Shown: positions 1 to 64,000 of the stretch, piece after piece
Layout: each line of letters opens with the position of its first letter
Position numbering within the stretch: position 1 is the first letter of the stretch
Assembly (NCBI GenBank): GCA_964016885.1
Contig: OZ024741.1
Location: 278,256,001-278,320,000, forward strand
Direction: 5' to 3'
Length of the DNA stretch: 64,000 nucleotides
Source: Eledone cirrhosa
Lineage: Eukaryota
Made by a program: the position numbers and the translations under genes
Notes under the pieces: generated by a model
Seen by the model: only the letters and a program-made list of their open reading frames with translations
Told to the model about the DNA's origin: nothing
Databases searched by the model: none

Positions 1-250
1 ACTAATATGAAAAGGAAACAGTTGGTCGAATCCTGGTATTTAGTTATCTTCCTCTCCTCTGCATTGTATGCAGCAGTGTTCAGGTTTGTGTCTGAAGTGA
101 CACGGTTAGATTCGGAGAATATGTCACAGCACATGGTGTCCCAGATTAGAGATTTATGTCTCTTGAATGGGAAGAGGGTAATCCTTTCTGGGCACTTACC
201 TTCACCATGGTTGAGGCTGACACACTCCAGTTGTAATGGGAACCTGGCTA
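1..250 (-). mobile_element. Degraded fragment of a CRE-like non-LTR retrotransposon restriction-like endonuclease
   Basis: Minus-strand translation FPLQLECVSLNHGEGKCPERITLFPFKRHKSLIWDTMCCDIFSES...AAYNAEERKITKY resembles the RLE pattern EPxGLxRxDGKRPDGxTLxPxxxGKxLxWD...AE.RK..KY. Confidence 0.6.
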
Positions 251-454
251 TTTACATTTAAGTTATTTGTCCCTTTAAAATCCATTGTGTCAAGGAAATG
301 AGTTTTGTGATAGAATATCTAATGTACTTTCTTAATTCTTAAACATAAATTTGTAGAACCTTAAAGAAGTTATAATGTCATTAATGTTTTGTAGTTAGAG
401 ATTATATCACTGTATTATGACGTAAATATTAAATTATTTTATGTAATTAAATAG

Positions 455-817
455 GTCAGGTTAGGCTTCTGCCTGCTACTGGTACCATGTAACCCAGTAC
501 AACCTGCTTCATGGTCGAGTGGTCTGCGACTAAACCAGCTCCCCTACCAGACCAGTGTCTGGCGAGGAAGGAAAGAGGAACCCAGCAGCACAAATAACAA
601 GAGCTGTTAAAAGGGCGCACAAACTCCTCATATTCAACGGCCATCCATCCTAATTATGGGTTAAATAGCCTCTCCAACCCACAATTGGCCAAGCATGGTG
701 AGTACGGCTACACTCCTGACATAACCAAAATGAAACAGAAGGTGATGGAGGTCAACCAAGGAGGGGTTCCTCCAACCAGAGTGAGAAGGCCCTAGATTAG
801 TTTGGATTAGATTAGAA
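455..817 (+). mobile_element. Interspersed retroposon 3' end or SINE-like repeat with (GATTA)n-like tail
   Basis: Diverged second copy at ~32015-32331 (cccagtacaac..gcttcatggtc..ggccaagcatggtgagtac..gtgagaagg); ends in tagattag/ggattagattag. Confidence 0.55.
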
Positions 818-851
818 TTAAACATTGTGCATGTATCTATCTATTCTTCAG

Positions 852-1061
852 CTTCCTGTAATAACAAACTTACATAACCCTGCTATGAGAGGTCGACACT
901 GGGATCAAATGCAGAAAATCCTTGGCTTCCCTATTACACCAGAGGAACCATTAAGTTTAGGAAAACTCATTGACTGGGACTCTTTTCAATATTTAACGGA
1001 AATTCAAGACATATCTAGTCAAGCAAGTTCAGAAAACAGTCTTGAAATCATTCTAAAGAAA
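852..1061 (+). CDS. DNAH6: Axonemal dynein heavy chain exon (LPVITNLHNPAMRGRHW...SLEIILKK)
   Basis: ttcag acceptor and gtaagt donor; 210 nt; DHC linker motif LxNPAxRxRHW; phase 0 joins the exon at 28508. Confidence 0.85.
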
Positions 1062-1952
1062 GTAAGTGCTATTTTTTAACAACAGAATTTCTGCTCACTG
1101 TTTATTCAAAGAAAGGAAAATTCAGTTAATTCATGTGTTTTACTTTTCCATCTCTTTAATCTCAACAATTTTGTTTTTCTTTCTACACCATTTTGTTTCT
1201 TCATTAACACATTCTAGTTTAACTGACAATCTTTCTTTGCTTTCTCAGTTGCTTCATCCTTTTTATTTTGAGTAGGGTTTGTGTCATTAGCTTAATCAAA
1301 TGTTTAAAAGCTATTTTCTCTGCTAAAGCAAGGGTTTGCCAAGCAAACCCTATGAGAGGCTTCATGGTCACCATGGGGTCCTTTTTGAGGTAATATTTTA
1401 CTATTAGATAGATGTCCTTCCTAGTGCCAACCCTTTAGCCACTTCTTACAGTATGCAGGGCAACTGCTGGTCTTCCACAAAGAACCTTGCCCATACTTTG
1501 GGCACACACACACGTCACTACCACTACCAGACACACACACACATTCAAGTTCAAGTGGTGCTTTTTGTCGTGTCACCAACATGACCATTTTACCAAGTGG
1601 ACCTGGTGCTTTTTGATGTGCCCTCAACATGACCACCTTATGTGGGTATGGTGTGGCGTGCGGTGGCCGGGGGCGGGGGGGGGGAGTGCTCGACCGGAAG
1701 GGATCTTTGACCGGAAGGATGCTCGACCGGAAGGGCCAGGAGAGGACCTCTCTCTAGTGGTGACCAGCATACGGTGAGGACGCGTTTTGGGCAGCTCCCG
1801 GTTTTAAGCAGTCGGACGCACGTGGAAGAGGAGTACCTGCAGCGGAATTTAGCGGCGCCTGTGAAAAGCGGTAAGTGAGATAGCTTTTTCTAACCACAAG
1901 CTATTTCGGCGACTGAAAAAAAGAAAACACTTGCCGCAAAACAAATCAGAAG

Positions 1953-2474
1953 ATGGCGACAAGACTACGGATGAACGAAGCTATCAGGCCATTCACCGGG
2001 GAAGGTGATGTTGTCGCTTGGCTGCGGAAGGTTCGGCTGGTCGCAAGCTTGCAGAAGATAGAGGACGTGGCCGGCCTCATGGCATTGTACCTCGAGGGTG
2101 ACGCATTGGTACTCTTCCTTGAGTTGGACGAGCACAGCCAAAGAGATGTGCAGAAGATTGAGAGGCGTCTGATGGATGCATTCGCCGAGGGACCGTTGGC
2201 GGCTTTTGCTAAGCTGGCGAGAATCAGGTGGAATGGTGAGCGCGTCGACATTTTCGCAGCGGAAATAAGGCGGTTGGCTATGTTGGCGGGCTACCAGGCA
2301 GAATGCGAACGCACGGTGCGGTTGGCATTCATCAATGGATTTCCAGACGACATAGCGGTGAAACTGCAGCAAGTCCCGGGGTACAAGGAGATGGAAATGC
2401 GTTCACTGGTGGAACAAGCCCGGATCATAGCGGAAGATGCCAAAAAGAGTGTCGCGGCGATAGCGACTACGTAG
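1953..2474 (+). pseudogene. gag: Gypsy gag with premature TAG; frame continues to a decayed Zn knuckle (CFRRQGPHMSRD)
   Basis: IRPFTGEGDVVAWLRKV...LYLEGDAL capsid-like sequence; in-frame continuation after the stop at 2472-2474. Confidence 0.75.
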
Positions 2475-2599
2475 GCTCAGGACACCTGGCAGCGAAATGG
2501 TCAAAGGGAGGCAACCTCGGCACGCGGCCGTTCGCGAGAATTTAAGGGCCGCTGTTTTAGGCGTCAGGGGCCGCATATGTCAAGAGACGAGCGGGAGGG

Positions 2600-4144
2600 G
2601 TGACTTGGAGTGACAGAGTGGGAGAGAGAACGGTGGCCATGATGCAGGAGATCGTGGGGAGGGTGAAGGCCGACGACCCAGTGCGGGGACGCTGGTATGT
2701 TCCCAAATCACGGAGCGGGACCATATGGTGTGATGCCAGCAGCATAGCGCTGGGTGTCACGTTGGAGATAGGAGGTGTTGAGGTCGAGGATGCAGCCTGG
2801 CTTAGAAAGAAGGACGACTGCAGCCACATCAATGTGGCCGAGCTGGACGCGGTGTTGAGAGGGGTGAACCTCGCCCTGCGGTGGGGGCTGCGCACCATCG
2901 AGATACGCACCGACTCGGCTACCGTACTCGGATGGGTAAGATCAGTGCTCACCAGTGAGAAGAGAGTGCGAACGAGAGGCGCGGCGGAGATGCTGATAAA
3001 GCGCCGCCTGGGAACGTTAGGAGAGCTGGCCACCGAGTTCAACCTGAAGCTGAGTGTAGTGTTCGTGCCTTCAGAGAAAAATAGGACGGACATCTTAACT
3101 AGAGTGAAGAAAGCCTGGATGGAAGCGCCGGAGGAGGTAGAGGATGAGATAGCTGCCATGTGCTGGCTGACCGAGTTAGACCTGAAGGGGTTGCATGATA
3201 TGCACCACATGGGGGTGGATAGGAGCCTGTTCCTAGCCAGGAGAATCAACTCGGACGTTAGCAGACACAGTGTTCGGGGGGTCGTTAGAGGCTGCGTCCG
3301 ATGTCAGTCCATTGATCCTGCCCCGGGTGTACACGAAACGGGAAGCCTCCCGGTGGATCGCGACTGGAAGCGATTAGCAGTGGATGTGACGCACTACCGG
3401 CAGGGAACGTACCTCTCGATGGTCGACTGTGGACCAGGTCGAGTGGCGATATGGAGGGAGATGAAGACCGGAACGGCCGAGGAAATCGTGCAGACGTTGA
3501 GAGAGGTGTTCTTGGAGCGGGGCCCTGTGGATGAACTGCTGATGGACAACAGCGCAGCGTTCCGCTCGGAGGCACTGAGGGGGATGCTCGAGGGATGGAA
3601 GGTGGACCGTTTCTTCAGAGCGGCGCACAGGCCGAGCGGGAATGGAATCGTGGAGCGACACCACCGGACGATCAAGGCAATGGCGGAGCGGGGCCATATC
3701 TCACCAATGGAGGCAGTGTTCTGGTACAATATGTCCCCTCGGGTTGGACAGGTCGAGGAATCGGTGCCACACAGAGCAGTATTCAAATACGAGTGGCGGC
3801 ACCCGTGCACGCCACCACAACGGCCAGTGGGGAGAGAGAGTGCATTCGTGCAGGTGGGCGAAGAAGTCTGGGTTAAGCCCCCAGATGCACGGTGCACATC
3901 TCAATGGGGAAGGGGAACGGTGACGGCCGTAAATTCAAAGAACAATGTGTCCGTGGACGGGGTACCACGTCATGTCCTGGATGTAAGAAGAATCACTGTA
4001 TCGACGGACTCCGAGGAAGAGGAGACCCAAGATGAGGTGGAAACCCAGAACCCTGCCCCAATACTACGAAGATCGCAACGAAGTCGTAGACCACCGACCT
4101 GGACGGCAGACTTTCATATGCAGAGGGACGAGGGGGGACATTGA
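2600..4144 (+). CDS. pol: Gypsy pol C-terminal part: RNase H + DDE integrase (open frame, no RT or protease)
   Basis: RNase H WCDASS / AELDA / RTDS; integrase HHCC (HDMHH..CVRC), D (LAVDVT), D (MDNS), E (GNGIVERHHRT). Confidence 0.85.
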   Translation: MTWSDRVGERTVAMMQEIVGRVKADDPVRGRWYVPKSRSGTIWCDASSIALGVTLEIGGVEVEDAAWLRKKDDCSHINVAELDAVLRGVNLALRWGLRTIEIRTDSATVLGWVRSVLTSEKRVRTRGAAEMLIKRRLGTLGELATEFNLKLSVVFVPSEKNRTDILTRVKKAWMEAPEEVEDEIAAMCWLTELDLKGLHDMHHMGVDRSLFLARRINSDVSRHSVRGVVRGCVRCQSIDPAPGVHETGSLPVDRDWKRLAVDVTHYRQGTYLSMVDCGPGRVAIWREMKTGTAEEIVQTLREVFLERGPVDELLMDNSAAFRSEALRGMLEGWKVDRFFRAAHRPSGNGIVERHHRTIKAMAERGHISPMEAVFWYNMSPRVGQVEESVPHRAVFKYEWRHPCTPPQRPVGRESAFVQVGEEVWVKPPDARCTSQWGRGTVTAVNSKNNVSVDGVPRHVLDVRRITVSTDSEEEETQDEVETQNPAPILRRSQRSRRPPTWTADFHMQRDEGGH

Positions 4145-7100
4145 TCCTTGAGATAAGGGGGGCGTGTGGGTATGGTGTGGCGTGCGGTGGCCGGGGGCGG
4201 GGGGGGGGAGTGCTCGACCGGAAGGGGTTTTTGAGTGCTCGACCGGAAGGGGTCTTTGACCGGAAGGATGCTCGACCGGAAGGGCCAGGAGAGGGCCTCT
4301 CTCTAGTGGTGACCAGCATACGGTGAGGACACGTTTTGGGGCATCCCGGTTTTAAGCAGTCGGACGCACGTGGAAGAGGAGTACCTGCAGCGGAATTTAG
4401 CGGCGCCTGTGAAAAGCGGTAAGTGAGATAGCTTTTTCTAACTACACCTTACATGGTGGACTGGTGCTTTTTGTTGTGTCACCAACACAACCACATTACA
4501 GGATGGACTGGGTGCTTTTGGTCGTGTCACTAACACAATCACCTTACAGGGTGGACTGGATGCTTTTTTTGTCCTGTCACCAACATGACCATTTTACTGG
4601 GTGGAACAGATGTTTTTGTCCTGTCACCAATATGTCCACTTCACAGGGTGGACTCAGTGGTTTTTGTTGTGTCACCAACACGATCATCTTACAGGATGGA
4701 CCGAGTGCTTTTTGTCGTATCACCAACATGATCTTCTTACAGGGCGGACTTGATGCTTTTTACCACATCACCAGCACGACCATCTTACAGGGTGGACTTA
4801 GTGCTTTTTGTTATATCACCAACATGACCACCATACAGGGTGGACAGAGTGCTTTTTGTTGTATCACCAACACGACCACCTTACAGGGTGGATTTGCTGC
4901 TTTGGTTTTCAGGCACCCAGGTCATATTCCTCTTTTTGTGGTCCTAGGTTTCTTCCATTCTTCCTCCATTTTGAATTGCCATCGACTAATTTTTTCATCA
5001 TTACAGTTTTAATTAAAACAATTATAGTTGGTTATATTGGTATTTTATTTGATATATATACAATATACACTATAGTTGGGTATATTGGTATTTTATTTGA
5101 TATATATACAATATACACTATAGTTGGGTATATTGGTATTTCATTTGATATATATATATATATACACTATAGTTGGATATATTGGTATTTTATTTGATAT
5201 ATATACAATATACACTATAGTTGGGTATATTGGTATTTTATTTGATATATATACAATATACACTATAGTTGGGTATATTGGTATTTGATATATATACAAT
5301 ATACACTATAGTTGGATATATTGGTATTTTATTTGATATATATACAATATACACTATAGTTGGGTATATTGGTATTTTATTTGATATATATACAATATAC
5401 ACTATAGTTGGATATATTGGTATTTTATTTGATATATATACAATATACACTATAGTTGGGTATATTGGTATTTCATTTGATATATATACAATATACACTA
5501 TAGTTGGGTATATTGGTATTTTATTTGATATATATACAATATACACTATAGTTGGGTATATTGGTATTTTATTTGATATATATACAATATACACTATAGT
5601 TGGGTATATTGGTATTTGATATATATACAATATACACTATAGTTGGATATATTGGTATTTTATTTGATATATATACAATATACACTATAGTTGGATATAT
5701 TGGTATTTCATTTGATATATATACAATATACACTATAGTTGGATATATTGGTATTTTATTTGATATATATACAATATACACTATAGTTGGTTATATTGGT
5801 ATTTTATTTGATATATATACAATATACACTATAGTTGGATATATTGGTATTTTATTTGATATATATACAATATACACTATAGTTGGATATATTGGTATTT
5901 CATTTGATATATATATATATATACACTATAGTTGGATATATTGGTATTTTATTTGATATATATACAATATACACTATAGTTGGATATATTGGTATTTCAT
6001 TTGATATATATACAATATACACTATAGTTGGATATATTGGTATTTTATTTGATATATATATATATATACACTATAGTTGGATATATTGGTATTTTATTTG
6101 ATATATATACAATATACACTATAGTTGGGTATATTGGTATTTCATTTGATATATATACAATATACACTATAGTTGGATATATTGGTATTTTATTTGATAT
6201 ATATACAATATACACTATAGTTGGATATATTGGTATTTTATTTGATATATATACAATATACACTATAGTTGGATATATTGGTATTTCATTTGATATATAT
6301 ACAATATACACTATAGTTGGATATATTGGTATTTTATTTGATATATATACAATATACACTATAGTTGGATATATTGGTATTTGATATATATACAATATAC
6401 ACTATAGTTGGTTATATTGGTATTTTATTTGATATATATACAATATACACTATAGTTGGATATATTGGTATTTTATTTGATATATATACAATATACACTA
6501 TAGTTGGATATATTGGTATTTCATTTGATATATATACAATATACACTATAGTTGGATATATTGGTATTTTATTTGATATATATACAATATACACTATAGT
6601 TGGATATATTGGTATTTTATTTGATATATATATATATACACTATAGTTGGGTATGTTGGTATTTTATTTGATATATATATATATACACTATAGTTGGGTA
6701 TATTGGTATTTGATATATATACAATATACACTATAGTGGGGTATATTGGTATTTTATTTGATATATATATATATACACTATAGTTGGGTATATTGGTATT
6801 TGATATATATACAATATACACTATAGTTGGGTATATTGGTATTTTATTTGATATATATACAATATACACTATAGTTGGATATATTGGTATTTTATTTGAT
6901 ATATATACAATATACACTATAGTTGGGTATATTGGTATTTTATTTGATATATATACAATATACACTATAGTTGGATATATTGGTATTTTATTTGATATTT
7001 ATACAATATACACTATAGTTGGATATATTGGTATTTTATTTGATATATATACAATATACACTATAGTTGGGTATATTGGTATTTGATATATATACAATAT

Positions 7101-7812
7101 ACACTATAGTTGGATATATTGGTATTTTATTTGATATATATACAATATACACTATAGTTGGATATATTGGTATTTCATTTGATATATATACAATATACAC
7201 TATAGTTGGATATATTGGTATTTTATTTGATATATATACAATATACACTATAGTTGGTTATATTGGTATTTTATTTGATATATATACAATATACACTATA
7301 GTTGGATATATTGGTATTTTATTTGATATATATACAATATACACTATAGTTGGATATATTGGTATTTCATTTGATATATATATATATATACACTATAGTT
7401 GGATATATTGGTATTTTATTTGATATATATACAATATACACTATAGTTGGATATATTGGTATTTCATTTGATATATATACAATATACACTATAGTTGGAT
7501 ATATTGGTATTTGATATATATACAATATACACTATAGTTGGTTATATTGGTATTTTATTTGATAGAAATACAATATACACTATAGTTGGATATATTGGTA
7601 TTTTATTTGATATATATACAATATACACTATAGTTGGATATATTGGTATTTCATTTGATATATATACAATATACACTATAGTTGGATATATTGGTATTTT
7701 ATTTGATATATATACAATATACACTATAGTTGGATATATTGGTATTTTATTTGATATATATATATATACACTATAGTTGGGTATGTTGGTATTTTATTTG
7801 ATATATATATAT

Positions 7813-9878
7813 CTCCCCCATGTCGACCCAATAGAGGGACCAGCAGTGTTAGTCGAGGGGAGTATAATAAGTAAGGCAATCAAGGATATGAAGACAGGTA
7901 AGGCGGCTGGGCCTTCGGAAATAGTTGCTGAGATGCTGAAGGCATCTGGCACGGTGGGACACACCATGGTCACCCGCATAGTTAACCAAGTCGTACAGAA
8001 TGGGGCTGTTCCGAAGGACTGGCATAGCAGCATCATCGTTAACTGTTATAAGGGTAAAGGAGACGCCCTAGATAGGAGTAACTATAGAGGCATTAAATTA
8101 ATCGACCAGGTCATGAAGGTCACAGAAAAAGTAATAGCGCAACTAATCAGAGAGAGAATTGACCTAGATGAAATGCAGTTCGGGTTTGTGTCAGGCAAAA
8201 GTACCACAGACGCTCTTTTCATAGTACGACAACTACAGGAGAAGTACCTAGCTAAAGGTAAACCCCTCTACTTAGCTTTTGTCGACTTGGAGAAAGCCTT
8301 CGACAGAGTCCCCCGCTCCATTATCTGGTGGGCTCTTAGAAAACTAGGCGTTGACGAATGGCTTGTGAGGGCTATACAAGCCATGTATAAAGAAACAGTC
8401 AGCAAGGTTAGAATTAACAACGAATATAGTGAAGAGTTTAGCGTAAAAGTTGGCGTCCATCAGGGCTCTGTTCTCAGCCCCCTACTATTTATTATTGCCC
8501 TTCAGGCTATAACAGAGGAGTTCAAGACAGGCTGCCCATGGGAACTCCTATACGCAGACGACCTGACACTCATAGCGGAATCAATGGCCGAGCTAGAGAA
8601 GAAATTCCAAACATGGAAGCACGGCCTAGAGTCAAAAGGACTTAAAATTAACCTGGCTAAGACCAAAGTTCTAGTTTGTAGGAAAGAAAACAAGGCGGCG
8701 GTCCCTTCTGGGAAATGGTCGTGCTCGGTGTGTAGGAAAGGCGTAGGTAGAAACTCCATTTTGTGTCCTAAATGCAAAGTATGGGTGCATAAAAGATGTA
8801 GTGGGATCACAGGTAAGCTAACTAAGAACATAGATTTTACATGTGGCCGGTGTTCTGGTGCAATAAGTAGCAGCAAGTGCCCACACAATACTAGCTCTTT
8901 CAATTGCGCAGAGGGTTCTATAGAAATAGTGGACAGCTTCCGTTACCTGGGCGATAAAATCAGCAGTGGGGGAGGGTGCTCTGAAAGTACTGTAGCTAGA
9001 GTCAGAACTGGTTGGAAAAAGTTCAGAGAGCTTATACCACTATTAGCTGCTAAAGGGTTCTCCCTAAAAATGAAAGGCAGGTTGTACGATGCCTGCATAC
9101 GAACAGCAATGTTGCATGGCAGTGAGACCTGGGCATTGTGTGCAGAGGATATACGCAGACTAGAGAGGAACGAAGCTTGCATGCTCCGCTGGATGTGTAA
9201 CAGTAATATACGTGAACGGCAAAGCATAAACGAACTAAGGAAAAAATTAGAGATAAGAGGGATCAGATGTTGTTTACTCGAGAGAAGGCTACGTTGGTTT
9301 GGACACGTGATGCGCATGAAAGTCGATAGCTGTATAACAAAGTGCAGGGCAATAAAGATAGACGGTAGCCACGGAATAGGCAGACCTAGAAAAACCTGGG
9401 ACGAGCTGATAAACTCCGACCTCACACACTTACACCTCTCCAAGACAATGTCACTGGACCGAGACCTTTGGCGGTACTCAGTAACAGAGAAGACCCGCCT
9501 TGCCAGTAGGCATCTCTAACAAAATACACCCCGTCCCACCACCACCACCCCCACCCCATCCACACCACCCCGTCCTATGTAAAGTTATGTTGGTGCCGCG
9601 CCATCCGGGCCGAAACAAATGAGATCGTGTAGGTGTCACGACAAAAAAACACACAGTCCACGCTGTAATGTGGCCGTGTAGGCAACACGGTAAAAACCTC
9701 CCAGACCCACACTGTAAATGTGGTTGGTGTTAGGAAGGGCATCCAACTGTAGAAAACCTGCCAGACAGTCCTATGCGAGCAAGACAATCACTCTTGCCTC
9801 AAGTGGGACTACCCCCGTCCAAACCCATGCAAGCGTGGAACACGGACGTTAAACGTTGATGATGATGATGATGATGAT
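7813..9878 (+). mobile_element. 5'-truncated RTE-clade LINE copy A (open RT + PHD frame to 9519, 3' UTR, (GAT)n tail)
   Basis: RT motifs FVDLEKAFD, GVHQGSVLSP, YADD; C-terminal LHGSETW/RRLRWFGHV/GRPRKTW; tail gatgatgat joins satellite atatacactatag. Confidence 0.93.
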
Positions 9879-11343
9879 ATATACACTATAGTTGGGTATA
9901 TTGGTATTTGATATATATACAATATACACTATAGTGGGGTATATTGGTATTTTATTTGATATATATATATATACACTATAGTTGGGTATATTGGTATTTG
10001 ATACATATACAATATACACTATAGTTGGGTATATTGGTATTTTATTTGATATATATACAATATACACTATAGTTGGATATATTGGTATTTTATTTGATAT
10101 ATATACAATATACACTATAGTTGGGTATATTGGTATTTTATTTGATAGATATACAATATACACTATAGTTGGATATATTGGTATTTTATTTGATATTTAT
10201 ACAATATACACTATAGTTGGATATATTGGTATTTTATTTGATATATATACAATATACACTATAGTTGGATATATTGGTATTTTATTTGATATATATACAT
10301 ATACACTATAGTTGGATATATTGGTATTTTATTTGATATATATACATATACACTATAGTTGGATATATTGGTATTTTATTTGATATATATATATATATAT
10401 ACACTATAGTTGGATATATTGGTATTTTATTTGATATATATACAATATACACTATAGTTGGGTCTGTTGGTATTTTATTTGATATATATACAATATACAC
10501 TATAGTTGGTTATATTGGTATTTCATGTGATATATATACAATATACACTATAGTTGGGTATATTGGTATTTTATTTGATATATATACAATATACACTATA
10601 GTTGGTTATATTGGTATTTCATGTGATATATATACAATATACACTATAGTTGGGTATATTGGTATTTTATTTGATATATATATACAATATACACTATAGT
10701 TGGGTATATTGGTATTTTATTTGATATATATACAATATACACTATAGTTGGGTATATTGGTATTTTATTTGATATATATATATATACACTATAGTTGAGT
10801 ATATTGGTATTTTATTTGATATATATACAATATACACTATAGTTGGGTATATTGGTATTTTATTTGATATATATACAATATACACTATAGTTGGGTATAT
10901 TGGTATTTCATTTGATATATATATATATACACTATAGTTGAGTATATTGGTATTTCATTTGATATATATACAATATACACTATAGTTGGGTATATTGGTA
11001 TTTTATTTGATATATATACAATATACACTATAGTTGGTTATATTGGTATTTCATGTGATATATATACAATATACACTATAGTTGGGTATATTGGTATTTT
11101 ATTTGATATATATACAATATACACTATAGTTGGGTATATTGGTATTTCATTTGATATATATATATATACACTATAGTTGAGTATATTGGTATTTCATTTG
11201 ATATATATACAATATACACTATAGTTGGGTATATTGGTATTTTATTTGATATATATACAATATACACTATAGTGGGATATATTGGTATTTGATATATATA
11301 CAATATACACTATAGTTGGGTATATTGGTATTTTATTTGATAT

Positions 11344-14325
11344 CTGTAACACTAACTTCAAAAAACGAGACAATCACTTGATCACCTATAGATCGGGGGA
11401 ACACACAAGCCAGGTAGATTATATCCTTACCAGAAGACGTGACAGAGTGTCTGTTGTTAACACTAAATCCCACCCCCATGAAGAATTCACCTCCCAACAT
11501 AGATTGATAATTAGCGACCTCATAGTCAGGACGAGACGTACTAGACAGCGAAAGAGGACTATCCTCAGGAGAAAAATATGGAAGCTAAAGGACCCCATAG
11601 CCAGAAATAAATTTCAAAGCAAATTACTTGACGCTTTCGACAGTAAGGAAGAGCAATTAGAGTCGTATAATATAGAGGAACAGTGGGAATTCCTGAGAGC
11701 AAACCTGCTGACGGCGGCAGACGAAGTCTGTGGCTGGAGCAGGCCTGTAGGTAGGAGGAGAGTAACATGGTGGTGGAACAGTAAGGTGGAGGAGTCAATT
11801 AAGGCCAAAAAGCAGGCTTGGAAAGTATGGCGGGATGGGGGAAGTAGAGAAGACTATCAAGTGGCCAGGAGGGAAGCTAGGAGACAAGTGTACTTCGCAA
11901 GAAGGGAAGCAGAGGAAAGAAAGTTCAAGCATGTTCTACAACGTGAGGACCAAAAACGTGAGGTGTTCAGGATTGCCAGGCAATGTGTCAAGGAAAACCG
12001 TGATATTGTCGGGGAGAAGTGTGTACTTAACGATGATGGCATACTTGCCATCACCGACGCTGATAAGAAGGTAGCTTGGAAGTGTCACTACGAAAGGCTT
12101 CTAAATGAGGAGAACAAATGGGAGAAAGACAGTCTCCCCCAGATCGATCCAATAGAGGGACCAGCAGTGTTAGTTGAAGGTAGTATAATAAGTAAGGCAA
12201 TCAAAGATATGAAGACGGGTAAGGCGGCTGGGCCTTCGGAAATAGTTGCTGAGATGCTGAAGGCATCTGGTTCGGTGGGACACACCATGGTCACCCGGAT
12301 AGTTAACCAAGTCGTACAGAATGGGGTTGTTCCGAAGGAATGGCGTAGCAGCATCATCGTTAACTGCTATAAGGGAAAAGGAGATGCCCTAGATAGGAGT
12401 AACTATAGAGGCATTAAATTAATCGACCAGGTCATGAAGGTCACGGAAAAAGTAATAGCGCAACTAATCAGAGAGAGAATTGATCTAGATGAAATGCAGT
12501 TCGGGTTTGTGTCAGGCAAAAGTACCACAGACGCTCTTTTCATTGTACGACAACTACAGGAGAAGTACCTAGCTAAAAGTAAACCCCTATACTTAGCTTT
12601 TGTCGACTTGGAGAAAGCCTTCGACAGAGTCCCCCGTTCCATTATCTGGTGGTCTCTTAGAAAACTAGGTGTTGACGAATGGCTTGTGAGAGCTATACAA
12701 GCCATGTATAAAGAAACAGTCAGTAAGGTTAGAATTAACAACGAATATAGTGAAGAGTTTAGCGTAAAAGTTGGTGTCCATCAGGGCTCTGTACTTAGCC
12801 CCCTACTATTTATTATTGCCCTTCAGGCTATAACAGAGGAGTTCAAGACCGGCTGCCCATGGGAACTCCTATACGCAGATGATCTAACGCTCATAGCTGA
12901 ATCAATGACCGAACTAGAGAAGAAATTCCAAACGTGGAAGCACGGCCTAGAATCAAAAGGCCTTAAAATTAACCTGGCTAAGACTAAAGTTCTAGTTTGT
13001 AGGAAAGAAAATAAGGCGGCGGTCCCATCGGGGAAATGGCCATGCTCAGTGTGTAGGAAAGGCGTAGGTAGAAACTCCATTTTATGTCCCAAATGCAAAG
13101 TATGGGTGCATAAAAGATGTAGTGGGATCACAGGTAAGCTAACTAAGAACATAGATTTTACATGTGGCCGGTGCTCTGGTGCAATAAGTAGCAGCAAGTG
13201 CCCACAAAATACTAGCTCCTTCAACTGCGCAGAGGGTTCTATAGAAATAGTGGACAGCTTCCGTTATCTGGGTGACAAAATCAGCAGTGGGGGAGGGTGC
13301 TCTGAAAGTACAGTAGCTAGAGTCAGAACTGGATGGAAAAAGTTCAGAGAGCTTATACCACTATTAGCCGCTAGAGGGTTCTCCCTAAAAATGAAAGGCA
13401 GGTTATACGATGCCTGCATACGAACAGCAATGCTGCATGGCAGTGAGACCTGGGCATTGTGTGCAGAGGATATACGCAGACTAGAGAGGAACGAAGCTTG
13501 CATGCTCCGCTGGATGTGCAATAGTAATATACGTGAACGGCAAAGCATAAACGAACTAAGGAAAAAATTAGAAATAAGAGGGATCAGATGTTGTTTACTC
13601 GAGAGAAGGCTACGTTGGTACGGTCACGTGATGCGCATGAAAGACGACAGCTGTATAACAAAGTGCAGGGCAATAAAGATAGACGGTAGCCACGGAGTAG
13701 GCAGACCCAGAAAAACATGGGACGAGCTGATAAATTCCGACCTCACACGCTTACACCTCTCCAAGACAATGTCACTGGACCGAGACCTTTGGCGGTACTC
13801 AGTAATAGAGAAGACCCGCCTTACCTAAATACAAAGTAAAAACCTACTACAGTCAGTAGGCACCTCTATCAAAACACACCCCCGTCCCACCACCTCCACC
13901 CCACCCACACCGCCCCTTTCAATGTAAAGTTATGTTGGTCCCACAACATCCAGGCCGAAACAAATGAGATCGTGTAGGTGTCACGACAAAAAACACACAG
14001 TCCACGCTGTAAATGTGGCCGTGTAGGCAACACGGTAAAAACCTCCCAGCCCCACACTGTAAATGTGGTTGGTGTTAGGAAGGGCATCCAGCTGTAGAAA
14101 ACCCGCCAGACAGTCCACGCTGTAATGTGGTCGTGTAGGCAACACGGTAAAAACCTCCCAGCCCCACACTGTAAATGTGGTTGGTGTTAGGAAGGGCATC
14201 CAACTGTAGAAAACCCGCCAGACAGTCCTATGCGAGCAAGACAACCACTCTTGCCTCAAGTGGGAAAACCCCCGTCCAAACCCATGCAAGCGTGGAACAC
14301 GGACGCTAAACCTGATGATGATGAT
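11344..14325 (+). mobile_element. 5'-truncated RTE LINE copy B (end of APE + RT + PHD, open frame to 13828)
   Basis: APE C-terminus TYRSG..SQVDYIL..SQHRL; RT YADD; C4HC3 finger; 113-bp duplication in 3' UTR; (GAT)n tail. Confidence 0.95.
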
Positions 14326-15438
14326 ATATACAATATACACTATAGTTGGGTATATTGGTATTTGATATATATACAATATACACTATAGTTGGGTATATTG
14401 GTATTTTATTTGATATATATACAATATACACTATAGTTGGATATATTGGTATTTTATTTGATATATATACAATATACACTATAGTTGGGTATATTGGTAT
14501 TTTATTTGATATATATATATATACACTATAGTTGGATATATTGGTATTTTATTTGATATATATACAATATACACTATAGTTGGATATATTGGTATTTTAT
14601 TTGATATATATACAATATACACTATAGTTGGATATAGTGGTATTTTATTTGATATATATATATATATACACTATAGTTGGATATATTGGTATTTTATTTG
14701 ATATATATACAATATACACTATAGTTGGATATATTGGTATTTTATTTGATATATATACAATATACACTATAGTTGGATATAGTGGTATTTTATTTGATAT
14801 ATATATATATATACACTATAGTTGGATATATTGGTATTTTATTTGATATATATACAATATACACTATAGTTGGGTATATTGGTATTTTATTTGATATATA
14901 TACAATATACACTATAGTTGGGTATATTGGTATTTCATTTGATATATATACAATATACACTATAGTTGGATATATTGGTATTTTATTTGATATATATACA
15001 ATATACACTATAGTTGGTTATATTGGTATTTTATTTGATATTTATACAATATACACTATAGTTGGATATAGTGGTATTTTATTTGATATATATATATATA
15101 TACACTATAGTTGGATATATTGGTATTTTATTTGATATATATACAATATACACTATAGTTGGATATATTGGTATTTTATTTGATATTTATTCAATATACA
15201 CTATAGTTGGATATAGTGGTATTTTATTTGATATATATACAATATACACTATAGTGGGGTATATTGGTATTTTATTTGATATATATATATATATACACTA
15301 TAGTTGGGTATATTGGTATTTTATTTGATATATATACAATGTACACTATAGTTGGATATATTGGTATTTTATTTGATATATATATATACACTATAGTTGG
15401 GTATATTGGTATTTTATTTGATATATATATATATATAC

Positions 15439-16985
15439 AAGTGTAGATGAATAGCTTGTGAGAGCTATACAAGTCATGTATAAAGAAACAGTTAACAACG
15501 AATATAGTGAAGAATTTAGTGTAAAAGTTGGTGTTCATCAAGGCTCTGTCCTTAGCCCCCTCCTATTTATTATTGCCCTTCAGGCTATAACAGAGGAGTT
15601 TAAGACTGGCTGCCCATGGGAACTTCTATACACAGATGATCTAACTCTCATAGCTGAATCTATGGCTGAACTAGAGAAGAAATTCCAAACATGGAAACAT
15701 GGCCTAGAATCAAAAGGCCTTAAAATTAACTTGTCTAAGACTAAAGTTCTAGTATGTAGAAAGGAAAATAGGGCACAGGTGCCCTCTGGGAAATGGCCAT
15801 GCTCAGTGTGTAGGAAAGGAGTAGGCAGAAATTCCATTTTATGTCCCAAATGCAAAGTATGGGTGCATAAAAGATGTAGTGGGATCACAGGTAAGCTATC
15901 TAAGAATGTAGATTTTATATGTGGCTGATACTCAGGTGCAATAAGTAACACGTGCCCACAGGATACTAGCTCCTTCTATTGCCCAGATGGCTCTATAGAA
16001 ATAGTGGACACTTTCCGTTACCTGGATGACAAAATGAGCAATGGTGGAGGGTGCTCTGAAAGTACAGTAGCCAGAGTCAGAACAGGATGGAAAAAGTTCA
16101 GAGAGCTTATACTGCTGTTGGCCACAAAAGGTTTCTTTCTAAAAATGAAAGGCAGATTGTATGATGCCTGTATACAAACAGCAATGTTACATGGCAGTGA
16201 GATATGGGCATTGTGTGCAGAGGATCTGTGCAGACTGGAGAAGAATGAAGCTTGCATGCTCCGCTGGATGTGTAATAGTAATATACACGAACGGCAAAAC
16301 ATAAATGAACTAAGTGAGAAATTAGGAATAAGAAGGATCAGATGCTGTTTACTCGAGAGAAGACTACGTTGGTATGGTCACGTGATGCGCATGAAAGACG
16401 ACAGCTGTATAAAAAAGTGCAGGGCGATGAAAATTGATGGAAGTTACAGAGTAGGTAGATCCAGAAAAACCTGGGACGATTTGATAAATTCCGACCTTGC
16501 ACACTTGCACCTCTCTAAGACAATGTCACTGGACCGAGACCTTTGGCGCCATGCAGTAATACAGAAGACCCGCCTTGCCTATGTACAAAGCGAAACCTAC
16601 AGTCAGTAGGCACCTCTTAACCAAATATACACCCCAATCCACTACCCCTACCCTATCCTCCCACTCCCACCAACACCACCCTTTCTCTGTAAAATTATGT
16701 TGGTACCACAACATCCAGTCCTAAATAAATGAGGTCGTGTAGGTGTTACGACAAAAAAACACAGTCCAAGCTGTAGTGTAGCCGTGTAGGTAACATGGTA
16801 AAAACCTCCCAGTCCACACTGTAAATGTGGTTGGTGTTAGGAAGGGCATCCAGCCGTAGAAAACCTGCCAGACAGTCCTATATGAGCAAGACACGGTCAC
16901 CCGATCAATCTTGCCTCAAGTGGGACAATTCCCGTCTAAACCCATGCTAGCATGGAAAATAGACGTTAAACGATGATGATAATGA
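15439..16985 (+). mobile_element. Older decayed RTE LINE copy C (stops, YTDD, small deletion)
   Basis: ORF pieces 15458-15928 and 16004-16609 homologous to copy B; TGG>TAG near the 5' junction; gatgatgataatga tail. Confidence 0.92.
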
Positions 16986-18170
16986 ATATACACTATAGTT
17001 GGTTATATTGCTATTTTATTTGATATATATACAATATACACTATAGTTGGGTATACTTGTATTTTATTTGATATATATACAGTATACACTATAGTTGGAT
17101 ATATTGGTATTTTATTTGATATATATACAATATACACTATAGTTGGATATATTGGTATTTTATTTGATATATATACATATACACTATAGTTGGATATATT
17201 GGTATTTTATTTGATATATATATATATACACTATAGTTGGATATATTGGTATTTTATTTGATATATATACAATATACACTATAGTTGGGTATGTTGGTAT
17301 TTTATTTGATATATATACAATATACACTATAGTTGGTTATATTGGTATTTCATGTGATATATATACAATATACACTATAGTTGGGTATATTGGTATTTTA
17401 TTTGATATATATACAATATACACTATAGTTGGTTATATTGGTATTTCATGTGATATATATACAATATACACTATAGTTGGGTATATTGGTATTTTATTTG
17501 ATATATATATACAATATACACTATAGTTGGGTATATTGGTATTTTATTTGATATATATACAATATACACTATAGTTGGGTATATTGGTATTTTATTTGAT
17601 ATATATATATATACACTATAGTTGAGTATATTGGTATTTTATTTGATATATATACAATATACACTATAGTTGGGTATATTGGTATTTTATTTGATATATA
17701 TACAATATACACTATAGTTTGGTATATTGGTATTTCATTTGATATATATATATATACACTATAGTTGAGTATATTGGTATTTCATTTGATATATATACAA
17801 TATACACTATAGTTGGGTATATTGGTATTTTATTTGATATATATACAATATACACTATAGTTGGTTATATTGGTATTTCATGTGATATATATACAATATA
17901 CACTATAGTTGGGTATATTGGTATTTTATTTGATATATATACAATATACACTATAGTTGGGTATATTGGTATTTCATTTGATATATATATATATACACTA
18001 TAGTTGAGTATATTGGTATTTCATTTGATATATATACAATATACACTATAGTTGGGTATATTGGTATTTTATTTGATATATATACAATATACACTATAGT
18101 GGGATATATTGGTATTTGATATATATACAATATACACTATAGTTGGGTATATTGGTATTTTATTTGATAT

Positions 18171-21152
18171 CTGTAACACTAACTTCAAAAAACGAGACAA
18201 TCACTTGATCACCTATAGATCGGGGGAACACACAAGCCAGGTAGATTATATCCTTACCAGAAGACGTGACAGAGTGTCTGTTGTTAACACTAAATCCCAC
18301 CCCCATGAAGAATTCACCTCCCAACATAGATTGATAATTAGCGACCTCATAGTCAGGACGAGACGTACTAGACAGCGAAAGAGGACTATCCTCAGGAGAA
18401 AAATATGGAAGCTAAAGGACCCCATAGCCAGAAATAAATTTCAAAGCAAATTACTTGACGCTTTCGACAGTAAGGAAGAGCAATTAGAGTCGTATAATAT
18501 AGAGGAACAGTGGGAATTCCTGAGAGCAAACCTGCTGACGGCGGCAGACGAAGTCTGTGGCTGGAGCAGGCCTGTAGGTAGGAGGAGAGTAACATGGTGG
18601 TGGAACAGTAAGGTGGAGGAGTCAATTAAGGCCAAAAAGCAGGCTTGGAAAGTATGGCGGGATGGGGGAAGTAGAGAAGACTATCAAGTGGCCAGGAGGG
18701 AAGCTAGGAGACAAGTGTACTTCGCAAGAAGGGAAGCAGAGGAAAGAAAGTTCAAGCATGTTCTACAACGTGAGGACCAAAAACGTGAGGTGTTCAGGAT
18801 TGCCAGGCAATGTGTCAAGGAAAACCGTGATATTGTCGGGGAGAAGTGTGTACTTAACGATGATGGCATACTTGCCATCACCGACGCTGATAAGAAGGTA
18901 GCTTGGAAGTGTCACTACGAAAGGCTTCTAAATGAGGAGAACAAATGGGAGAAAGACAGTCTCCCCCAGATCGATCCAATAGAGGGACCAGCAGTGTTAG
19001 TTGAAGGTAGTATAATAAGTAAGGCAATCAAAGATATGAAGACGGGTAAGGCGGCTGGGCCTTCGGAAATAGTTGCTGAGATGCTGAAGGCATCTGGTTC
19101 GGTGGGACACACCATGGTCACCCGGATAGTTAACCAAGTCGTACAGAATGGGGTTGTTCCGAAGGAATGGCGTAGCAGCATCATCGTTAACTGCTATAAG
19201 GGAAAAGGAGATGCCCTAGATAGGAGTAACTATAGAGGCATTAAATTAATCGACCAGGTCATGAAGGTCACGGAAAAAGTAATAGCGCAACTAATCAGAG
19301 AGAGAATTGATCTAGATGAAATGCAGTTCGGGTTTGTGTCAGGCAAAAGTACCACAGACGCTCTTTTCATTGTACGACAACTACAGGAGAAGTACCTAGC
19401 TAAAAGTAAACCCCTATACTTAGCTTTTGTCGACTTGGAGAAAGCCTTCGACAGAGTCCCCCGTTCCATTATCTGGTGGTCTCTTAGAAAACTAGGTGTT
19501 GACGAATGGCTTGTGAGAGCTATACAAGCCATGTATAAAGAAACAGTCAGTAAGGTTAGAATTAACAACGAATATAGTGAAGAGTTTAGCGTAAAAGTTG
19601 GTGTCCATCAGGGCTCTGTACTTAGCCCCCTACTATTTATTATTGCCCTTCAGGCTATAACAGAGGAGTTCAAGACCGGCTGCCCATGGGAACTCCTATA
19701 CGCAGATGATCTAACGCTCATAGCTGAATCAATGACCGAACTAGAGAAGAAATTCCAAACGTGGAAGCACGGCCTAGAATCAAAAGGCCTTAAAATTAAC
19801 CTGGCTAAGACTAAAGTTCTAGTTTGTAGGAAAGAAAATAAGGCGGCGGTCCCATCGGGGAAATGGCCATGCTCAGTGTGTAGGAAAGGCGTAGGTAGAA
19901 ACTCCATTTTATGTCCCAAATGCAAAGTATGGGTGCATAAAAGATGTAGTGGGATCACAGGTAAGCTAACTAAGAACATAGATTTTACATGTGGCCGGTG
20001 CTCTGGTGCAATAAGTAGCAGCAAGTGCCCACAAAATACTAGCTCCTTCAACTGCGCAGAGGGTTCTATAGAAATAGTGGACAGCTTCCGTTATCTGGGT
20101 GACAAAATCAGCAGTGGGGGAGGGTGCTCTGAAAGTACAGTAGCTAGAGTCAGAACTGGATGGAAAAAGTTCAGAGAGCTTATACCACTATTAGCCGCTA
20201 GAGGGTTCTCCCTAAAAATGAAAGGCAGGTTATACGATGCCTGCATACGAACAGCAATGCTGCATGGCAGTGAGACCTGGGCATTGTGTGCAGAGGATAT
20301 ACGCAGACTAGAGAGGAACGAAGCTTGCATGCTCCGCTGGATGTGCAATAGTAATATACGTGAACGGCAAAGCATAAACGAACTAAGGAAAAAATTAGAA
20401 ATAAGAGGGATCAGATGTTGTTTACTCGAGAGAAGGCTACGTTGGTACGGTCACGTGATGCGCATGAAAGACGACAGCTGTATAACAAAGTGCAGGGCAA
20501 TAAAGATAGACGGTAGCCACGGAGTAGGCAGACCCAGAAAAACATGGGACGAGCTGATAAATTCCGACCTCACACGCTTACACCTCTCCAAGACAATGTC
20601 ACTGGACCGAGACCTTTGGCGGTACTCAGTAATAGAGAAGACCCGCCTTACCTAAATACAAAGTAAAAACCTACTACAGTCAGTAGGCACCTCTATCAAA
20701 ACACACCCCCGTCCCACCACCTCCACCCCACCCACACCGCCCCTTTCAATGTAAAGTTATGTTGGTCCCACAACATCCAGGCCGAAACAAATGAGATCGT
20801 GTAGGTGTCACGACAAAAAACACACAGTCCACGCTGTAAATGTGGCCGTGTAGGCAACACGGTAAAAACCTCCCAGCCCCACACTGCAAATGTGGTTGGT
20901 GTTAGGAAGGGCATCCAGCTGTAGAAAACCCGCCAGACAGTCCACGCTGTAATGTGGTCGTGTAGGCAACACGGTAAAAACCTCCCAGCCCCACACTGTA
21001 AATGTGGTTGGTGTTAGGAAGGGCATCCAACTGTAGAAAACCCGCCAGACAGTCCTATGCGAGCAAGACAACCACTCTTGCCTCAAGTGGGAAAACCCCC
21101 GTCCAAACCCATGCAAGCGTGGAACACGGACGCTAAACCTGATGATGATGAT
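18171..21152 (+). mobile_element. RTE LINE copy B' (duplicate of 11344-14325)
   Basis: Identical 848-aa ORF at offset 6827; same junctions; one visible T>C at 20887. Confidence 0.95.
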
Positions 21153-22360
21153 ATATACAATATACACTATAGTTGGGTATATTGGTATTTGATATATATA
21201 CAATATACACTATAGTTGGGTATATTGGTATTTTATTTGATATATATACAATATACACTATAGTTGGATATATTGGTATTTTATTTGATATATATACAAT
21301 ATACACTATAGTTGGGTATATTGGTATTTTATTTGATATATATATATATACACTATAGTTGGATATATTGGTATTTTATTTGATATATATACAATATACA
21401 CTATAGTTGGATATATTGGTATTTTATTTGATATATATACAATATACACTATAGTTGGATATAGTGGTATTTTATTTGATATATATATATATATACACTA
21501 TAGTTGGATATATTGGTATTTTATTTGATATATATACAATATACACTATAGTTGGATATATTGGTATTTTATTTGATATATATACAATATACACTATAGT
21601 TGGATATAGTGGTATTTTATTTGATATATATATATATATACACTATAGTTGGATATATTGGTATTTTATTTGATATATATACAATATACACTATAGTTGG
21701 GTATATTGGTATTTTATTTGATATATATACAATATACACTATAGTTGGGTATATTGGTATTTCATTTGATATATATACAATATACACTATAGTTGGATAT
21801 ATTGGTATTTTATTTGATATATATACAATATACACTATAGTTGGTTATATTGGTATTTTATTTGATATTTATACAATATACACTATAGTTGGATATAGTG
21901 GTATTTTATTTGATATATATATATATATACACTATAGTTGGATATATTGGTATTTTATTTGATATATATACAATATACACTATAGTTGGATATAGTGGTA
22001 TTTTATTTGATATATATATATATATACACTATAGTTGGATATATTGGTATTTTATTTGATATATATACAATATACACTATAGTTGGATATATTGGTATTT
22101 TATTTGATATTTATTCAATATACACTATAGTTGGATATAGTGGTATTTTATTTGATATATATACAATATACACTATAGTGGGGTATATTGGTATTTTATT
22201 TGATATATATATATATACACTATAGTTGGGTATATTGGTATTTTATTTGATATATATACAATGTACACTATAGTTGGATATATTGGTATTTTATTTGATA
22301 TATATATATACACTATAGTTGGGTATATTGGTATTTTATTTGATATATATATATATATAC

Positions 22361-23907
22361 AAGTGTAGATGAATAGCTTGTGAGAGCTATACAAGTCATG
22401 TATAAAGAAACAGTTAACAACGAATATAGTGAAGAATTTAGTGTAAAAGTTGGTGTTCATCAAGGCTCTGTCCTTAGCCCCCTCCTATTTATTATTGCCC
22501 TTCAGGCTATAACAGAGGAGTTTAAGACTGGCTGCCCATGGGAACTTCTATACACAGATGATCTAACTCTCATAGCTGAATCTATGGCTGAACTAGAGAA
22601 GAAATTCCAAACATGGAAACATGGCCTAGAATCAAAAGGCCTTAAAATTAACTTGTCTAAGACTAAAGTTCTAGTATGTAGAAAGGAAAATAGGGCACAG
22701 GTGCCCTCTGGGAAATGGCCATGCTCAGTGTGTAGGAAAGGAGTAGGCAGAAATTCCATTTTATGTCCCAAATGCAAAGTATGGGTGCATAAAAGATGTA
22801 GTGGGATCACAGGTAAGCTATCTAAGAATGTAGATTTTATATGTGGCTGATACTCAGGTGCAATAAGTAACACGTGCCCACAGGATACTAGCTCCTTCTA
22901 TTGCCCAGATGGCTCTATAGAAATAGTGGACACTTTCCGTTACCTGGATGACAAAATGAGCAATGGTGGAGGGTGCTCTGAAAGTACAGTAGCCAGAGTC
23001 AGAACAGGATGGAAAAAGTTCAGAGAGCTTATACTGCTGTTGGCCACAAAAGGTTTCTTTCTAAAAATGAAAGGCAGATTGTATGATGCCTGTATACAAA
23101 CAGCAATGTTACATGGCAGTGAGATATGGGCATTGTGTGCAGAGGATCTGTGCAGACTGGAGAAGAATGAAGCTTGCATGCTCCGCTGGATGTGTAATAG
23201 TAATATACACGAACGGCAAAACATAAATGAACTAAGTGAGAAATTAGGAATAAGAAGGATCAGATGCTGTTTACTCGAGAGAAGACTACGTTGGTATGGT
23301 CACGTGATGCGCATGAAAGACGACAGCTGTATAAAAAAGTGCAGGGCGATGAAAATTGATGGAAGTTACAGAGTAGGTAGATCCAGAAAAACCTGGGACG
23401 ATTTGATAAATTCCGACCTTGCACACTTGCACCTCTCTAAGACAATGTCACTGGACCGAGACCTTTGGCGCCATGCAGTAATACAGAAGACCCGCCTTGC
23501 CTATGTACAAAGCGAAACCTACAGTCAGTAGGCACCTCTTAACCAAATATACACCCCAATCCACTACCCCTACCCTATCCTCCCACTCCCACCAACACCA
23601 CCCTTTCTCTGTAAAATTATGTTGGTACCACAACATCCAGTCCTAAATAAATGAGGTCGTGTAGGTGTTACGACAAAAAAACACAGTCCAAGCTGTAGTG
23701 TAGCCGTGTAGGTAACATGGTAAAAACCTCCCAGTCCACACTGTAAATGTGGTTGGTGTTAGGAAGGGCATCCAGCCGTAGAAAACCTGCCAGACAGTCC
23801 TATATGAGCAAGACACGGTCACCCGATCAATCTTGCCTCAAGTGGGACAATTCCCGTCTAAACCCATGCTAGCATGGAAAATAGACGTTAAACGATGATG
23901 ATAATGA
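22361..23907 (+). mobile_element. RTE LINE copy C' (duplicate of 15439-16985)
   Basis: Identical ORF pieces at offset 6922 and same junctions. Confidence 0.92.
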
Positions 23908-24095
23908 ATATACACTATAGTTGGTTATATTGCTATTTTATTTGATATATATACAATATACACTATAGTTGGGTATACTTGTATTTTATTTGATATATAT
24001 ACAGTATACACTACAGTTGGATATATTGGTATTTGATATATATACAATATACACTATAGTTGGATATATTGGTATTTTATTTGATATATATACAA

Positions 24096-24499
24096 TCTTT
24101 ATATATATAAAAGCGAGGATGTGTGTGTCTGTGTACAACTTTGCATGCATAAGGCTTTCACAATTACCAACTGAATTTGACCAAATTTTCTGTGCACGTT
24201 GCACAGGTCGCTACGATTGTCATATCACAAACATTTTTCAAATTGACCCACGTTGAGCAATAAAAAATCGATATCAAAATTATCGGTAGAAAAAATTGAT
24301 GTAAGGGAGATAACAAACTTTATTGACAATCCTTATAAAAAAGGGAGATAACCTTTTCACCAAATATAGTTTGTATTAATTATTGAAGACTTCTGCTTAT
24401 TTTGACAGGTTGGGGACAAATAATGTTCTTCTTTTACTTCCTAGCTGTATATTCTTAGCATAATTTCAAACCCCGAGCAACGCCGGGTAAATCTGCTAG
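24096..24499 (+). mobile_element. Non-autonomous Helitron 1 (404 bp)
   Basis: 5' TC, 3' CTAG; subterminal hairpin ccccgagcaacgccggg (24471-24487); inserted between A|T of satellite tacaa|tatacac with no TSD. Confidence 0.88.
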
Positions 24500-25413
24500 T
24501 ATACACTATAGTTGGGTATATTGGTATTTTATTTGATATATATACAATATACACTATAGTTGGATATAGTGGTATTTTATTTGATATATATATATACAAT
24601 ATACACTATAGTTGGGTATATTGGTATTTTATTTGATATTGGTATTTTATTGGTATTTTATTGGTATTTTATTTGATATTGGTATTTTATTTGATATATA
24701 TACAATAGACACTATAGTTGGATATATTGGTATTTGATAAATATACAATATACACTATAGTTGGATATATTGGTATTTTATTTGATATATATACAATATA
24801 CACTATAGTTGGATATATTGGTATTTTATTTGATATATATACAATATACACTATAGTTGGATATATTGGTATTTTATTTGATATTTATACAATATACACT
24901 ATAGTTGGTTATATTGGTATTTTATTTGATATTTATACAATATACACTATAGTTGGATATATTGGTATTTTATTTGATATATATACAATATACACTATAG
25001 TTGGGTATATTGGTATTTCATTTGATATATATACAATATACACTATAGTTGGTTATATTGGTATTTTATTTGATATTTATACAATATACACTATAGTTGG
25101 TTATATTGGTATTTTATTTGATATTTATACAATATACACTATAGTTGGATATATTGGTATTTTATTTGATACATATACAATATACACTATAGTTGGTTAT
25201 ATTGGTATTTTATTTGATATTTATACAATATACACTATAGTTGGATATATTGGTATTTTATTTGATACATATACAATATACACTATAGTTGGTTATATTG
25301 GTATTTTATTTGATATTTATACAATATACACTATAGTTGGGTATATTGGTATTTTATTTGATATATATACAATATACACTATAGTGGGGTATATTGGTAT
25401 TTTATTTGATATA

Positions 25414-26693
25414 TCATAATCTATAAAGCTCAGTGTGTGGTCATGCTCCTTTCTTATAGAAATCTACGATATAGAATTTCTTCAATTGAAATTTACAATT
25501 CAGTATTCGAAATAGTTTCGATTGCATCTTGGCACATCTCATTTTTTCAATTTCCCCCACAATTACGCAAAAAATAGATAAAACTCAATATTTTACGATT
25601 TTTCTCTGTCATTTAAACTGCTAAACTCTTTCCACTACCATTCAAAATCTATACAACTTCATACTTTCTGCTACTTTCTCTTTCCAAGCTTGATGGTGAT
25701 ACTGTCCGTTTTACTCTGTCATATCATCTGCTTCCCTCTATCTACAACCCACACATTTTGCTACTTTCTCTTTTATACTTCAAATTATTACATTTCATAC
25801 GAAACGACAATTATTCAAAAGCAACAGATACATTTATTCAACAACAAGCGATAAATCTTTTTTAAAACCTCTTTTCCAAACGCATACAAACACACACTCA
25901 CTTCAACAACAACAATCTGACTTTTATAGATAATGATAAACAATAATATCCTCTATGAGGTCACTAAACCTGCTATAAACAGCAGCTAACTCTCCCCCAT
26001 ACCACACCCCTCCCTAATGTCTTAAATTTAGAAAACATATCTTCTATGAGGTCACCAAACCTGCTAGAAACAGCAGCTAACTCTCCCCCAAATCACACCA
26101 CTCCCTACTGTCTTAAATTTAGGAAACACATATCCTCTATGAGGTTACTAAACCTGCTAGAAACAGCAGCTAACTCTCCCCCATATCACACCCATCCCTA
26201 CTGTCTTAAATTTAGAAAACATATCTTCTATGAGGTCACTAAACCTGCTAGAAACAGCAGCTAACTCTCCTCCATATCACACCACTCCCTACTGTCTTAA
26301 ATTTAGACAACACATATCCTCTATGAGGTCACTAAACCTGCTAGAAACAACAGCTAACTCTCCCTCATATCACAACCCTCCCTACTGTCTTAAATTTAGA
26401 AAACACACAGACAACCATGCAGAACAACTCCATCGCAGCTCTGTTGTTCGGCTGGCATCGTCTACGCGCGTGTTGCGCAAGTACTGTGAAACAATAAATT
26501 TCAACACTTTTTTGCACAGAGATAATATCCATAGGCGAAACTACAATTGTCACTGTTGGCGCAGCTCATGCTTCCAGGTCTGCAATTCATTCACCCAGTG
26601 CCTGGCAGACAAAAAAGTGCTGCCATAAAATGGGTGGTGCAACCTAACTTTGGAAACTTAATGACCCCGAGCAACGCCGGGCTTTAATGCTAG
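25414..26693 (+). mobile_element. Non-autonomous Helitron 2 (1280 bp) with internal ~94-bp tandem repeats
   Basis: 5' TC (tcataatctataaag); same hairpin ccccgagcaacgccggg (26665-26681); CTAG end; A|T target in (TA)n. Confidence 0.85.
25946..26405 (+). repeat. 5 tandem ~94-bp units inside Helitron 2
   Basis: ctatgaggtcactaaacctgctagaaacagcagctaactctccc...ctactgtcttaaatttagaaaac repeated. Confidence 0.9.
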
Positions 26694-26699
26694 TATATA

Positions 26700-27083
26700 A
26701 TATGGCTTAGTGGTTAGAGCATTGGCCTTGCAATGGAAAGGTTGTGAGTACAATTCTCAGACCGGGTGATGTGTTGTTTCCTTGAGCAAGACACTTTATT
26801 TCACATTGCTCCAGTTTACTCAGCTGTAGAAATGAAATGATAGGGACTGGGGTCCATGTCATTCCATTGTAGAGTGGTCGTGGAGGTGCCACGGCAAAAA
26901 AGCACCCAGCCCACACTGTAAAGTGGACGTGTAGGCGCCACGGAAAAAAAGCACCCAGCACTCACTATAAATGAGGTTGGTGTTAGGAAGGGCATCTTGT
27001 AGAAATCAAGCCAGAATCAGTTCCTGTCCCACCCTTGCAAGCAGGGAAAAGTGGACGTAAAATGAAATGATGAATGATGATGA
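26700..27083 (+). mobile_element. tRNA-derived SINE with an RTE-like 3' tail, inserted in the satellite
   Basis: A-box-like tggcttagtgg; core ccttgagcaagacacttta; tail ggttggtgttaggaagggcatc...ggacgtaaaatga(tga)n shared with the LINE 3' UTR. Confidence 0.75.
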
Positions 27084-27994
27084 CACTATAGTTGGGTATA
27101 TTGGTATTTCATTTGATATATATATATATACACTATAGTTGGGTATATTGGTATTTTATTTGATATATATACAATATACACTATAGTTGGATATATTGGT
27201 ATTTTATTTGATATATATACAATATACACTATAGTTGGATATATTGGTATTTTATTTGATATATATACAATATACACTATAGTTGGATATATTGGTATTT
27301 TATTTGATATATATACAATATACACTATAGTTGGATATATTGGTATTTTATTTGATATATATACAATATACACTATAGTTGGATATATTGGTATTTTATT
27401 TGATATATATACAATATACACTATAGTTGGATATATTGGTATTTTATTTGATATATATACAATATACACTATAGTTGGATATATTGGTATTTTATTTGAT
27501 ATATATACAATATACACTATAGTTGGATATATTGGTATTTTATTTGATATATATACAATATACACTATAGTTGGATATATTGGTATTTTATTTGATATAT
27601 ATACAATATACACTATAGTTGGATATATTGGTATTTTATTTGATATATATACAATATACACTATAGTTGGATATATTGGTATTTTATTTGATATATATAC
27701 AATATACACTATAGTTGGATATAGTGGTATTTTATTTGATATATATATACAATATACACTATAGTTGGATATATTGGTATTTTATTTGATATATATATAC
27801 AATATACACTATAGTTGGGTATATTGGTATTTTATTTGATATATATACAATATACACTATAGTTGGGTATATTGGTATTTTATTTGATATATATACAATA
27901 TACATTCTAGTGGGATATATTGGTATTTTATTTGATATATATACAATATACACTATAGTGGGATATATTGGTATTTTATTTGATATATATATAC

Positions 27995-28235
27995 AGGTGT
28001 AGATGAATAGCTTGTGAGAGCTATATATAAAGAAACAGTCAGCAAGGTTAGAATTAATAATGAATATAGTGAAGAATTTAGCGTAAAAGTTGGTGTTCAT
28101 CAAGGCTCTGTCCTTAGCCCCCTCCTATTTATTATTGCCCTTCAGGCTATAACAGAGGAGTTTAAGACTGGCTGCCCATGGGAACTTCTATACGCAGATG
28201 ATCTAACTCTCATAGCTGAATCTATGGCTGAACTA
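27995..28235 (+). mobile_element. RTE LINE fragment C'' (same 5' junction as copy C; 3' part deleted)
   Basis: tatatac-aggtgtagatgaatagcttgtg shares the junction and TAG with C/C'; YADD retained. Confidence 0.85.
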
Positions 28236-28507
28236 TGTACACTATAGTTGGTTATTGGAATTTTATTTGTTGTACACTATTCTTTCTCAGATTGGATTCC
28301 TCCTGTCCGTAACGATCCTCCTTAATTCCTCCTTTGGTTTTCTTTACCTAGGAGCCAAGTGCCACCCTGTTTAGGAACTGATATTTTCTAGAATCATTTT
28401 GTATAATTAGAATGAGATTACGTCCAATGTTTGTGACAAGACGGTAAACCAGACTATAATGATGATGATGATGATGATGATGATCATGAGAACCACATCT
28501 CTTTCAG

Positions 28508-28720
28508 GTTGAAAATTCGTGGAAGAAAATTGAATTTATTGTTTTACCATATAAAGATTATGCCGACACATATATACTGGGAGGAACTGATGACATCCAA
28601 CAAACTCTTGATGACAGTATAATTAACATTTCTACCATAGCAAGTTCACGCTTTGTTGGTCCCATCAAAGCCCGTGTAGAAGAATGGCAAGTTGATTTGG
28701 AACTTGTTGGAAAGACTTTG
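28508..28720 (+). CDS. DNAH6: Dynein heavy chain exon (VENSWKKIEF...ILGGTDDIQQTLDDS...VGKTL)
   Basis: ttcag/gtgagt; 213 nt, phase 0; ILGGTDDIQ..LDDS..STIASSRFVGPIK typical of DNAH6. Confidence 0.9.
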
Positions 28721-29307
28721 GTGAGTTTCTCTTAAAGCATCATTTTTTACTGTATTTTTAATGAAATTTATTTTGAGAAGAATACTTTAACATCAGTATG
28801 AGCAGCCAGTTACAGTCAGTTTGAACAGAAAGAGGTGAGAGAATTCTGATCGGATACGGCCTATTTAAATGCTAAAGGGTTAAATAGGAACACTGTTTCA
28901 ATTAAGGAAAAAAGAATTTTGAGGAATTTACTAAAATTATTTATTATTTCATTACTAAAATAATACCATATGGTTCTTAAAACCCAAAAGTTGGATCTTG
29001 GGTGGTGGACTTCATCCATTACTTGGTTCAATACCACTACCACCTGACTCTTAGGTACCGCTAACAGAATTCACTCTTTGTTGAAAGCATTCAGGCCAGG
29101 TCTAATTAATGAAGAATTTTGATGGGTTTACTAAAATTATTAGTTATTTCATTACTAAGATAGTAACTTAATGTAAGGTTCTTATGTAAAATTATGTTGG
29201 AAGATTTGAATTTAAATAGGAACCCTTTAAAGTGGATGATTTTGGTTCATAGAACCAGAACTGGTTTTGGCCAAGTTGATATCAAAAGGGCTAAATTTCT
29301 TCTCTTT

Positions 29308-29480
29308 CAGTAGTAGTAGCAGCAGCAGCAGTAGTGGTGGTAATGGTTTTGGTGGTGGTGGTAGTAATAATAGTAGTAGTGGTGGAGATGATAGCAGTGG
29401 TAGTAGTGGTGGTGGTAATAGTAGTGGTGATGGTGGTGGTGATAGTAGTAGTAGTAGTGGTGGTGGTGATAGTAGTAGTG
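29308..29480. repeat. (AGT)n/(GGT)n compound trinucleotide microsatellite
   Basis: Direct sequence. Confidence 0.9.
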
Positions 29481-30029
29481 TTTCATCCAATCTCTTAGGA
29501 AAGTGAAGCATTGATGCAGTTTTAACTTCATCATAGATTTTTTTTAAATAGCTGCTTTACTGCAATGATTTGTCACTTCTATTGCAAGTTATCTGGTGAT
29601 AGAAAGCAGGATTTGAACTCAGATCACATTGAGCCAGACTACAGAAAGACAAGACCCTGCACTTCATTTGCTTACTGAGTGAGATGGAACTCTTCAGGCT
29701 GGACCAAGGAAACATTGTTTCTATTGATCTTTCCATTGCCAATACTATATGACAGTCACAACTCCTGGCAGAAAGAGCAATATGAAATAAAGTGTCTTGA
29801 TCAAGGACATAATGCATTGCCTGGTCCTGGAATTGAACTCGCAACCTCATGATTGATTGTGAATCCAACTCCCTAAACACTAAGCCACATGCTTTCATGA
29901 GGCAGAAGAGACACTGCAAATCCTCTCATCCAACTAATAGTTTCACTAATCCATCACCTCTGTATTTGATTGTATTGGTATCATAGGGGTTAAGCATGAC
30001 TTGACACCATGTGTGGCAGTGGGTATGTC

Positions 30030-30375
30030 ATCATCATTGTCATCACTGTTTTTAATGTTCGTTTTTCCACACTTGCTTGGGTTGGACAGATCCTTTTCAG
30101 CACAGCATCTCTCCACTTGCTGCCTTCCTTCATCATTTCCTCTGTGAGCCTCACCACCTCTGCCCAGGTCTTCTTTGGCTTACTTCTACTTCAGCTTCCT
30201 TCCACTGGGATTTCCTTGTGCATCTTCAAGCTATCATTATCCATGCACATCACATGTCTGTTCCAACACAGTTTTCTCTCTTGTACATCCCTTTGGCTTC
30301 CTCTTAAACTCATTTTTTCCCTCAATTCATCCAAGCTTTGCCTTTCTTTCTCATTTACACTGCACATCCAATGAA
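30030..30375 (-). mobile_element. Decayed 3' end of an RTE LINE
   Basis: Minus-strand MLHWMCSVNEKERQSLDELREK..WNRHVM; (tca)n tail on the left. Confidence 0.7.
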
Positions 30376-30432
30376 GCATATATGTTGATATATATTCTAA
30401 AAACCATACTTTTCTGTTTAAAATTATTTTAG

Positions 30433-30613
30433 GATGCATGGCTTTTGTGCCAGAAAATGTGGCTTTATCTGGAGAGCATTTTTAGTGCACCTGATATCAT
30501 ACGTCAGCTTCCAAGTGAAGGCAAAATGTTCCGACAAGTTGACAAAAGTTTCAAAGATATTATGAGAAAGCTAGTTAAAAGACCTCGAGCTTTAAGAGCA
30601 TGTTTGCAGCCAG
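30433..30613 (+). CDS. DNAH6: Dynein heavy chain exon (DAWLLCQKMWLYLESIFSAPDIIRQLP...CLQPG)
   Basis: tttag/gtaaaa; 181 nt; conserved WxYLESIF..DI.RQLP.E motif. Confidence 0.92.
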
Positions 30614-30672
30614 GTAAAATAAATATATTTATTTATTTTAGTGTGTGCATGTATATGTATATATGTTGCAAG

Positions 30673-30940
30673 CCCGGAGGCTCATGAAGCTGGTGTTTAC
30701 CCCAGTTTCTGTGATGTTAAGCAACTGAGTATACAAAACTCCCCACAGGACATGACACCAGTCCATTGCAGGGTTACACCCCCAGCTATTGCTGGTACTC
30801 ATTTTCAGTTGAGTGTACTGGAGCAACATGAAATGAAGTGTTTGGCTCAAAAACACAGCACATAGTCCAGTCCAGATCGAACCCATGACATTATGATCAT
30901 AAGTCCAAAACCCTTACCATTAAGCCACATGCCTCCACTA
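30673..30940 (-). mobile_element. tRNA-derived SINE (related copies ~29740-29895 and ~39850-39997)
   Basis: Reverse complement has atgtggcttaatggtaag A-box and ggttcgatc B-box; core tgagccaaacacttcatttc similar to the 26700 SINE. Confidence 0.65.
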
Positions 30941-31778
30941 CATACATACACACACACACACACATGTGTACACACATACATACATATATGTGTGTGTATA
31001 TATATATATGAGTGTATGACTTTTAATGCATATGTGTGTATATATATGAGTGTGCATATGTATGTATTTGGTTTAAATATTTATAAGTATCTGTCATAGA
31101 ATAAGTACACCATATCTGTAAACTTATTTTATTGCATTTCATTTTTGTGTTTTTATAAATGTTTTAAAAATTTTTGATATAGCTTGTAGCTGATGTAAGT
31201 ACAATATATTGAATAGAAGTGGGCCCCATACCTAACAACTAACTTAAATAACTTACTTAAAAAGTATAATATTGAAAAACAAACTAAATCCAATTTTTCT
31301 TATATTGCTTGGTGATCATTAATAAATATTTTTCTCACTTCAATTATTTCTAAGTTTAAGAAAAACAAAAAATATAGAAAGAAAGATATCACCATGCTTG
31401 ATTTAATTCTCGCTACTGCCTTAACATAGTCTTTGTATTCTAAGTTAAACAGTGATTACTCAAATAAACAAACTGAAAAAAAACAAAACAAAACAAGGAC
31501 AATAGATTTTTAGGTGGCTCTATATAATAGATAAAGGTGGGGAGAATGATGGGTACCTTTTGTTGTGACATCAACACAACCACCTTACAGAGTGGGCTGG
31601 CTGCTTTTTGTTGATATGTTGATTGTAATATTGTTCTTTGACCTCTGTTATATATGTTTCATTTATTCAGTCACATAATAATGAATATGATCATAGATCT
31701 CATAACACTTTATTTTCTTTATTTAAAACAAAAACTCTATAATTTTATATAAGATTTCTTTAAAACTATTATTTTCAG

Positions 31779-31875
31779 GTCTACTTGAGGCACTCCAGAA
31801 TAACAACACTTTATTAAATTCTATCCAGAAATGTCTCGAAACCTATTTGGAAGTGAAACGATTGAGTTTCCCAAG
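31779..31875 (+). CDS. DNAH6: Dynein heavy chain exon (LLEALQNNNTLLNSIQKCLETYLEVKRLSFPR)
   Basis: ttcag/gttagg; 97 nt, phases 1/2 consistent with neighbours; IQKxLxxYLExKR..FPR motif. Confidence 0.92.
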
Positions 31876-32360
31876 GTTAGGCAAACAGTTTCTTCAAATT
31901 TAATTGACATATTAAAATTTTAAGTAATATTTCAAATATCAGTTTCTTTATGAAAAAGTTAGCTATTCCATTAAATTCTTTAAATTTTCAAAATTAATTG
32001 ATGCACATAGGCATGCAGCCCAGTACAACTTGCTTCATGGTCAAGTGGTTAGTGATTAAACCAGTTTCCCTGCCAGACCCTTGTCTAGTGAGGAGGGTAA
32101 GTGGTATTCCAGCAGCACAAAATACAAGAGCTGTTAAAAGGGTGGATGAATTCCTCAGAGTCATTGGCCATCCACCCCAACAAGTTAAATAGCCTCACCA
32201 ACCTGTAATTGGCCAAGCATGGTGAGTACAGCTACACCTCTGAAGACATGACCAAAACCAAACAGAAAGCGGTGGAGGTCATCTTGGGAGGGGTTCTTTG
32301 ATCAGAAGTGAGAAGGTTCTGGATTGGATTATATAAACAGATGTCAAGAATTATATTTAA

Positions 32361-32610
32361 CTCTTTCCTTACCATATTTCTAAGGAAATACACTACCTTT
32401 GTGTATCAATTAATTTTGAAAATTTTAAGAATTTAATGAAATAAGTAACATTTTCATAATTAAGCTGATGTTTGAAACATTGTTTTAGAATTTCTTAAAT
32501 AAAATTATATGGTTTTAATTGAATAGTTTAAAATATAAATATAAACATTTTAGAATGAGTAGCTGTGTACATAAAATCAGGGTGGTTCCATGTAGGTTGT
32601 ATCAAAAGGG
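32361..32610. mobile_element. TTAA-flanked MITE (piggyBac-type), degenerate
   Basis: ttaa|ctctttccttacc ... atcaaaaggg|ttaa; related end fragment near 48705. Confidence 0.55.
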
Positions 32611-32614
32611 TTAA

Positions 32615-33300
32615 GAGTTGATAAAATAAAGCACCAGTAATGTACTGGGAGTTGAATTTCTGGCCTTGTGCCAAAGGTGGAAACAATTATCAGTTAGATA
32701 ACAAGAGCTGTGGATTGGCTGTATTGGTAGAGCATCAGACAGTATGCTTTGCGGTATATTGTTATGGCCCTTTATGTTCTGAGTTCAAATTCCACCAAGG
32801 TTAGTTTTGCCTTTCATCCTTACAGGGTCGACTAAATAAAGTACCAGTATTGCACTGGGGTGATTTAATCGATTTTCTCTTTTCCCTTCAACTTGCTGAC
32901 CTTGTGCGAAATGTAGAAACAGTTATTAGTCAGATAACTGTTGGTTTAGTAATTGGATGATTACATTAATTGTCAAAGGTCTTTCATCACAGATTCTGTG
33001 ACCTCAATGTCTATTCTTGAAACAGAGGGCCAAAATAGTCATTAAGAAGGTCACAGAGTGTTTGATGAAAGAACTTTGACAATTAAATAACCAATCAGTC
33101 ACTAAACAAAATGATGAATGGATTAGTTAGCTGTCTAACTAATAATTGTTTCTACTTTTGGCACAAGGCCAGCAATTATCCCAGTACATTACTGGTACTT
33201 TATTTTATTGACCCCGTAAGGATGAAAGGCAAAGTTAACCGCGGCGGGATTTGAACTCAGAACTAATAATGCTTTCTTTATTCTTTATTTGTCTAACTAA
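32615..33300. mobile_element. SINE(+) SINE(+) / central inverted repeat / SINE(-) composite
   Basis: SINE core gcctttcatcctt..gggtcga.aaaataaagtaccag in both orientations around an imperfect IR (ttaattgtcaaag..tctgtgacc / ggtcacaga..ctttgacaattaa). Confidence 0.6.
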
Positions 33301-33479
33301 TAATAAAACTAAAGTGAAACTTAACTGGTAGTGAAACTAAAGTGAAACTTAACTTAGTAGCCTGACCCTCCCAAATTCGAAAATTGATTAATTTTGTCAT
33401 TCATTTAGACTTGATTTATGACAAATGATATTTGATTAAATTTGTTAATTTTGAATCTTTCTTTTTTTTGCTATTCTAG

Positions 33480-33619
33480 ATTTTATTTCCTTTCCAATGA
33501 TGAGTTATTAGAAATTCTTGCACAAACAAGAAATCCTCTAGCAGTTCAACCACATATGAAGAAATGCTTTGATGCCATCAATTTACTGGATTTTGGAGAA
33601 AAGGAGAAAGAAGTAGATG
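33480..33619 (+). CDS. DNAH6: Dynein heavy chain exon ([33 protein letters not shown]...)
   Basis: ctag acceptor; hallmark [13 protein letters not shown]; donor G|gtcagt chosen for phase match with the next exon. Confidence 0.9.
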
Positions 33620-34464
33620 GTCAGTAGAAAAATTGTGTTTTTTTTAAATTTTGATATTTTACTACAATGTTAATTTTATAGGTGGATAATTGATAGTCAT
33701 TAGGATGTTGGATTGCATGCTTAGCAGTAATTGTATTCATTCTGGTTCTCTCTGACCTCTGAGTTCAAATCCTGCTGAAGTCAACATTGCCTTTTATCCT
33801 TTCGAGGTTGATAAAAAAAAACGTATCAGTCCAGTACTAGAGTTGATTTATCCTCTGTAACTCTTTCTCACTTCTTCTCTCTCACTTTCCCTCATTCTCT
33901 GTGTTCAGACCTGGAGAGTGGATGGGTGGGCTCCACTAGGTCTAAAGTGCCTAAGACACACTATGTTACAATGACACCTCTATGACTTCATCATGAGTTA
34001 CGAGGGGGGGGGGTCCATACATCCACACACACACACACATACATACATACATATATCCTTTACTATAGTGGTGGGTAGGGTAGTGGTGGCCAAACAGGTG
34101 TTAACAGGTGTTGGATTATCTGAAGTGATTGATACAGAATGCAATACTTATTGGAAAATGAAAACAAAGGAGCCACAAACAATCAATAGATAAGAACTAC
34201 ATGGAGCAGAGTGGATTCTATGACTGCTCCACACATGTTCAATCCAGACACTTGGACCAGTTAAGGAAGGACACACCATTTGTTTTTGTTTTGTTTTGAA
34301 AAGAGGGTATTAACCTTGAAATATTATGGTGAAATATACTGGGTAAAAAACATTTTGTTTTGTTTTATTTATCATCCTTTGTCCTTCATATATTTCCACC
34401 ACATTGTACCAGCTTCCCTACCAATCTATCTTAAAATTATTATTCTGTTTTTCCTGCTTTACAG

Positions 34465-34544
34465 ACACCCAAGTACATGCTGAATCTATGAAAACAATCT
34501 ATGCTATGATATCACCAGAAGGTGAAGTTGTCAGTCTTGGTAGG
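34465..34544 (+). CDS. DNAH6: Dynein heavy chain exon (TQVHAESMKTIYAMISPEGEVVSLGR)
   Basis: tacag/gtaagt; 80 nt; AMxSPEGExV motif. Confidence 0.88.
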
Positions 34545-35794
34545 GTAAGTGATATCTGTATTGAATTATATGGCAAACATTAAATGATGATGAAGATGAT
34601 GATGATATATGTATAAATCATCATCATCCTTAGCTTTCTCTGTTTGCAAGGGTTGGACAGGTCATCCCAGACCAAGTCAATACTTAGTCAGAGTTACTGA
34701 CCTGTCAGACTATCTAGGGGATGGATTATATTTACATTAGTCCCTGCACTCTGTAGAGTATACTGGGTGTATTTCATCATGGCACCAGCAGTAGGGAGGT
34801 AGTCTTTGACACAACTGAAAAGCCTTACCCTTTGTTTGTTAGGTTTTCTCACACCAACCATTTACACAGTGTTCAGTCTCTTCTCTTTGTTATTTCTACT
34901 GATGCTACATTGATCCCTGCTTCTCAGAACTGTTTAACCTTGCACTACCTTGATTCAGACACCCTTGCTTTACTTGTCTCTCCTCTTCCTCTCATCACCT
35001 ATACTATGTACAATTGTTCTTTTGTCTAAGGCCTTGCATTAACCAGTTCTTCTTTCCCAGAGCATTGTAATTTTCTCCCTGCACATGTTATTTCCCTAAG
35101 AGTTGACCTGCAACAGTTTAAACTGAACATCCACAGCCCCTTTCTCCAGATCTAGCAAATATAAATAAATAAATAAATAAATAAATAAAAAGAAATATTA
35201 GGGCCACATTGGTCATCTAAGGTTTTTTCTTCCAAATAATATAAAACTACTTTGTTTTATTTGCACTCACTTTACTCTTTACTATTCTTATTGATATACA
35301 CATTTCTTTCACAACTGTTGTGTATGTCTACATGTTAATTCCTTCAGCTTTACTCATTTACTGTACATCTTACATCTTTGCCAATGTTTCCAAACTGAAA
35401 TTCTATTTGAAAATGTTTGACTTCCAAATGCTGAACATAATTGTAACAATGTCTACCACTATAGATAATAGAGACAATAAGTTGCCAGAGGCACCAATGA
35501 GGAAGTTGCTTAAGGCCAGTTTTTCCACCTCTAAGGTTAATTTACCCAATTTTCTCAACTATTATTTATAGAGTTACGTTCAGCATTCGGGAGTCTCACA
35601 TCGTCAAATTACAAACACTCCCATCACTTCAATGATTTGTATGGTTTATGAAATGTTATTATTTTCTTTTTGGTGAGTCAAATTACTTGATAAAGTTTCC
35701 TTAGGTCAGTACCATAATTATTTAATTATTTCATGAATCAAAAAATAGTTTCTGCAGAATAACCAGTTTAACTTTGAATTCTTTCCCTCGTCAG

Positions 35795-36125
35795 GTAGTG
35801 AATTGGCAGAGTTGTTAGAACATTGGAGAAAATGTTATGTCGTATTTGTTCTGGCTTTCAGCTCTTTGAGTTCAAATCCTACTGAGGTCAACTTTGCCTC
35901 TCATCCTTTCGAGGTTGGTAAAAAAAAGTACCAGTCTAGTACTGAGGTCAATTCTTCCTCTATATCTCTTTCTCATTTCTGTTCTATCACTCTCTCTGTC
36001 TCCTCTGGAAGATATTGACCATGTTCAGACTTGGAGAGGTGATGATCTCCACTAGGTTTGAAATATTCAAGACATGATCTATGTCACAATGGTGTCCCTA
36101 CAACTCCATCAGGAGTTAAGTGTCC
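35795..36125 (+). mobile_element. Long SINE variant with alternative 3' tail followed by (ATAC)n; similar copies ~33680-34020 and ~57110-57440
   Basis: tggcagagttgttaga A-box; gagttcaaatcc B-box; gcct.tcatcctttcgaggttg core; tail gttcagacttggagag..ctccatcaggagtta..ccatac. Confidence 0.7.
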
Positions 36126-36637
36126 ATACATACATATATACATACTTACATATAAACATACATACAAACACACATACATAAATACATATATACATTCATA
36201 CACACATATATACACACACATACACACATACACATACATACTCACACACACACACCAACAGCTGGAATTTACATGTAGATTCAAAGATATTCAGGAGTTA
36301 ATAAACAAACCTTAATACTTTCAGTTATATTTAATTCTACATGAAGTCATTGTATGGTTCCTACAAATTAGTAAATTCTATTCATCATCATCATCTAGTT
36401 TAACATCTTTATTTGTCACAAACATTGGACGTTTTGGTATCCTCTCTCAAAACATCTCCTTAGGATAGGTTTTGGTCCAGGTTCCACGCTTTCAAATCAT
36501 CCCTGATTACCTTTTCCCAGGTTTTACATGTGAGCTCTCTTTCCCTGTCTACCAGGTGCCACAATCTTGGTACATTGATGTATCCATCCACCACTATTAT
36601 TCACATGTCAAAACCAGTACAGTCTGCAATGTCTTAA

Positions 36638-36858
36638 CCCTTTAGCATTTAAACCGGTCGTATCCGGCCAGAATTCTCTCACCTCTTCCTGTTCAAACTG
36701 GTTGTAGCTGGCTGCTCATACTTAAGTTAAGGTATTGTTCTCAAAATATATAATATCAAAATCTCGTAGATTCGATATTATTTGAGATAATTATTTAAGA
36801 TAAAGCCTTTACAGTGAAAATACAATAGTATATATAGAGTAATGTAAATGCTAAAGGG
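36638..36858. mobile_element. piggyBac-type MITE (other copies 60643-60860 and a partial ending at 28879)
   Basis: TTAA TSDs; TIR CCCTTTAGCATTTA / TAAATGCTAAAGGG. Confidence 0.85.
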
Positions 36859-36948
36859 TTAAAACAAAGTTGAGTGCTGGTATTTTTATCAAGTAAATGA
36901 TTCTGATGAGAATATAAAACAATATTTTTTATAAAATTTTTGTATTAG

Positions 36949-37095
36949 GACTTAAAGACCCGTGGAAATGTTGAAGATTGGCTTTGCAAAGTGGAAGAAG
37001 CAATGTTTACTAGCATACGGCAATTACTTAAACGAGCTCTCACAGATTTTGATGAAATGGAATATAAAAAATGGCTATTTGCCTTCCCAAATCAG
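36949..37095 (+). CDS. DNAH6: Dynein heavy chain exon (DLKTRGNVEDWLCKVEEAM...FPNQ)
   Basis: attag/gtaaat; 147 nt; RGNVEDWL..VEEAM motif. Confidence 0.92.
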
Positions 37096-37837
37096 GTAAA
37101 TGAAACATTGTTGCATCCACATGCTCACACATGCACTAACACACACACATACACCCACACATACTCACACCCACACTCATTGACACCCACACACATTCAC
37201 ACACACATACTCATGTGCACACATTCACACACACATACTCATGTGCACACATTCATTCTCACACACACACACACACACATAGACTATCACCCCCTCTCTC
37301 TCTAACGCACACACAGCAATCTGCCCACTTTTCTCTGTCAAATTAAGTTGGCTTGAAATGTAAACCACACTGCTCCATTTACAAAACTATTGGGCAAAAT
37401 TGAAAATTGAAAAATGCTTTTTTTTCTTTGAAAAGCTGCAACAATGTATATGAACTATAAAATTATCGAGCAAGATGGACAAATTACCTCCTGGATATGG
37501 AAAAAAGGTGAACAGAGGCACCTGTGAGAATCGAACCACACATCTGTCATATACTGGACAACTGTGATAACCATCATCATAGTCACCCTGTATATGACAG
37601 ATGCATTGTTTGTTCATCTTTTTGTATCTTTTCCACCTCCAAGGGGTTATTTACCTGACTTAATCAACTATTTTATTGTTCATATACAACAGGAAGTGGG
37701 GTGGATTCAGCTGGTTGTGGTTCTTTGTTCTGGTGGGGGTGACCAGAAGTTTAACCAAAACATGTTTGTTACAAAAACCATTTTTTCTTCTGTTTAATAT
37801 AATTTCAATTGTTGATCTCCTCCATTTTCTCCTGAAG

Positions 37838-37948
37838 GTGATACTTACCGTATCTATGGTGATGTGGTGCCGAGACGCACATGGCTGTTTTGATGATGAG
37901 AAAAACTGCTGTGAAATGATGAGAGCATTTGAACACAGATGTTTTTCT
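37838..37948 (+). CDS. DNAH6: Dynein heavy chain exon (VILTVSMVMWCRD...RCFS)
   Basis: aag/gtaagt; 111 nt, phase 0; VILTVSxxMWCRD motif. Confidence 0.88.
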
Positions 37949-38089
37949 GTAAGTGAGAATGACTTTTTTTCCATTTGCTTCTTTCTTGCTTTAGAGTATA
38001 TATATATTTTTTTAAATACTTTGGAAGGGCCATGTTGTTAATAAACACACACACATACACACACTAGTTCAGTTTTACTTTTGTTTTAT

Positions 38090-38880
38090 TATTAGTCAGG
38101 TAACTTCCTGCCAAGGTTAGCTTTGCTTTCATCCTTACTGGGTCAATAAAATAAAGTACCAGTAATGCACTGGAGTCGACTTAATCGACTTACCCCTCCC
38201 CTTCAAACTGCTGGCCTTGTGCTTATATCAGAAACCATTAATAGTTGGGTAACCAGGACAGTGGATTGACAGTATTGGTAGAACATTGGACAACATGCTT
38301 TGTAGCCCTTTACGCTGAGGTTAGCTTTGCCTTTCATTTTTACGGGGTTGATAAAATAAAGTACCGGTAATGAACTGGGGTCAATTTAATCGACTTTCCC
38401 CTGCCTTTAGTTTGTTAATTAATCAATTCCTTGGTTAGTTTAGTTAACCAGATTTAATTGTTAAAATATTCTGTGACCTCAATGGCTACACATGTTATTC
38501 TGTGTTTCTTTTTCAGACAAGATGGAGTAAATAAAATAGAATCAAAACAATTCATTAACAAGATCACAGACTATGTGACAAAAGGGCTTTGGTAATTAGA
38601 TAACTATCTGGCTACTAAACCAACTGAGTAGTTACTTGACTATTAATGGTTTCTGATTTAGGCTCAAGGCCAACAATTCGGAGGGTGGGGGGAGTCGATT
38701 TAATTGACCCCAGTGCAACACTAGTACTTTGTTTTATTGACCTCGTGAAGATGAACGACAAAGCTAACCTCGGCAGGATTTGAAATCAGAATGTAAAGGG
38801 ACGTAACTATATGCTGCAAAGCATGTTGTCTGACGCTCTACCAATACTGGCAATCCCCTGCTCTAGTTACCAAACTAATA
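38090..38880. mobile_element. Second SINE/IR/SINE composite, homologous to 32615-33300
   Basis: Same order of parts; central ttctgtgacctcaatg..tcacaga..actaaac. Confidence 0.55.
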
Positions 38881-39664
38881 ATGAAATCGACAGGTGCGTG
38901 TGTTTTTACTGACACCACCATCCTCTTAAAGTATAACAATATCTGTTTCAACACACGTTTTCACATTAAGAATCTTGCAAAAGAAATACAAAAGCTATAT
39001 TCTTTGTTCTTGTTAATTTTTTTGAATGGTGGATTACAAATATAGAAACAATTCCTCTAGTGATAACACTTCAAATAATAATTATTAGTCATATATTTTA
39101 TCTAATGCACAATTGAGGTTACTTAGTAGGTTTCTAGATAAGACAAGCTATTTCTTTCTTTACAGATAAATATTGTGTGAGATCTGTATTTACTACTTAC
39201 TGTTCAAGGGACAGTCTACCTTATGGTTCAGACAGACAGACTGGAGAAGACGTTGCTCTGGTGGATAACGAGGGAAATGCACTGGAAGAGCCACTCTACT
39301 TCCTGGGGCTTGCATTTACGGGCAGCCAACTTTGCCCTGAGAGCAGTGAGTTGGGATGTGGTCCAAGGGCCATGAATGCCAGATGTTTCCTGTACCGAAT
39401 TGGTACTTATTTTATTAGCCTTAAAAGGATGAAAGGCAAAGTTGACCTCGGTGGGATTTGGGCTCAGCTTGCAGAGAGCCTGAATGAATAGTGTGGAGCC
39501 TTCTATCCAATGTTCCTACAACTCTGTCAATTCACTGCCCATGATTTCATTCATACTAGTATGAAGGATGGATGCAGTGAAGTGTAAAGAAGTATTGTTT
39601 GCAACTGTATCAAAATTACATCTAATGTTTTTATGATTCAATTTCTGAACATTTATTTTTATAG

Positions 39665-39790
39665 GATTTAACCCAACTTGCTTCTCTTGTGAGTGGAAAT
39701 CTATCAAAATTGAACAGAGCAACCATATGTGCTCTAATTACCATCAAGGTCAATTCTCGGGATATTGTCAGTGAATTAGTTGCGAAAGAG
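39665..39790 (+). CDS. DNAH6: Dynein heavy chain exon (DLTQLASLVSGNLSKLNRATICALITIKVNSRDIVSELVAKE)
   Basis: atag/gtttgt; 126 nt, phase 0; equivalent of the ALITIDVHARD region. Confidence 0.88.
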
Positions 39791-41116
39791 GTTTGTAACT
39801 TTAATGATTTAAAAAGTTTTTATATATATCATAACTGTCTCAAGTCTGTCTCGAGTGCGGAAGCTCATTATGCCAGTGCTTATCCCAGTTTCCCTGGCGT
39901 TAAGTGACTGAGAATAGAAGACTTCCCCCGGACAAGACACCAGTCCATTGTAGGGTTAAACACCCCCCCCCCCAACTAATGCTGGTACTCATTTTCGTTC
40001 CTAATACAGATATACAAGTACATTGAAATTACTAATTACAGAATTATCTGTTCTTTCAGAATATTTAGTGGAAAGTGCTTTAATTCCTGTTATAGCGACT
40101 CGTTACATGATAATATATTTCATTCTGAAATTTTAAAAGAATAGAATCTGTTTACAGTTTAGTAATTCTTTCTGATGTGTAGCCTCAAGCCAAATCTGGC
40201 ATGCAAGGCAGTTAGCTAAAAGGTAGCTACGTAGAACCTATTATATCTACCGTATATACTCGTGTATAGGTCGCCCCGGCAGATAGGTTGCATACTCACT
40301 TTTCATTTAACAAATGGGCTATTTGCCATTGACTCGCAGATAGGTTGCACTGAAATTAGGGCCGTCAAACTACTATTTTTTATGATAATTGAAACTAATA
40401 ATCTGTTAGCTTTCCATTACTTTGCCGTTGCGATATATACTCCAAACCATGTTTTATTTATAAAATAAACATTAACGTCATCGAAATCTCGTCAATTTGA
40501 GATTACTGCGAGATAAAGCCTTTAAACGCAAAAATTAACTCTTAATATAGTGAAATAACTTGAAATAACACGTGTTTTTTAACGTTGAAAGTATAACAGA
40601 TTTTTTGCGTATCAACATGGCTTCCCAAAGTAGCGAATACCGACTTTGAAGATTTTACATGCGATGACATTCGAAATGAAAAAGAAACACAAGATAATAT
40701 TAGTGATTTATCTTCAAATGAATCAGACATATTTATTTCTGACGATGATAGTTACTTTGAAAGGGAAAGCGAAGCTCTGACGGACACCATTGAAAATATT
40801 ACAGCAACGTGATTGAAAGATACAACACCAATACATGTTCACACCTGTTAATGAACTTCTATATTGGGAACATTCTGTTACGTAAATTTACACTGTACAT
40901 TGTGTAAGAGTACATTGCAAATATTATTTTGACTGGTGAAAAGGTTTTATACATTTTTTTCAATGAAAATATTTGCCTGGAATGTAGAGAAAGACATTGT
41001 ACCTTGTACTGATTATATCTGCATTTTTAATTAATTCACCTGTTCGGAAAACTGCTAGAATTGATGGAAGTCAACATCTAGGTCATTATTGAATTTGTAG
41101 CAAGAGTTGCCTGCCT

Positions 41117-42244
41117 TGTTGTGACGATCACATCACCAATAGATTAACGCTCTCTAGACAGGAAGTAGCTGGAGTTATTTTCCGTTGGGGTGGCAGAACC
41201 CTTTTTGTCACTTCCGTCTTGAGACCCTATAAAAGGGATACTCAGAGCGATCTCTCTCTCATTTGCCCTTTCGACCAGGCGTGTTCGCCGAGTCTCTACT
41301 CTCTGGCAACCCTAACATGGTCTCTTGCGAGCTAACTTCAAAACGGTAACAAATAACTTTACTTCATATTTCATCTACTCTTGACATGTCAACAATTCTG
41401 TTCTACATAACTTCAACTTGTTAATTAAACTTTATACACACAACTGAGCATCTTTGTTATATTCATACAATCCAGTAAATTGTTATAAGTGGTGACCCCG
41501 AGAAAAAAATGATAGGATCTGGTGTTGTGTGAATATATATAAAAAAATTAATTAGCAGTACCTCATTTTCGTTGGAATGTGTCGACCAACATTTTGAATA
41601 CGCAGCAAACTTTATTAACGAACTAGGAAAAATACTCAGATACAGAAACGAACACACGCACATGTGAAATTCTCGTTCAGACAGACTCTTCTTCTCTCAC
41701 CTAACGTGATATTTTTTTTTCGTACTAAGAAATCCCTCCGACCTCCTTAGACAAGGATTTCTCTCCGCATACACTGTCTTATAACGAACACATCAAAAAA
41801 AAATTTTTTCTCAGCAAGCAAAATAAACAGAACATTTTGCCTTTCACGCACATCAACTATGTGCCGCATTCCACTGGATGTATACATATGTTTTTCGTTT
41901 CTTCTTACAACGAACACTTTAAAAAAAAAAAAAAAAAGAAATTTGATTTTTTTTTTTACACATTTCAACATGAACATTTACTTTTGCTGAATCTCAACTA
42001 TTGCTTATTCTTTCCGCCAAGCTTTTTTCATTGTTCACAAAAAAGTTGAACTCGCCATATTTGTTATACTAACATGGTCTCTTGCGAGCTAACTTCAAAA
42101 CGGTAACAAATAATTTTACTTCATATTTCATCTACTCTTGACATGTCAACAATTCTGTTCTACATAACTTCAACTTGTTAATTAAACTTTATATACACAA
42201 CCTAGTGTCTTGTTATATTCATATATACCAGTATTTTGTTATAA
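41117..42244 (+). mobile_element. Degenerate LTR retroelement remnant nested in the pogo element
   Basis: ~175-bp direct repeats 41312-41488 and 42069-42244; Gypsy-type PBS TGGTGACCCCGA at 41490; TATA-like ctataaaag near 41227; 5' boundary uncertain. Confidence 0.6.
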
Positions 42245-42328
42245 ATATTTTTGCAACAAATCTAACAGGTAAGGCAGATAAAGTTTAAATTTTTGTGTTT
42301 ATCCATAAAGTTATTACTTTTGCACCTG

Positions 42329-43637
42329 CTAATTAATAGTTTTTTTCATTTCTTCATCTGTAACTGTGCATTCGTTATAATAGTCATTCAATTCATCTTC
42401 ACATTCTTCAATATCATCTCCCTCATCACTCTCTGCATTTTCTGTCTTTTCACCAACTAAATCCTCATATAACACATCATCTTCAGTCCCGTCCATCACA
42501 TTTGATATGTCACATTTTTTGAAAGCCTTCATTATTAGTTCTTCAGGGATACTTTCCCAAGCCTCCTTCACCCACCCCACCACTAATCTCAAGCCAGGTC
42601 TTTTCAATGATCCACCTTGGTAATTTCTTTTTCACCTGATATCATCCAAGAAGTCCAGAGTTTACGTATATAAGTCTTGAAGGGCTTATTTACTGCCACA
42701 TCAAGGGGTTGTAAGACTGAGGTGCAACCACCAGGAATCACTGCTTGTCTTGTTTTACAATCCTTCAGCTTAGCCTTTACAGACTCATAGCAGTGAGATC
42801 AAAACATATCCCAAACTAGCAAACTTCGTGGCTTCAGTAATGCCCCTGGCCTTTTCATTCACACTTCATCAAGCCATAACTTTGTTAAGTTCTCGTCCAT
42901 CCAGCCTTTCGGATGTACCTTCACAATCACATCGCTTGGAAAATTCTCTTCCGACATAATTTTCCTTTTGAAAATAACTATAGGGCGAAGTTTTTTCCCA
43001 TCAGCCTGGCATGCTAGAACAACAGTAAAATGTTGTTTTTCATGACCTGTAGTTTTGACTGTAACAGTTTTGTTACCTACACTACCCACAGTTGTGTTGC
43101 CTGGCATGTCAAAGTACATGGGTGTTCATCCATGTTGGCTATATTCTCCATGGCAAAATCAAACATTTTTCTTTCCTTTAACACAAATTTTACAAAATAG
43201 TGTACTTTGTCATCAATATCTTTTGGCAGCTTTTGTGCAATATGTGTCTTTTGGCGAAGAGTCAGTCCAAACCTATTCATAAACCTGGTGCACCACCCTG
43301 CTGATGATTTAAATTGGGATAAGTGGTACTTTGGTGCAAGTTGAAGGGCTTTCATCCTTATAGAAAGTCTTGTAATAATATGTCCATTTTCCCTGATATC
43401 TAAAACCCAATCATTTAGCTCTTTTTCAAGATCTTAATATGGTGATACTCCAAACCTAACTGCTCTCTTTGATTTAGGCATTTCTCCCAGTTTGTCTTTT
43501 TGTTTCCTCCAACTTCTCACCACCTTTTCTGACACTCCAAACTCCCTTTCTGCTGATCTATTTCCAAATTCTTCTGCATAACCAACCACCTTTAACTTGA
43601 AAACTGTTTGATAACTTTTTGTCTTACCGGAATTCAT
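42329..43637 (-). pseudogene. POGK-like transposase pseudogene (Brinker-type DBD, CENP-B HTH, DDE)
   Basis: FKLKVVGYAEEFGNRSAEREFGV; FKSSAGWCTRFMNR; NMDE; KTTGHEKQHFTVVLAC; KGWMDE; AFKKCDISNVMDGTEDD; split by stops and frameshifts. Confidence 0.9.
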
Positions 43638-44249
43638 ATTTCTCAGTGAATTATAAAAAAAATTTCAACTATCAACTTTTCTCACTTGCTAATTTTGAAA
43701 AGAAACGCCACATGCAATAATCTGTTTCCTGTTAAAGTAAATACGTCACAATACGTGTTCATAGCAACGCTAAGACAATGAAATCACATTTTAAATACCG
43801 GGTATGTATTTCTATGGATTTTAATGACAGATGGTTCGGTCAGATAGAAAAAAACGTAAACACTACAAAATTTAAGTAAAAAATTTAAAATCAAGAAATA
43901 TATGTATAAGAAGGTAGATATATGAAATTATTATGTTAAATAATAAAAAATATTAACAAAGTTATTTTTATAAATACCCATTGTTGATTAAGTCTATGAA
44001 AAATCATTGGTTAGTCTGATGACGATCGGATAGGTCGTACCCCAAAAATTTATACTTATTTATCGTTAAAAAAGTGCGACCTATACGCGAGTATATACGG
44101 TAATTTATAAAGAGCCAAAGATCATTATTTATTTACCCATCAGTAGATTTACTCTTATGATAAATTGCATTTCTGGACATATTGAGCTCATCTTTCAGTT
44201 GTCAGTCATACTTCATATCACAGCATACAGGCGAATTATAAATCATCAT

Positions 44250-44795
44250 TATCATCATATGTCCATTTTCTATGCTAGCATGGGCTTGTCGGGTTGTCCC
44301 GTCATGAGACAAGTCAGATCAGGAGACCATTTCTTGCTCATACAGAACTGTTTCTGGCTTGCTTTCTATAGCTGGATGCCCTTCCTAACACCAACCACAT
44401 TTACAATGTGGACTGTGTGCTTTTTATCGTGGCAGCAAAATGACCAACTGACAGGTTGAATTGGGGGCTTATTTATTGTGTCAGCATCATGACCACAATA
44501 CAGGTTAGACTGGGCGCTTATTTGTCATGTCACCAACGCGACCACTTTACAGGATGGACTGGGTGCTTTTTGTCATATCACCAACATGACCACCTTACAG
44601 GGTGGACTGGATGCTTTTTGTTGTGTCGCCAAAATGACCACTGTACAGGATGGACTGGGTGCTTTTTGTCGTGACACCAGCATGACCACCTTATGGGGTG
44701 GACTGGGTGCTTTTTGTCGTGTCACCAACATGACCACTGTACAGGGTGGACTGGGTGCTTATGTGTCGTATCACCAGCATGATCACCTTACAGGA
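44250..44795 (-). mobile_element. RTE/SINE 3' tail with expanded 48-bp minisatellite
   Basis: ggatgcccttcctaacaccaaccacatttaca followed by ~8 units of the repeat also seen at 4447-4893. Confidence 0.75.
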
Positions 44796-45290
44796 TTAAT
44801 GGGATATGCAAGTAGCAAACAATTTTATTGGAAATTCTTTAAATGTTTTAGACTTTAATTATGAAAATTTAATTAAACTGAAGTTTTAATTAACTCTGTA
44901 ATTAGATATCATATCAATAAATACTTGAAATAGTGTAAATATATTGCTGAATATTATTAAGCCAAGTTTTCTCTAATATTATTTTTTCATTCATACCATT
45001 TTTATTAGTTATTTCTTGAAGTATAAATATATAAATCTGTTTGATATCTGAATATGGTTAAAGAAATGACATTAAATAAACAAAGTGAATAGAGTAGAAA
45101 AACATTTCCTGAAAACTTTCTTAAACGTTGACATATTTTATATGTAGATTGTTATTTCTTTATGGAAGGTGTTTGAAGCTTTACATTTTTCATTATTATT
45201 ATTTTTCACATCACTGTCAATGTATTTCAATTAAATTCTTATTGCATTTTTGTGTTAGTTTTCATAACGTTTTTTCTATCAATACTCTAG

Positions 45291-45446
45291 GTTGACAGTG
45301 ATGAGATTTTTGAATGGCAGAAACAGCTCCGGTATTATTGGGATACCAACACTGATATGTGTGTTATTCATATGTCCAAATCAGATTATACCTATGGTTA
45401 TGAGTACCTTGGAGCTTCTCCAAGGCTTGTTATAACACCCCTAACG
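45291..45446 (+). CDS. DNAH6: Dynein heavy chain exon (VDSDEIFEWQKQLRYYW...YGYEYLGASPRLVITPLT)
   Basis: ctag/gtaagc; 156 nt; hallmark FEWQxQLRYYW and YGYEYLG..RLVITPLT at the start of AAA1. Confidence 0.95.
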
Positions 45447-46059
45447 GTAAGCAAGTTTTTTAGTTCTTTATTTTATTACATAGCCCAATCATTTGAAGAA
45501 AAGAAAATTATAATTTAATCTTAGTTTCTGAAATAGAATTTCTTCCTATACATGATTACATATACTATGTTAAATTATTAATGATATTAGCCCCAATATT
45601 AGATATTGTTCAGGCATGTCATTTTGAACAAGAGTTCTTATATAAAAACTCTTGTGTTTAAGATAGCATACCTGATGAGGTATTGGAGTCTAAACCTGCT
45701 AATGGTGAAACATTGGAGTTCCTTCTTGTACATATTGGTATATAAAGGTTTTTGATTTAGGCACAAGGCCAACAATTTGGAAGGAGGGGAAAGTCGATTT
45801 AATTGACCACAGTGTGTTATTGTTACTGTTATCAACCCTGAAAGGATGAAAGGCAAAGCTAACCTCAGCAGAATTTGAACATACAATTTAAAGAGCCACA
45901 ACTCTATGCCACAAAACATTGTCTGACGCTCTACCAACACTACCAATCTGTTGCCCTAATATTGTTATATTGTTATATAATAAAACATTGTTTTCTCACA
46001 CAGTTGAGTTCTTTGCTCATCTTTGGATTTGGATATTCTAACCCCCCACCCCCACCACC

Positions 46060-46612
46060 ATATAAAAAAGTGCAGGGCGATCAAAATTGATGGAAGTTAC
46101 GGAGTAGGTAGACCCAGAAAAACCTGGGATGATTTGATAAATTCCGACCTTACACTTGCACCTCTGTCACTGGACCGAGATCTTTGGCGTTACGCAGTAA
46201 TACAGAAAACCTACAGTCAGTAGGCACCTCCTAACCAAATATACACCCCAATCCACTACCCCTACCCTATCCTCCCACTCCCACCAACACCACCCTCTTT
46301 CTGTAAATTGGTACCACAACATCTAGTTGAAATAAATGAGATAATGAGATCGAGATCGTGTAGGTGTCATGACAAAAAACCACACAGTCCACGCTGTAAT
46401 GTGGCTGTGTAGGTAACACAGTAAAAAGTTCCCAGTTCCACACTGTAAATGACGTTGGTGTTAGGAAGGGCATCCAGCCGTAGAAAACTTGCCAGATAGT
46501 CCTATATGAGCGAGACACGGTCACCCAACCAACCTTGCCTCAAGTGGGACAACTCCCGTCTAATCCATGCTAGCTTGGAAGATGGATGTTAAACGAAGAT
46601 GCTGATGATGAT
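46060..46612 (+). mobile_element. 3' fragment of the same RTE family as the satellite-inserted copies
   Basis: KKCRAIKIDGSYGVGRPRKTWDDLINSDL plus the same 3' UTR and gatgatgatg tail. Confidence 0.85.
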
Positions 46613-46819
46613 GAGATGTTGAAAGAAGTGACTAAAGGGGTTGGTATCAGGAAGGGTGTTCAACTGTAAAACATTGCTTTAAAAAGTCCCATCTAACCCA
46701 TACCAGCATGGAAAATTTGACATAAAAATGATGATGATGGAATTAATTAATCCATATACTGTATGTTGTATTATGTTATTGTCATTGTAAGTATTTGTGA
46801 CATATATGCCTTTCATATC

Positions 46820-47365
46820 TATTCATATCTAGGTGATCAGATTAGCAAGGGAGGAGGATGCTCCGAGGCCATAGTATCTAGAATAAGGACAGGATGGAAG
46901 AAGTTTAGGCAGCTTCTTCCTCTGTTGAAAACGAAGGGTTTCTCTCTACGAATGAAAGGTTGGTTGTATGATGCCTGTGTGAGATGGTAGTGAGACTTGG
47001 GCAGCAACTGCAGCGGTTATGCGAAGGCTAGAGAGAAATGAAGCAAGCATGCTCCGATGGATGTGCAATATCAATGTGCTTGAACAACCAAGCATGGACG
47101 AGTTGAGAGTGGCCATGTGATGCGCATGGAAGATGACTGCTGGGTGAAGAAGTGCCAAAAAATCCCAGTGGAAGCAAGACGCAGTAGAAGAAGACCACGA
47201 AAAACGTGGGCGGAGGTGGTGAGGGCCGACCTCAGATCGCTGGAGCTCACAGAGGGGATAACGAAGGACCATGACAAATGGAGAAATACAGTGTTGAAGA
47301 AGACCCATCCCACCCTTGCAAGCAAGGAAAAGTGGACATCAAATGATAATGACGATGATGATGAT
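46820..47365 (+). mobile_element. Decayed 3' part of a related RTE subfamily
   Basis: YLGDQISKGGGCSEAIVSRIRTGWKKFR; RPRKTW; (gat)n tail. Confidence 0.8.
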
Positions 47366-48845
47366 GTCAATTCATGTAGCTTGAAAAAGTCCATCACCCC
47401 CATACTCATATTTAGAGTGGATTAGTGGTTAGGAAATGTAGATGATGTCTTCGTTCTAGTATAGACATTTAGTTCATAATTGACTTTGTTTTAATGAGTG
47501 TATTAGTCACAAGGTTGGAATTTGATGGTCTTATCCACTAGATGTTTTGTTTATTGTTGGCTTTCTTTTCTGACTGTATTATTTCTCAAAAGGGCATTTG
47601 ATGATTGCTTGCATTTGTTCTAAATGATTCTGCATTCAGATTTATGTATTTGAAGGTCCTATTTTCTTATTTACATAGAATATGCAAGGCTGGTGCTACC
47701 TTTAAGGCCAACTAGGCAGCTGCCTAGGGTGCAGACCTCAAAGAGGTGCATTACTGAATCTTAAAGGCAAAGGCCGAGGTTAACTTACAGGTCGATAAAA
47801 TAAAGTACCAGTAATACACTGGGTAGTTTCTGGCCTTGTGCCAAAAGTAGAAACAATTATTTATCAATCAAGAAGGCGGTTATTAACCAGTTTAGGCAGT
47901 GAATTGGCAGAGTTGCTAGAATACCAGATAAAATGTTTTGCAGCATTAATTCCAGCTTTCTGATTTCAAGTCACACCAAGGTCAACTTTGCCTTCCATCT
48001 TTTCAAAGTTGATAAAAAAAAGTACCAGTAAAATACTGAATTAAATCTTCCTCTAAATCTCTTTCTCATTTCCTCTCTATCGCAATAATAAAGACATGAA
48101 ACATAGCTAATAATTTTACAATCAAGGTGGACCACCTGATATTAGAATGTTTCAAAAGTTATTTCCCTTACATTGCAGCTATTTACTAGCATCATCCACA
48201 TATTTTATTTTCTCTGACTGCTGGAATAATATTTTTGATTAAATTGAGGGCGGTGGATTGGCAGTATCGGTAGAGAGACGGACGCCATGCTTTGCAGCAA
48301 AGAGTTACGGCCCTTTATGATCTGAGTTCAAATCCCGCCGAGGTTAACTTTGCCTTTAATCCTCACGGGGTCGATAAAATAAAGTACCAGTCACGCACTG
48401 GGGTCGATTTAATTGACTTTCCCCTCCCCCAAAATCACTGGCCTTGTGCCTATATAAGAAACCAATATTTTTGATTAAATTATAGTAATGCTGAACTCTT
48501 TCCTCAAACAATTTTTAGTGATTTTGTTGAAGCTGTGAGTTAAGGTTTATTGGTTTTTGTATGCTTAAGGTTGTGGGATATTCTGCTCTGGGGTCTTGCA
48601 AGAGTAGTTCTATATTCCAACTTTCCTTTTAAGTGTATTTTGAGAATATATATAGAGCTTTGTATCAATACATAGAATATTTTTTGCATTGTTTATTGCT
48701 TTAACCCTTTCGTTGCCACATTTCTAATAAAAGATGATGCCTAAAATTTTCAAATAATTTTGAAAATAATCAAAAATTTGGAAGGATATAGTAATATAAC
48801 TAACTTTGGTATATATATGTATATAAATGTATATATATATATATA

Positions 48846-49142
48846 TAATATATAAGAACAGAAGATGGTTAAAGGAGTTCCATGTATTTTATTATGCGCA
48901 TTTCAAAAACAAACATCATCATGCAATAATATTTGTGTTTTCATCAGATAAAACATCTGATGAAAACACAAATATTATTGCATGATGATGTTTGTTTTTG
49001 AAATGCGCATAATAAAATACATGGAACTCCTTTAACCATCTTCTGTTCTTATATATTATGTATACTCCAGTCCTACAAACTGTAGAGTGCTTCTTATCCG
49101 ATATCTGCATTGCTTTATTGTACTACAATAAAACTCACCTCC

Positions 49143-49146
<4 letters not shown>
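48846..49146. mobile_element. Fold-back Penelope-type pLTR fragment: 104-bp perfect inverted repeat, flanked by (TA)n
   Basis: Arms 48846-48949 and 48955-49058, spacer aaaac; each arm carries a hammerhead core. Confidence 0.7.
48886..48954 (-). ncRNA. Type I hammerhead ribozyme motif
   Basis: GUUUUAU-CUGAUGA-[stem II incl. ACAAAUAUUAU/AUGAUGUUUGU]-GAAA-UGCGCAU-A^-AUAAAAU; stem I pairs; palindromic stem III. Confidence 0.75.
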
Positions 49147-49184
<38 letters not shown>

Positions 49185-49441
49185 TATATATATGTATATA
49201 TATATGTAAGTATATATATGTATATATATATGTATATATATATGTATATATACATGTATGTATATTTGTATATTTATATATATATATGTATATATGTATG
49301 TATATATGTATATGCATCTATAGATATATACATATGTCTATATATCTATGTGTATATATATGTATATATATATATATATATGTGTATGTATATATGTTTA
49401 TATATGTATATATGTATATATATATGTATATATATATATAT
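49147..49441. repeat. (TA)n/(TATG)n microsatellite
   Basis: Direct sequence; produces the spurious N-terminus of ORF 49218-50369. Confidence 0.9.
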
Positions 49442-50597
49442 AGGAAAAAGTATGACCTCGACGGCAGAGCTCAAGCCGTTTCGATGGTGGAGTACTGAGG
49501 CTACAAACCTGGTTAAAAACATCTCCCTCCGCATATCTCGTTCGTCCGCTAATGAGCAGATATTCGATGAACATGTGCCTCATTACAATCAGGCCCTCAA
49601 GCGGAGTGGCTTCCGGGAGGAAATATCCTTTTACCCAGCTTCCCTTAGTGGAACCAGCAGGCAACACCACCGCTCACGTAACATAACGTGGTTCAATCCT
49701 CCCCACAATGCCGAGGTGGCAACACCTATCGGGAAAATCTTCTTTAGGCTCCTCAAAAAACACTTCCCACTACAACACCGCTACCACAACATAATCAACA
49801 AAAACACCATCAAACTCTCCTACAGCACCACACCTAACTTCGCACAAAACATCGTCTCCTCAAACAACAAAAAACTCAACCCCTATGGAAGAAACAACCT
49901 AGACATCAGTGGAGAGCCGACCAGGAGGTGTAACTGCCCTGATAGATCAACGTGCCCCCTCAACAACAGTTGCCGAGAACGTAACGTGATCTACCAGTGC
50001 AACGTGAAGACGGACACCTCCAACAAAGCTTATATAGGATTAACCGCTTGTGACTTTAAGACCCGGCTCTACCAACACCGACATACTTTCCGAAACCCGG
50101 TCCGGCGACATGCCACTACACTTTCGGGCCACATCTGGGACCTCCAAGATAATAATATAACCTACAATCTCACTTGGAGCTTACTGTCCAGAGCTAACTC
50201 TTACACGGGAGGACGCCGTCTGTGTAACTTATGCTTGGAGGAAACATTACAAATGCTGTTTTCGAAGGACCAACTCCTAAACAAGAAAGACGAACTGGTA
50301 ACCGCATGCAAACACAGATTGCGTAGGACTTACCTCGCCCTCAAACCCCATAACGACCCGGGTGGGTAGACAAGGGCTGATACCCCCACTTGCCGAATAA
50401 GTTAGGGGAAACCCCAGCTTACATAGGTAGATGTACCTCTTTTCTTTTCCTCTATGTTGTCTTCTTCCACCTGTCTCCTTCCCCCTGTCTCATCCTATCA
50501 CTTCCTTCCACCCCTGATCTTCTTCCTCGTCTGTTTTTCCCCTTCCGCCTACCCCGATGCAGCCCATCAGGCCTCTGTAGCCTCAGTACCCACACCC
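49442..50597 (+). mobile_element. 5'-truncated Penelope-like element (end of RT + GIY-YIG endonuclease, open to 50369)
   Basis: NITWFNPP; IKLSYS; [15 protein letters not shown]; [19 protein letters not shown]; CNLCLEE; 14-bp inverted match gtactgaggctaca (49492-49505) / 50576-50589. Confidence 0.88.
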
Positions 50598-51611
50598 CTG
50601 TAATTTTAAGATAGAATTGGCTGAATACACTTTATTAACTATTTATAGCAGATGTGTTAGACTCCTGTAATTTTGTATCATTTTTGTTACTACTCCAATT
50701 CTACAATTTCAATATTTCTTATTTAGTATTTTCTATTCTCAACTTATTAACCTGTAATTGTAAGATAGCATTGGCGGAATACGTTTTACTAACTATTTTT
50801 AGCAGCTGTGTTAGACCCCTGAAAAGTTTGCATTATATTTTTTGCCATGCTTTCCAGCATAGTTACGTCCCTTTACGATCTGAGTTCAAATCCCGCCGAG
50901 GTTGACTTTGCCTTTCATCCTTACGGGGTCGATAAAATAAAGTACCAGTAATGTACTGGGTAATTGCTGGCCTTGTGCCTAAAGTAGAAATAATTATATT
51001 TTTTCACTACCCACTTCTACAATTTCTAATTTAGTATTTTCGATTCTCAACTTATTAACCTTTTCTATAGCTTTGGCCATACAAGCAACACCTACTAATT
51101 ATAGCAGCTGTCTCTAGACTCTACTGTTTTTTTGTTTTTTTTTATTCATTTCTCACGATCTAATTTTATATATTTTCTTTATATTTCTTTCTATTATTTT
51201 TCATTGTCTCCTACTCTCATTTGACTTACCTACTCTATTACTTCCCTCCTTCATTTTCTTCAGAACAATTTTTTGACTTTTCATACACTATCCTGAGAAT
51301 CTGCTGTATAGATTTCACTTTCAATGCTTGACCGGCTCCACTCACTCCCTCATTGTTCTACAGGCAAGTTCAGCCACCCCTACCTCCCACCAAAATGCCA
51401 TGACAGACTTATTTGTGTTTACAACAAATTTTAACCAATCCTCTTCACAACTACAATCTTCCGATATAAGGAAGTACCCCTTGACAAGTTCGGCTATTTA
51501 TTTACCAGGCTAAAAATTCTAATTTAGTCCAGAAATAGCGTCGAAACGGCTTGAGCTCTGCCGTCGAGGTAATACTTTTTCCTATTACCCACTCTACTAC
51601 CCTAAGTATTG

Positions 51612-52048
51612 TAAGGCCTGTGTGAAGTGCGCGATGCTGCATGGTAGTGAGACATGGGCAGCAACTACAGAGGATATGTGACAGTTGGAGAGAAATGAAG
51701 CAAGCATGCTCTGTTGGATGTGCAATATCAATGTGCATGAACAATCAAGCATAGATGAATTGAGTAAGAAACTGTATAAGAGGGATAAGTTGTGGTGTGT
51801 GGGAGAGAAGACTGCGATGGTATGGACATGTGATGCGCATGGAGGATGACCACTGGACAAAGAAGTACCAAGAAATCCCAGTAGAAGGAAGACCACGAAA
51901 AACATGAATGGAGGTGGTGAGAGCAGACTTCAGATCGCTGAAGCTCACAGAGATGACGAAGGACCATGACAAGTAGAGAGATGCTGTGCTGAATAGGCCC
52001 TGTCCCACCCTTGCAAGCAGGGAAAAGCGGACGTAAAATGATGATGAT
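51612..52048 (+). mobile_element. Decayed RTE 3' end followed by (TA)n
   Basis: gcgatgctgcatggtagtgagacatgg (AMLHGSETW); tail aaaatgatgatgat|tatatatata. Confidence 0.8.
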
Positions 52049-52414
52049 TATATATATATATATATATATGTATGTGTATATATATTTGTATGTGTATATA
52101 GATATGTATATGTATATATATATATATATGTGTGTCTGTGTGTATATATATTTGTATGTGTATATATATATGTATATATGTACATATATATATATATATT
52201 TGTATCATCGTCACCATCATCATCTTCGTTTAACGTCCATCTTCCACACTAGCATGAGTTAGTATGTGTATGTGTATATATATATATGTATATATATATA
52301 TATGTTTGTATATATATATGTATATATGTTTGTATGTATATATATATGTATATATATATATATATTTATGTATATATATATGTATGTATATATATATGTA
52401 TGTATATATGTATG

Positions 52415-53390
52415 TAGAGAGGTAGAACACTGGAAGGTAATATCCATAGTGGTACATCACTTAGTCCATGGGACGAGTTTGGTAGAATTAGAAACACAAC
52501 AGTTAGTTCACCATACTGAGAACAATTGTTTCACCTTAAGCGGATCTTCAGCTCGGACTGGTAATGGCTATACAGAACAGGAAGAACAACTGTATGAACA
52601 CGCATGTGGAGAAACGGTCACTTCACCCAAACGATACAAAACCACGGGCGAAAGGTGTAAGGGAGATAACTGCGAATGTCCGGAAAAAATATTCGAGTTG
52701 ATTAGACAATTAGAATCTTGTTATTCAATCTGGAGCTTTGTAGTTATGCAAGAGGTGTTTTTAGACTTGTGGACAACGTGAGAAGATTTCATTTCTTGGA
52801 TTTAGGCAATCGTTATTGCGTAATCTCCTTAGAATATCTATCCTTTCTTCAATACAGTCCACAAGACGGATTGCCCCTAGCGTATGGTTTCCATTGAATG
52901 GAGTAGTGTATACCTGAGTCTTTGAGGGACCATACATGGCTCGCGAACTTCATGGATGATCGTTTGTCCGGGTACCTAAAGGTCGACTGATGGTGCATGA
53001 AACGTTCCTTAAATCAGCCCTCCGCCATACCTACATAGGATTTGACCTCCTGTGGTTGTTTTGGTCAGTTGGAAGTGACCACAGCTTCATAAACTACAGC
53101 AGGTGTGTTGCATTGCTGTTGAAGGGGACAAGCTTCAGGCTTTCGGCAAGAGCATCCTGGTGGGGTGCCGCTCTTAGGACTGTTGGTGATGTGGGCCTTC
53201 ATATTCTTAGCGCAGGAGTACCCTAGTTTTCCTTTGTGTCTGTTAAAGATGGAGCGGTATTTGTGACCTATAGGAAAGTGTCTATCTAAGAGAGCTAAAC
53301 ATTTTTTTTCTACATTAGTTTTAACATTGAGTGAGAAGGGAGGAGAGAACCAGATAGTTTGTCTATTGTTACGATTTCTTTTCTTATTGC
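52415..53390 (-). mobile_element. Second Penelope-like GIY-YIG element, pseudogenised
   Basis: Minus-strand RQTIWFSPPFSLNVKTNV..RHFP..SIFNR..LGYSC; CSCRKPEACPLQQQC; VVYEA..SYVGMAE..FKERF, with stops; adjacent (TA)n. Confidence 0.8.
52516..52556 (-). ncRNA. Minimal type I hammerhead ribozyme motif in the PLE 3' region
   Basis: ccGAG-CUGAAGA-uCCgcuuaaGGu-GAAA-CAAUUG-U-U^-CUCag; palindromic stem III; weak stems I and II. Confidence 0.65.
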
Positions 53391-53392
53391 TG

Positions 53393-54910
53393 TTGATTTC
53401 TACAGCTGGATACCCTTCCTAACACCAACCTCATTTACAGTGAGTGCTGGTTGCTTTTTTTTAGTGGCGCCTACATGACCACTTTGCAGTGGGAGGGGAT
53501 GGGGGCATATTGTCTATATGCTTCAGCTTCGGCTTGTTCCCGTGGGAAGTCGGGTCTTCTGTATTACTGCGTGACGCCAGAGGTCATGGTCCTGTGTCAT
53601 CGCCTTTGAGAGGTGCAATTAGGCATGGTCTGCTTTTATCACCTCATCCCTGGTCTTCCTGTGTCTCCCCACTCCACGGCTTCCATCAACTTTTTGTACT
53701 TTGTACCTTTTTATGCAGCTGTCATCCTTCAAAGGCAAAACGTATCCATACCAACGTATCCTCCTTTCCTTGATTCCTCTTATGTTCAGTCTCTTTTTCA
53801 ATTCGTTCATACTTTACCATTCGCATCGGATCATGCAAGCTTCATTTCTTTCTAATCTACTGTCCCGGTGCAGCTGCTACATGTAAAGCCTACATTCCTA
53901 ACTAAACTTCCTGAGATCCCACTACATCTCTTGTGTACCCATAGTTAGCATTTGGGGCAGAGAATGGAATTCCTACCTACACTTTTCCTACATACTGAGC
54001 AAGGCCATTTCTCTGAGGGGATCTGGGTTCTGTTTTCTCGTCTACTTACGAGGACCTTAGTCTTTGTCAGGTTGACTTTGAGACTCCTTCTTTCTAGTCT
54101 ATTCTTCCATGTTTGGAATTTCTTCTTTAGTTTCGCCATAGATTCAGCTATAAGTGTAAGATCATCCGGATGCAGAAGTTCCCATGGGCATCCTGTCTTA
54201 AACTCCTCTGTTATAGCCTGCAATATGATAATAAACAGGAGAGGGCTAAGAATAGAGCCCTGGTGGACACCGACCTGTATGCTAAATAGTCATTGTTAAC
54301 CCTAACTTTGCTGACTGCTCCCCTTTCACAAGCCATTCATCTACTCCTAGTTTTCTAAGAGCCCACCAGATTATAGCACGGCGCACTCTGTCAATGGCTT
54401 TTTCTAGATCGACAAATGCCAGGTAGAGCTGCTTACTTTTAGCTAGGTACTTTTCCTGTAACTGCCACACAAGGAAAAGAGCATCAGTGGTGCTTTTTCC
54501 CAGCACAAACCCAAACTGCATCTCATCTAGTTTTACCCGGCCCCTCATCAACTGTGCTATAACTCTTTCTGTTACTTTCATGACCTTGTCCATCAGCTTT
54601 ATACCTGTATAGTTTCCTCTATCTAGTGCATCTCCTTTACCCTTGTAGCAGTTGAGAATGATGCTGCTGCATCAATCCTTTGGTATGACACCCTCTTGTA
54701 TTACCTGGTTAACAATACGTGTGGTGATGGTGTGACTTACCGACCCAGATGCTTTCAGCACCTTGGCAGCTATACCTGATGTCTTCATATCTTTAATTGC
54801 CTTACTTACTACGCTGATACTGACTTGTATTGCTGGTCCCTGTATAGGGTCCACTTGGGGTAGAGTCTCTTTCTCCCATGCATTCTCCTCATTTAATAAT
54901 CTTTCATAAT
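53393..54910 (-). mobile_element. Decayed antisense RTE LINE (RT + partial PHD, internal deletion)
   Basis: ORF pieces 54672-54968, 54282-54593, 53945-54223 and 53619-53810 homologous to copy B; 5' end abuts (TA)n. Confidence 0.88.
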
Positions 54911-54989
54911 ATATATATATATACACACAGGATGAAACCAATATTAAACTAGTTAGACCATTATTCATTGTTAACAGGTTTCAGGTCTC

Positions 54990-55270
54990 TGGCGCCAGTT
55001 TATTCTGGGATATCCTTTTTCGCCTCTTTCCATGGGGGAACCAATACAGGGCCTGATTACCATGTACCGACCAGTCAAATCGATGCTTGCACATAATGTT
55101 AGACACATGTTATTGCTGAGTTCGTTGACAGACTTCTTTGTTAGTGATGAAGTTATTCCACCCGATACCAAGGATTTTGTTTAGGCATTTGGTGTTACAA
55201 TCATCTGATTAGTTCTCATGGCTGGTCATTGCACTCAATGTTTTGGTCCCATACAGGAGCATTGAAAGCA
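54990..55270 (-). mobile_element. Old LINE RT C-terminal remnant of another family
   Basis: Minus-strand LSMLLYGTKT...KCLNKILGIGWNNFITNKEVCQRT. Confidence 0.55.
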
Positions 55271-56123
55271 AATCATGAGGTTAAGAGAAACATAATCACA
55301 AGTTGAATAATGCAAAGATTGGGAACTATAAGATGTTTGTGTGATGATAAACTGTATGAATGATTGGGCAGAATAAAATGAATGAGTTGTGATTGCATGT
55401 GTTTAGAGCTATGTAGAAATGGAGAGAGAAAGATAGGCTAATGTTGGGAATGAAAAGATGTAAGAGATACATGACAGGTTATTATACTCACTGACCTACA
55501 GCCATGAGTAGCTGAGAACCTCTGCTGTTATCAAAATCTGTGACAAAAAAGGTTGAGCGAGAGCTGGTGGAACAGTCAAAGTCACATTGTTGAAATTACC
55601 GTTTATACTCATATATAAGCTGAGACATATGTGACAAAAAAAATTGATGGTAAAATGGAGGAGGGATGGGCAGCTTATATTTGAGATCAATAATTTGATG
55701 ATTTTCACCAACTTCAAATTCTACGTAAATAAGGTGCTAAAATACCCGGAGTGACTCTTTTACAATAAAAAACTGTTTTTCTACATTTACTGCAGTGTCA
55801 TGAGTGTTATTTATGGATTCTCTTGAGAACATTACCAACAATGTTTTATATTTGAACTTTTAAATACATAAATATATCCTACACATACACGTAAACACAT
55901 GAACTCACACACATACAGGCATACATACATGTGCTGATTGTTTTTTCTGTGACCTAATTATATTTTTTCTTTCAATTTTACTTCTGTTTTGTATTTTATT
56001 GCTCTCACTCTCTTTCTCCCTTTTCTCACTCTTGCCCTCTCTTTTTCTTGTTCTGCCTCTCCTCTCTCTTGTTTTTTGTCTCTCCCTCCCCCTTCTATTC
56101 TGAATTCTTATACAACATTCTCT

Positions 56124-56568
56124 TAATAGAGGTGTATATGAAAACATTTATAATACATTTATACACAATAAACATATGGGTAGCCTCGCTACTGAAGAAA
56201 AATATTTTTTCTTAATGAAACAAAATAAAACGCAAATGACCAATTCATGCGATGTTTCCTATATGCAAATGAGCATCATCAGCAAGTGATCATCATGCAA
56301 AATTCTATATTGGCTTCAGACTATTCCATGCTAGTAAGTTTTGAGTGAGCATTACTGATGAAAGATTAACAAATCTTGTAACAATGTTGTCTGACACTCT
56401 CAGAACATACTGGCAACTTGCTAATATATTCACTGAGGAAAATAGAGAAAAATAAAATTTTTTTTATTTAATATCATTTTGTTTTGTTACAAAAAATATT
56501 TTCTTCGGCAGCGAGGCTACACATATGTATATAATGTATTATATATGTTTATATATACACCTCTATTA
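56124..56568. mobile_element. Unclassified MITE-like element with ~85-bp imperfect TIRs
   Basis: taatagaggtgtata..gtagcctcgct..gaagaaaaatatt versus aatattttcttc..agcgaggctac..tatacacctctatta. Confidence 0.65.
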
Positions 56569-58754
56569 TGTTTAAATGCTGTCTTAGTACGACTGCCAAT
56601 TAAATGTTCTCTTAGTCAATCTCTTTCTTTCAACCATCCCCTATTCATTATCCCCATGTATAGGTGTTCAATTTCCCCATCTAAATGTTGATTAGCTGCC
56701 TCAGTTTATACATAAGGTTTGGATTTTTGTTCATTTCTCAAATATAAAATGGGGTGGGGGTGCTTATATTCGGATCAGCTTATATTTGAGTATATACAAT
56801 AATTCTAAATTCAAATGATTTTTTTCCAGTAATTAACTATTACAAATATAAACTGTATTTCACAATTCTGAGAATGATTTTACTCATTTTCTATTGTTGG
56901 TGTTGTTGTTATTTAGCCCTAGAGTATCCCTTATCATCTTAGGTGTTCCAGCCATGACCATCCTACTTAGTTTTTAAAGGAAATACATTATGCAATGTGT
57001 CCTTTTGTAATACAGTTGAATATAAATTGAGTAAAATGTAGCTGCTATAATGTAACAGAGGAACGACATGGAGGTGGTTCCCTCTATGGTTTCTACTCTA
57101 TCATTAATGAGGTGAATTGGCAGAGTTGTTAGACTGCCAGTTAGACTGCTTTGTGGGATTCTTCCTGCTTTCTTTGCTCTCTATGTTCAAATCTCGTTGA
57201 GGTCAACTTTGCCTTTCATCCTTTTGAGGTCGATAAAAATGTACCAGTCAAGTACTGAGGTAGATTCTTTCTCTATATCTCTTTCTCACTTCCATTCTCT
57301 CATACTCTATCCTTCTCTGGAAGAAATCTGCTGTGTTCAGATCTGGAGAGGAGATAGGCTCTGCTAGGTTTAAAAATGCCCAAGAAATGCTGTATACCAT
57401 TACAGTTCTCCTATGGCTCCATCAGGAGTTACAGGACCATACATGTATATCATTAATCTATAAATTTTCTAATAATGAGAGTTTTTAAAAAATATCTCCA
57501 TTTGTAAGTGTCTAAAAGTAGCTGCATATATTCTATTAAAATTAGTGTGAAATAAAAAAAAAAATGATGCTGAGATTTATTGAAAGGAAAAAACAAAAGG
57601 ACAACGAATGTTAAATGCATGAAAATGCATAAAATACCCACAAAAAAAAACCAAACAAACCAAAAAATAAAAGCAAAAAAAAAAATAAATAAAAGAAAAA
57701 GCTAAAGGATCATTTTAAAGTTTACTCGGAATAATATTGACCAATTTTTAGTTTAAGTAGTAAATGCACAAAATAAATTGATAAATGAATTGCTGACTGC
57801 TTTCCAGTCTGAATGCTTGTCTGCCAAGTGTAGTAAATGATGGATTGATGAAACCAAATAAACAAACAAATAGACAGACAGACAAACAGACAGACAGACA
57901 AACAGACAGACAAACAGACAAACAAGCAGATTAATGAATGAACTAGAGAAAAGAAGGTTTCTATAGTGAAACAACTGTCTGAATTGTGGCTATATTAAAC
58001 CGAATCAATGAATAATCTCTATTTATGAATCGTCCAACAGTTTTTGCTCTAATGTTTCACTTGAGAGCCGTATCAATTCTACAAAATGGTTGATGCACTT
58101 TCTTTCTCAGTAAAATCAATTATCAAATAACTGACACCAACACAACTATTTCTCTTGCTTCTTTTGTATTTTATTTTATTGTATGTTTTTATTTATTTAT
58201 TTATTTATCTTTTTATTTATTCATTTATTATTTACTTATTTATTTATTTATTTTGGGCTCTTTGTATCCCATGCATATTTGAATGAAAATGTTAATTTAT
58301 TATTCAGAAATAATTTTAGAGCCTATAATAAAGGAAGAGAGAAAAAGCAAGAAAAAAAAAAGCAAAAAGAAAAGCACTCAGTGAAATCTTCTATTTCAGA
58401 TTTAGGGTATTTACAGAATTCTTTAATGAAAGAATACATGTCTCGAAAACATGTTCTTTACCACCCTTATCTCTCTCTCCACCCCACCACTAGCATCTCC
58501 ATACCCACCACTAACATCTACACACCCACCACTGCCATCATTACACCTCCACCTGTATATCTTTATTATATCTCTGAGGTACATATAGATATGAATGACT
58601 GTATGAAATATGTATGTATCTCGTTATAAAGAATTCGGTCGATCTTGTTACAACAAATTTTATATATATATATACATATTTCATACATACATACATATTT
58701 CATATAACAACATTTTGTTATAATGGTATTTGTTATAACGGAATTTTACCTGAA

Positions 58755-59340
58755 GCCGCTAGAATTGGTTGAGGACTTCCTGTATCTGGGAGCAAAGATT
58801 AGGATACAGAAGATGATGTGGTCGAGAGGAAGAGAAAAGGCTGGCCGGTGTGCCACAGTTTGAGATCGGTGTGGAAGTCGAACCTTCGTAAAGACCTGAA
58901 AATCCATCTCTTTGTTGTTGTAGTGGAGTCTGTGTTACTGTATGGGTCTGAGACTTGGACACTGACCAAGAAACTCAATAAGATGGTGGATGGGTGCTAC
59001 ACGAGAATACTGAAGATGGCTCTGAACATTAATCAGTATACACTGAGGATGAACAACTCAGAGCTGTATGGGAGCCTCCCAAAAATCAGCTCAAAAGTAG
59101 CACAGAGGAGACTGAGGTTAGCTGGACATGCTCACTGACATCCAGAGTTGACACTACACTCAGTGCTCTTGTGGGAGTCCCTGCATGGACACACTAGAAG
59201 AGGAATACCGAGGTTGACATATGTTGATGCCCTAAGGATAGACACTGGTCTCTTGGAGACGCAGGACATGGCAGCGATGATGAGGGACAGAGACCGCTGG
59301 AGAGAACTTGTCCATGGATCTCAGGAATTTTACCCGCCCT
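58755..59340 (+). mobile_element. Decayed 3' end of a different RTE-like LINE, followed by (TA)n
   Basis: VESVLLYGSETWTLTK..DGCYTRIL..RRLRLAGH; RGIPRLTYVD. Confidence 0.8.
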
Positions 59341-59371
59341 AGATATATATATGTGTATATATATATATATG

Positions 59372-59410
<39 letters not shown>

Positions 59411-59412
<2 letters not shown>

Positions 59413-59567
59413 CGAAGGAGTTGTGGTAAGGAACCAGATGGACCATAACGCACCAGAGTACTCAATAGGGTAGTAGAGTTAGTAATAGGAGAAAGTATGA
59501 CCCCAACGGCAGAGCTCAAGCCATTTCGAAATGGCTTGAGCTCTGCCGTCGGGGTCATACTTTCTCA
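59411..59567. mobile_element. Fold-back PLE pLTR fragment between (TA)n tracts
   Basis: ~39-bp arms centred on tttcgaaa; same sequence at 49442-49484 and 51541-51610. Confidence 0.65.
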
Positions 59568-59849
59568 TATATATATATATATACATGTAAACGCATATTG
59601 TGGGAATGCATTGCTGGCATCATTATCATTATTGTCATGATGTCACCATCATCATCATCATCAGGTCACAGAGAGTGTGATTGGCCAGGTCACAGACAGG
59701 GATATGAAAGTTTTGACACCAAAAATTTGAAAAAAAATAATAAACAACCGTCGGCCTTCAGGACGCATGGTAGATTTTTGAGACTTATTTTAGGAATTAA
59801 GTAGCATCTTCAACACTGGGAAATATGGTAAGTTTTTGTGTGATTCTAA

Positions 59850-60175
59850 ATTATTGAAATGACTCTTCCATAATGTCATTGTTTTAGATTGAGCACACAG
59901 TCTTAGACCAAGTCACTTGCTAGGCATGTGCAACTGTGGCTAAAATGACTCTTCCATGCAATAATTGTTTTAGTTTGAACACACTCTCAGATCTAGTCAT
60001 TTGCTAGACAAATACAATTGTGGTTTAAATGACTGTTTTATGCTGTAATTATTATTTTTTTCAAGTAAATACCAGACAAGTACAACTGTGGCTAAAATGA
60101 CTTTTCCATGATGTAATTATATTAGCTTCAACACTGGGTCTCAGTTCTAGTCACTTGTCAGACATGTACAACTCA
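59850..60175. repeat. Degenerate ~80-bp tandem repeat (about 4 units)
   Basis: aaatgactcttccat..ttgttttag..agtcacttgctag.ca.gt.caactgtggct repeated. Confidence 0.6.
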
Positions 60176-61756
60176 GAAATACCAGCAAAATAACTGTAGA
60201 ATTCACTCTATTTACCTATCAACACCTCTGAGTGTTTTACAGGATGTGTGTGGTATAAATGTGTGGAAGCATGCGTGGTCTCTGTTTCTATGCATGTGTA
60301 GGTGTGTTTGTATGTGTGTTATATCTCTTTCTCTCAGCTCCACTTTGTCTTCCTTGCTTTTCCCCCATCCTCCTCTTCACCCACTGAGTACACCCACCCC
60401 TCTCTTACTACACTAATTATGGAATCTTAACTCTGTTGTTTAGCTCCACCTACAACTGTCAATCACACCCCATACTCCCACTGTATACACCCACATAGTA
60501 CACCCACTTCTCTTGTTTTTTTTCTAGACTAAGAGTGGAATCCTAAACCTGTCATTTAACTACACCTACAACTGTTAATCATCCTACCATATCTACCATC
60601 TCTCAATAACATACTCTTTTAAAATTTTACTTGAATTCTTAACTCTTTAACATTTAAATTACTTTATATTTACTATTGTATTTTCATAGTAAATACTTTA
60701 TTCACATAATTATCTCATAATATTGAATCTATGAAATTTTGATATTATTTATTTTGTGAACAATACCTTAACGTCATTATAAGTGTCTAGTTATGGCTGG
60801 TTTGAACAGAAAGAGGTAAGAGAATTCTGGCCGGATATGGCCAGTTAAAATGCTAAAGGGTTAATGAAGGAAACAGAATTAATCCTATAAGAGTCACTTT
60901 TTAATAAATCAACATATACTATATATATATATATGATTAAAGTTTTCGCTCCGAGATATCTGTATACATTTAAGTATGTGATTTTTGTATATCTAATGAT
61001 ATGTGGTATGTTTTCAAATAAACATTTTGAGAGCAAACAGAAAAAACAGCAAATGACACAGTACAATGAGGAAATACATTATTAGTTTTACACTTGATAT
61101 AGTAGGAAAAAATTCTTAATGTTTAGAATTAGAAAATAAAATGAGAAATTAAAGAAAAATAGAAGGATTGAGGTGATGTGCAGTGGCAGAAATGGAAAAA
61201 AATTTTTTAGTGAAAAATAACAGGTCGATTCATGTTGTCATCTCTTGGAAAATTGTTGATGCTGGCGTTTTGTGTAAGATAATCATGTTTTAAAAAGTGG
61301 TGATCGAGCGCGTCTATCTGAAAAAAAAAAAGCGTTTTGTATATAGAGCCATTTGTGTGAGTGTACATGTGTATGTGTGTTTGTATATGTCCATATGAAG
61401 CTAAGAGGATATGTGTAGGATATGTATATGTAAGTATAAGAGTGTGTGAGTGTCTTTGTAAGTATGAAGCTGTAAGCAAACGTGTGTGTATATAAGGGTG
61501 TGTGTGTGTTTTTGCCTGTATATATATATATTGTATGATAGAGTAAACATAAAAAGCTATCCACATTACAGACATATTTTCTCTAGTAGGTAGGTTGTTG
61601 TGTTGCCCCATGGTTCTCATTCATTCTGTTATTCTATACTTTATAAAATAACATTAAACTATACAACTCTGGTCATTATATTGTTTATAGGTATTCTTCA
61701 GTTTTGTTGATGCCATTGTTGTATTTTTGTTGTTATTATTATTGGTAGAGTGGTAT

Positions 61757-62820
61757 AAGGGCGGTGCATTGGTAGTATCGGTAGAGGGTCGGACGCCATG
61801 CTTTGACGCATAGAGTTACGTCCCTTGCCATTCTGAGTTCAAATCCCGCCGAGATTAACTTTGCCTTTCATCCTTACGGGGTCAATAAAATAAAGTACCA
61901 GTAATGCACTGGGATAATTGCTGGCCTTGTGCTAAAAGTAGAAACAATTATTACTGGTAGAGTGTCGGACAATATGCTTTGCAGCATGTAGTTACTTTCC
62001 TTTATAGTCTGAGTTCAAATCCTGCCGAGGTTAGCTTGGCCTTTCATCTTTTCCAGGTTGATAAAATAAAGTACCAGTAACGCACTGGAATCAATTTAAT
62101 GGACTTTTCCCTCCTCCAAAATTATTGGCATTGTGCCTAAATCAGAAACTATTATTATTTTTTTGATATTACGGCCATTTACATTCTGAATTCAAATCAT
62201 GCCAAGGTCAACTTTGCCTTCCATTCTTCCGAGGTTGATAAAATAAAGTACCAATCCCATACTGGGGTTGATACAATCGAATTTCCTCTTCTCCCAAATT
62301 GCTGGCCTTGTGCCAATGTTAAAAACAGTTATTATTGTTATTATTAGGGTAGTGGATTGGCAGAATTGTTAGAGCATTGGACAACATGAGTTACGGCCCT
62401 TTATATTCTGAGTTCAAATCCTGCCAAGGTCGACTTTGCCTTTCATCCTTTTGAGGTTGATAAAATGAAGTATCAGTCAAGTACTGGAGTTGATATAATC
62501 AACTTTCCTCTCCCCACAAATTACAGGTCTTGTGCATAAATTAGAAACCGTAATTATGATTAGTAGACTCATTAGAGTGTTAGACAAATTCTTAGAAGCA
62601 TTTGTTCCAGCTCTTCATATTTGAATCCTGCTGAAGTCAACTTTGCCTTTCATCCTTTAGGATTCAATAAAATAAACTATCAATCAAACACTGGGTTTGA
62701 TGTAATTGACTTTTACCCCACTGCCTAAATTGCTGGCCTTGTGCCTAAACTAGAAACCATTATTATTAATGTAAGGGTAGTGGATTGGCAGTATCAGTAG
62801 AGCATATAGTTACGTCCCTT
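61757..62820 (+). mobile_element. Head-to-tail cluster of about 6 tRNA-derived SINEs
   Basis: Repeated gagttcaaatcc B-box, gcctttcatcc..gataaaataaagtaccag core and ggccttgtgcc..gaaac.attatt tail; dispersed copies at e.g. 48247-48467, 50845-50995, 45745-45955(-). Confidence 0.8.
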
Positions 62821-63271
62821 TCTCATTATTCTGTTTGTTTTTTCATCAAATATTTTGTTGTTTTGCCTTAACTTGCTGAACATTTATTTTCAATCATATC
62901 TAGTTCTAGTGGTTCATTTATTTTCATCATTTCTGCACTGATTTGATTGGACTCTAGCGTTTATATTGCTTCACTCTGTAGCTACATAGCTGCTTTCAAA
63001 CAGCTATGGAACTTTTTTGATTTGGCTGTGTTTATCTCAATAATTTCCCTTTCTGGTTTTGAACAATTATTTAAATTTGTATTAACCCTTCTCATACCAA
63101 ATTGCTTAAAACCGACCTTGATTTATAATTAAATGAATCATGTTACCATATTCGATACAAATTGCATCGGTCTTTGTTGTAGGAGGGGACTATGGCCAAT
63201 ATAAGCCTTCCTTTTCACTAGTAAATTAAAATCAGTACGGCACTTGAGAACCTATAACATTTTCAAGCAGG

Positions 63272-63620
63272 GGTCCCATGTAAACATAGTATGGCTCCAT
63301 GCAAGCTTAGTATGGTCCCATAGCAACTTTATTATGGTCCCATGCAAGTTTAGTATGGTCCCATACAAGCTCAGTATGGTCCCATGCAAACTTAGAATGG
63401 TCCTATGCAAGCTTAGTATGGTCCCATGCAAGTTTAGTATGGTCCCATACAAGCTTAGTATGGTCCCATACAAGCTTAGTATGGTCCTATGCAAGCTTAG
63501 TACGGCTCCATTGAAGCTTAGTATGGTCCCATGCAACGTTAATATGGCTCCATGAAAACTTAGTATACAAGCTTAGTATGGTAATATACAAGCTTAGTAT
63601 GGACCTCTGTAAGCTTAGTC
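63272..63620. repeat. 21-bp minisatellite (tatggtcccatgcaagcttag)n, about 15 units
   Basis: Direct sequence. Confidence 0.9.
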
Positions 63621-64000
63621 CAGCTCCTGCTATACACCATATACACTTCCTGGCGCTTTTCTACTCTGTCTCTATCTTCCTTTGTCTTTTCTCTTATTTC
63701 TATCTCTCTTTCCAGCACACCTTTTAATTTTCCCACTTATTCTCTCACCCACTTAGGCACTCACATATCTATACACAGTTAGTTACACACAGAGTTAGAC
63801 ATACATACATAATTATACACACACTTGCAGTTATACATACACACAGATCTAACTGCATACACACATAATATATATGCACATGCAGTTATACACATATATA
63901 CATAAATGATTATATACACACACAGTTATATTGAAACAGTCTTATATACACAGCTATACACTAACACAGTTTTTTAATATATATATATATATTATGAAAG

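Follow-up and report, generated by a model that had tools for sequence, protein, structure and literature searches.

An array of a 48-bp repeat in Eledone cirrhosa contains three LINE copies (A, B, and C) that are independent insertions of an abundant, dispersed RTE-type family. The family's endonuclease probably cuts at short T^AT(R)T steps wherever they occur in the genome, and the 48-bp repeat is dense in such steps. The pile-up in the repeat is likely due to a lax preference for short AT runs, not to homing. This reading, which we regard as probable, is based on the independence of the copies, the dispersal of the family, junctions that start with AT, (AT)n tracts that preexisted in 5' flanks, no excess of insertions in other arrays, and insertions in both orientations. 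Throughout, the window denotes the whole stretch of DNA analyzed (64,000 nucleotides; contig OZ024741.1, positions 278,256,001 to 278,320,000).

Organization of the array

All features listed here lie on the + strand of the window. The 48-bp repeat is an internal repeat, here expanded, that belongs to an old dispersed MITE lying in a dynein heavy chain gene. The left end of this MITE-like host (4900..5022), which has a degenerate terminal repeat at ~4900, aligns with the left ends of three dispersed loci (L042, L054, and L048), and its right end, together with the last degenerate repeat units (28236..28381), matches the right ends of L042, L049, and others. Terminal inverted repeats and flanks shared at dispersed loci characterize the host, with clear left ends in 5 and clear right ends in ~8 of 14 other loci. 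We take its ends to be hAT-like; no 8-bp target site duplication (TSD) was seen by eye in L042, L045, and L049, copies that are 70 to 80% alike. A dynein exon (28490..28732; match to DHC_N2 148-221) and an upstream one (DHC_N2 31-80), ~2.3 kb before the window, flank the array and thus place it inside the gene, to which all four tail-bearing insertions in the window (A, B, C, and a SINE) are in sense orientation; host transcription is one conceivable source of a strand bias. A central array in a dispersed element with terminal inverted repeats is also described, in the available part of the source, for DTC84 of the clam Donax (PMC3879986), but the arrays here reach 15 kb.

Repeat blocks, delimited by TRF and a unit map, alternate with inserted elements. 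Block S1 (5023..7812; ~58 units) precedes copy A (7813..9878), followed by S2 (9879..11343), copy B (11344..14325), S3 (14326..15439), and copy C (15440..16985). Block S4 (16986..18170) begins with units resembling those after C' and ends, according to the unit strings, with the 17 units preceding B; it is likely the crossover point of a 6.8-kb tandem duplication. From this duplication stem B' (18171..21152; 1 difference from B in 2,982 bp) and C' (22362..23907; 0 differences from C in 1,547 bp), separated by S5 (21153..22361), which the unit map identifies as a duplicate of S3 plus two extra units. Beyond S6 (23908..24095) lie a Helitron-like nonautonomous element (24096..24499), S7 (24500..25413), a second Helitron-like element with internal 91- to 93-bp repeats (25414..26693), the SINE (26704..27083), S8 (27084..27994), and a tail-less fragment, D (27995..28235), which by sequence comparison has a 5' junction in common with C and is likely what remains of an earlier duplication of C. 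The SINE has a (GAT)n tail and a 3' end ~80% like the LINE 3' UTR, and we take its head to resemble a tRNA. An earlier note on this DNA, made from its letters alone, had not separated B', C', D, the two Helitron-like elements, and this tRNA-type SINE within the array.

Both Helitron-like elements begin with TC, end with CTAG, and are inserted between A and T without a TSD, the second just 5' of the SINE. Their subterminal hairpins fold no better than shuffled sequences (z of -1.0 and -0.7), and the first element has a relative in another array (L045). The array would have grown by unequal crossover that doubled a stretch of B, repeat, C, and repeat, with D left from an older event; the Helitrons, inserting between A and T, would have used the same AT tract as the LINEs.

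Family identity and abundance

The LINE family appears to be RTE-type on the basis of its ORF layout, missing ORF1 and RNase H, and tail. One dispersed copy (L077) carries a stop-free frame of 1,029 aa with PF03372 (APE endonuclease) followed by PF00078 (RT); a PHD finger follows the RT core, and the 3' UTR is ~480 bp long. No long ORF1 was found (in copy L085, the longest + ORF that lies entirely 5' of the main one is 103 aa), and a domain search of the L077-type ORF gave no match to RNase H. The tails, of 9 to 35 nt, are tandem (GAT)n repeats rather than poly(A) in 83/83 sampled junctions. The best named endonuclease match is an Octopus bimaculoides protein (60% identical); the named matches are labeled "craniofacial development protein 2-like," proteins that are presumably of RTE/Bov-B origin, and a PDB search returned only distant L1 and R2 proteins. 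Sequence pattern counts gave 18,077 exact and 54,345 looser 3' ends in the 3.0-Gb genome, equal on both strands. Like this family, the octopus elements covered in the available part of PMC9115989 are recently active RTE-type LINEs of an octopod-like genome; compared by description, the O. vulgaris RTE element differs in its C2H2 finger and in the microsatellite that directly follows its ORF.

Independence of copies A, B, and C

As the earlier note had read them, A, B, and C all belong to one family and are 5'-truncated; each lies between blocks of the 48-bp repeat and has a (GAT)n tail running into the AT-rich part of the unit. Their truncation points differ, the three beginning at positions 790, 1, and 1326 of B, respectively; B itself is truncated within the endonuclease and has a 112-bp duplication inside its 3' UTR. 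The frames of A (RT and PHD finger) and B are open and differ by 60 synonymous and 17 nonsynonymous changes over 563 codons (dN/dS of 0.07, i.e., mostly silent), and C is decayed, with 2 stops in the shared frame. Among copies dN/dS is 0.07 to 0.15, and the divergence therefore arose under selection in source elements. In a tree of 66 rows, a few of which are one locus fetched twice, A (young subfamily 1), B (young subfamily 2), and C (an older subfamily) fall into three groups, each with different dispersed copies: A is 0.002 changes/site from L113, and B is 0.001 changes/site from L070 and L072.

The claim of independent insertions is thus upheld, each copy being closer to dispersed copies than to the other two. 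We give practically no credence to the reading in which a single insertion, by rearrangement, gave rise to A, B, and C, or in which they are an assembly artifact. B', C', and D are indeed such products, and an assembly join between two haplotypes could account for the 6.8-kb duplication, but for A, B, and C the tree and the dN/dS range rule out a one-insertion origin.

No long TSD is visible, in line with the earlier description: relative to the commonest unit, B has 0 to 2 bp and C has 0 to 1 bp, and the TSD of A amounts to a few bases at most, how many being set by the (AT)n length of the unit that it entered. The further claim of insertion at the same site did not hold, as the junctions are spread over ~13 bp within the AT-rich section of the unit. 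With the G of tttG as 0, the 3' junction starts at A3 or A5 for B, at A11-A12 for C, and at A16 for the SINE; that of A falls inside a longer (AT)n variant of the unit. The C and SINE junctions, at C^AAT/A^AT and T^AC steps, are off the best motif. Elsewhere in the window, as already reported, the tail of the copy at 52048 runs into (TA)n, the 5' end of the copy at 54910 lies at (TA)n, and the copy at 46060 has no such tract at its 3' end.

Dispersal rather than satellite homing

Of the proposal that the family homes to the satellite or to (TA)n, the second half stands and the first does not. Junctions are far from random genome-wide, with 17,362/54,345 3' ends (32%, versus 1.6% of background positions) running into (AT)4. 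The core motif of the 48-bp repeat follows only 6 of ~54,000 ends, 5 of them in this window; >99.9% of the ends lie outside the repeat, as do all of the sampled junctions (0/83 inside). The enrichment expected of a homing family was absent from other arrays of the repeat, where 5 tails were found in 39.3 kb versus 5.6 expected; the detector missed four + tails seen by eye (L042 and L046), which raises the count to no more than 9 versus 5.6, in which case the background is an undercount as well. Symmetric 15-mer patterns recovered only 2 forward and 2 reverse sites and missed A to C because neighboring units are variants; pattern counts for the 48-bp repeat are therefore lower bounds. The present array holds 4 tail-bearing insertions in ~7.4 kb of unduplicated repeat versus ~1.1 expected from the density of that tail count (Poisson P of ~0.02), for an array that was picked for its insertions.

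Insertion in the repeat is not confined to one strand: three reverse-oriented insertions were found, one of them 98.6% identical to A. Orientations are 8 + versus 3 - outside the window (two-sided P of ~0.23, not significant) and 12 versus 3 with the window included. This lean is partly chance and may be helped by a T-run that precedes the AT tract on the + strand only.

Tx1-clade and Dong/R4 elements are repeat-specific and tied to one target. Sequence-specific homing of the present family to the 48-bp repeat in the manner of R1, Tx1, or R4 elements is highly improbable: four same-strand, tail-bearing insertions over a long time span in one array favor it, but the genome-wide counts, the sampled junctions, and the other arrays refute it at the family level. 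The closest relatives of A and B also lie in unrelated flanks, the sites vary in position and orientation, and the 66-row tree contains no sublineage confined to the repeat. Copies are not mostly at one target, and neither the base nor the orientation is fixed. According to the available part of PMC3812793, the R1-clade element Waldo likewise occurs in simple repeats and in phase within a tandem array; such elements are bound to one target, whereas here nearly all ends lie elsewhere, at variable bases and strands.

Genome-wide insertion motif

All sampled junctions lie on one chromosome, within its first 9 Mb; of 90 places there, 7 were duplicate entries and 83 were kept, 19 of them in an unrelated 18-bp satellite. 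Among the other 64, the 5' end was out of view in 7, and 10 were unresolved, inverted, nested, or next to N, which left 47 (48 in the T-run count). Seventy-six of the 83 junctions begin with AT, and in 68 the fourth position is T; since letters 1 and 2 overlap with the tail, positions 3 and 4 carry the weight. Readable TSDs of 5 to 17 bp begin with AT or A, that is, at a T^A step. The TAT density of the 48-bp repeat is 3.5 times the background on either strand.

The fraction of 3' ends running into (AT)4 is in line with a motif of 3 to 5 bp, the expectation being 27% when every T^AT can serve as a site and 51% when the site is T^ATRT. In the 5' flanks, (AT)4 occurs within 20 bp in 36/47 resolved cases (77%) versus 8% in the background, which comprised only 0.16 to 0.24 Mb; the expectation is 46% under T^AT (P = 3e-5) and 75% under T^ATRT (P = 0.87). 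An origin of (AT)n from tail slippage after insertion alone is rejected, since the 5' flanks have (AT)4 too. Many AT tracts have been struck twice, tail to tail.

The 18-bp satellite has an equal same-site, same-strand look. One of its strands carries 46 tails, all at one base, and the other carries 17, a skew close to the ratio of TAT sites (391:103), and all 46 forward insertions are at T^ATRT. As a driver, long microhomology between tail and target (the earlier note mentions that microhomology can prime TPRT) is rejected by this satellite, in which the strand with the TGAT match was used at the match in 0/17 cases.

Proposed mechanism and alternatives

The APE endonuclease would cut the bottom strand opposite a T^A step, and the freed 3' end would pair through 1 to 3 bases with the (GAU)n RNA tail and prime reverse transcription. 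The duplication left by a second-strand cut would be short and variable, and inside a repeat it would be difficult to make out. Every unit of a tandem repeat presents an identical handful of preferred steps, and any set of insertions is therefore in phase and seemingly site-specific.

This pattern matches the published TA signature of RTE LINEs, whose TSDs, in the available parts of the sources, start at a TA step with a first base that tracks the tail repeat (PMC6007223 and PMC13295347). As described in those parts, RTE LINEs and partner SINEs with the Tn-TA signature (Bov-B, Sauria SINE, and plant RTE/Au) have in common with the present family one ORF with APE and RT, a microsatellite tail, dispersal, a short TSD starting with A after T, a partner SINE sharing the 3' end, and a 1- to 3-base tail overlap. 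The present family differs in a preference that reaches as far as T^AT(R)T and therefore concentrates in (AT)n tracts, and in its PHD finger and 3' UTR. A T-run ~10 bp upstream of the nick fits A, B, L041, and the forward site of the 18-bp satellite but not L139 and L148.

A loose mechanism with true polarity is possible, though we consider it doubtful. The RTE protein would bind a T-run ~10 bp upstream of the nick, as in the published Tn-TA signature, and the 48-bp unit, with a T-run plus TA on the + strand only, would bias both strand and local rate. TTT-N5-8-TAT occurs in the 48-bp repeat at 55.6/kb on the + strand and 0 on the - strand (background, 4.9/kb), B and A lie 8 to 12 bp after T-runs, and the reverse SINE in L041 lies 9 to 11 bp after a TTT from a unit variant on that strand; the overall orientation count also leans this way. 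However, no such T-run accompanies the reverse insertions L139 and L148, dispersed copies give no polarity signal (TTT versus AAA upstream in 8 versus 9 of 48), the skew in the 18-bp satellite needs no T-run, and the orientation count outside the window falls short of significance.

It is unlikely that (AT)n microsatellites are softly targeted as tracts, through DNA shape or chromatin and perhaps the PHD finger, over and above a 3- to 5-bp motif. The excess of (AT)4 in 5' flanks over the bare T^AT expectation and the doubly struck tracts point toward it, but the 5-bp T^ATRT model accounts for the flanks, the 19 junctions in the 18-bp satellite have no (AT)3 at the junction, and AT tracts can also lengthen after insertion. 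The explanation by nicks at short steps, which we prefer, is in itself ordinary, with a modest quantitative twist.

Implications

A loosely specific LINE can look site- and strand-specific in any tandem repeat, which is a trap for calls of satellite targeting from one locus. Tract targeting, if true, would be new for the RTE clade, which is thought to be nonspecific. It is improbable, if conceivable, that this PHD-finger RTE lineage has shifted from a generic T^A nick to real (AT)n-tract targeting with polarity set by an upstream T-run, which would be a first step toward microsatellite specificity and would make it a main agent in the breakup and reuse of AT microsatellites in the present genome. 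With tens of thousands of young copies and with satellites that serve as natural target libraries, the family is a good place to measure the RTE motif and to test the Tn-TA model.

Independent LINE insertions in the 48-bp repeat

Eight blocks of the 48-bp repeat, located between two dynein heavy chain exons, extend from position 5023 to about 28265 of the window, and the inserts between them are all on the + strand. These inserts are three 5'-truncated LINE copies, A (7813-9878), B (11344-14325), and C (15440-16985); local copies of the latter two, B' (18171-21152) and C' (22362-23907); two Helitron-like elements (404 bp, 24096-24499; 1.28 kb, 25414-26693), the second being followed by a SINE (26704-27083); and D, a tail-less fragment (27995-28235). 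The independence of A, B, and C proposed in the earlier note was borne out by their divergences (dS and dN of 0.183 and 0.013 for A versus B, 0.397 and 0.058 for C versus B, and 0.574 and 0.057 for C versus A) and by a tree of LINE copies (66 rows, 1020 columns). The nearest row to A is a dispersed copy at a distance of 0.002, the nearest to B lies at 0.001, and C groups with older copies 0.08-0.09 away. A, B, and C are thus three separate insertions from three subfamilies, two of which are very young.

A single base in 2982 separates B' from B, and none in 1547 separates C' from C. The repeat block between C and B' starts with units resembling those after C' and ends with the 17 units preceding B. 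This unit order fits a recent unequal crossover within the repeat, or possibly an assembly join. Fragment D starts at the 5' junction of C and retains bases missing from C, and thus likely derives from C's insertion.

Repeat loci numbered 203 candidates (40 of them scored), with 295 exact 28-mers of the repeat. The array flanks are 70 to 80% alike between loci and end in inverted repeats; those of the window, near 4900 and 28380, match as well. The repeat is the central, expanded portion of an old MITE-like element. We take the ends of this element to be hAT-like; no target-site duplication (TSD) was found for it. An unrelated second 48-bp repeat, on the - strand (4445-4903 and 44401-44794), is built of 3' untranslated region units from an older LINE relative; the matching period is a coincidence. 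The window also contains an LTR-retrotransposon-like remnant (1917-4144) with a 185-aa gag-like frame (no Pfam match) and a 527-aa frame matching RNase H and integrase, with no RT core seen. A frame at 49422-50369, between (TA)n runs, looks like the GIY-YIG region at the C terminus of a Penelope-like element (no Pfam match at an E value of 0.01).

An RTE-type element with a PHD finger

B codes for an RT (PF00078) and a PHD finger, and near-complete dispersed copies measure about 4.1 to 4.4 kb. One of these loci (L077) has a stop-free frame of 1029 aa with an APE endonuclease, RT, and PHD finger and no RNase H match; no long open reading frame was found 5' of the main one in another (L085). The same layout occurs in 355 relatives (E ≤ 1e-50), of which the best is 52% identical. 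Among named endonuclease matches, the best (60%) comes from Octopus bimaculoides and is called "craniofacial development protein 2-like," a name that we take to mark RTE/Bov-B endonucleases. The family is therefore assigned to RTE by layout and match names. In the LINE protein (window 11344-13825; L077), the PHD finger follows the RT core and precedes the C-terminal portion; many of the 355 relatives also have this finger, which could read chromatin; a literature search on the PHD finger of such LINE proteins found nothing. At two loci (L069 and L110), the 5' end is joined to an inverted LINE piece, as might arise by twin priming or capture of a neighboring element.

Genome-wide distribution of insertions

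With the G of tttG numbered 0, the 3' junction begins at A3 or A5 for B, at A11-A12 for C, and at A16 for the SINE, and that of A lies inside a long (AT)n variant. What had been described as the same site is thus one shared AT-rich stretch, not one base. Measured against the commonest unit, TSDs are 0 to 2 bp for B and 0 to 1 bp for C; readable TSDs at other loci are 5 to 17 bp.

The genome contains 18,077 exact matches to the 26-mer at the 3' end of A and B and 54,345 matches to a looser end-plus-tail pattern, the latter divided equally between the strands. A pattern almost the same as the looser one, but requiring the core 12-mer of the repeat no more than 60 bp further on, matched 6 times, 5 of them in the window; this is a lower bound since diverged units escape. 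The 48-bp repeat was found at 0 of 83 distinct junctions among the matches listed (drawn from the first 100 places, all within the first 9 Mb of one chromosome, C1). In 30 non-window stretches picked for containing or neighboring arrays, the repeat totals 39.3 kb and has 5 adjoining tails versus 5.6 expected from 37 tails in 257.7 kb of other DNA; four further tails seen by eye (L042 and L046) would raise the 5 to 9. Non-window insertions run along the repeat's + strand in 8 cases (two at L042, three at L046, and one each at L044, L054, and L140) and against it in 3 (L041, L139, and L148), with L066 omitted because it was found by a forward-only pattern. The count becomes 12 versus 3 with the window's four, the window itself having been picked for its look. 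The reversed insertion at L139 (also L095) is 98.6% identical to A and lies in the same AT tract of the unit. An array of about 15 kb (L043, L044, and L054) contains only one LINE; array size alone therefore does not draw insertions. Overall, the observation in the earlier note is partly confirmed; of the proposed homing to the satellite and to (TA)n, the satellite part is not supported, and the (AT)n preference stands.

A probable short target motif

The (AT)n preference is real: 17,362 of the 54,345 3' ends (32%) run into (AT)4 versus 1.6% of background positions, and (AT)4 lies within 20 bp of 36 of 47 resolved 5' flanks versus 8%. Tail slippage as the only source of (AT)n is ruled out, since the 5' flanks carry (AT)4 too. 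Use of any T^AT (^, proposed nick) predicts 27% for 3' ends and 46% for 5' flanks, and use of T^ATRT predicts 51% and 75%; the observed 32% and 77% fall inside or at the edge of these expectations, and a short motif accounts for the enrichment. TAT occurs in the 48-bp repeat at 189/kb on the + strand and 182/kb on the - strand, versus 54/kb in the background, so some extra insertions are expected there. Tail-to-tail element pairs over one short AT tract (L019/L020, L024/L025, L029, L078, L100, and L108) indicate that AT tracts adjoining old tails are reused as targets.

Most of the preference is explained by the TA signature already known for the clade, here narrowed to T^AT(R)T. Passages of PMC6007223 and PMC13295347 describe a Tn-TA signature in RTE LINEs and SINEs, link the first TSD base to the tail repeat, and give animal microhomology as one or two bases. 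Elsewhere, parts of the literature call RTE sites not sequence specific, with TSDs of 6 to 12 bp and mention of TGA tails (PMC2887409), class RTE-1 integration as random (PMC13708176), note active RTEs in Octopus in passages that mention no target motif (PMC9115989), and list elements that occur in microsatellites, among them Helitrons and, in TA repeats, MITEs (PMC3812793). A search short on subscription papers, Repbase, and supplements found no report of an (AT)n-preferring cephalopod RTE, a weak sign of novelty.

Behind the directly observed targets, dispersal, phases, and use of both strands, established TPRT would have the APE endonuclease cut at the T^A step and one to three bases pair with the (GAU)n tail, leaving a TSD of short and variable length. 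A run of T some 10 bp upstream, present on the repeat's + strand only (55.6/kb versus 0), could cause the lean toward +. Its placement agrees with A, B, and the SINE that lies reversed at L041, but not with L139 or L148; dispersed flanks showed no TTT excess (8 versus 9 of 48).

Repeated insertion into an unrelated satellite

An unrelated 18-bp satellite on C1 contains 19 of the 83 junctions. Genome-wide, one of its strands carries 46 tails at one base, all T^ATRT, and the other carries 17, of which 16 are at one base (P = 0.0003 for the skew); the ratio is close to the 391:103 split of TAT sites between these strands. Truncation points differ among these insertions, which were thus separate events. 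Long tail microhomology was rejected as the driver: the TGAT match on the minority strand is used by 0 of 17 junctions. Given this 46/17 skew in fixed phases, repeated same-site, same-strand insertion is the behavior of this LINE family in any tandem repeat. A megabase-scale region rich in the 18-bp satellite (C1, about 7.2 to 9.6 Mb; L083-L086, L123-L138, and L151-L158) contains tails in two fixed phases, at least 61 altogether, and offers a ready-made library from which the target motif and the lengths of TSDs could be measured.

Follow-up and report, generated by a model that had tools for sequence, protein, structure and literature searches.

Penelope-like elements (PLEs) of the Hydra clade are marked by RWK, DKT, CxCx5C and CxxC/CxH motifs, by hammerheads and by insertion into (TA)n, nearly all families of the clade using such targets (PMC8557442). 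PLE insertions have been described as an inverted 5′-truncated copy beside a direct copy with a tail at one end only (PMC8557442, PMC3846280) and with palindromes at the head-to-head junctions (PMC3846280), and truncated PLEs have been given as the source of hammerhead pairs that lie 100–700 bp apart on opposite strands (PMC4209133); in Penelope-13_HM an inverted 5′ copy goes with a hammerhead on each strand (PMC8557442 supplement). The purified PLE protein of Anolis nicks AT-rich DNA on both strands and extends both, starting at two internal sites between which the tail lies, and insertion does not require hammerhead cleavage (PMC11167929); these in vitro data come from a Poseidon-clade element, not from the Hydra clade. 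In retrozymes, units that each contain a hammerhead are repeated head-to-tail (PMC7229834; bioRxiv 10.64898/2026.07.22.740005).

The locus analysed here, a palindrome with hammerhead motifs in a 64-kb stretch of Eledone cirrhosa DNA (the window), resembles the Hydra-clade PLEs of PMC8557442 (Penelope-13_HM, Hydra-1_Crog, Hydra-2_Ajap, Hydra-1_Obim) in its (TA)n setting, its 3′ type I hammerhead and its inverted 5′-truncated copy, but is without an ORF and has a longer stem II. The hammerheads listed there have C-G at 15.2–16.2, whereas the AUA triplet of the palindrome comes with U-A. None of the six Hydra consensi in that paper belongs to its sequence family, and the hammerhead of the Hydra family listed for Octopus bimaculoides differs from that of the palindrome. 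With Adineta Pen2a (PMC3846280) and Anolis PAc (PMC11167929) it shares the head-to-head inverted copy, the junction palindrome and the one-sided tail, although, unlike in Penelope/Poseidon insertions, the ORF apparently does not start in the hammerhead region. Non-LTR retrozymes are likewise AT-rich, without an ORF, equipped with a type I hammerhead and likely PLE-related, but consist of tandem 150–450-bp units (PMC7229834; bioRxiv 10.64898/2026.07.22.740005). None are present here, and hence a monomer circle could not be excised. Taken with the evidence below, the locus is likely a recent, heavily 5′-truncated Hydra-clade PLE insertion in (TA)n, made of two 3′-end copies placed head-to-head, one of them tailed.

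The palindrome and its flanks

The inverted repeat spans 105 bp without a mismatch (48845–48949/48955–49059) around the 5-nt loop AAAAC (48950–48954), and an 87-bp tail (49060–49146, + strand) stands behind the right arm only, arms, loop and tail together making 302 bp. The initial annotation had described a perfect palindrome of 104 bp; the perfection holds, the arms being one base pair longer, and the palindrome takes up 215 of the 301 bases it delimited, the remainder being the tail, which it did not mention. The left arm (− strand), the perfect reverse complement of 48955–49059, reads as an inverted 5′-truncated copy of the 3′ end of an element without its tail, and the right arm (+ strand) as the direct 5′-truncated copy. 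The 5′ ends of the arms differ by 5–7 nt only, and the loop has AT on either side, a 2-nt microhomology; the fold-back layout proposed at the outset is borne out. Low-complexity sequence aside, this is one of only two long hairpins in the 64 kb.

The (TA)n seen earlier on both sides comprises a left tract at 48810–48844 (TRF, 48810–48854), the likely insertion target, and a right tract at 49147–49442 (TRF, 49146–49442), common to the next PLE insertion. Both flanks being TA repeats, no target-site duplication is discernible in (TA)n, a difference from Penelope/Poseidon insertions (PMC3846280, PMC11167929). The absence of mismatches between the arms (0 in 105 bp) sets a 95% upper bound of 2.8% on their divergence, in keeping with the recent origin already suggested, unless the arms were homogenised later. 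Equally, no meaningful ORF is present, as had been stated: the longest ATG-started frame is 63 aa on the minus strand, and a 160-aa stop-to-stop frame is mainly read-through of the TA repeat.

Dynein heavy-chain exons (Pfam DHC_N2, AAA_6) lie upstream on the + strand, the last at about 45291–45448 and followed by GTAAGC. Beyond this exon, which starts the AAA_6 region, the rest of the window (45449–64000) yielded no further dynein exon. The earlier statement that the plus-strand arm is sense to the dynein pre-mRNA thus agrees with the strand of the upstream exons, and the intronic position of the locus is presumed from them. The dynein intron that begins after about 45448 would exceed 18.5 kb.

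Hammerhead motifs in both arms

On the minus strand, positions 48885–48955 hold a complete type I hammerhead motif, supported by a descriptor, by folding and by a model built from relatives only. It is composed of the core CUGAUGA (48947–48941), GAAA (48904–48901), the palindromic AUGCGCAU and the triplet AUA, with a stem II region of 36 nt and 15 pairs, a stem III of 2 bp plus palindromic tetraloop, and a predicted cut after 48893 (H17). Stem I has 8 bp, one of them G-U, not the 7 bp first reported, while the motif itself stands. The plus arm has, as annotated, the same core (48957–49011) and a truncated stem I of 2 bp, and CUGAUGA, GAAA and AUA (core CUGANGA, triplet NUH) are present on both arms. 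In being of type I, with a long stem II and a palindromic stem III and in an opposite-strand pair, the motifs are like the minimal PLE hammerheads of Cervera and de la Pena 2014 (PMC4209133), but differ from those in having A-U in place of G-C at the base of stem II and no bulged base. This G10.1–C11.1 pair is conserved, not universal; G-C stands directly at the base in 4/12 hammerheads of relatives, and a bulged base is found in 5.

No match of like quality to the minus-strand hammerhead occurred in 200 block-wise dinucleotide shuffles of the window. Additionally, on the minus strand the 5′ side of stem I consists mostly of loop bases, and the chance that 5 random bases would all pair there is 0.008 (0.015 for either strand), which argues that AAAAC is likely element sequence.

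Rfam gave no match anywhere in the window at gathering thresholds, and in 48700–49250 no hammerhead was among the 57 matches at E ≤ 10. The silence of the Rfam covariance models, which the initial annotation would have counted against its reading, is uninformative here, since Rfam also missed 12/12 hammerheads in eight related-ORF loci (none found at E ≤ 0.05). The top Rfam matches were miRNA models below cut-off that match any long hairpin, and a miRNA reading was rejected; a Pfam match to Ago_MID_bact over the left arm (E 0.005, below cut-off) was taken as noise.

The eight loci (L001–L008) were obtained by searching GTDB contigs with an alignment of 19 proteins, and the Hydra-type PLE ORFs on these bacterial contigs are likely animal DNA, that is, host contamination of the bins. 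Ten hammerheads were found by the descriptor (in 7/8 loci) and two more by eye and pattern, and 9 of these 12 lie 85–171 nt after the end of an ORF match. A model built from 10 of the 12 gave 11 matches in the window, among which the minus-arm hammerhead ranks third with a weak score (E 0.079), behind that of a third PLE family described below (E 0.01) and a candidate at 45664–45745 (E 0.06); the plus-arm hammerhead is not among the 11. Set against the relatives, the palindrome has a longer stem II region (36 nt versus 11–22 nt) and U-A at pair 15.2–16.2, where all 12 have C-G. The hammerhead-like candidate at 45664–45745 (+), 220 nt after the dynein exon, has a long irregular stem III, and neither an ORF nor a TA tract adjoins it.

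PLE families next to the palindrome

To the right, where the TA tract ends, lies a PLE of a second family (49441–51608, +), consisting of an inverted 3′-end copy, a truncated ORF, a direct 3′ end and the start of a tail. The inverted copy (49441–49484) matches the element's own 3′ end at 51541–51584 with 1 mismatch in 44 nt. The 5′-truncated ORF (49506–50369) encodes a CxCx5C linker and a GIY-YIG-type endonuclease and has 25 homologs of 561–759 aa with 34–56% identity, in which DKT is present in 21, RW[KR] in 19 (RWK in 9) and CxCx5C in 22. A third PLE family (52414–53361, −) follows, with ORF fragments (53361–52728), a hammerhead (52551–52521) and an end in (TA)n. Linker CxCx5C is found in the ORFs of both families, and CxxC-E and CxH in the longer one, all of them among the marks of the Hydra clade (PMC8557442). 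Neither the neighbour's ORF nor any of the 4 homologs tested was assigned to a family by Pfam, and a PDB search with a 19-sequence profile returned nothing; the PLE call on this ORF rests on motifs and on Atlas neighbours, whose GIY-YIG on 31–35% of members we treat as a lead. Two other clades were considered and dropped: Naiad, in which the endonuclease is N-terminal, and Neptune/Nematis, in which the linker is CX2-5CxxC as opposed to CxCx5C here.

The second family recurs at 59412–59567 (−) as a mini-palindrome, again within (TA)n and followed on one side only by a tail of roughly 74 bp; this is the window's other long complex hairpin (59485–59570). Its arms have 2 mismatches in 43 and 5′ ends that differ by 0, its centre is the self-complementary TCGA (59527/59528), and its tail has a hairpin of the kind described below for 49064–49091. 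When the two copies of the family are aligned, the untailed arms end at one shared point and the tailed arms run on alike, and both inverted copies begin at one TCGA just 5′ of the hammerhead GAAA. This shared start suggests preferred stop or joining sites. The second family thereby provides an internal control, as it repeats the layout of the palindrome twice within the window, once around a PLE ORF.

These neighbours also bear on whether the palindrome is a fold-back chimera created during sequencing or assembly. Perfectly identical arms are what such an artefact would leave, and the inverted structures of PLEs can cause assembly problems (PMC8557442), but the second palindrome has mismatches between its arms, the neighbour's inverted copy carries one as well and lies 2 kb from its source, and the loop of the palindrome itself completes stem I; we regard an artefact as very unlikely.

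The three families' 3′ ends have no significant plain similarity (58–79/500 shuffles scored as high), and their translations gave no match to any PLE N-terminus. The hammerhead of the second family (51468–51584, +), as read by eye, has an apparent U3-A8 core variant (TTGACAA near 51480), a long stem II, a stem III loop holding GAGCUC and a GUC triplet; PMC4209133 describes a U3-A8 core variant. The roughly 20 nt (49485–49505) that separate the inverted end of this neighbour from its ORF match 50576–50593 in reverse (18/19) and are likely template-switch filler at the junction.

A hairpin in the one-sided tail

The one-sidedness of the 87-bp tail recurs in the second family, and at 49064–49091 (+) the tail holds a hairpin, ACUC-CAGU-loop-ACUG-UA-GAGU-GCU, matched by a descriptor and by a model from 9 relatives; a further hairpin of 8 bp lies close to the tail end (49114–49132, +). 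The former begins 53 nt past the predicted cut, a distance shared with L001, and 5 nt beyond the point at which the untailed arm ends. Its pattern consists of RCUC, an upper stem that varies, a bulge of 2 nt, GAGY and RCU. The descriptor, which was composed after seeing these sequences, has 12 matches in 206,424 strand-bases versus 0.27 expected from shuffles. Nine of the 12 lie 29–111 nt (the 29 nearer 26) 3′ of a listed hammerhead, one lies behind a further ORF end, and two are without PLE context (L005 4319 and window 4212). Shuffling the tail itself yields a match in 16/100,000 cases.

In the 10 PLE-linked hairpins, upper-stem positions 2–4, which the descriptor does not fix, are paired in 20/27 cells with several pair types, a level reached by 0/20,000 permutations. 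Aligned to the model, the hairpins of 9 relatives are 87% paired versus 75% for shuffled sequences, in an alignment that leans towards structure. A model from 6 relatives recovered the 3 held-out relatives at the expected places and missed the 49064–49091 copy at E ≤ 5; with the model from 9 relatives this copy ranks third of 6 in the window at E 4.6, or E 0.022 within the element. Support for the conserved hairpin in this particular tail is hence moderate. After the 12 hammerheads of relatives, 5 continue into a strict hairpin, 5 run into a microsatellite 29–54 nt after the cut, and 2 (L002 6029 and L007) have neither; in the third family the hairpin is a partial match only.

By eye, the hairpin is also found in 4/6 of the Hydra consensi of PMC8557442. 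It lies 3′ of the hammerhead in Hydra-2_Amil and Hydra-2_Ajap, twice at the start of Hydra-1_Ajap (positions 3 and 64), and in Hydra-1_Crog both 3′ of the hammerhead, with one lower-stem mismatch, and again 6 nt after the start; the upper stem of Hydra-1_Crog, CAGU/ACUG, is the same as in the tail studied here. The other two consensi stop about 36–47 nt after the cut, before the expected place of the hairpin, and at the start of the Hydra-1_Obim consensus no clear copy was seen by eye. We found no description of the hairpin in the literature searched, a search not aimed at Hydra-clade stem-loops, and the supplementary figures of PMC11167929 may show a comparable one. From the occurrence of the hairpin in the tail, in relatives and in four Hydra consensi we conclude that the tail probably belongs to the element, which itself is probably of Hydra type; the 105-bp palindrome copy having no ORF, the hairpin is its link to the clade.

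The tail also speaks to a DNA-transposon origin, in which the palindrome would be a TA-targeting MITE or foldback element with a hammerhead by chance. An AT-rich palindrome within (TA)n would suit such an element, and MITEs that target TA microsatellites exist (PMC4486113); however, the shuffles above never reproduced the hammerhead, and only the left terminus is formed by the inverted repeat, the right one being the tail with its PLE hairpin. We hold this origin to be extremely improbable.

With respect to position, paired hairpins lie 62, 63 and 65 nt apart at three tandem junctions and 61 nt apart in Hydra-1_Ajap, and five ends that carry a tail have 59, 62, 63, 68 and 83 nt between hairpin and (TA)n. 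Of the published consensi, two start 2 and 6 nt 5′ of a hairpin (PMC8557442), and the untailed arms here end about 5 nt 5′ of one. On this pattern we put forward, with slightly more doubt than conviction, that Hydra-clade PLEs may carry a duplicated cis-acting hairpin between hammerhead and ORF start, each copy of which would dock the reverse transcriptase so that synthesis starts a few nt 5′; the two copies would then set the element ends and the tail length, and mini-palindromes like the present one would document how a single RNP dimer primed both strands of the target. The proposed docking could be likened to the telomerase template boundary. The hairpin offers a concrete, mutable candidate for an RNA signal that may set PLE start sites and tail.

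L005 has four different hammerhead-bearing 3′ ends at 1214–2635, each running into (TA)n within 1.4 kb, and in the first of them the loop of the hairpin may be interrupted by a TA tract. At L005 as in the window, TA tracts thus accumulate PLE ends. L002 contains a 204-bp imperfect palindrome (7373–7574, 91%), nested in larger inverted repeats near more PLE fragments.

Origin of the head-to-head copies

The palindrome combines features of truncated PLEs, an inverted 5′-truncated head-to-head copy and a tail at one end, with those of the Hydra clade, insertion in (TA)n and a hammerhead at the 3′ end. The RT and GIY-YIG ORF of an autonomous PLE is absent, as in a truncated remnant, and no ORF-bearing member of the palindrome's own family was found in the window, the eight loci, the GTDB contigs or phages. 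Of the PLE/retrozyme origin first proposed, the PLE part is supported by layout, neighbours and hairpin, while the retrozyme part falls, as there is one inverted pair and no head-to-tail tandem unit. Nor is the label non-autonomous needed, as an ordinary 5′-truncated insertion explains the locus, which is a new copy of a known insertion type and an ordinary remnant.

How the two copies came to lie head-to-head may be explained by dual priming, towards which, in the form that follows, we lean slightly. The protein of a full-length element elsewhere would nick both strands of the TA tract, and each nick would prime cDNA synthesis on element RNA. From the top-strand nick, synthesis would begin at a proximal start just 5′ of the conserved hairpin and yield the untailed left arm and the loop; from the bottom-strand nick it would begin at a distal start 87 nt further 3′ and yield the tail and the right arm. 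Both cDNAs would halt at the 5′ edge of the hammerhead and be joined via the 2-nt AT microhomology. The hammerhead would be cargo of the parent element, and its presence on both strands a by-product of the PLE insertion mode. Two findings count against this account: the tail is 87 bp long versus the 30–40 published for Penelope/Poseidon insertions (PMC8557442, PMC3846280), and near-equal arms fit a fold-back better than two independent stops. A mixed route, in which one of the cDNAs folded back, may have been taken.

In a purer version the same PLE origin would apply, but a single cDNA would have snapped back and then copied a few target bases, with the tail being older host sequence or a separate insertion that lies between two TA tracts. 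The 5′ ends of the arms, which differ by 5–7 nt here and not at all in the other mini-palindrome with its central, self-complementary TCGA, are as expected of self-priming, which has been proposed for head-to-head junctions (PMC3846280), and the junction of arm and tail resembles degenerate TA repeat. However, the tail has the hairpin of the clade at +53, as in L001, a tail is common to the two tailed copies of the second family, and the neighbour's inverted copy of 44 nt stands against a direct copy of 2.1 kb, which is beyond snap-back alone. We thus consider pure snap-back unlikely. Under dual priming, the locus would be a minimal record of PLE integration, a poorly resolved process, with start points, stop points and junction within 302 bp.

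Predicted behaviour of the RNA

In RNA of either strand the antisense arm precedes the hammerhead. For read-through RNA the predicted hammerhead-constrained fold lies above the hairpin by 91.9 (+) and 92.7 (−) kcal/mol, and in 8/8 transcript prefixes folded all 7 core bases are predicted to be paired in the antisense duplex. As read-through RNA would zip into a 105-bp duplex, the hammerheads are predicted to be silent at the locus, with neither ribozyme cutting. Taken alone, the minus-strand hammerhead has a hammerhead fold of −6.4 as against −10.6 for its minimum-energy fold. The palindromic stem III is predicted to give an 8-bp intermolecular duplex of −10.5 kcal/mol and would suit dimers, as is known for the short palindromic stem III of PLE hammerheads (PMC4209133, PMC6765202). 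Unlike the dimers of PMC4209133, though, these two copies are unable to form a ribozyme dimer within one transcript, and the dimer action suggested for the locus is not sustained: the hammerheads are on opposite strands, each preceded in its transcript by perfect antisense.

The same predictions weigh on the idea that the palindrome is an independent non-autonomous element of retrozyme-like or foldback type, mobile as a palindromic unit and making use of its hammerheads. It has no ORF and a complete minus-strand hammerhead motif, and PLE derivatives of that kind exist (PMC8557442; bioRxiv 10.64898/2026.07.22.740005). Yet it is without tandem units, both of its hammerheads are predicted to be sequestered, and its layout is the same as that of an ordinary truncated neighbour, which leaves this idea highly improbable in our view. 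For the truncated PLE insertion that we favour, the predicted folds make double-stranded RNA within an intron of the dynein pre-mRNA the likely product. Such insertions would seed perfect intronic dsRNA, a possible substrate of editing or small-RNA pathways. Nothing suggests any host use of the locus.

Other features of the window

Upstream, 48-bp AT-rich satellite arrays lie at 5023–27991 inside one dynein intron. They are interleaved with LINE-type copies, which we take to be RTE-like, and were rejected as part of the element. A 5.3-kb block within this region (10155–15439) recurs at 16985–22267 with 99.3% identity and is a recent tandem duplication or an assembly duplication. Finally, a 527-aa stop-free frame at 2561–4141 (+), in a GC-rich stretch and with weak RNase H and integrase matches, reads as an LTR-type retroelement.
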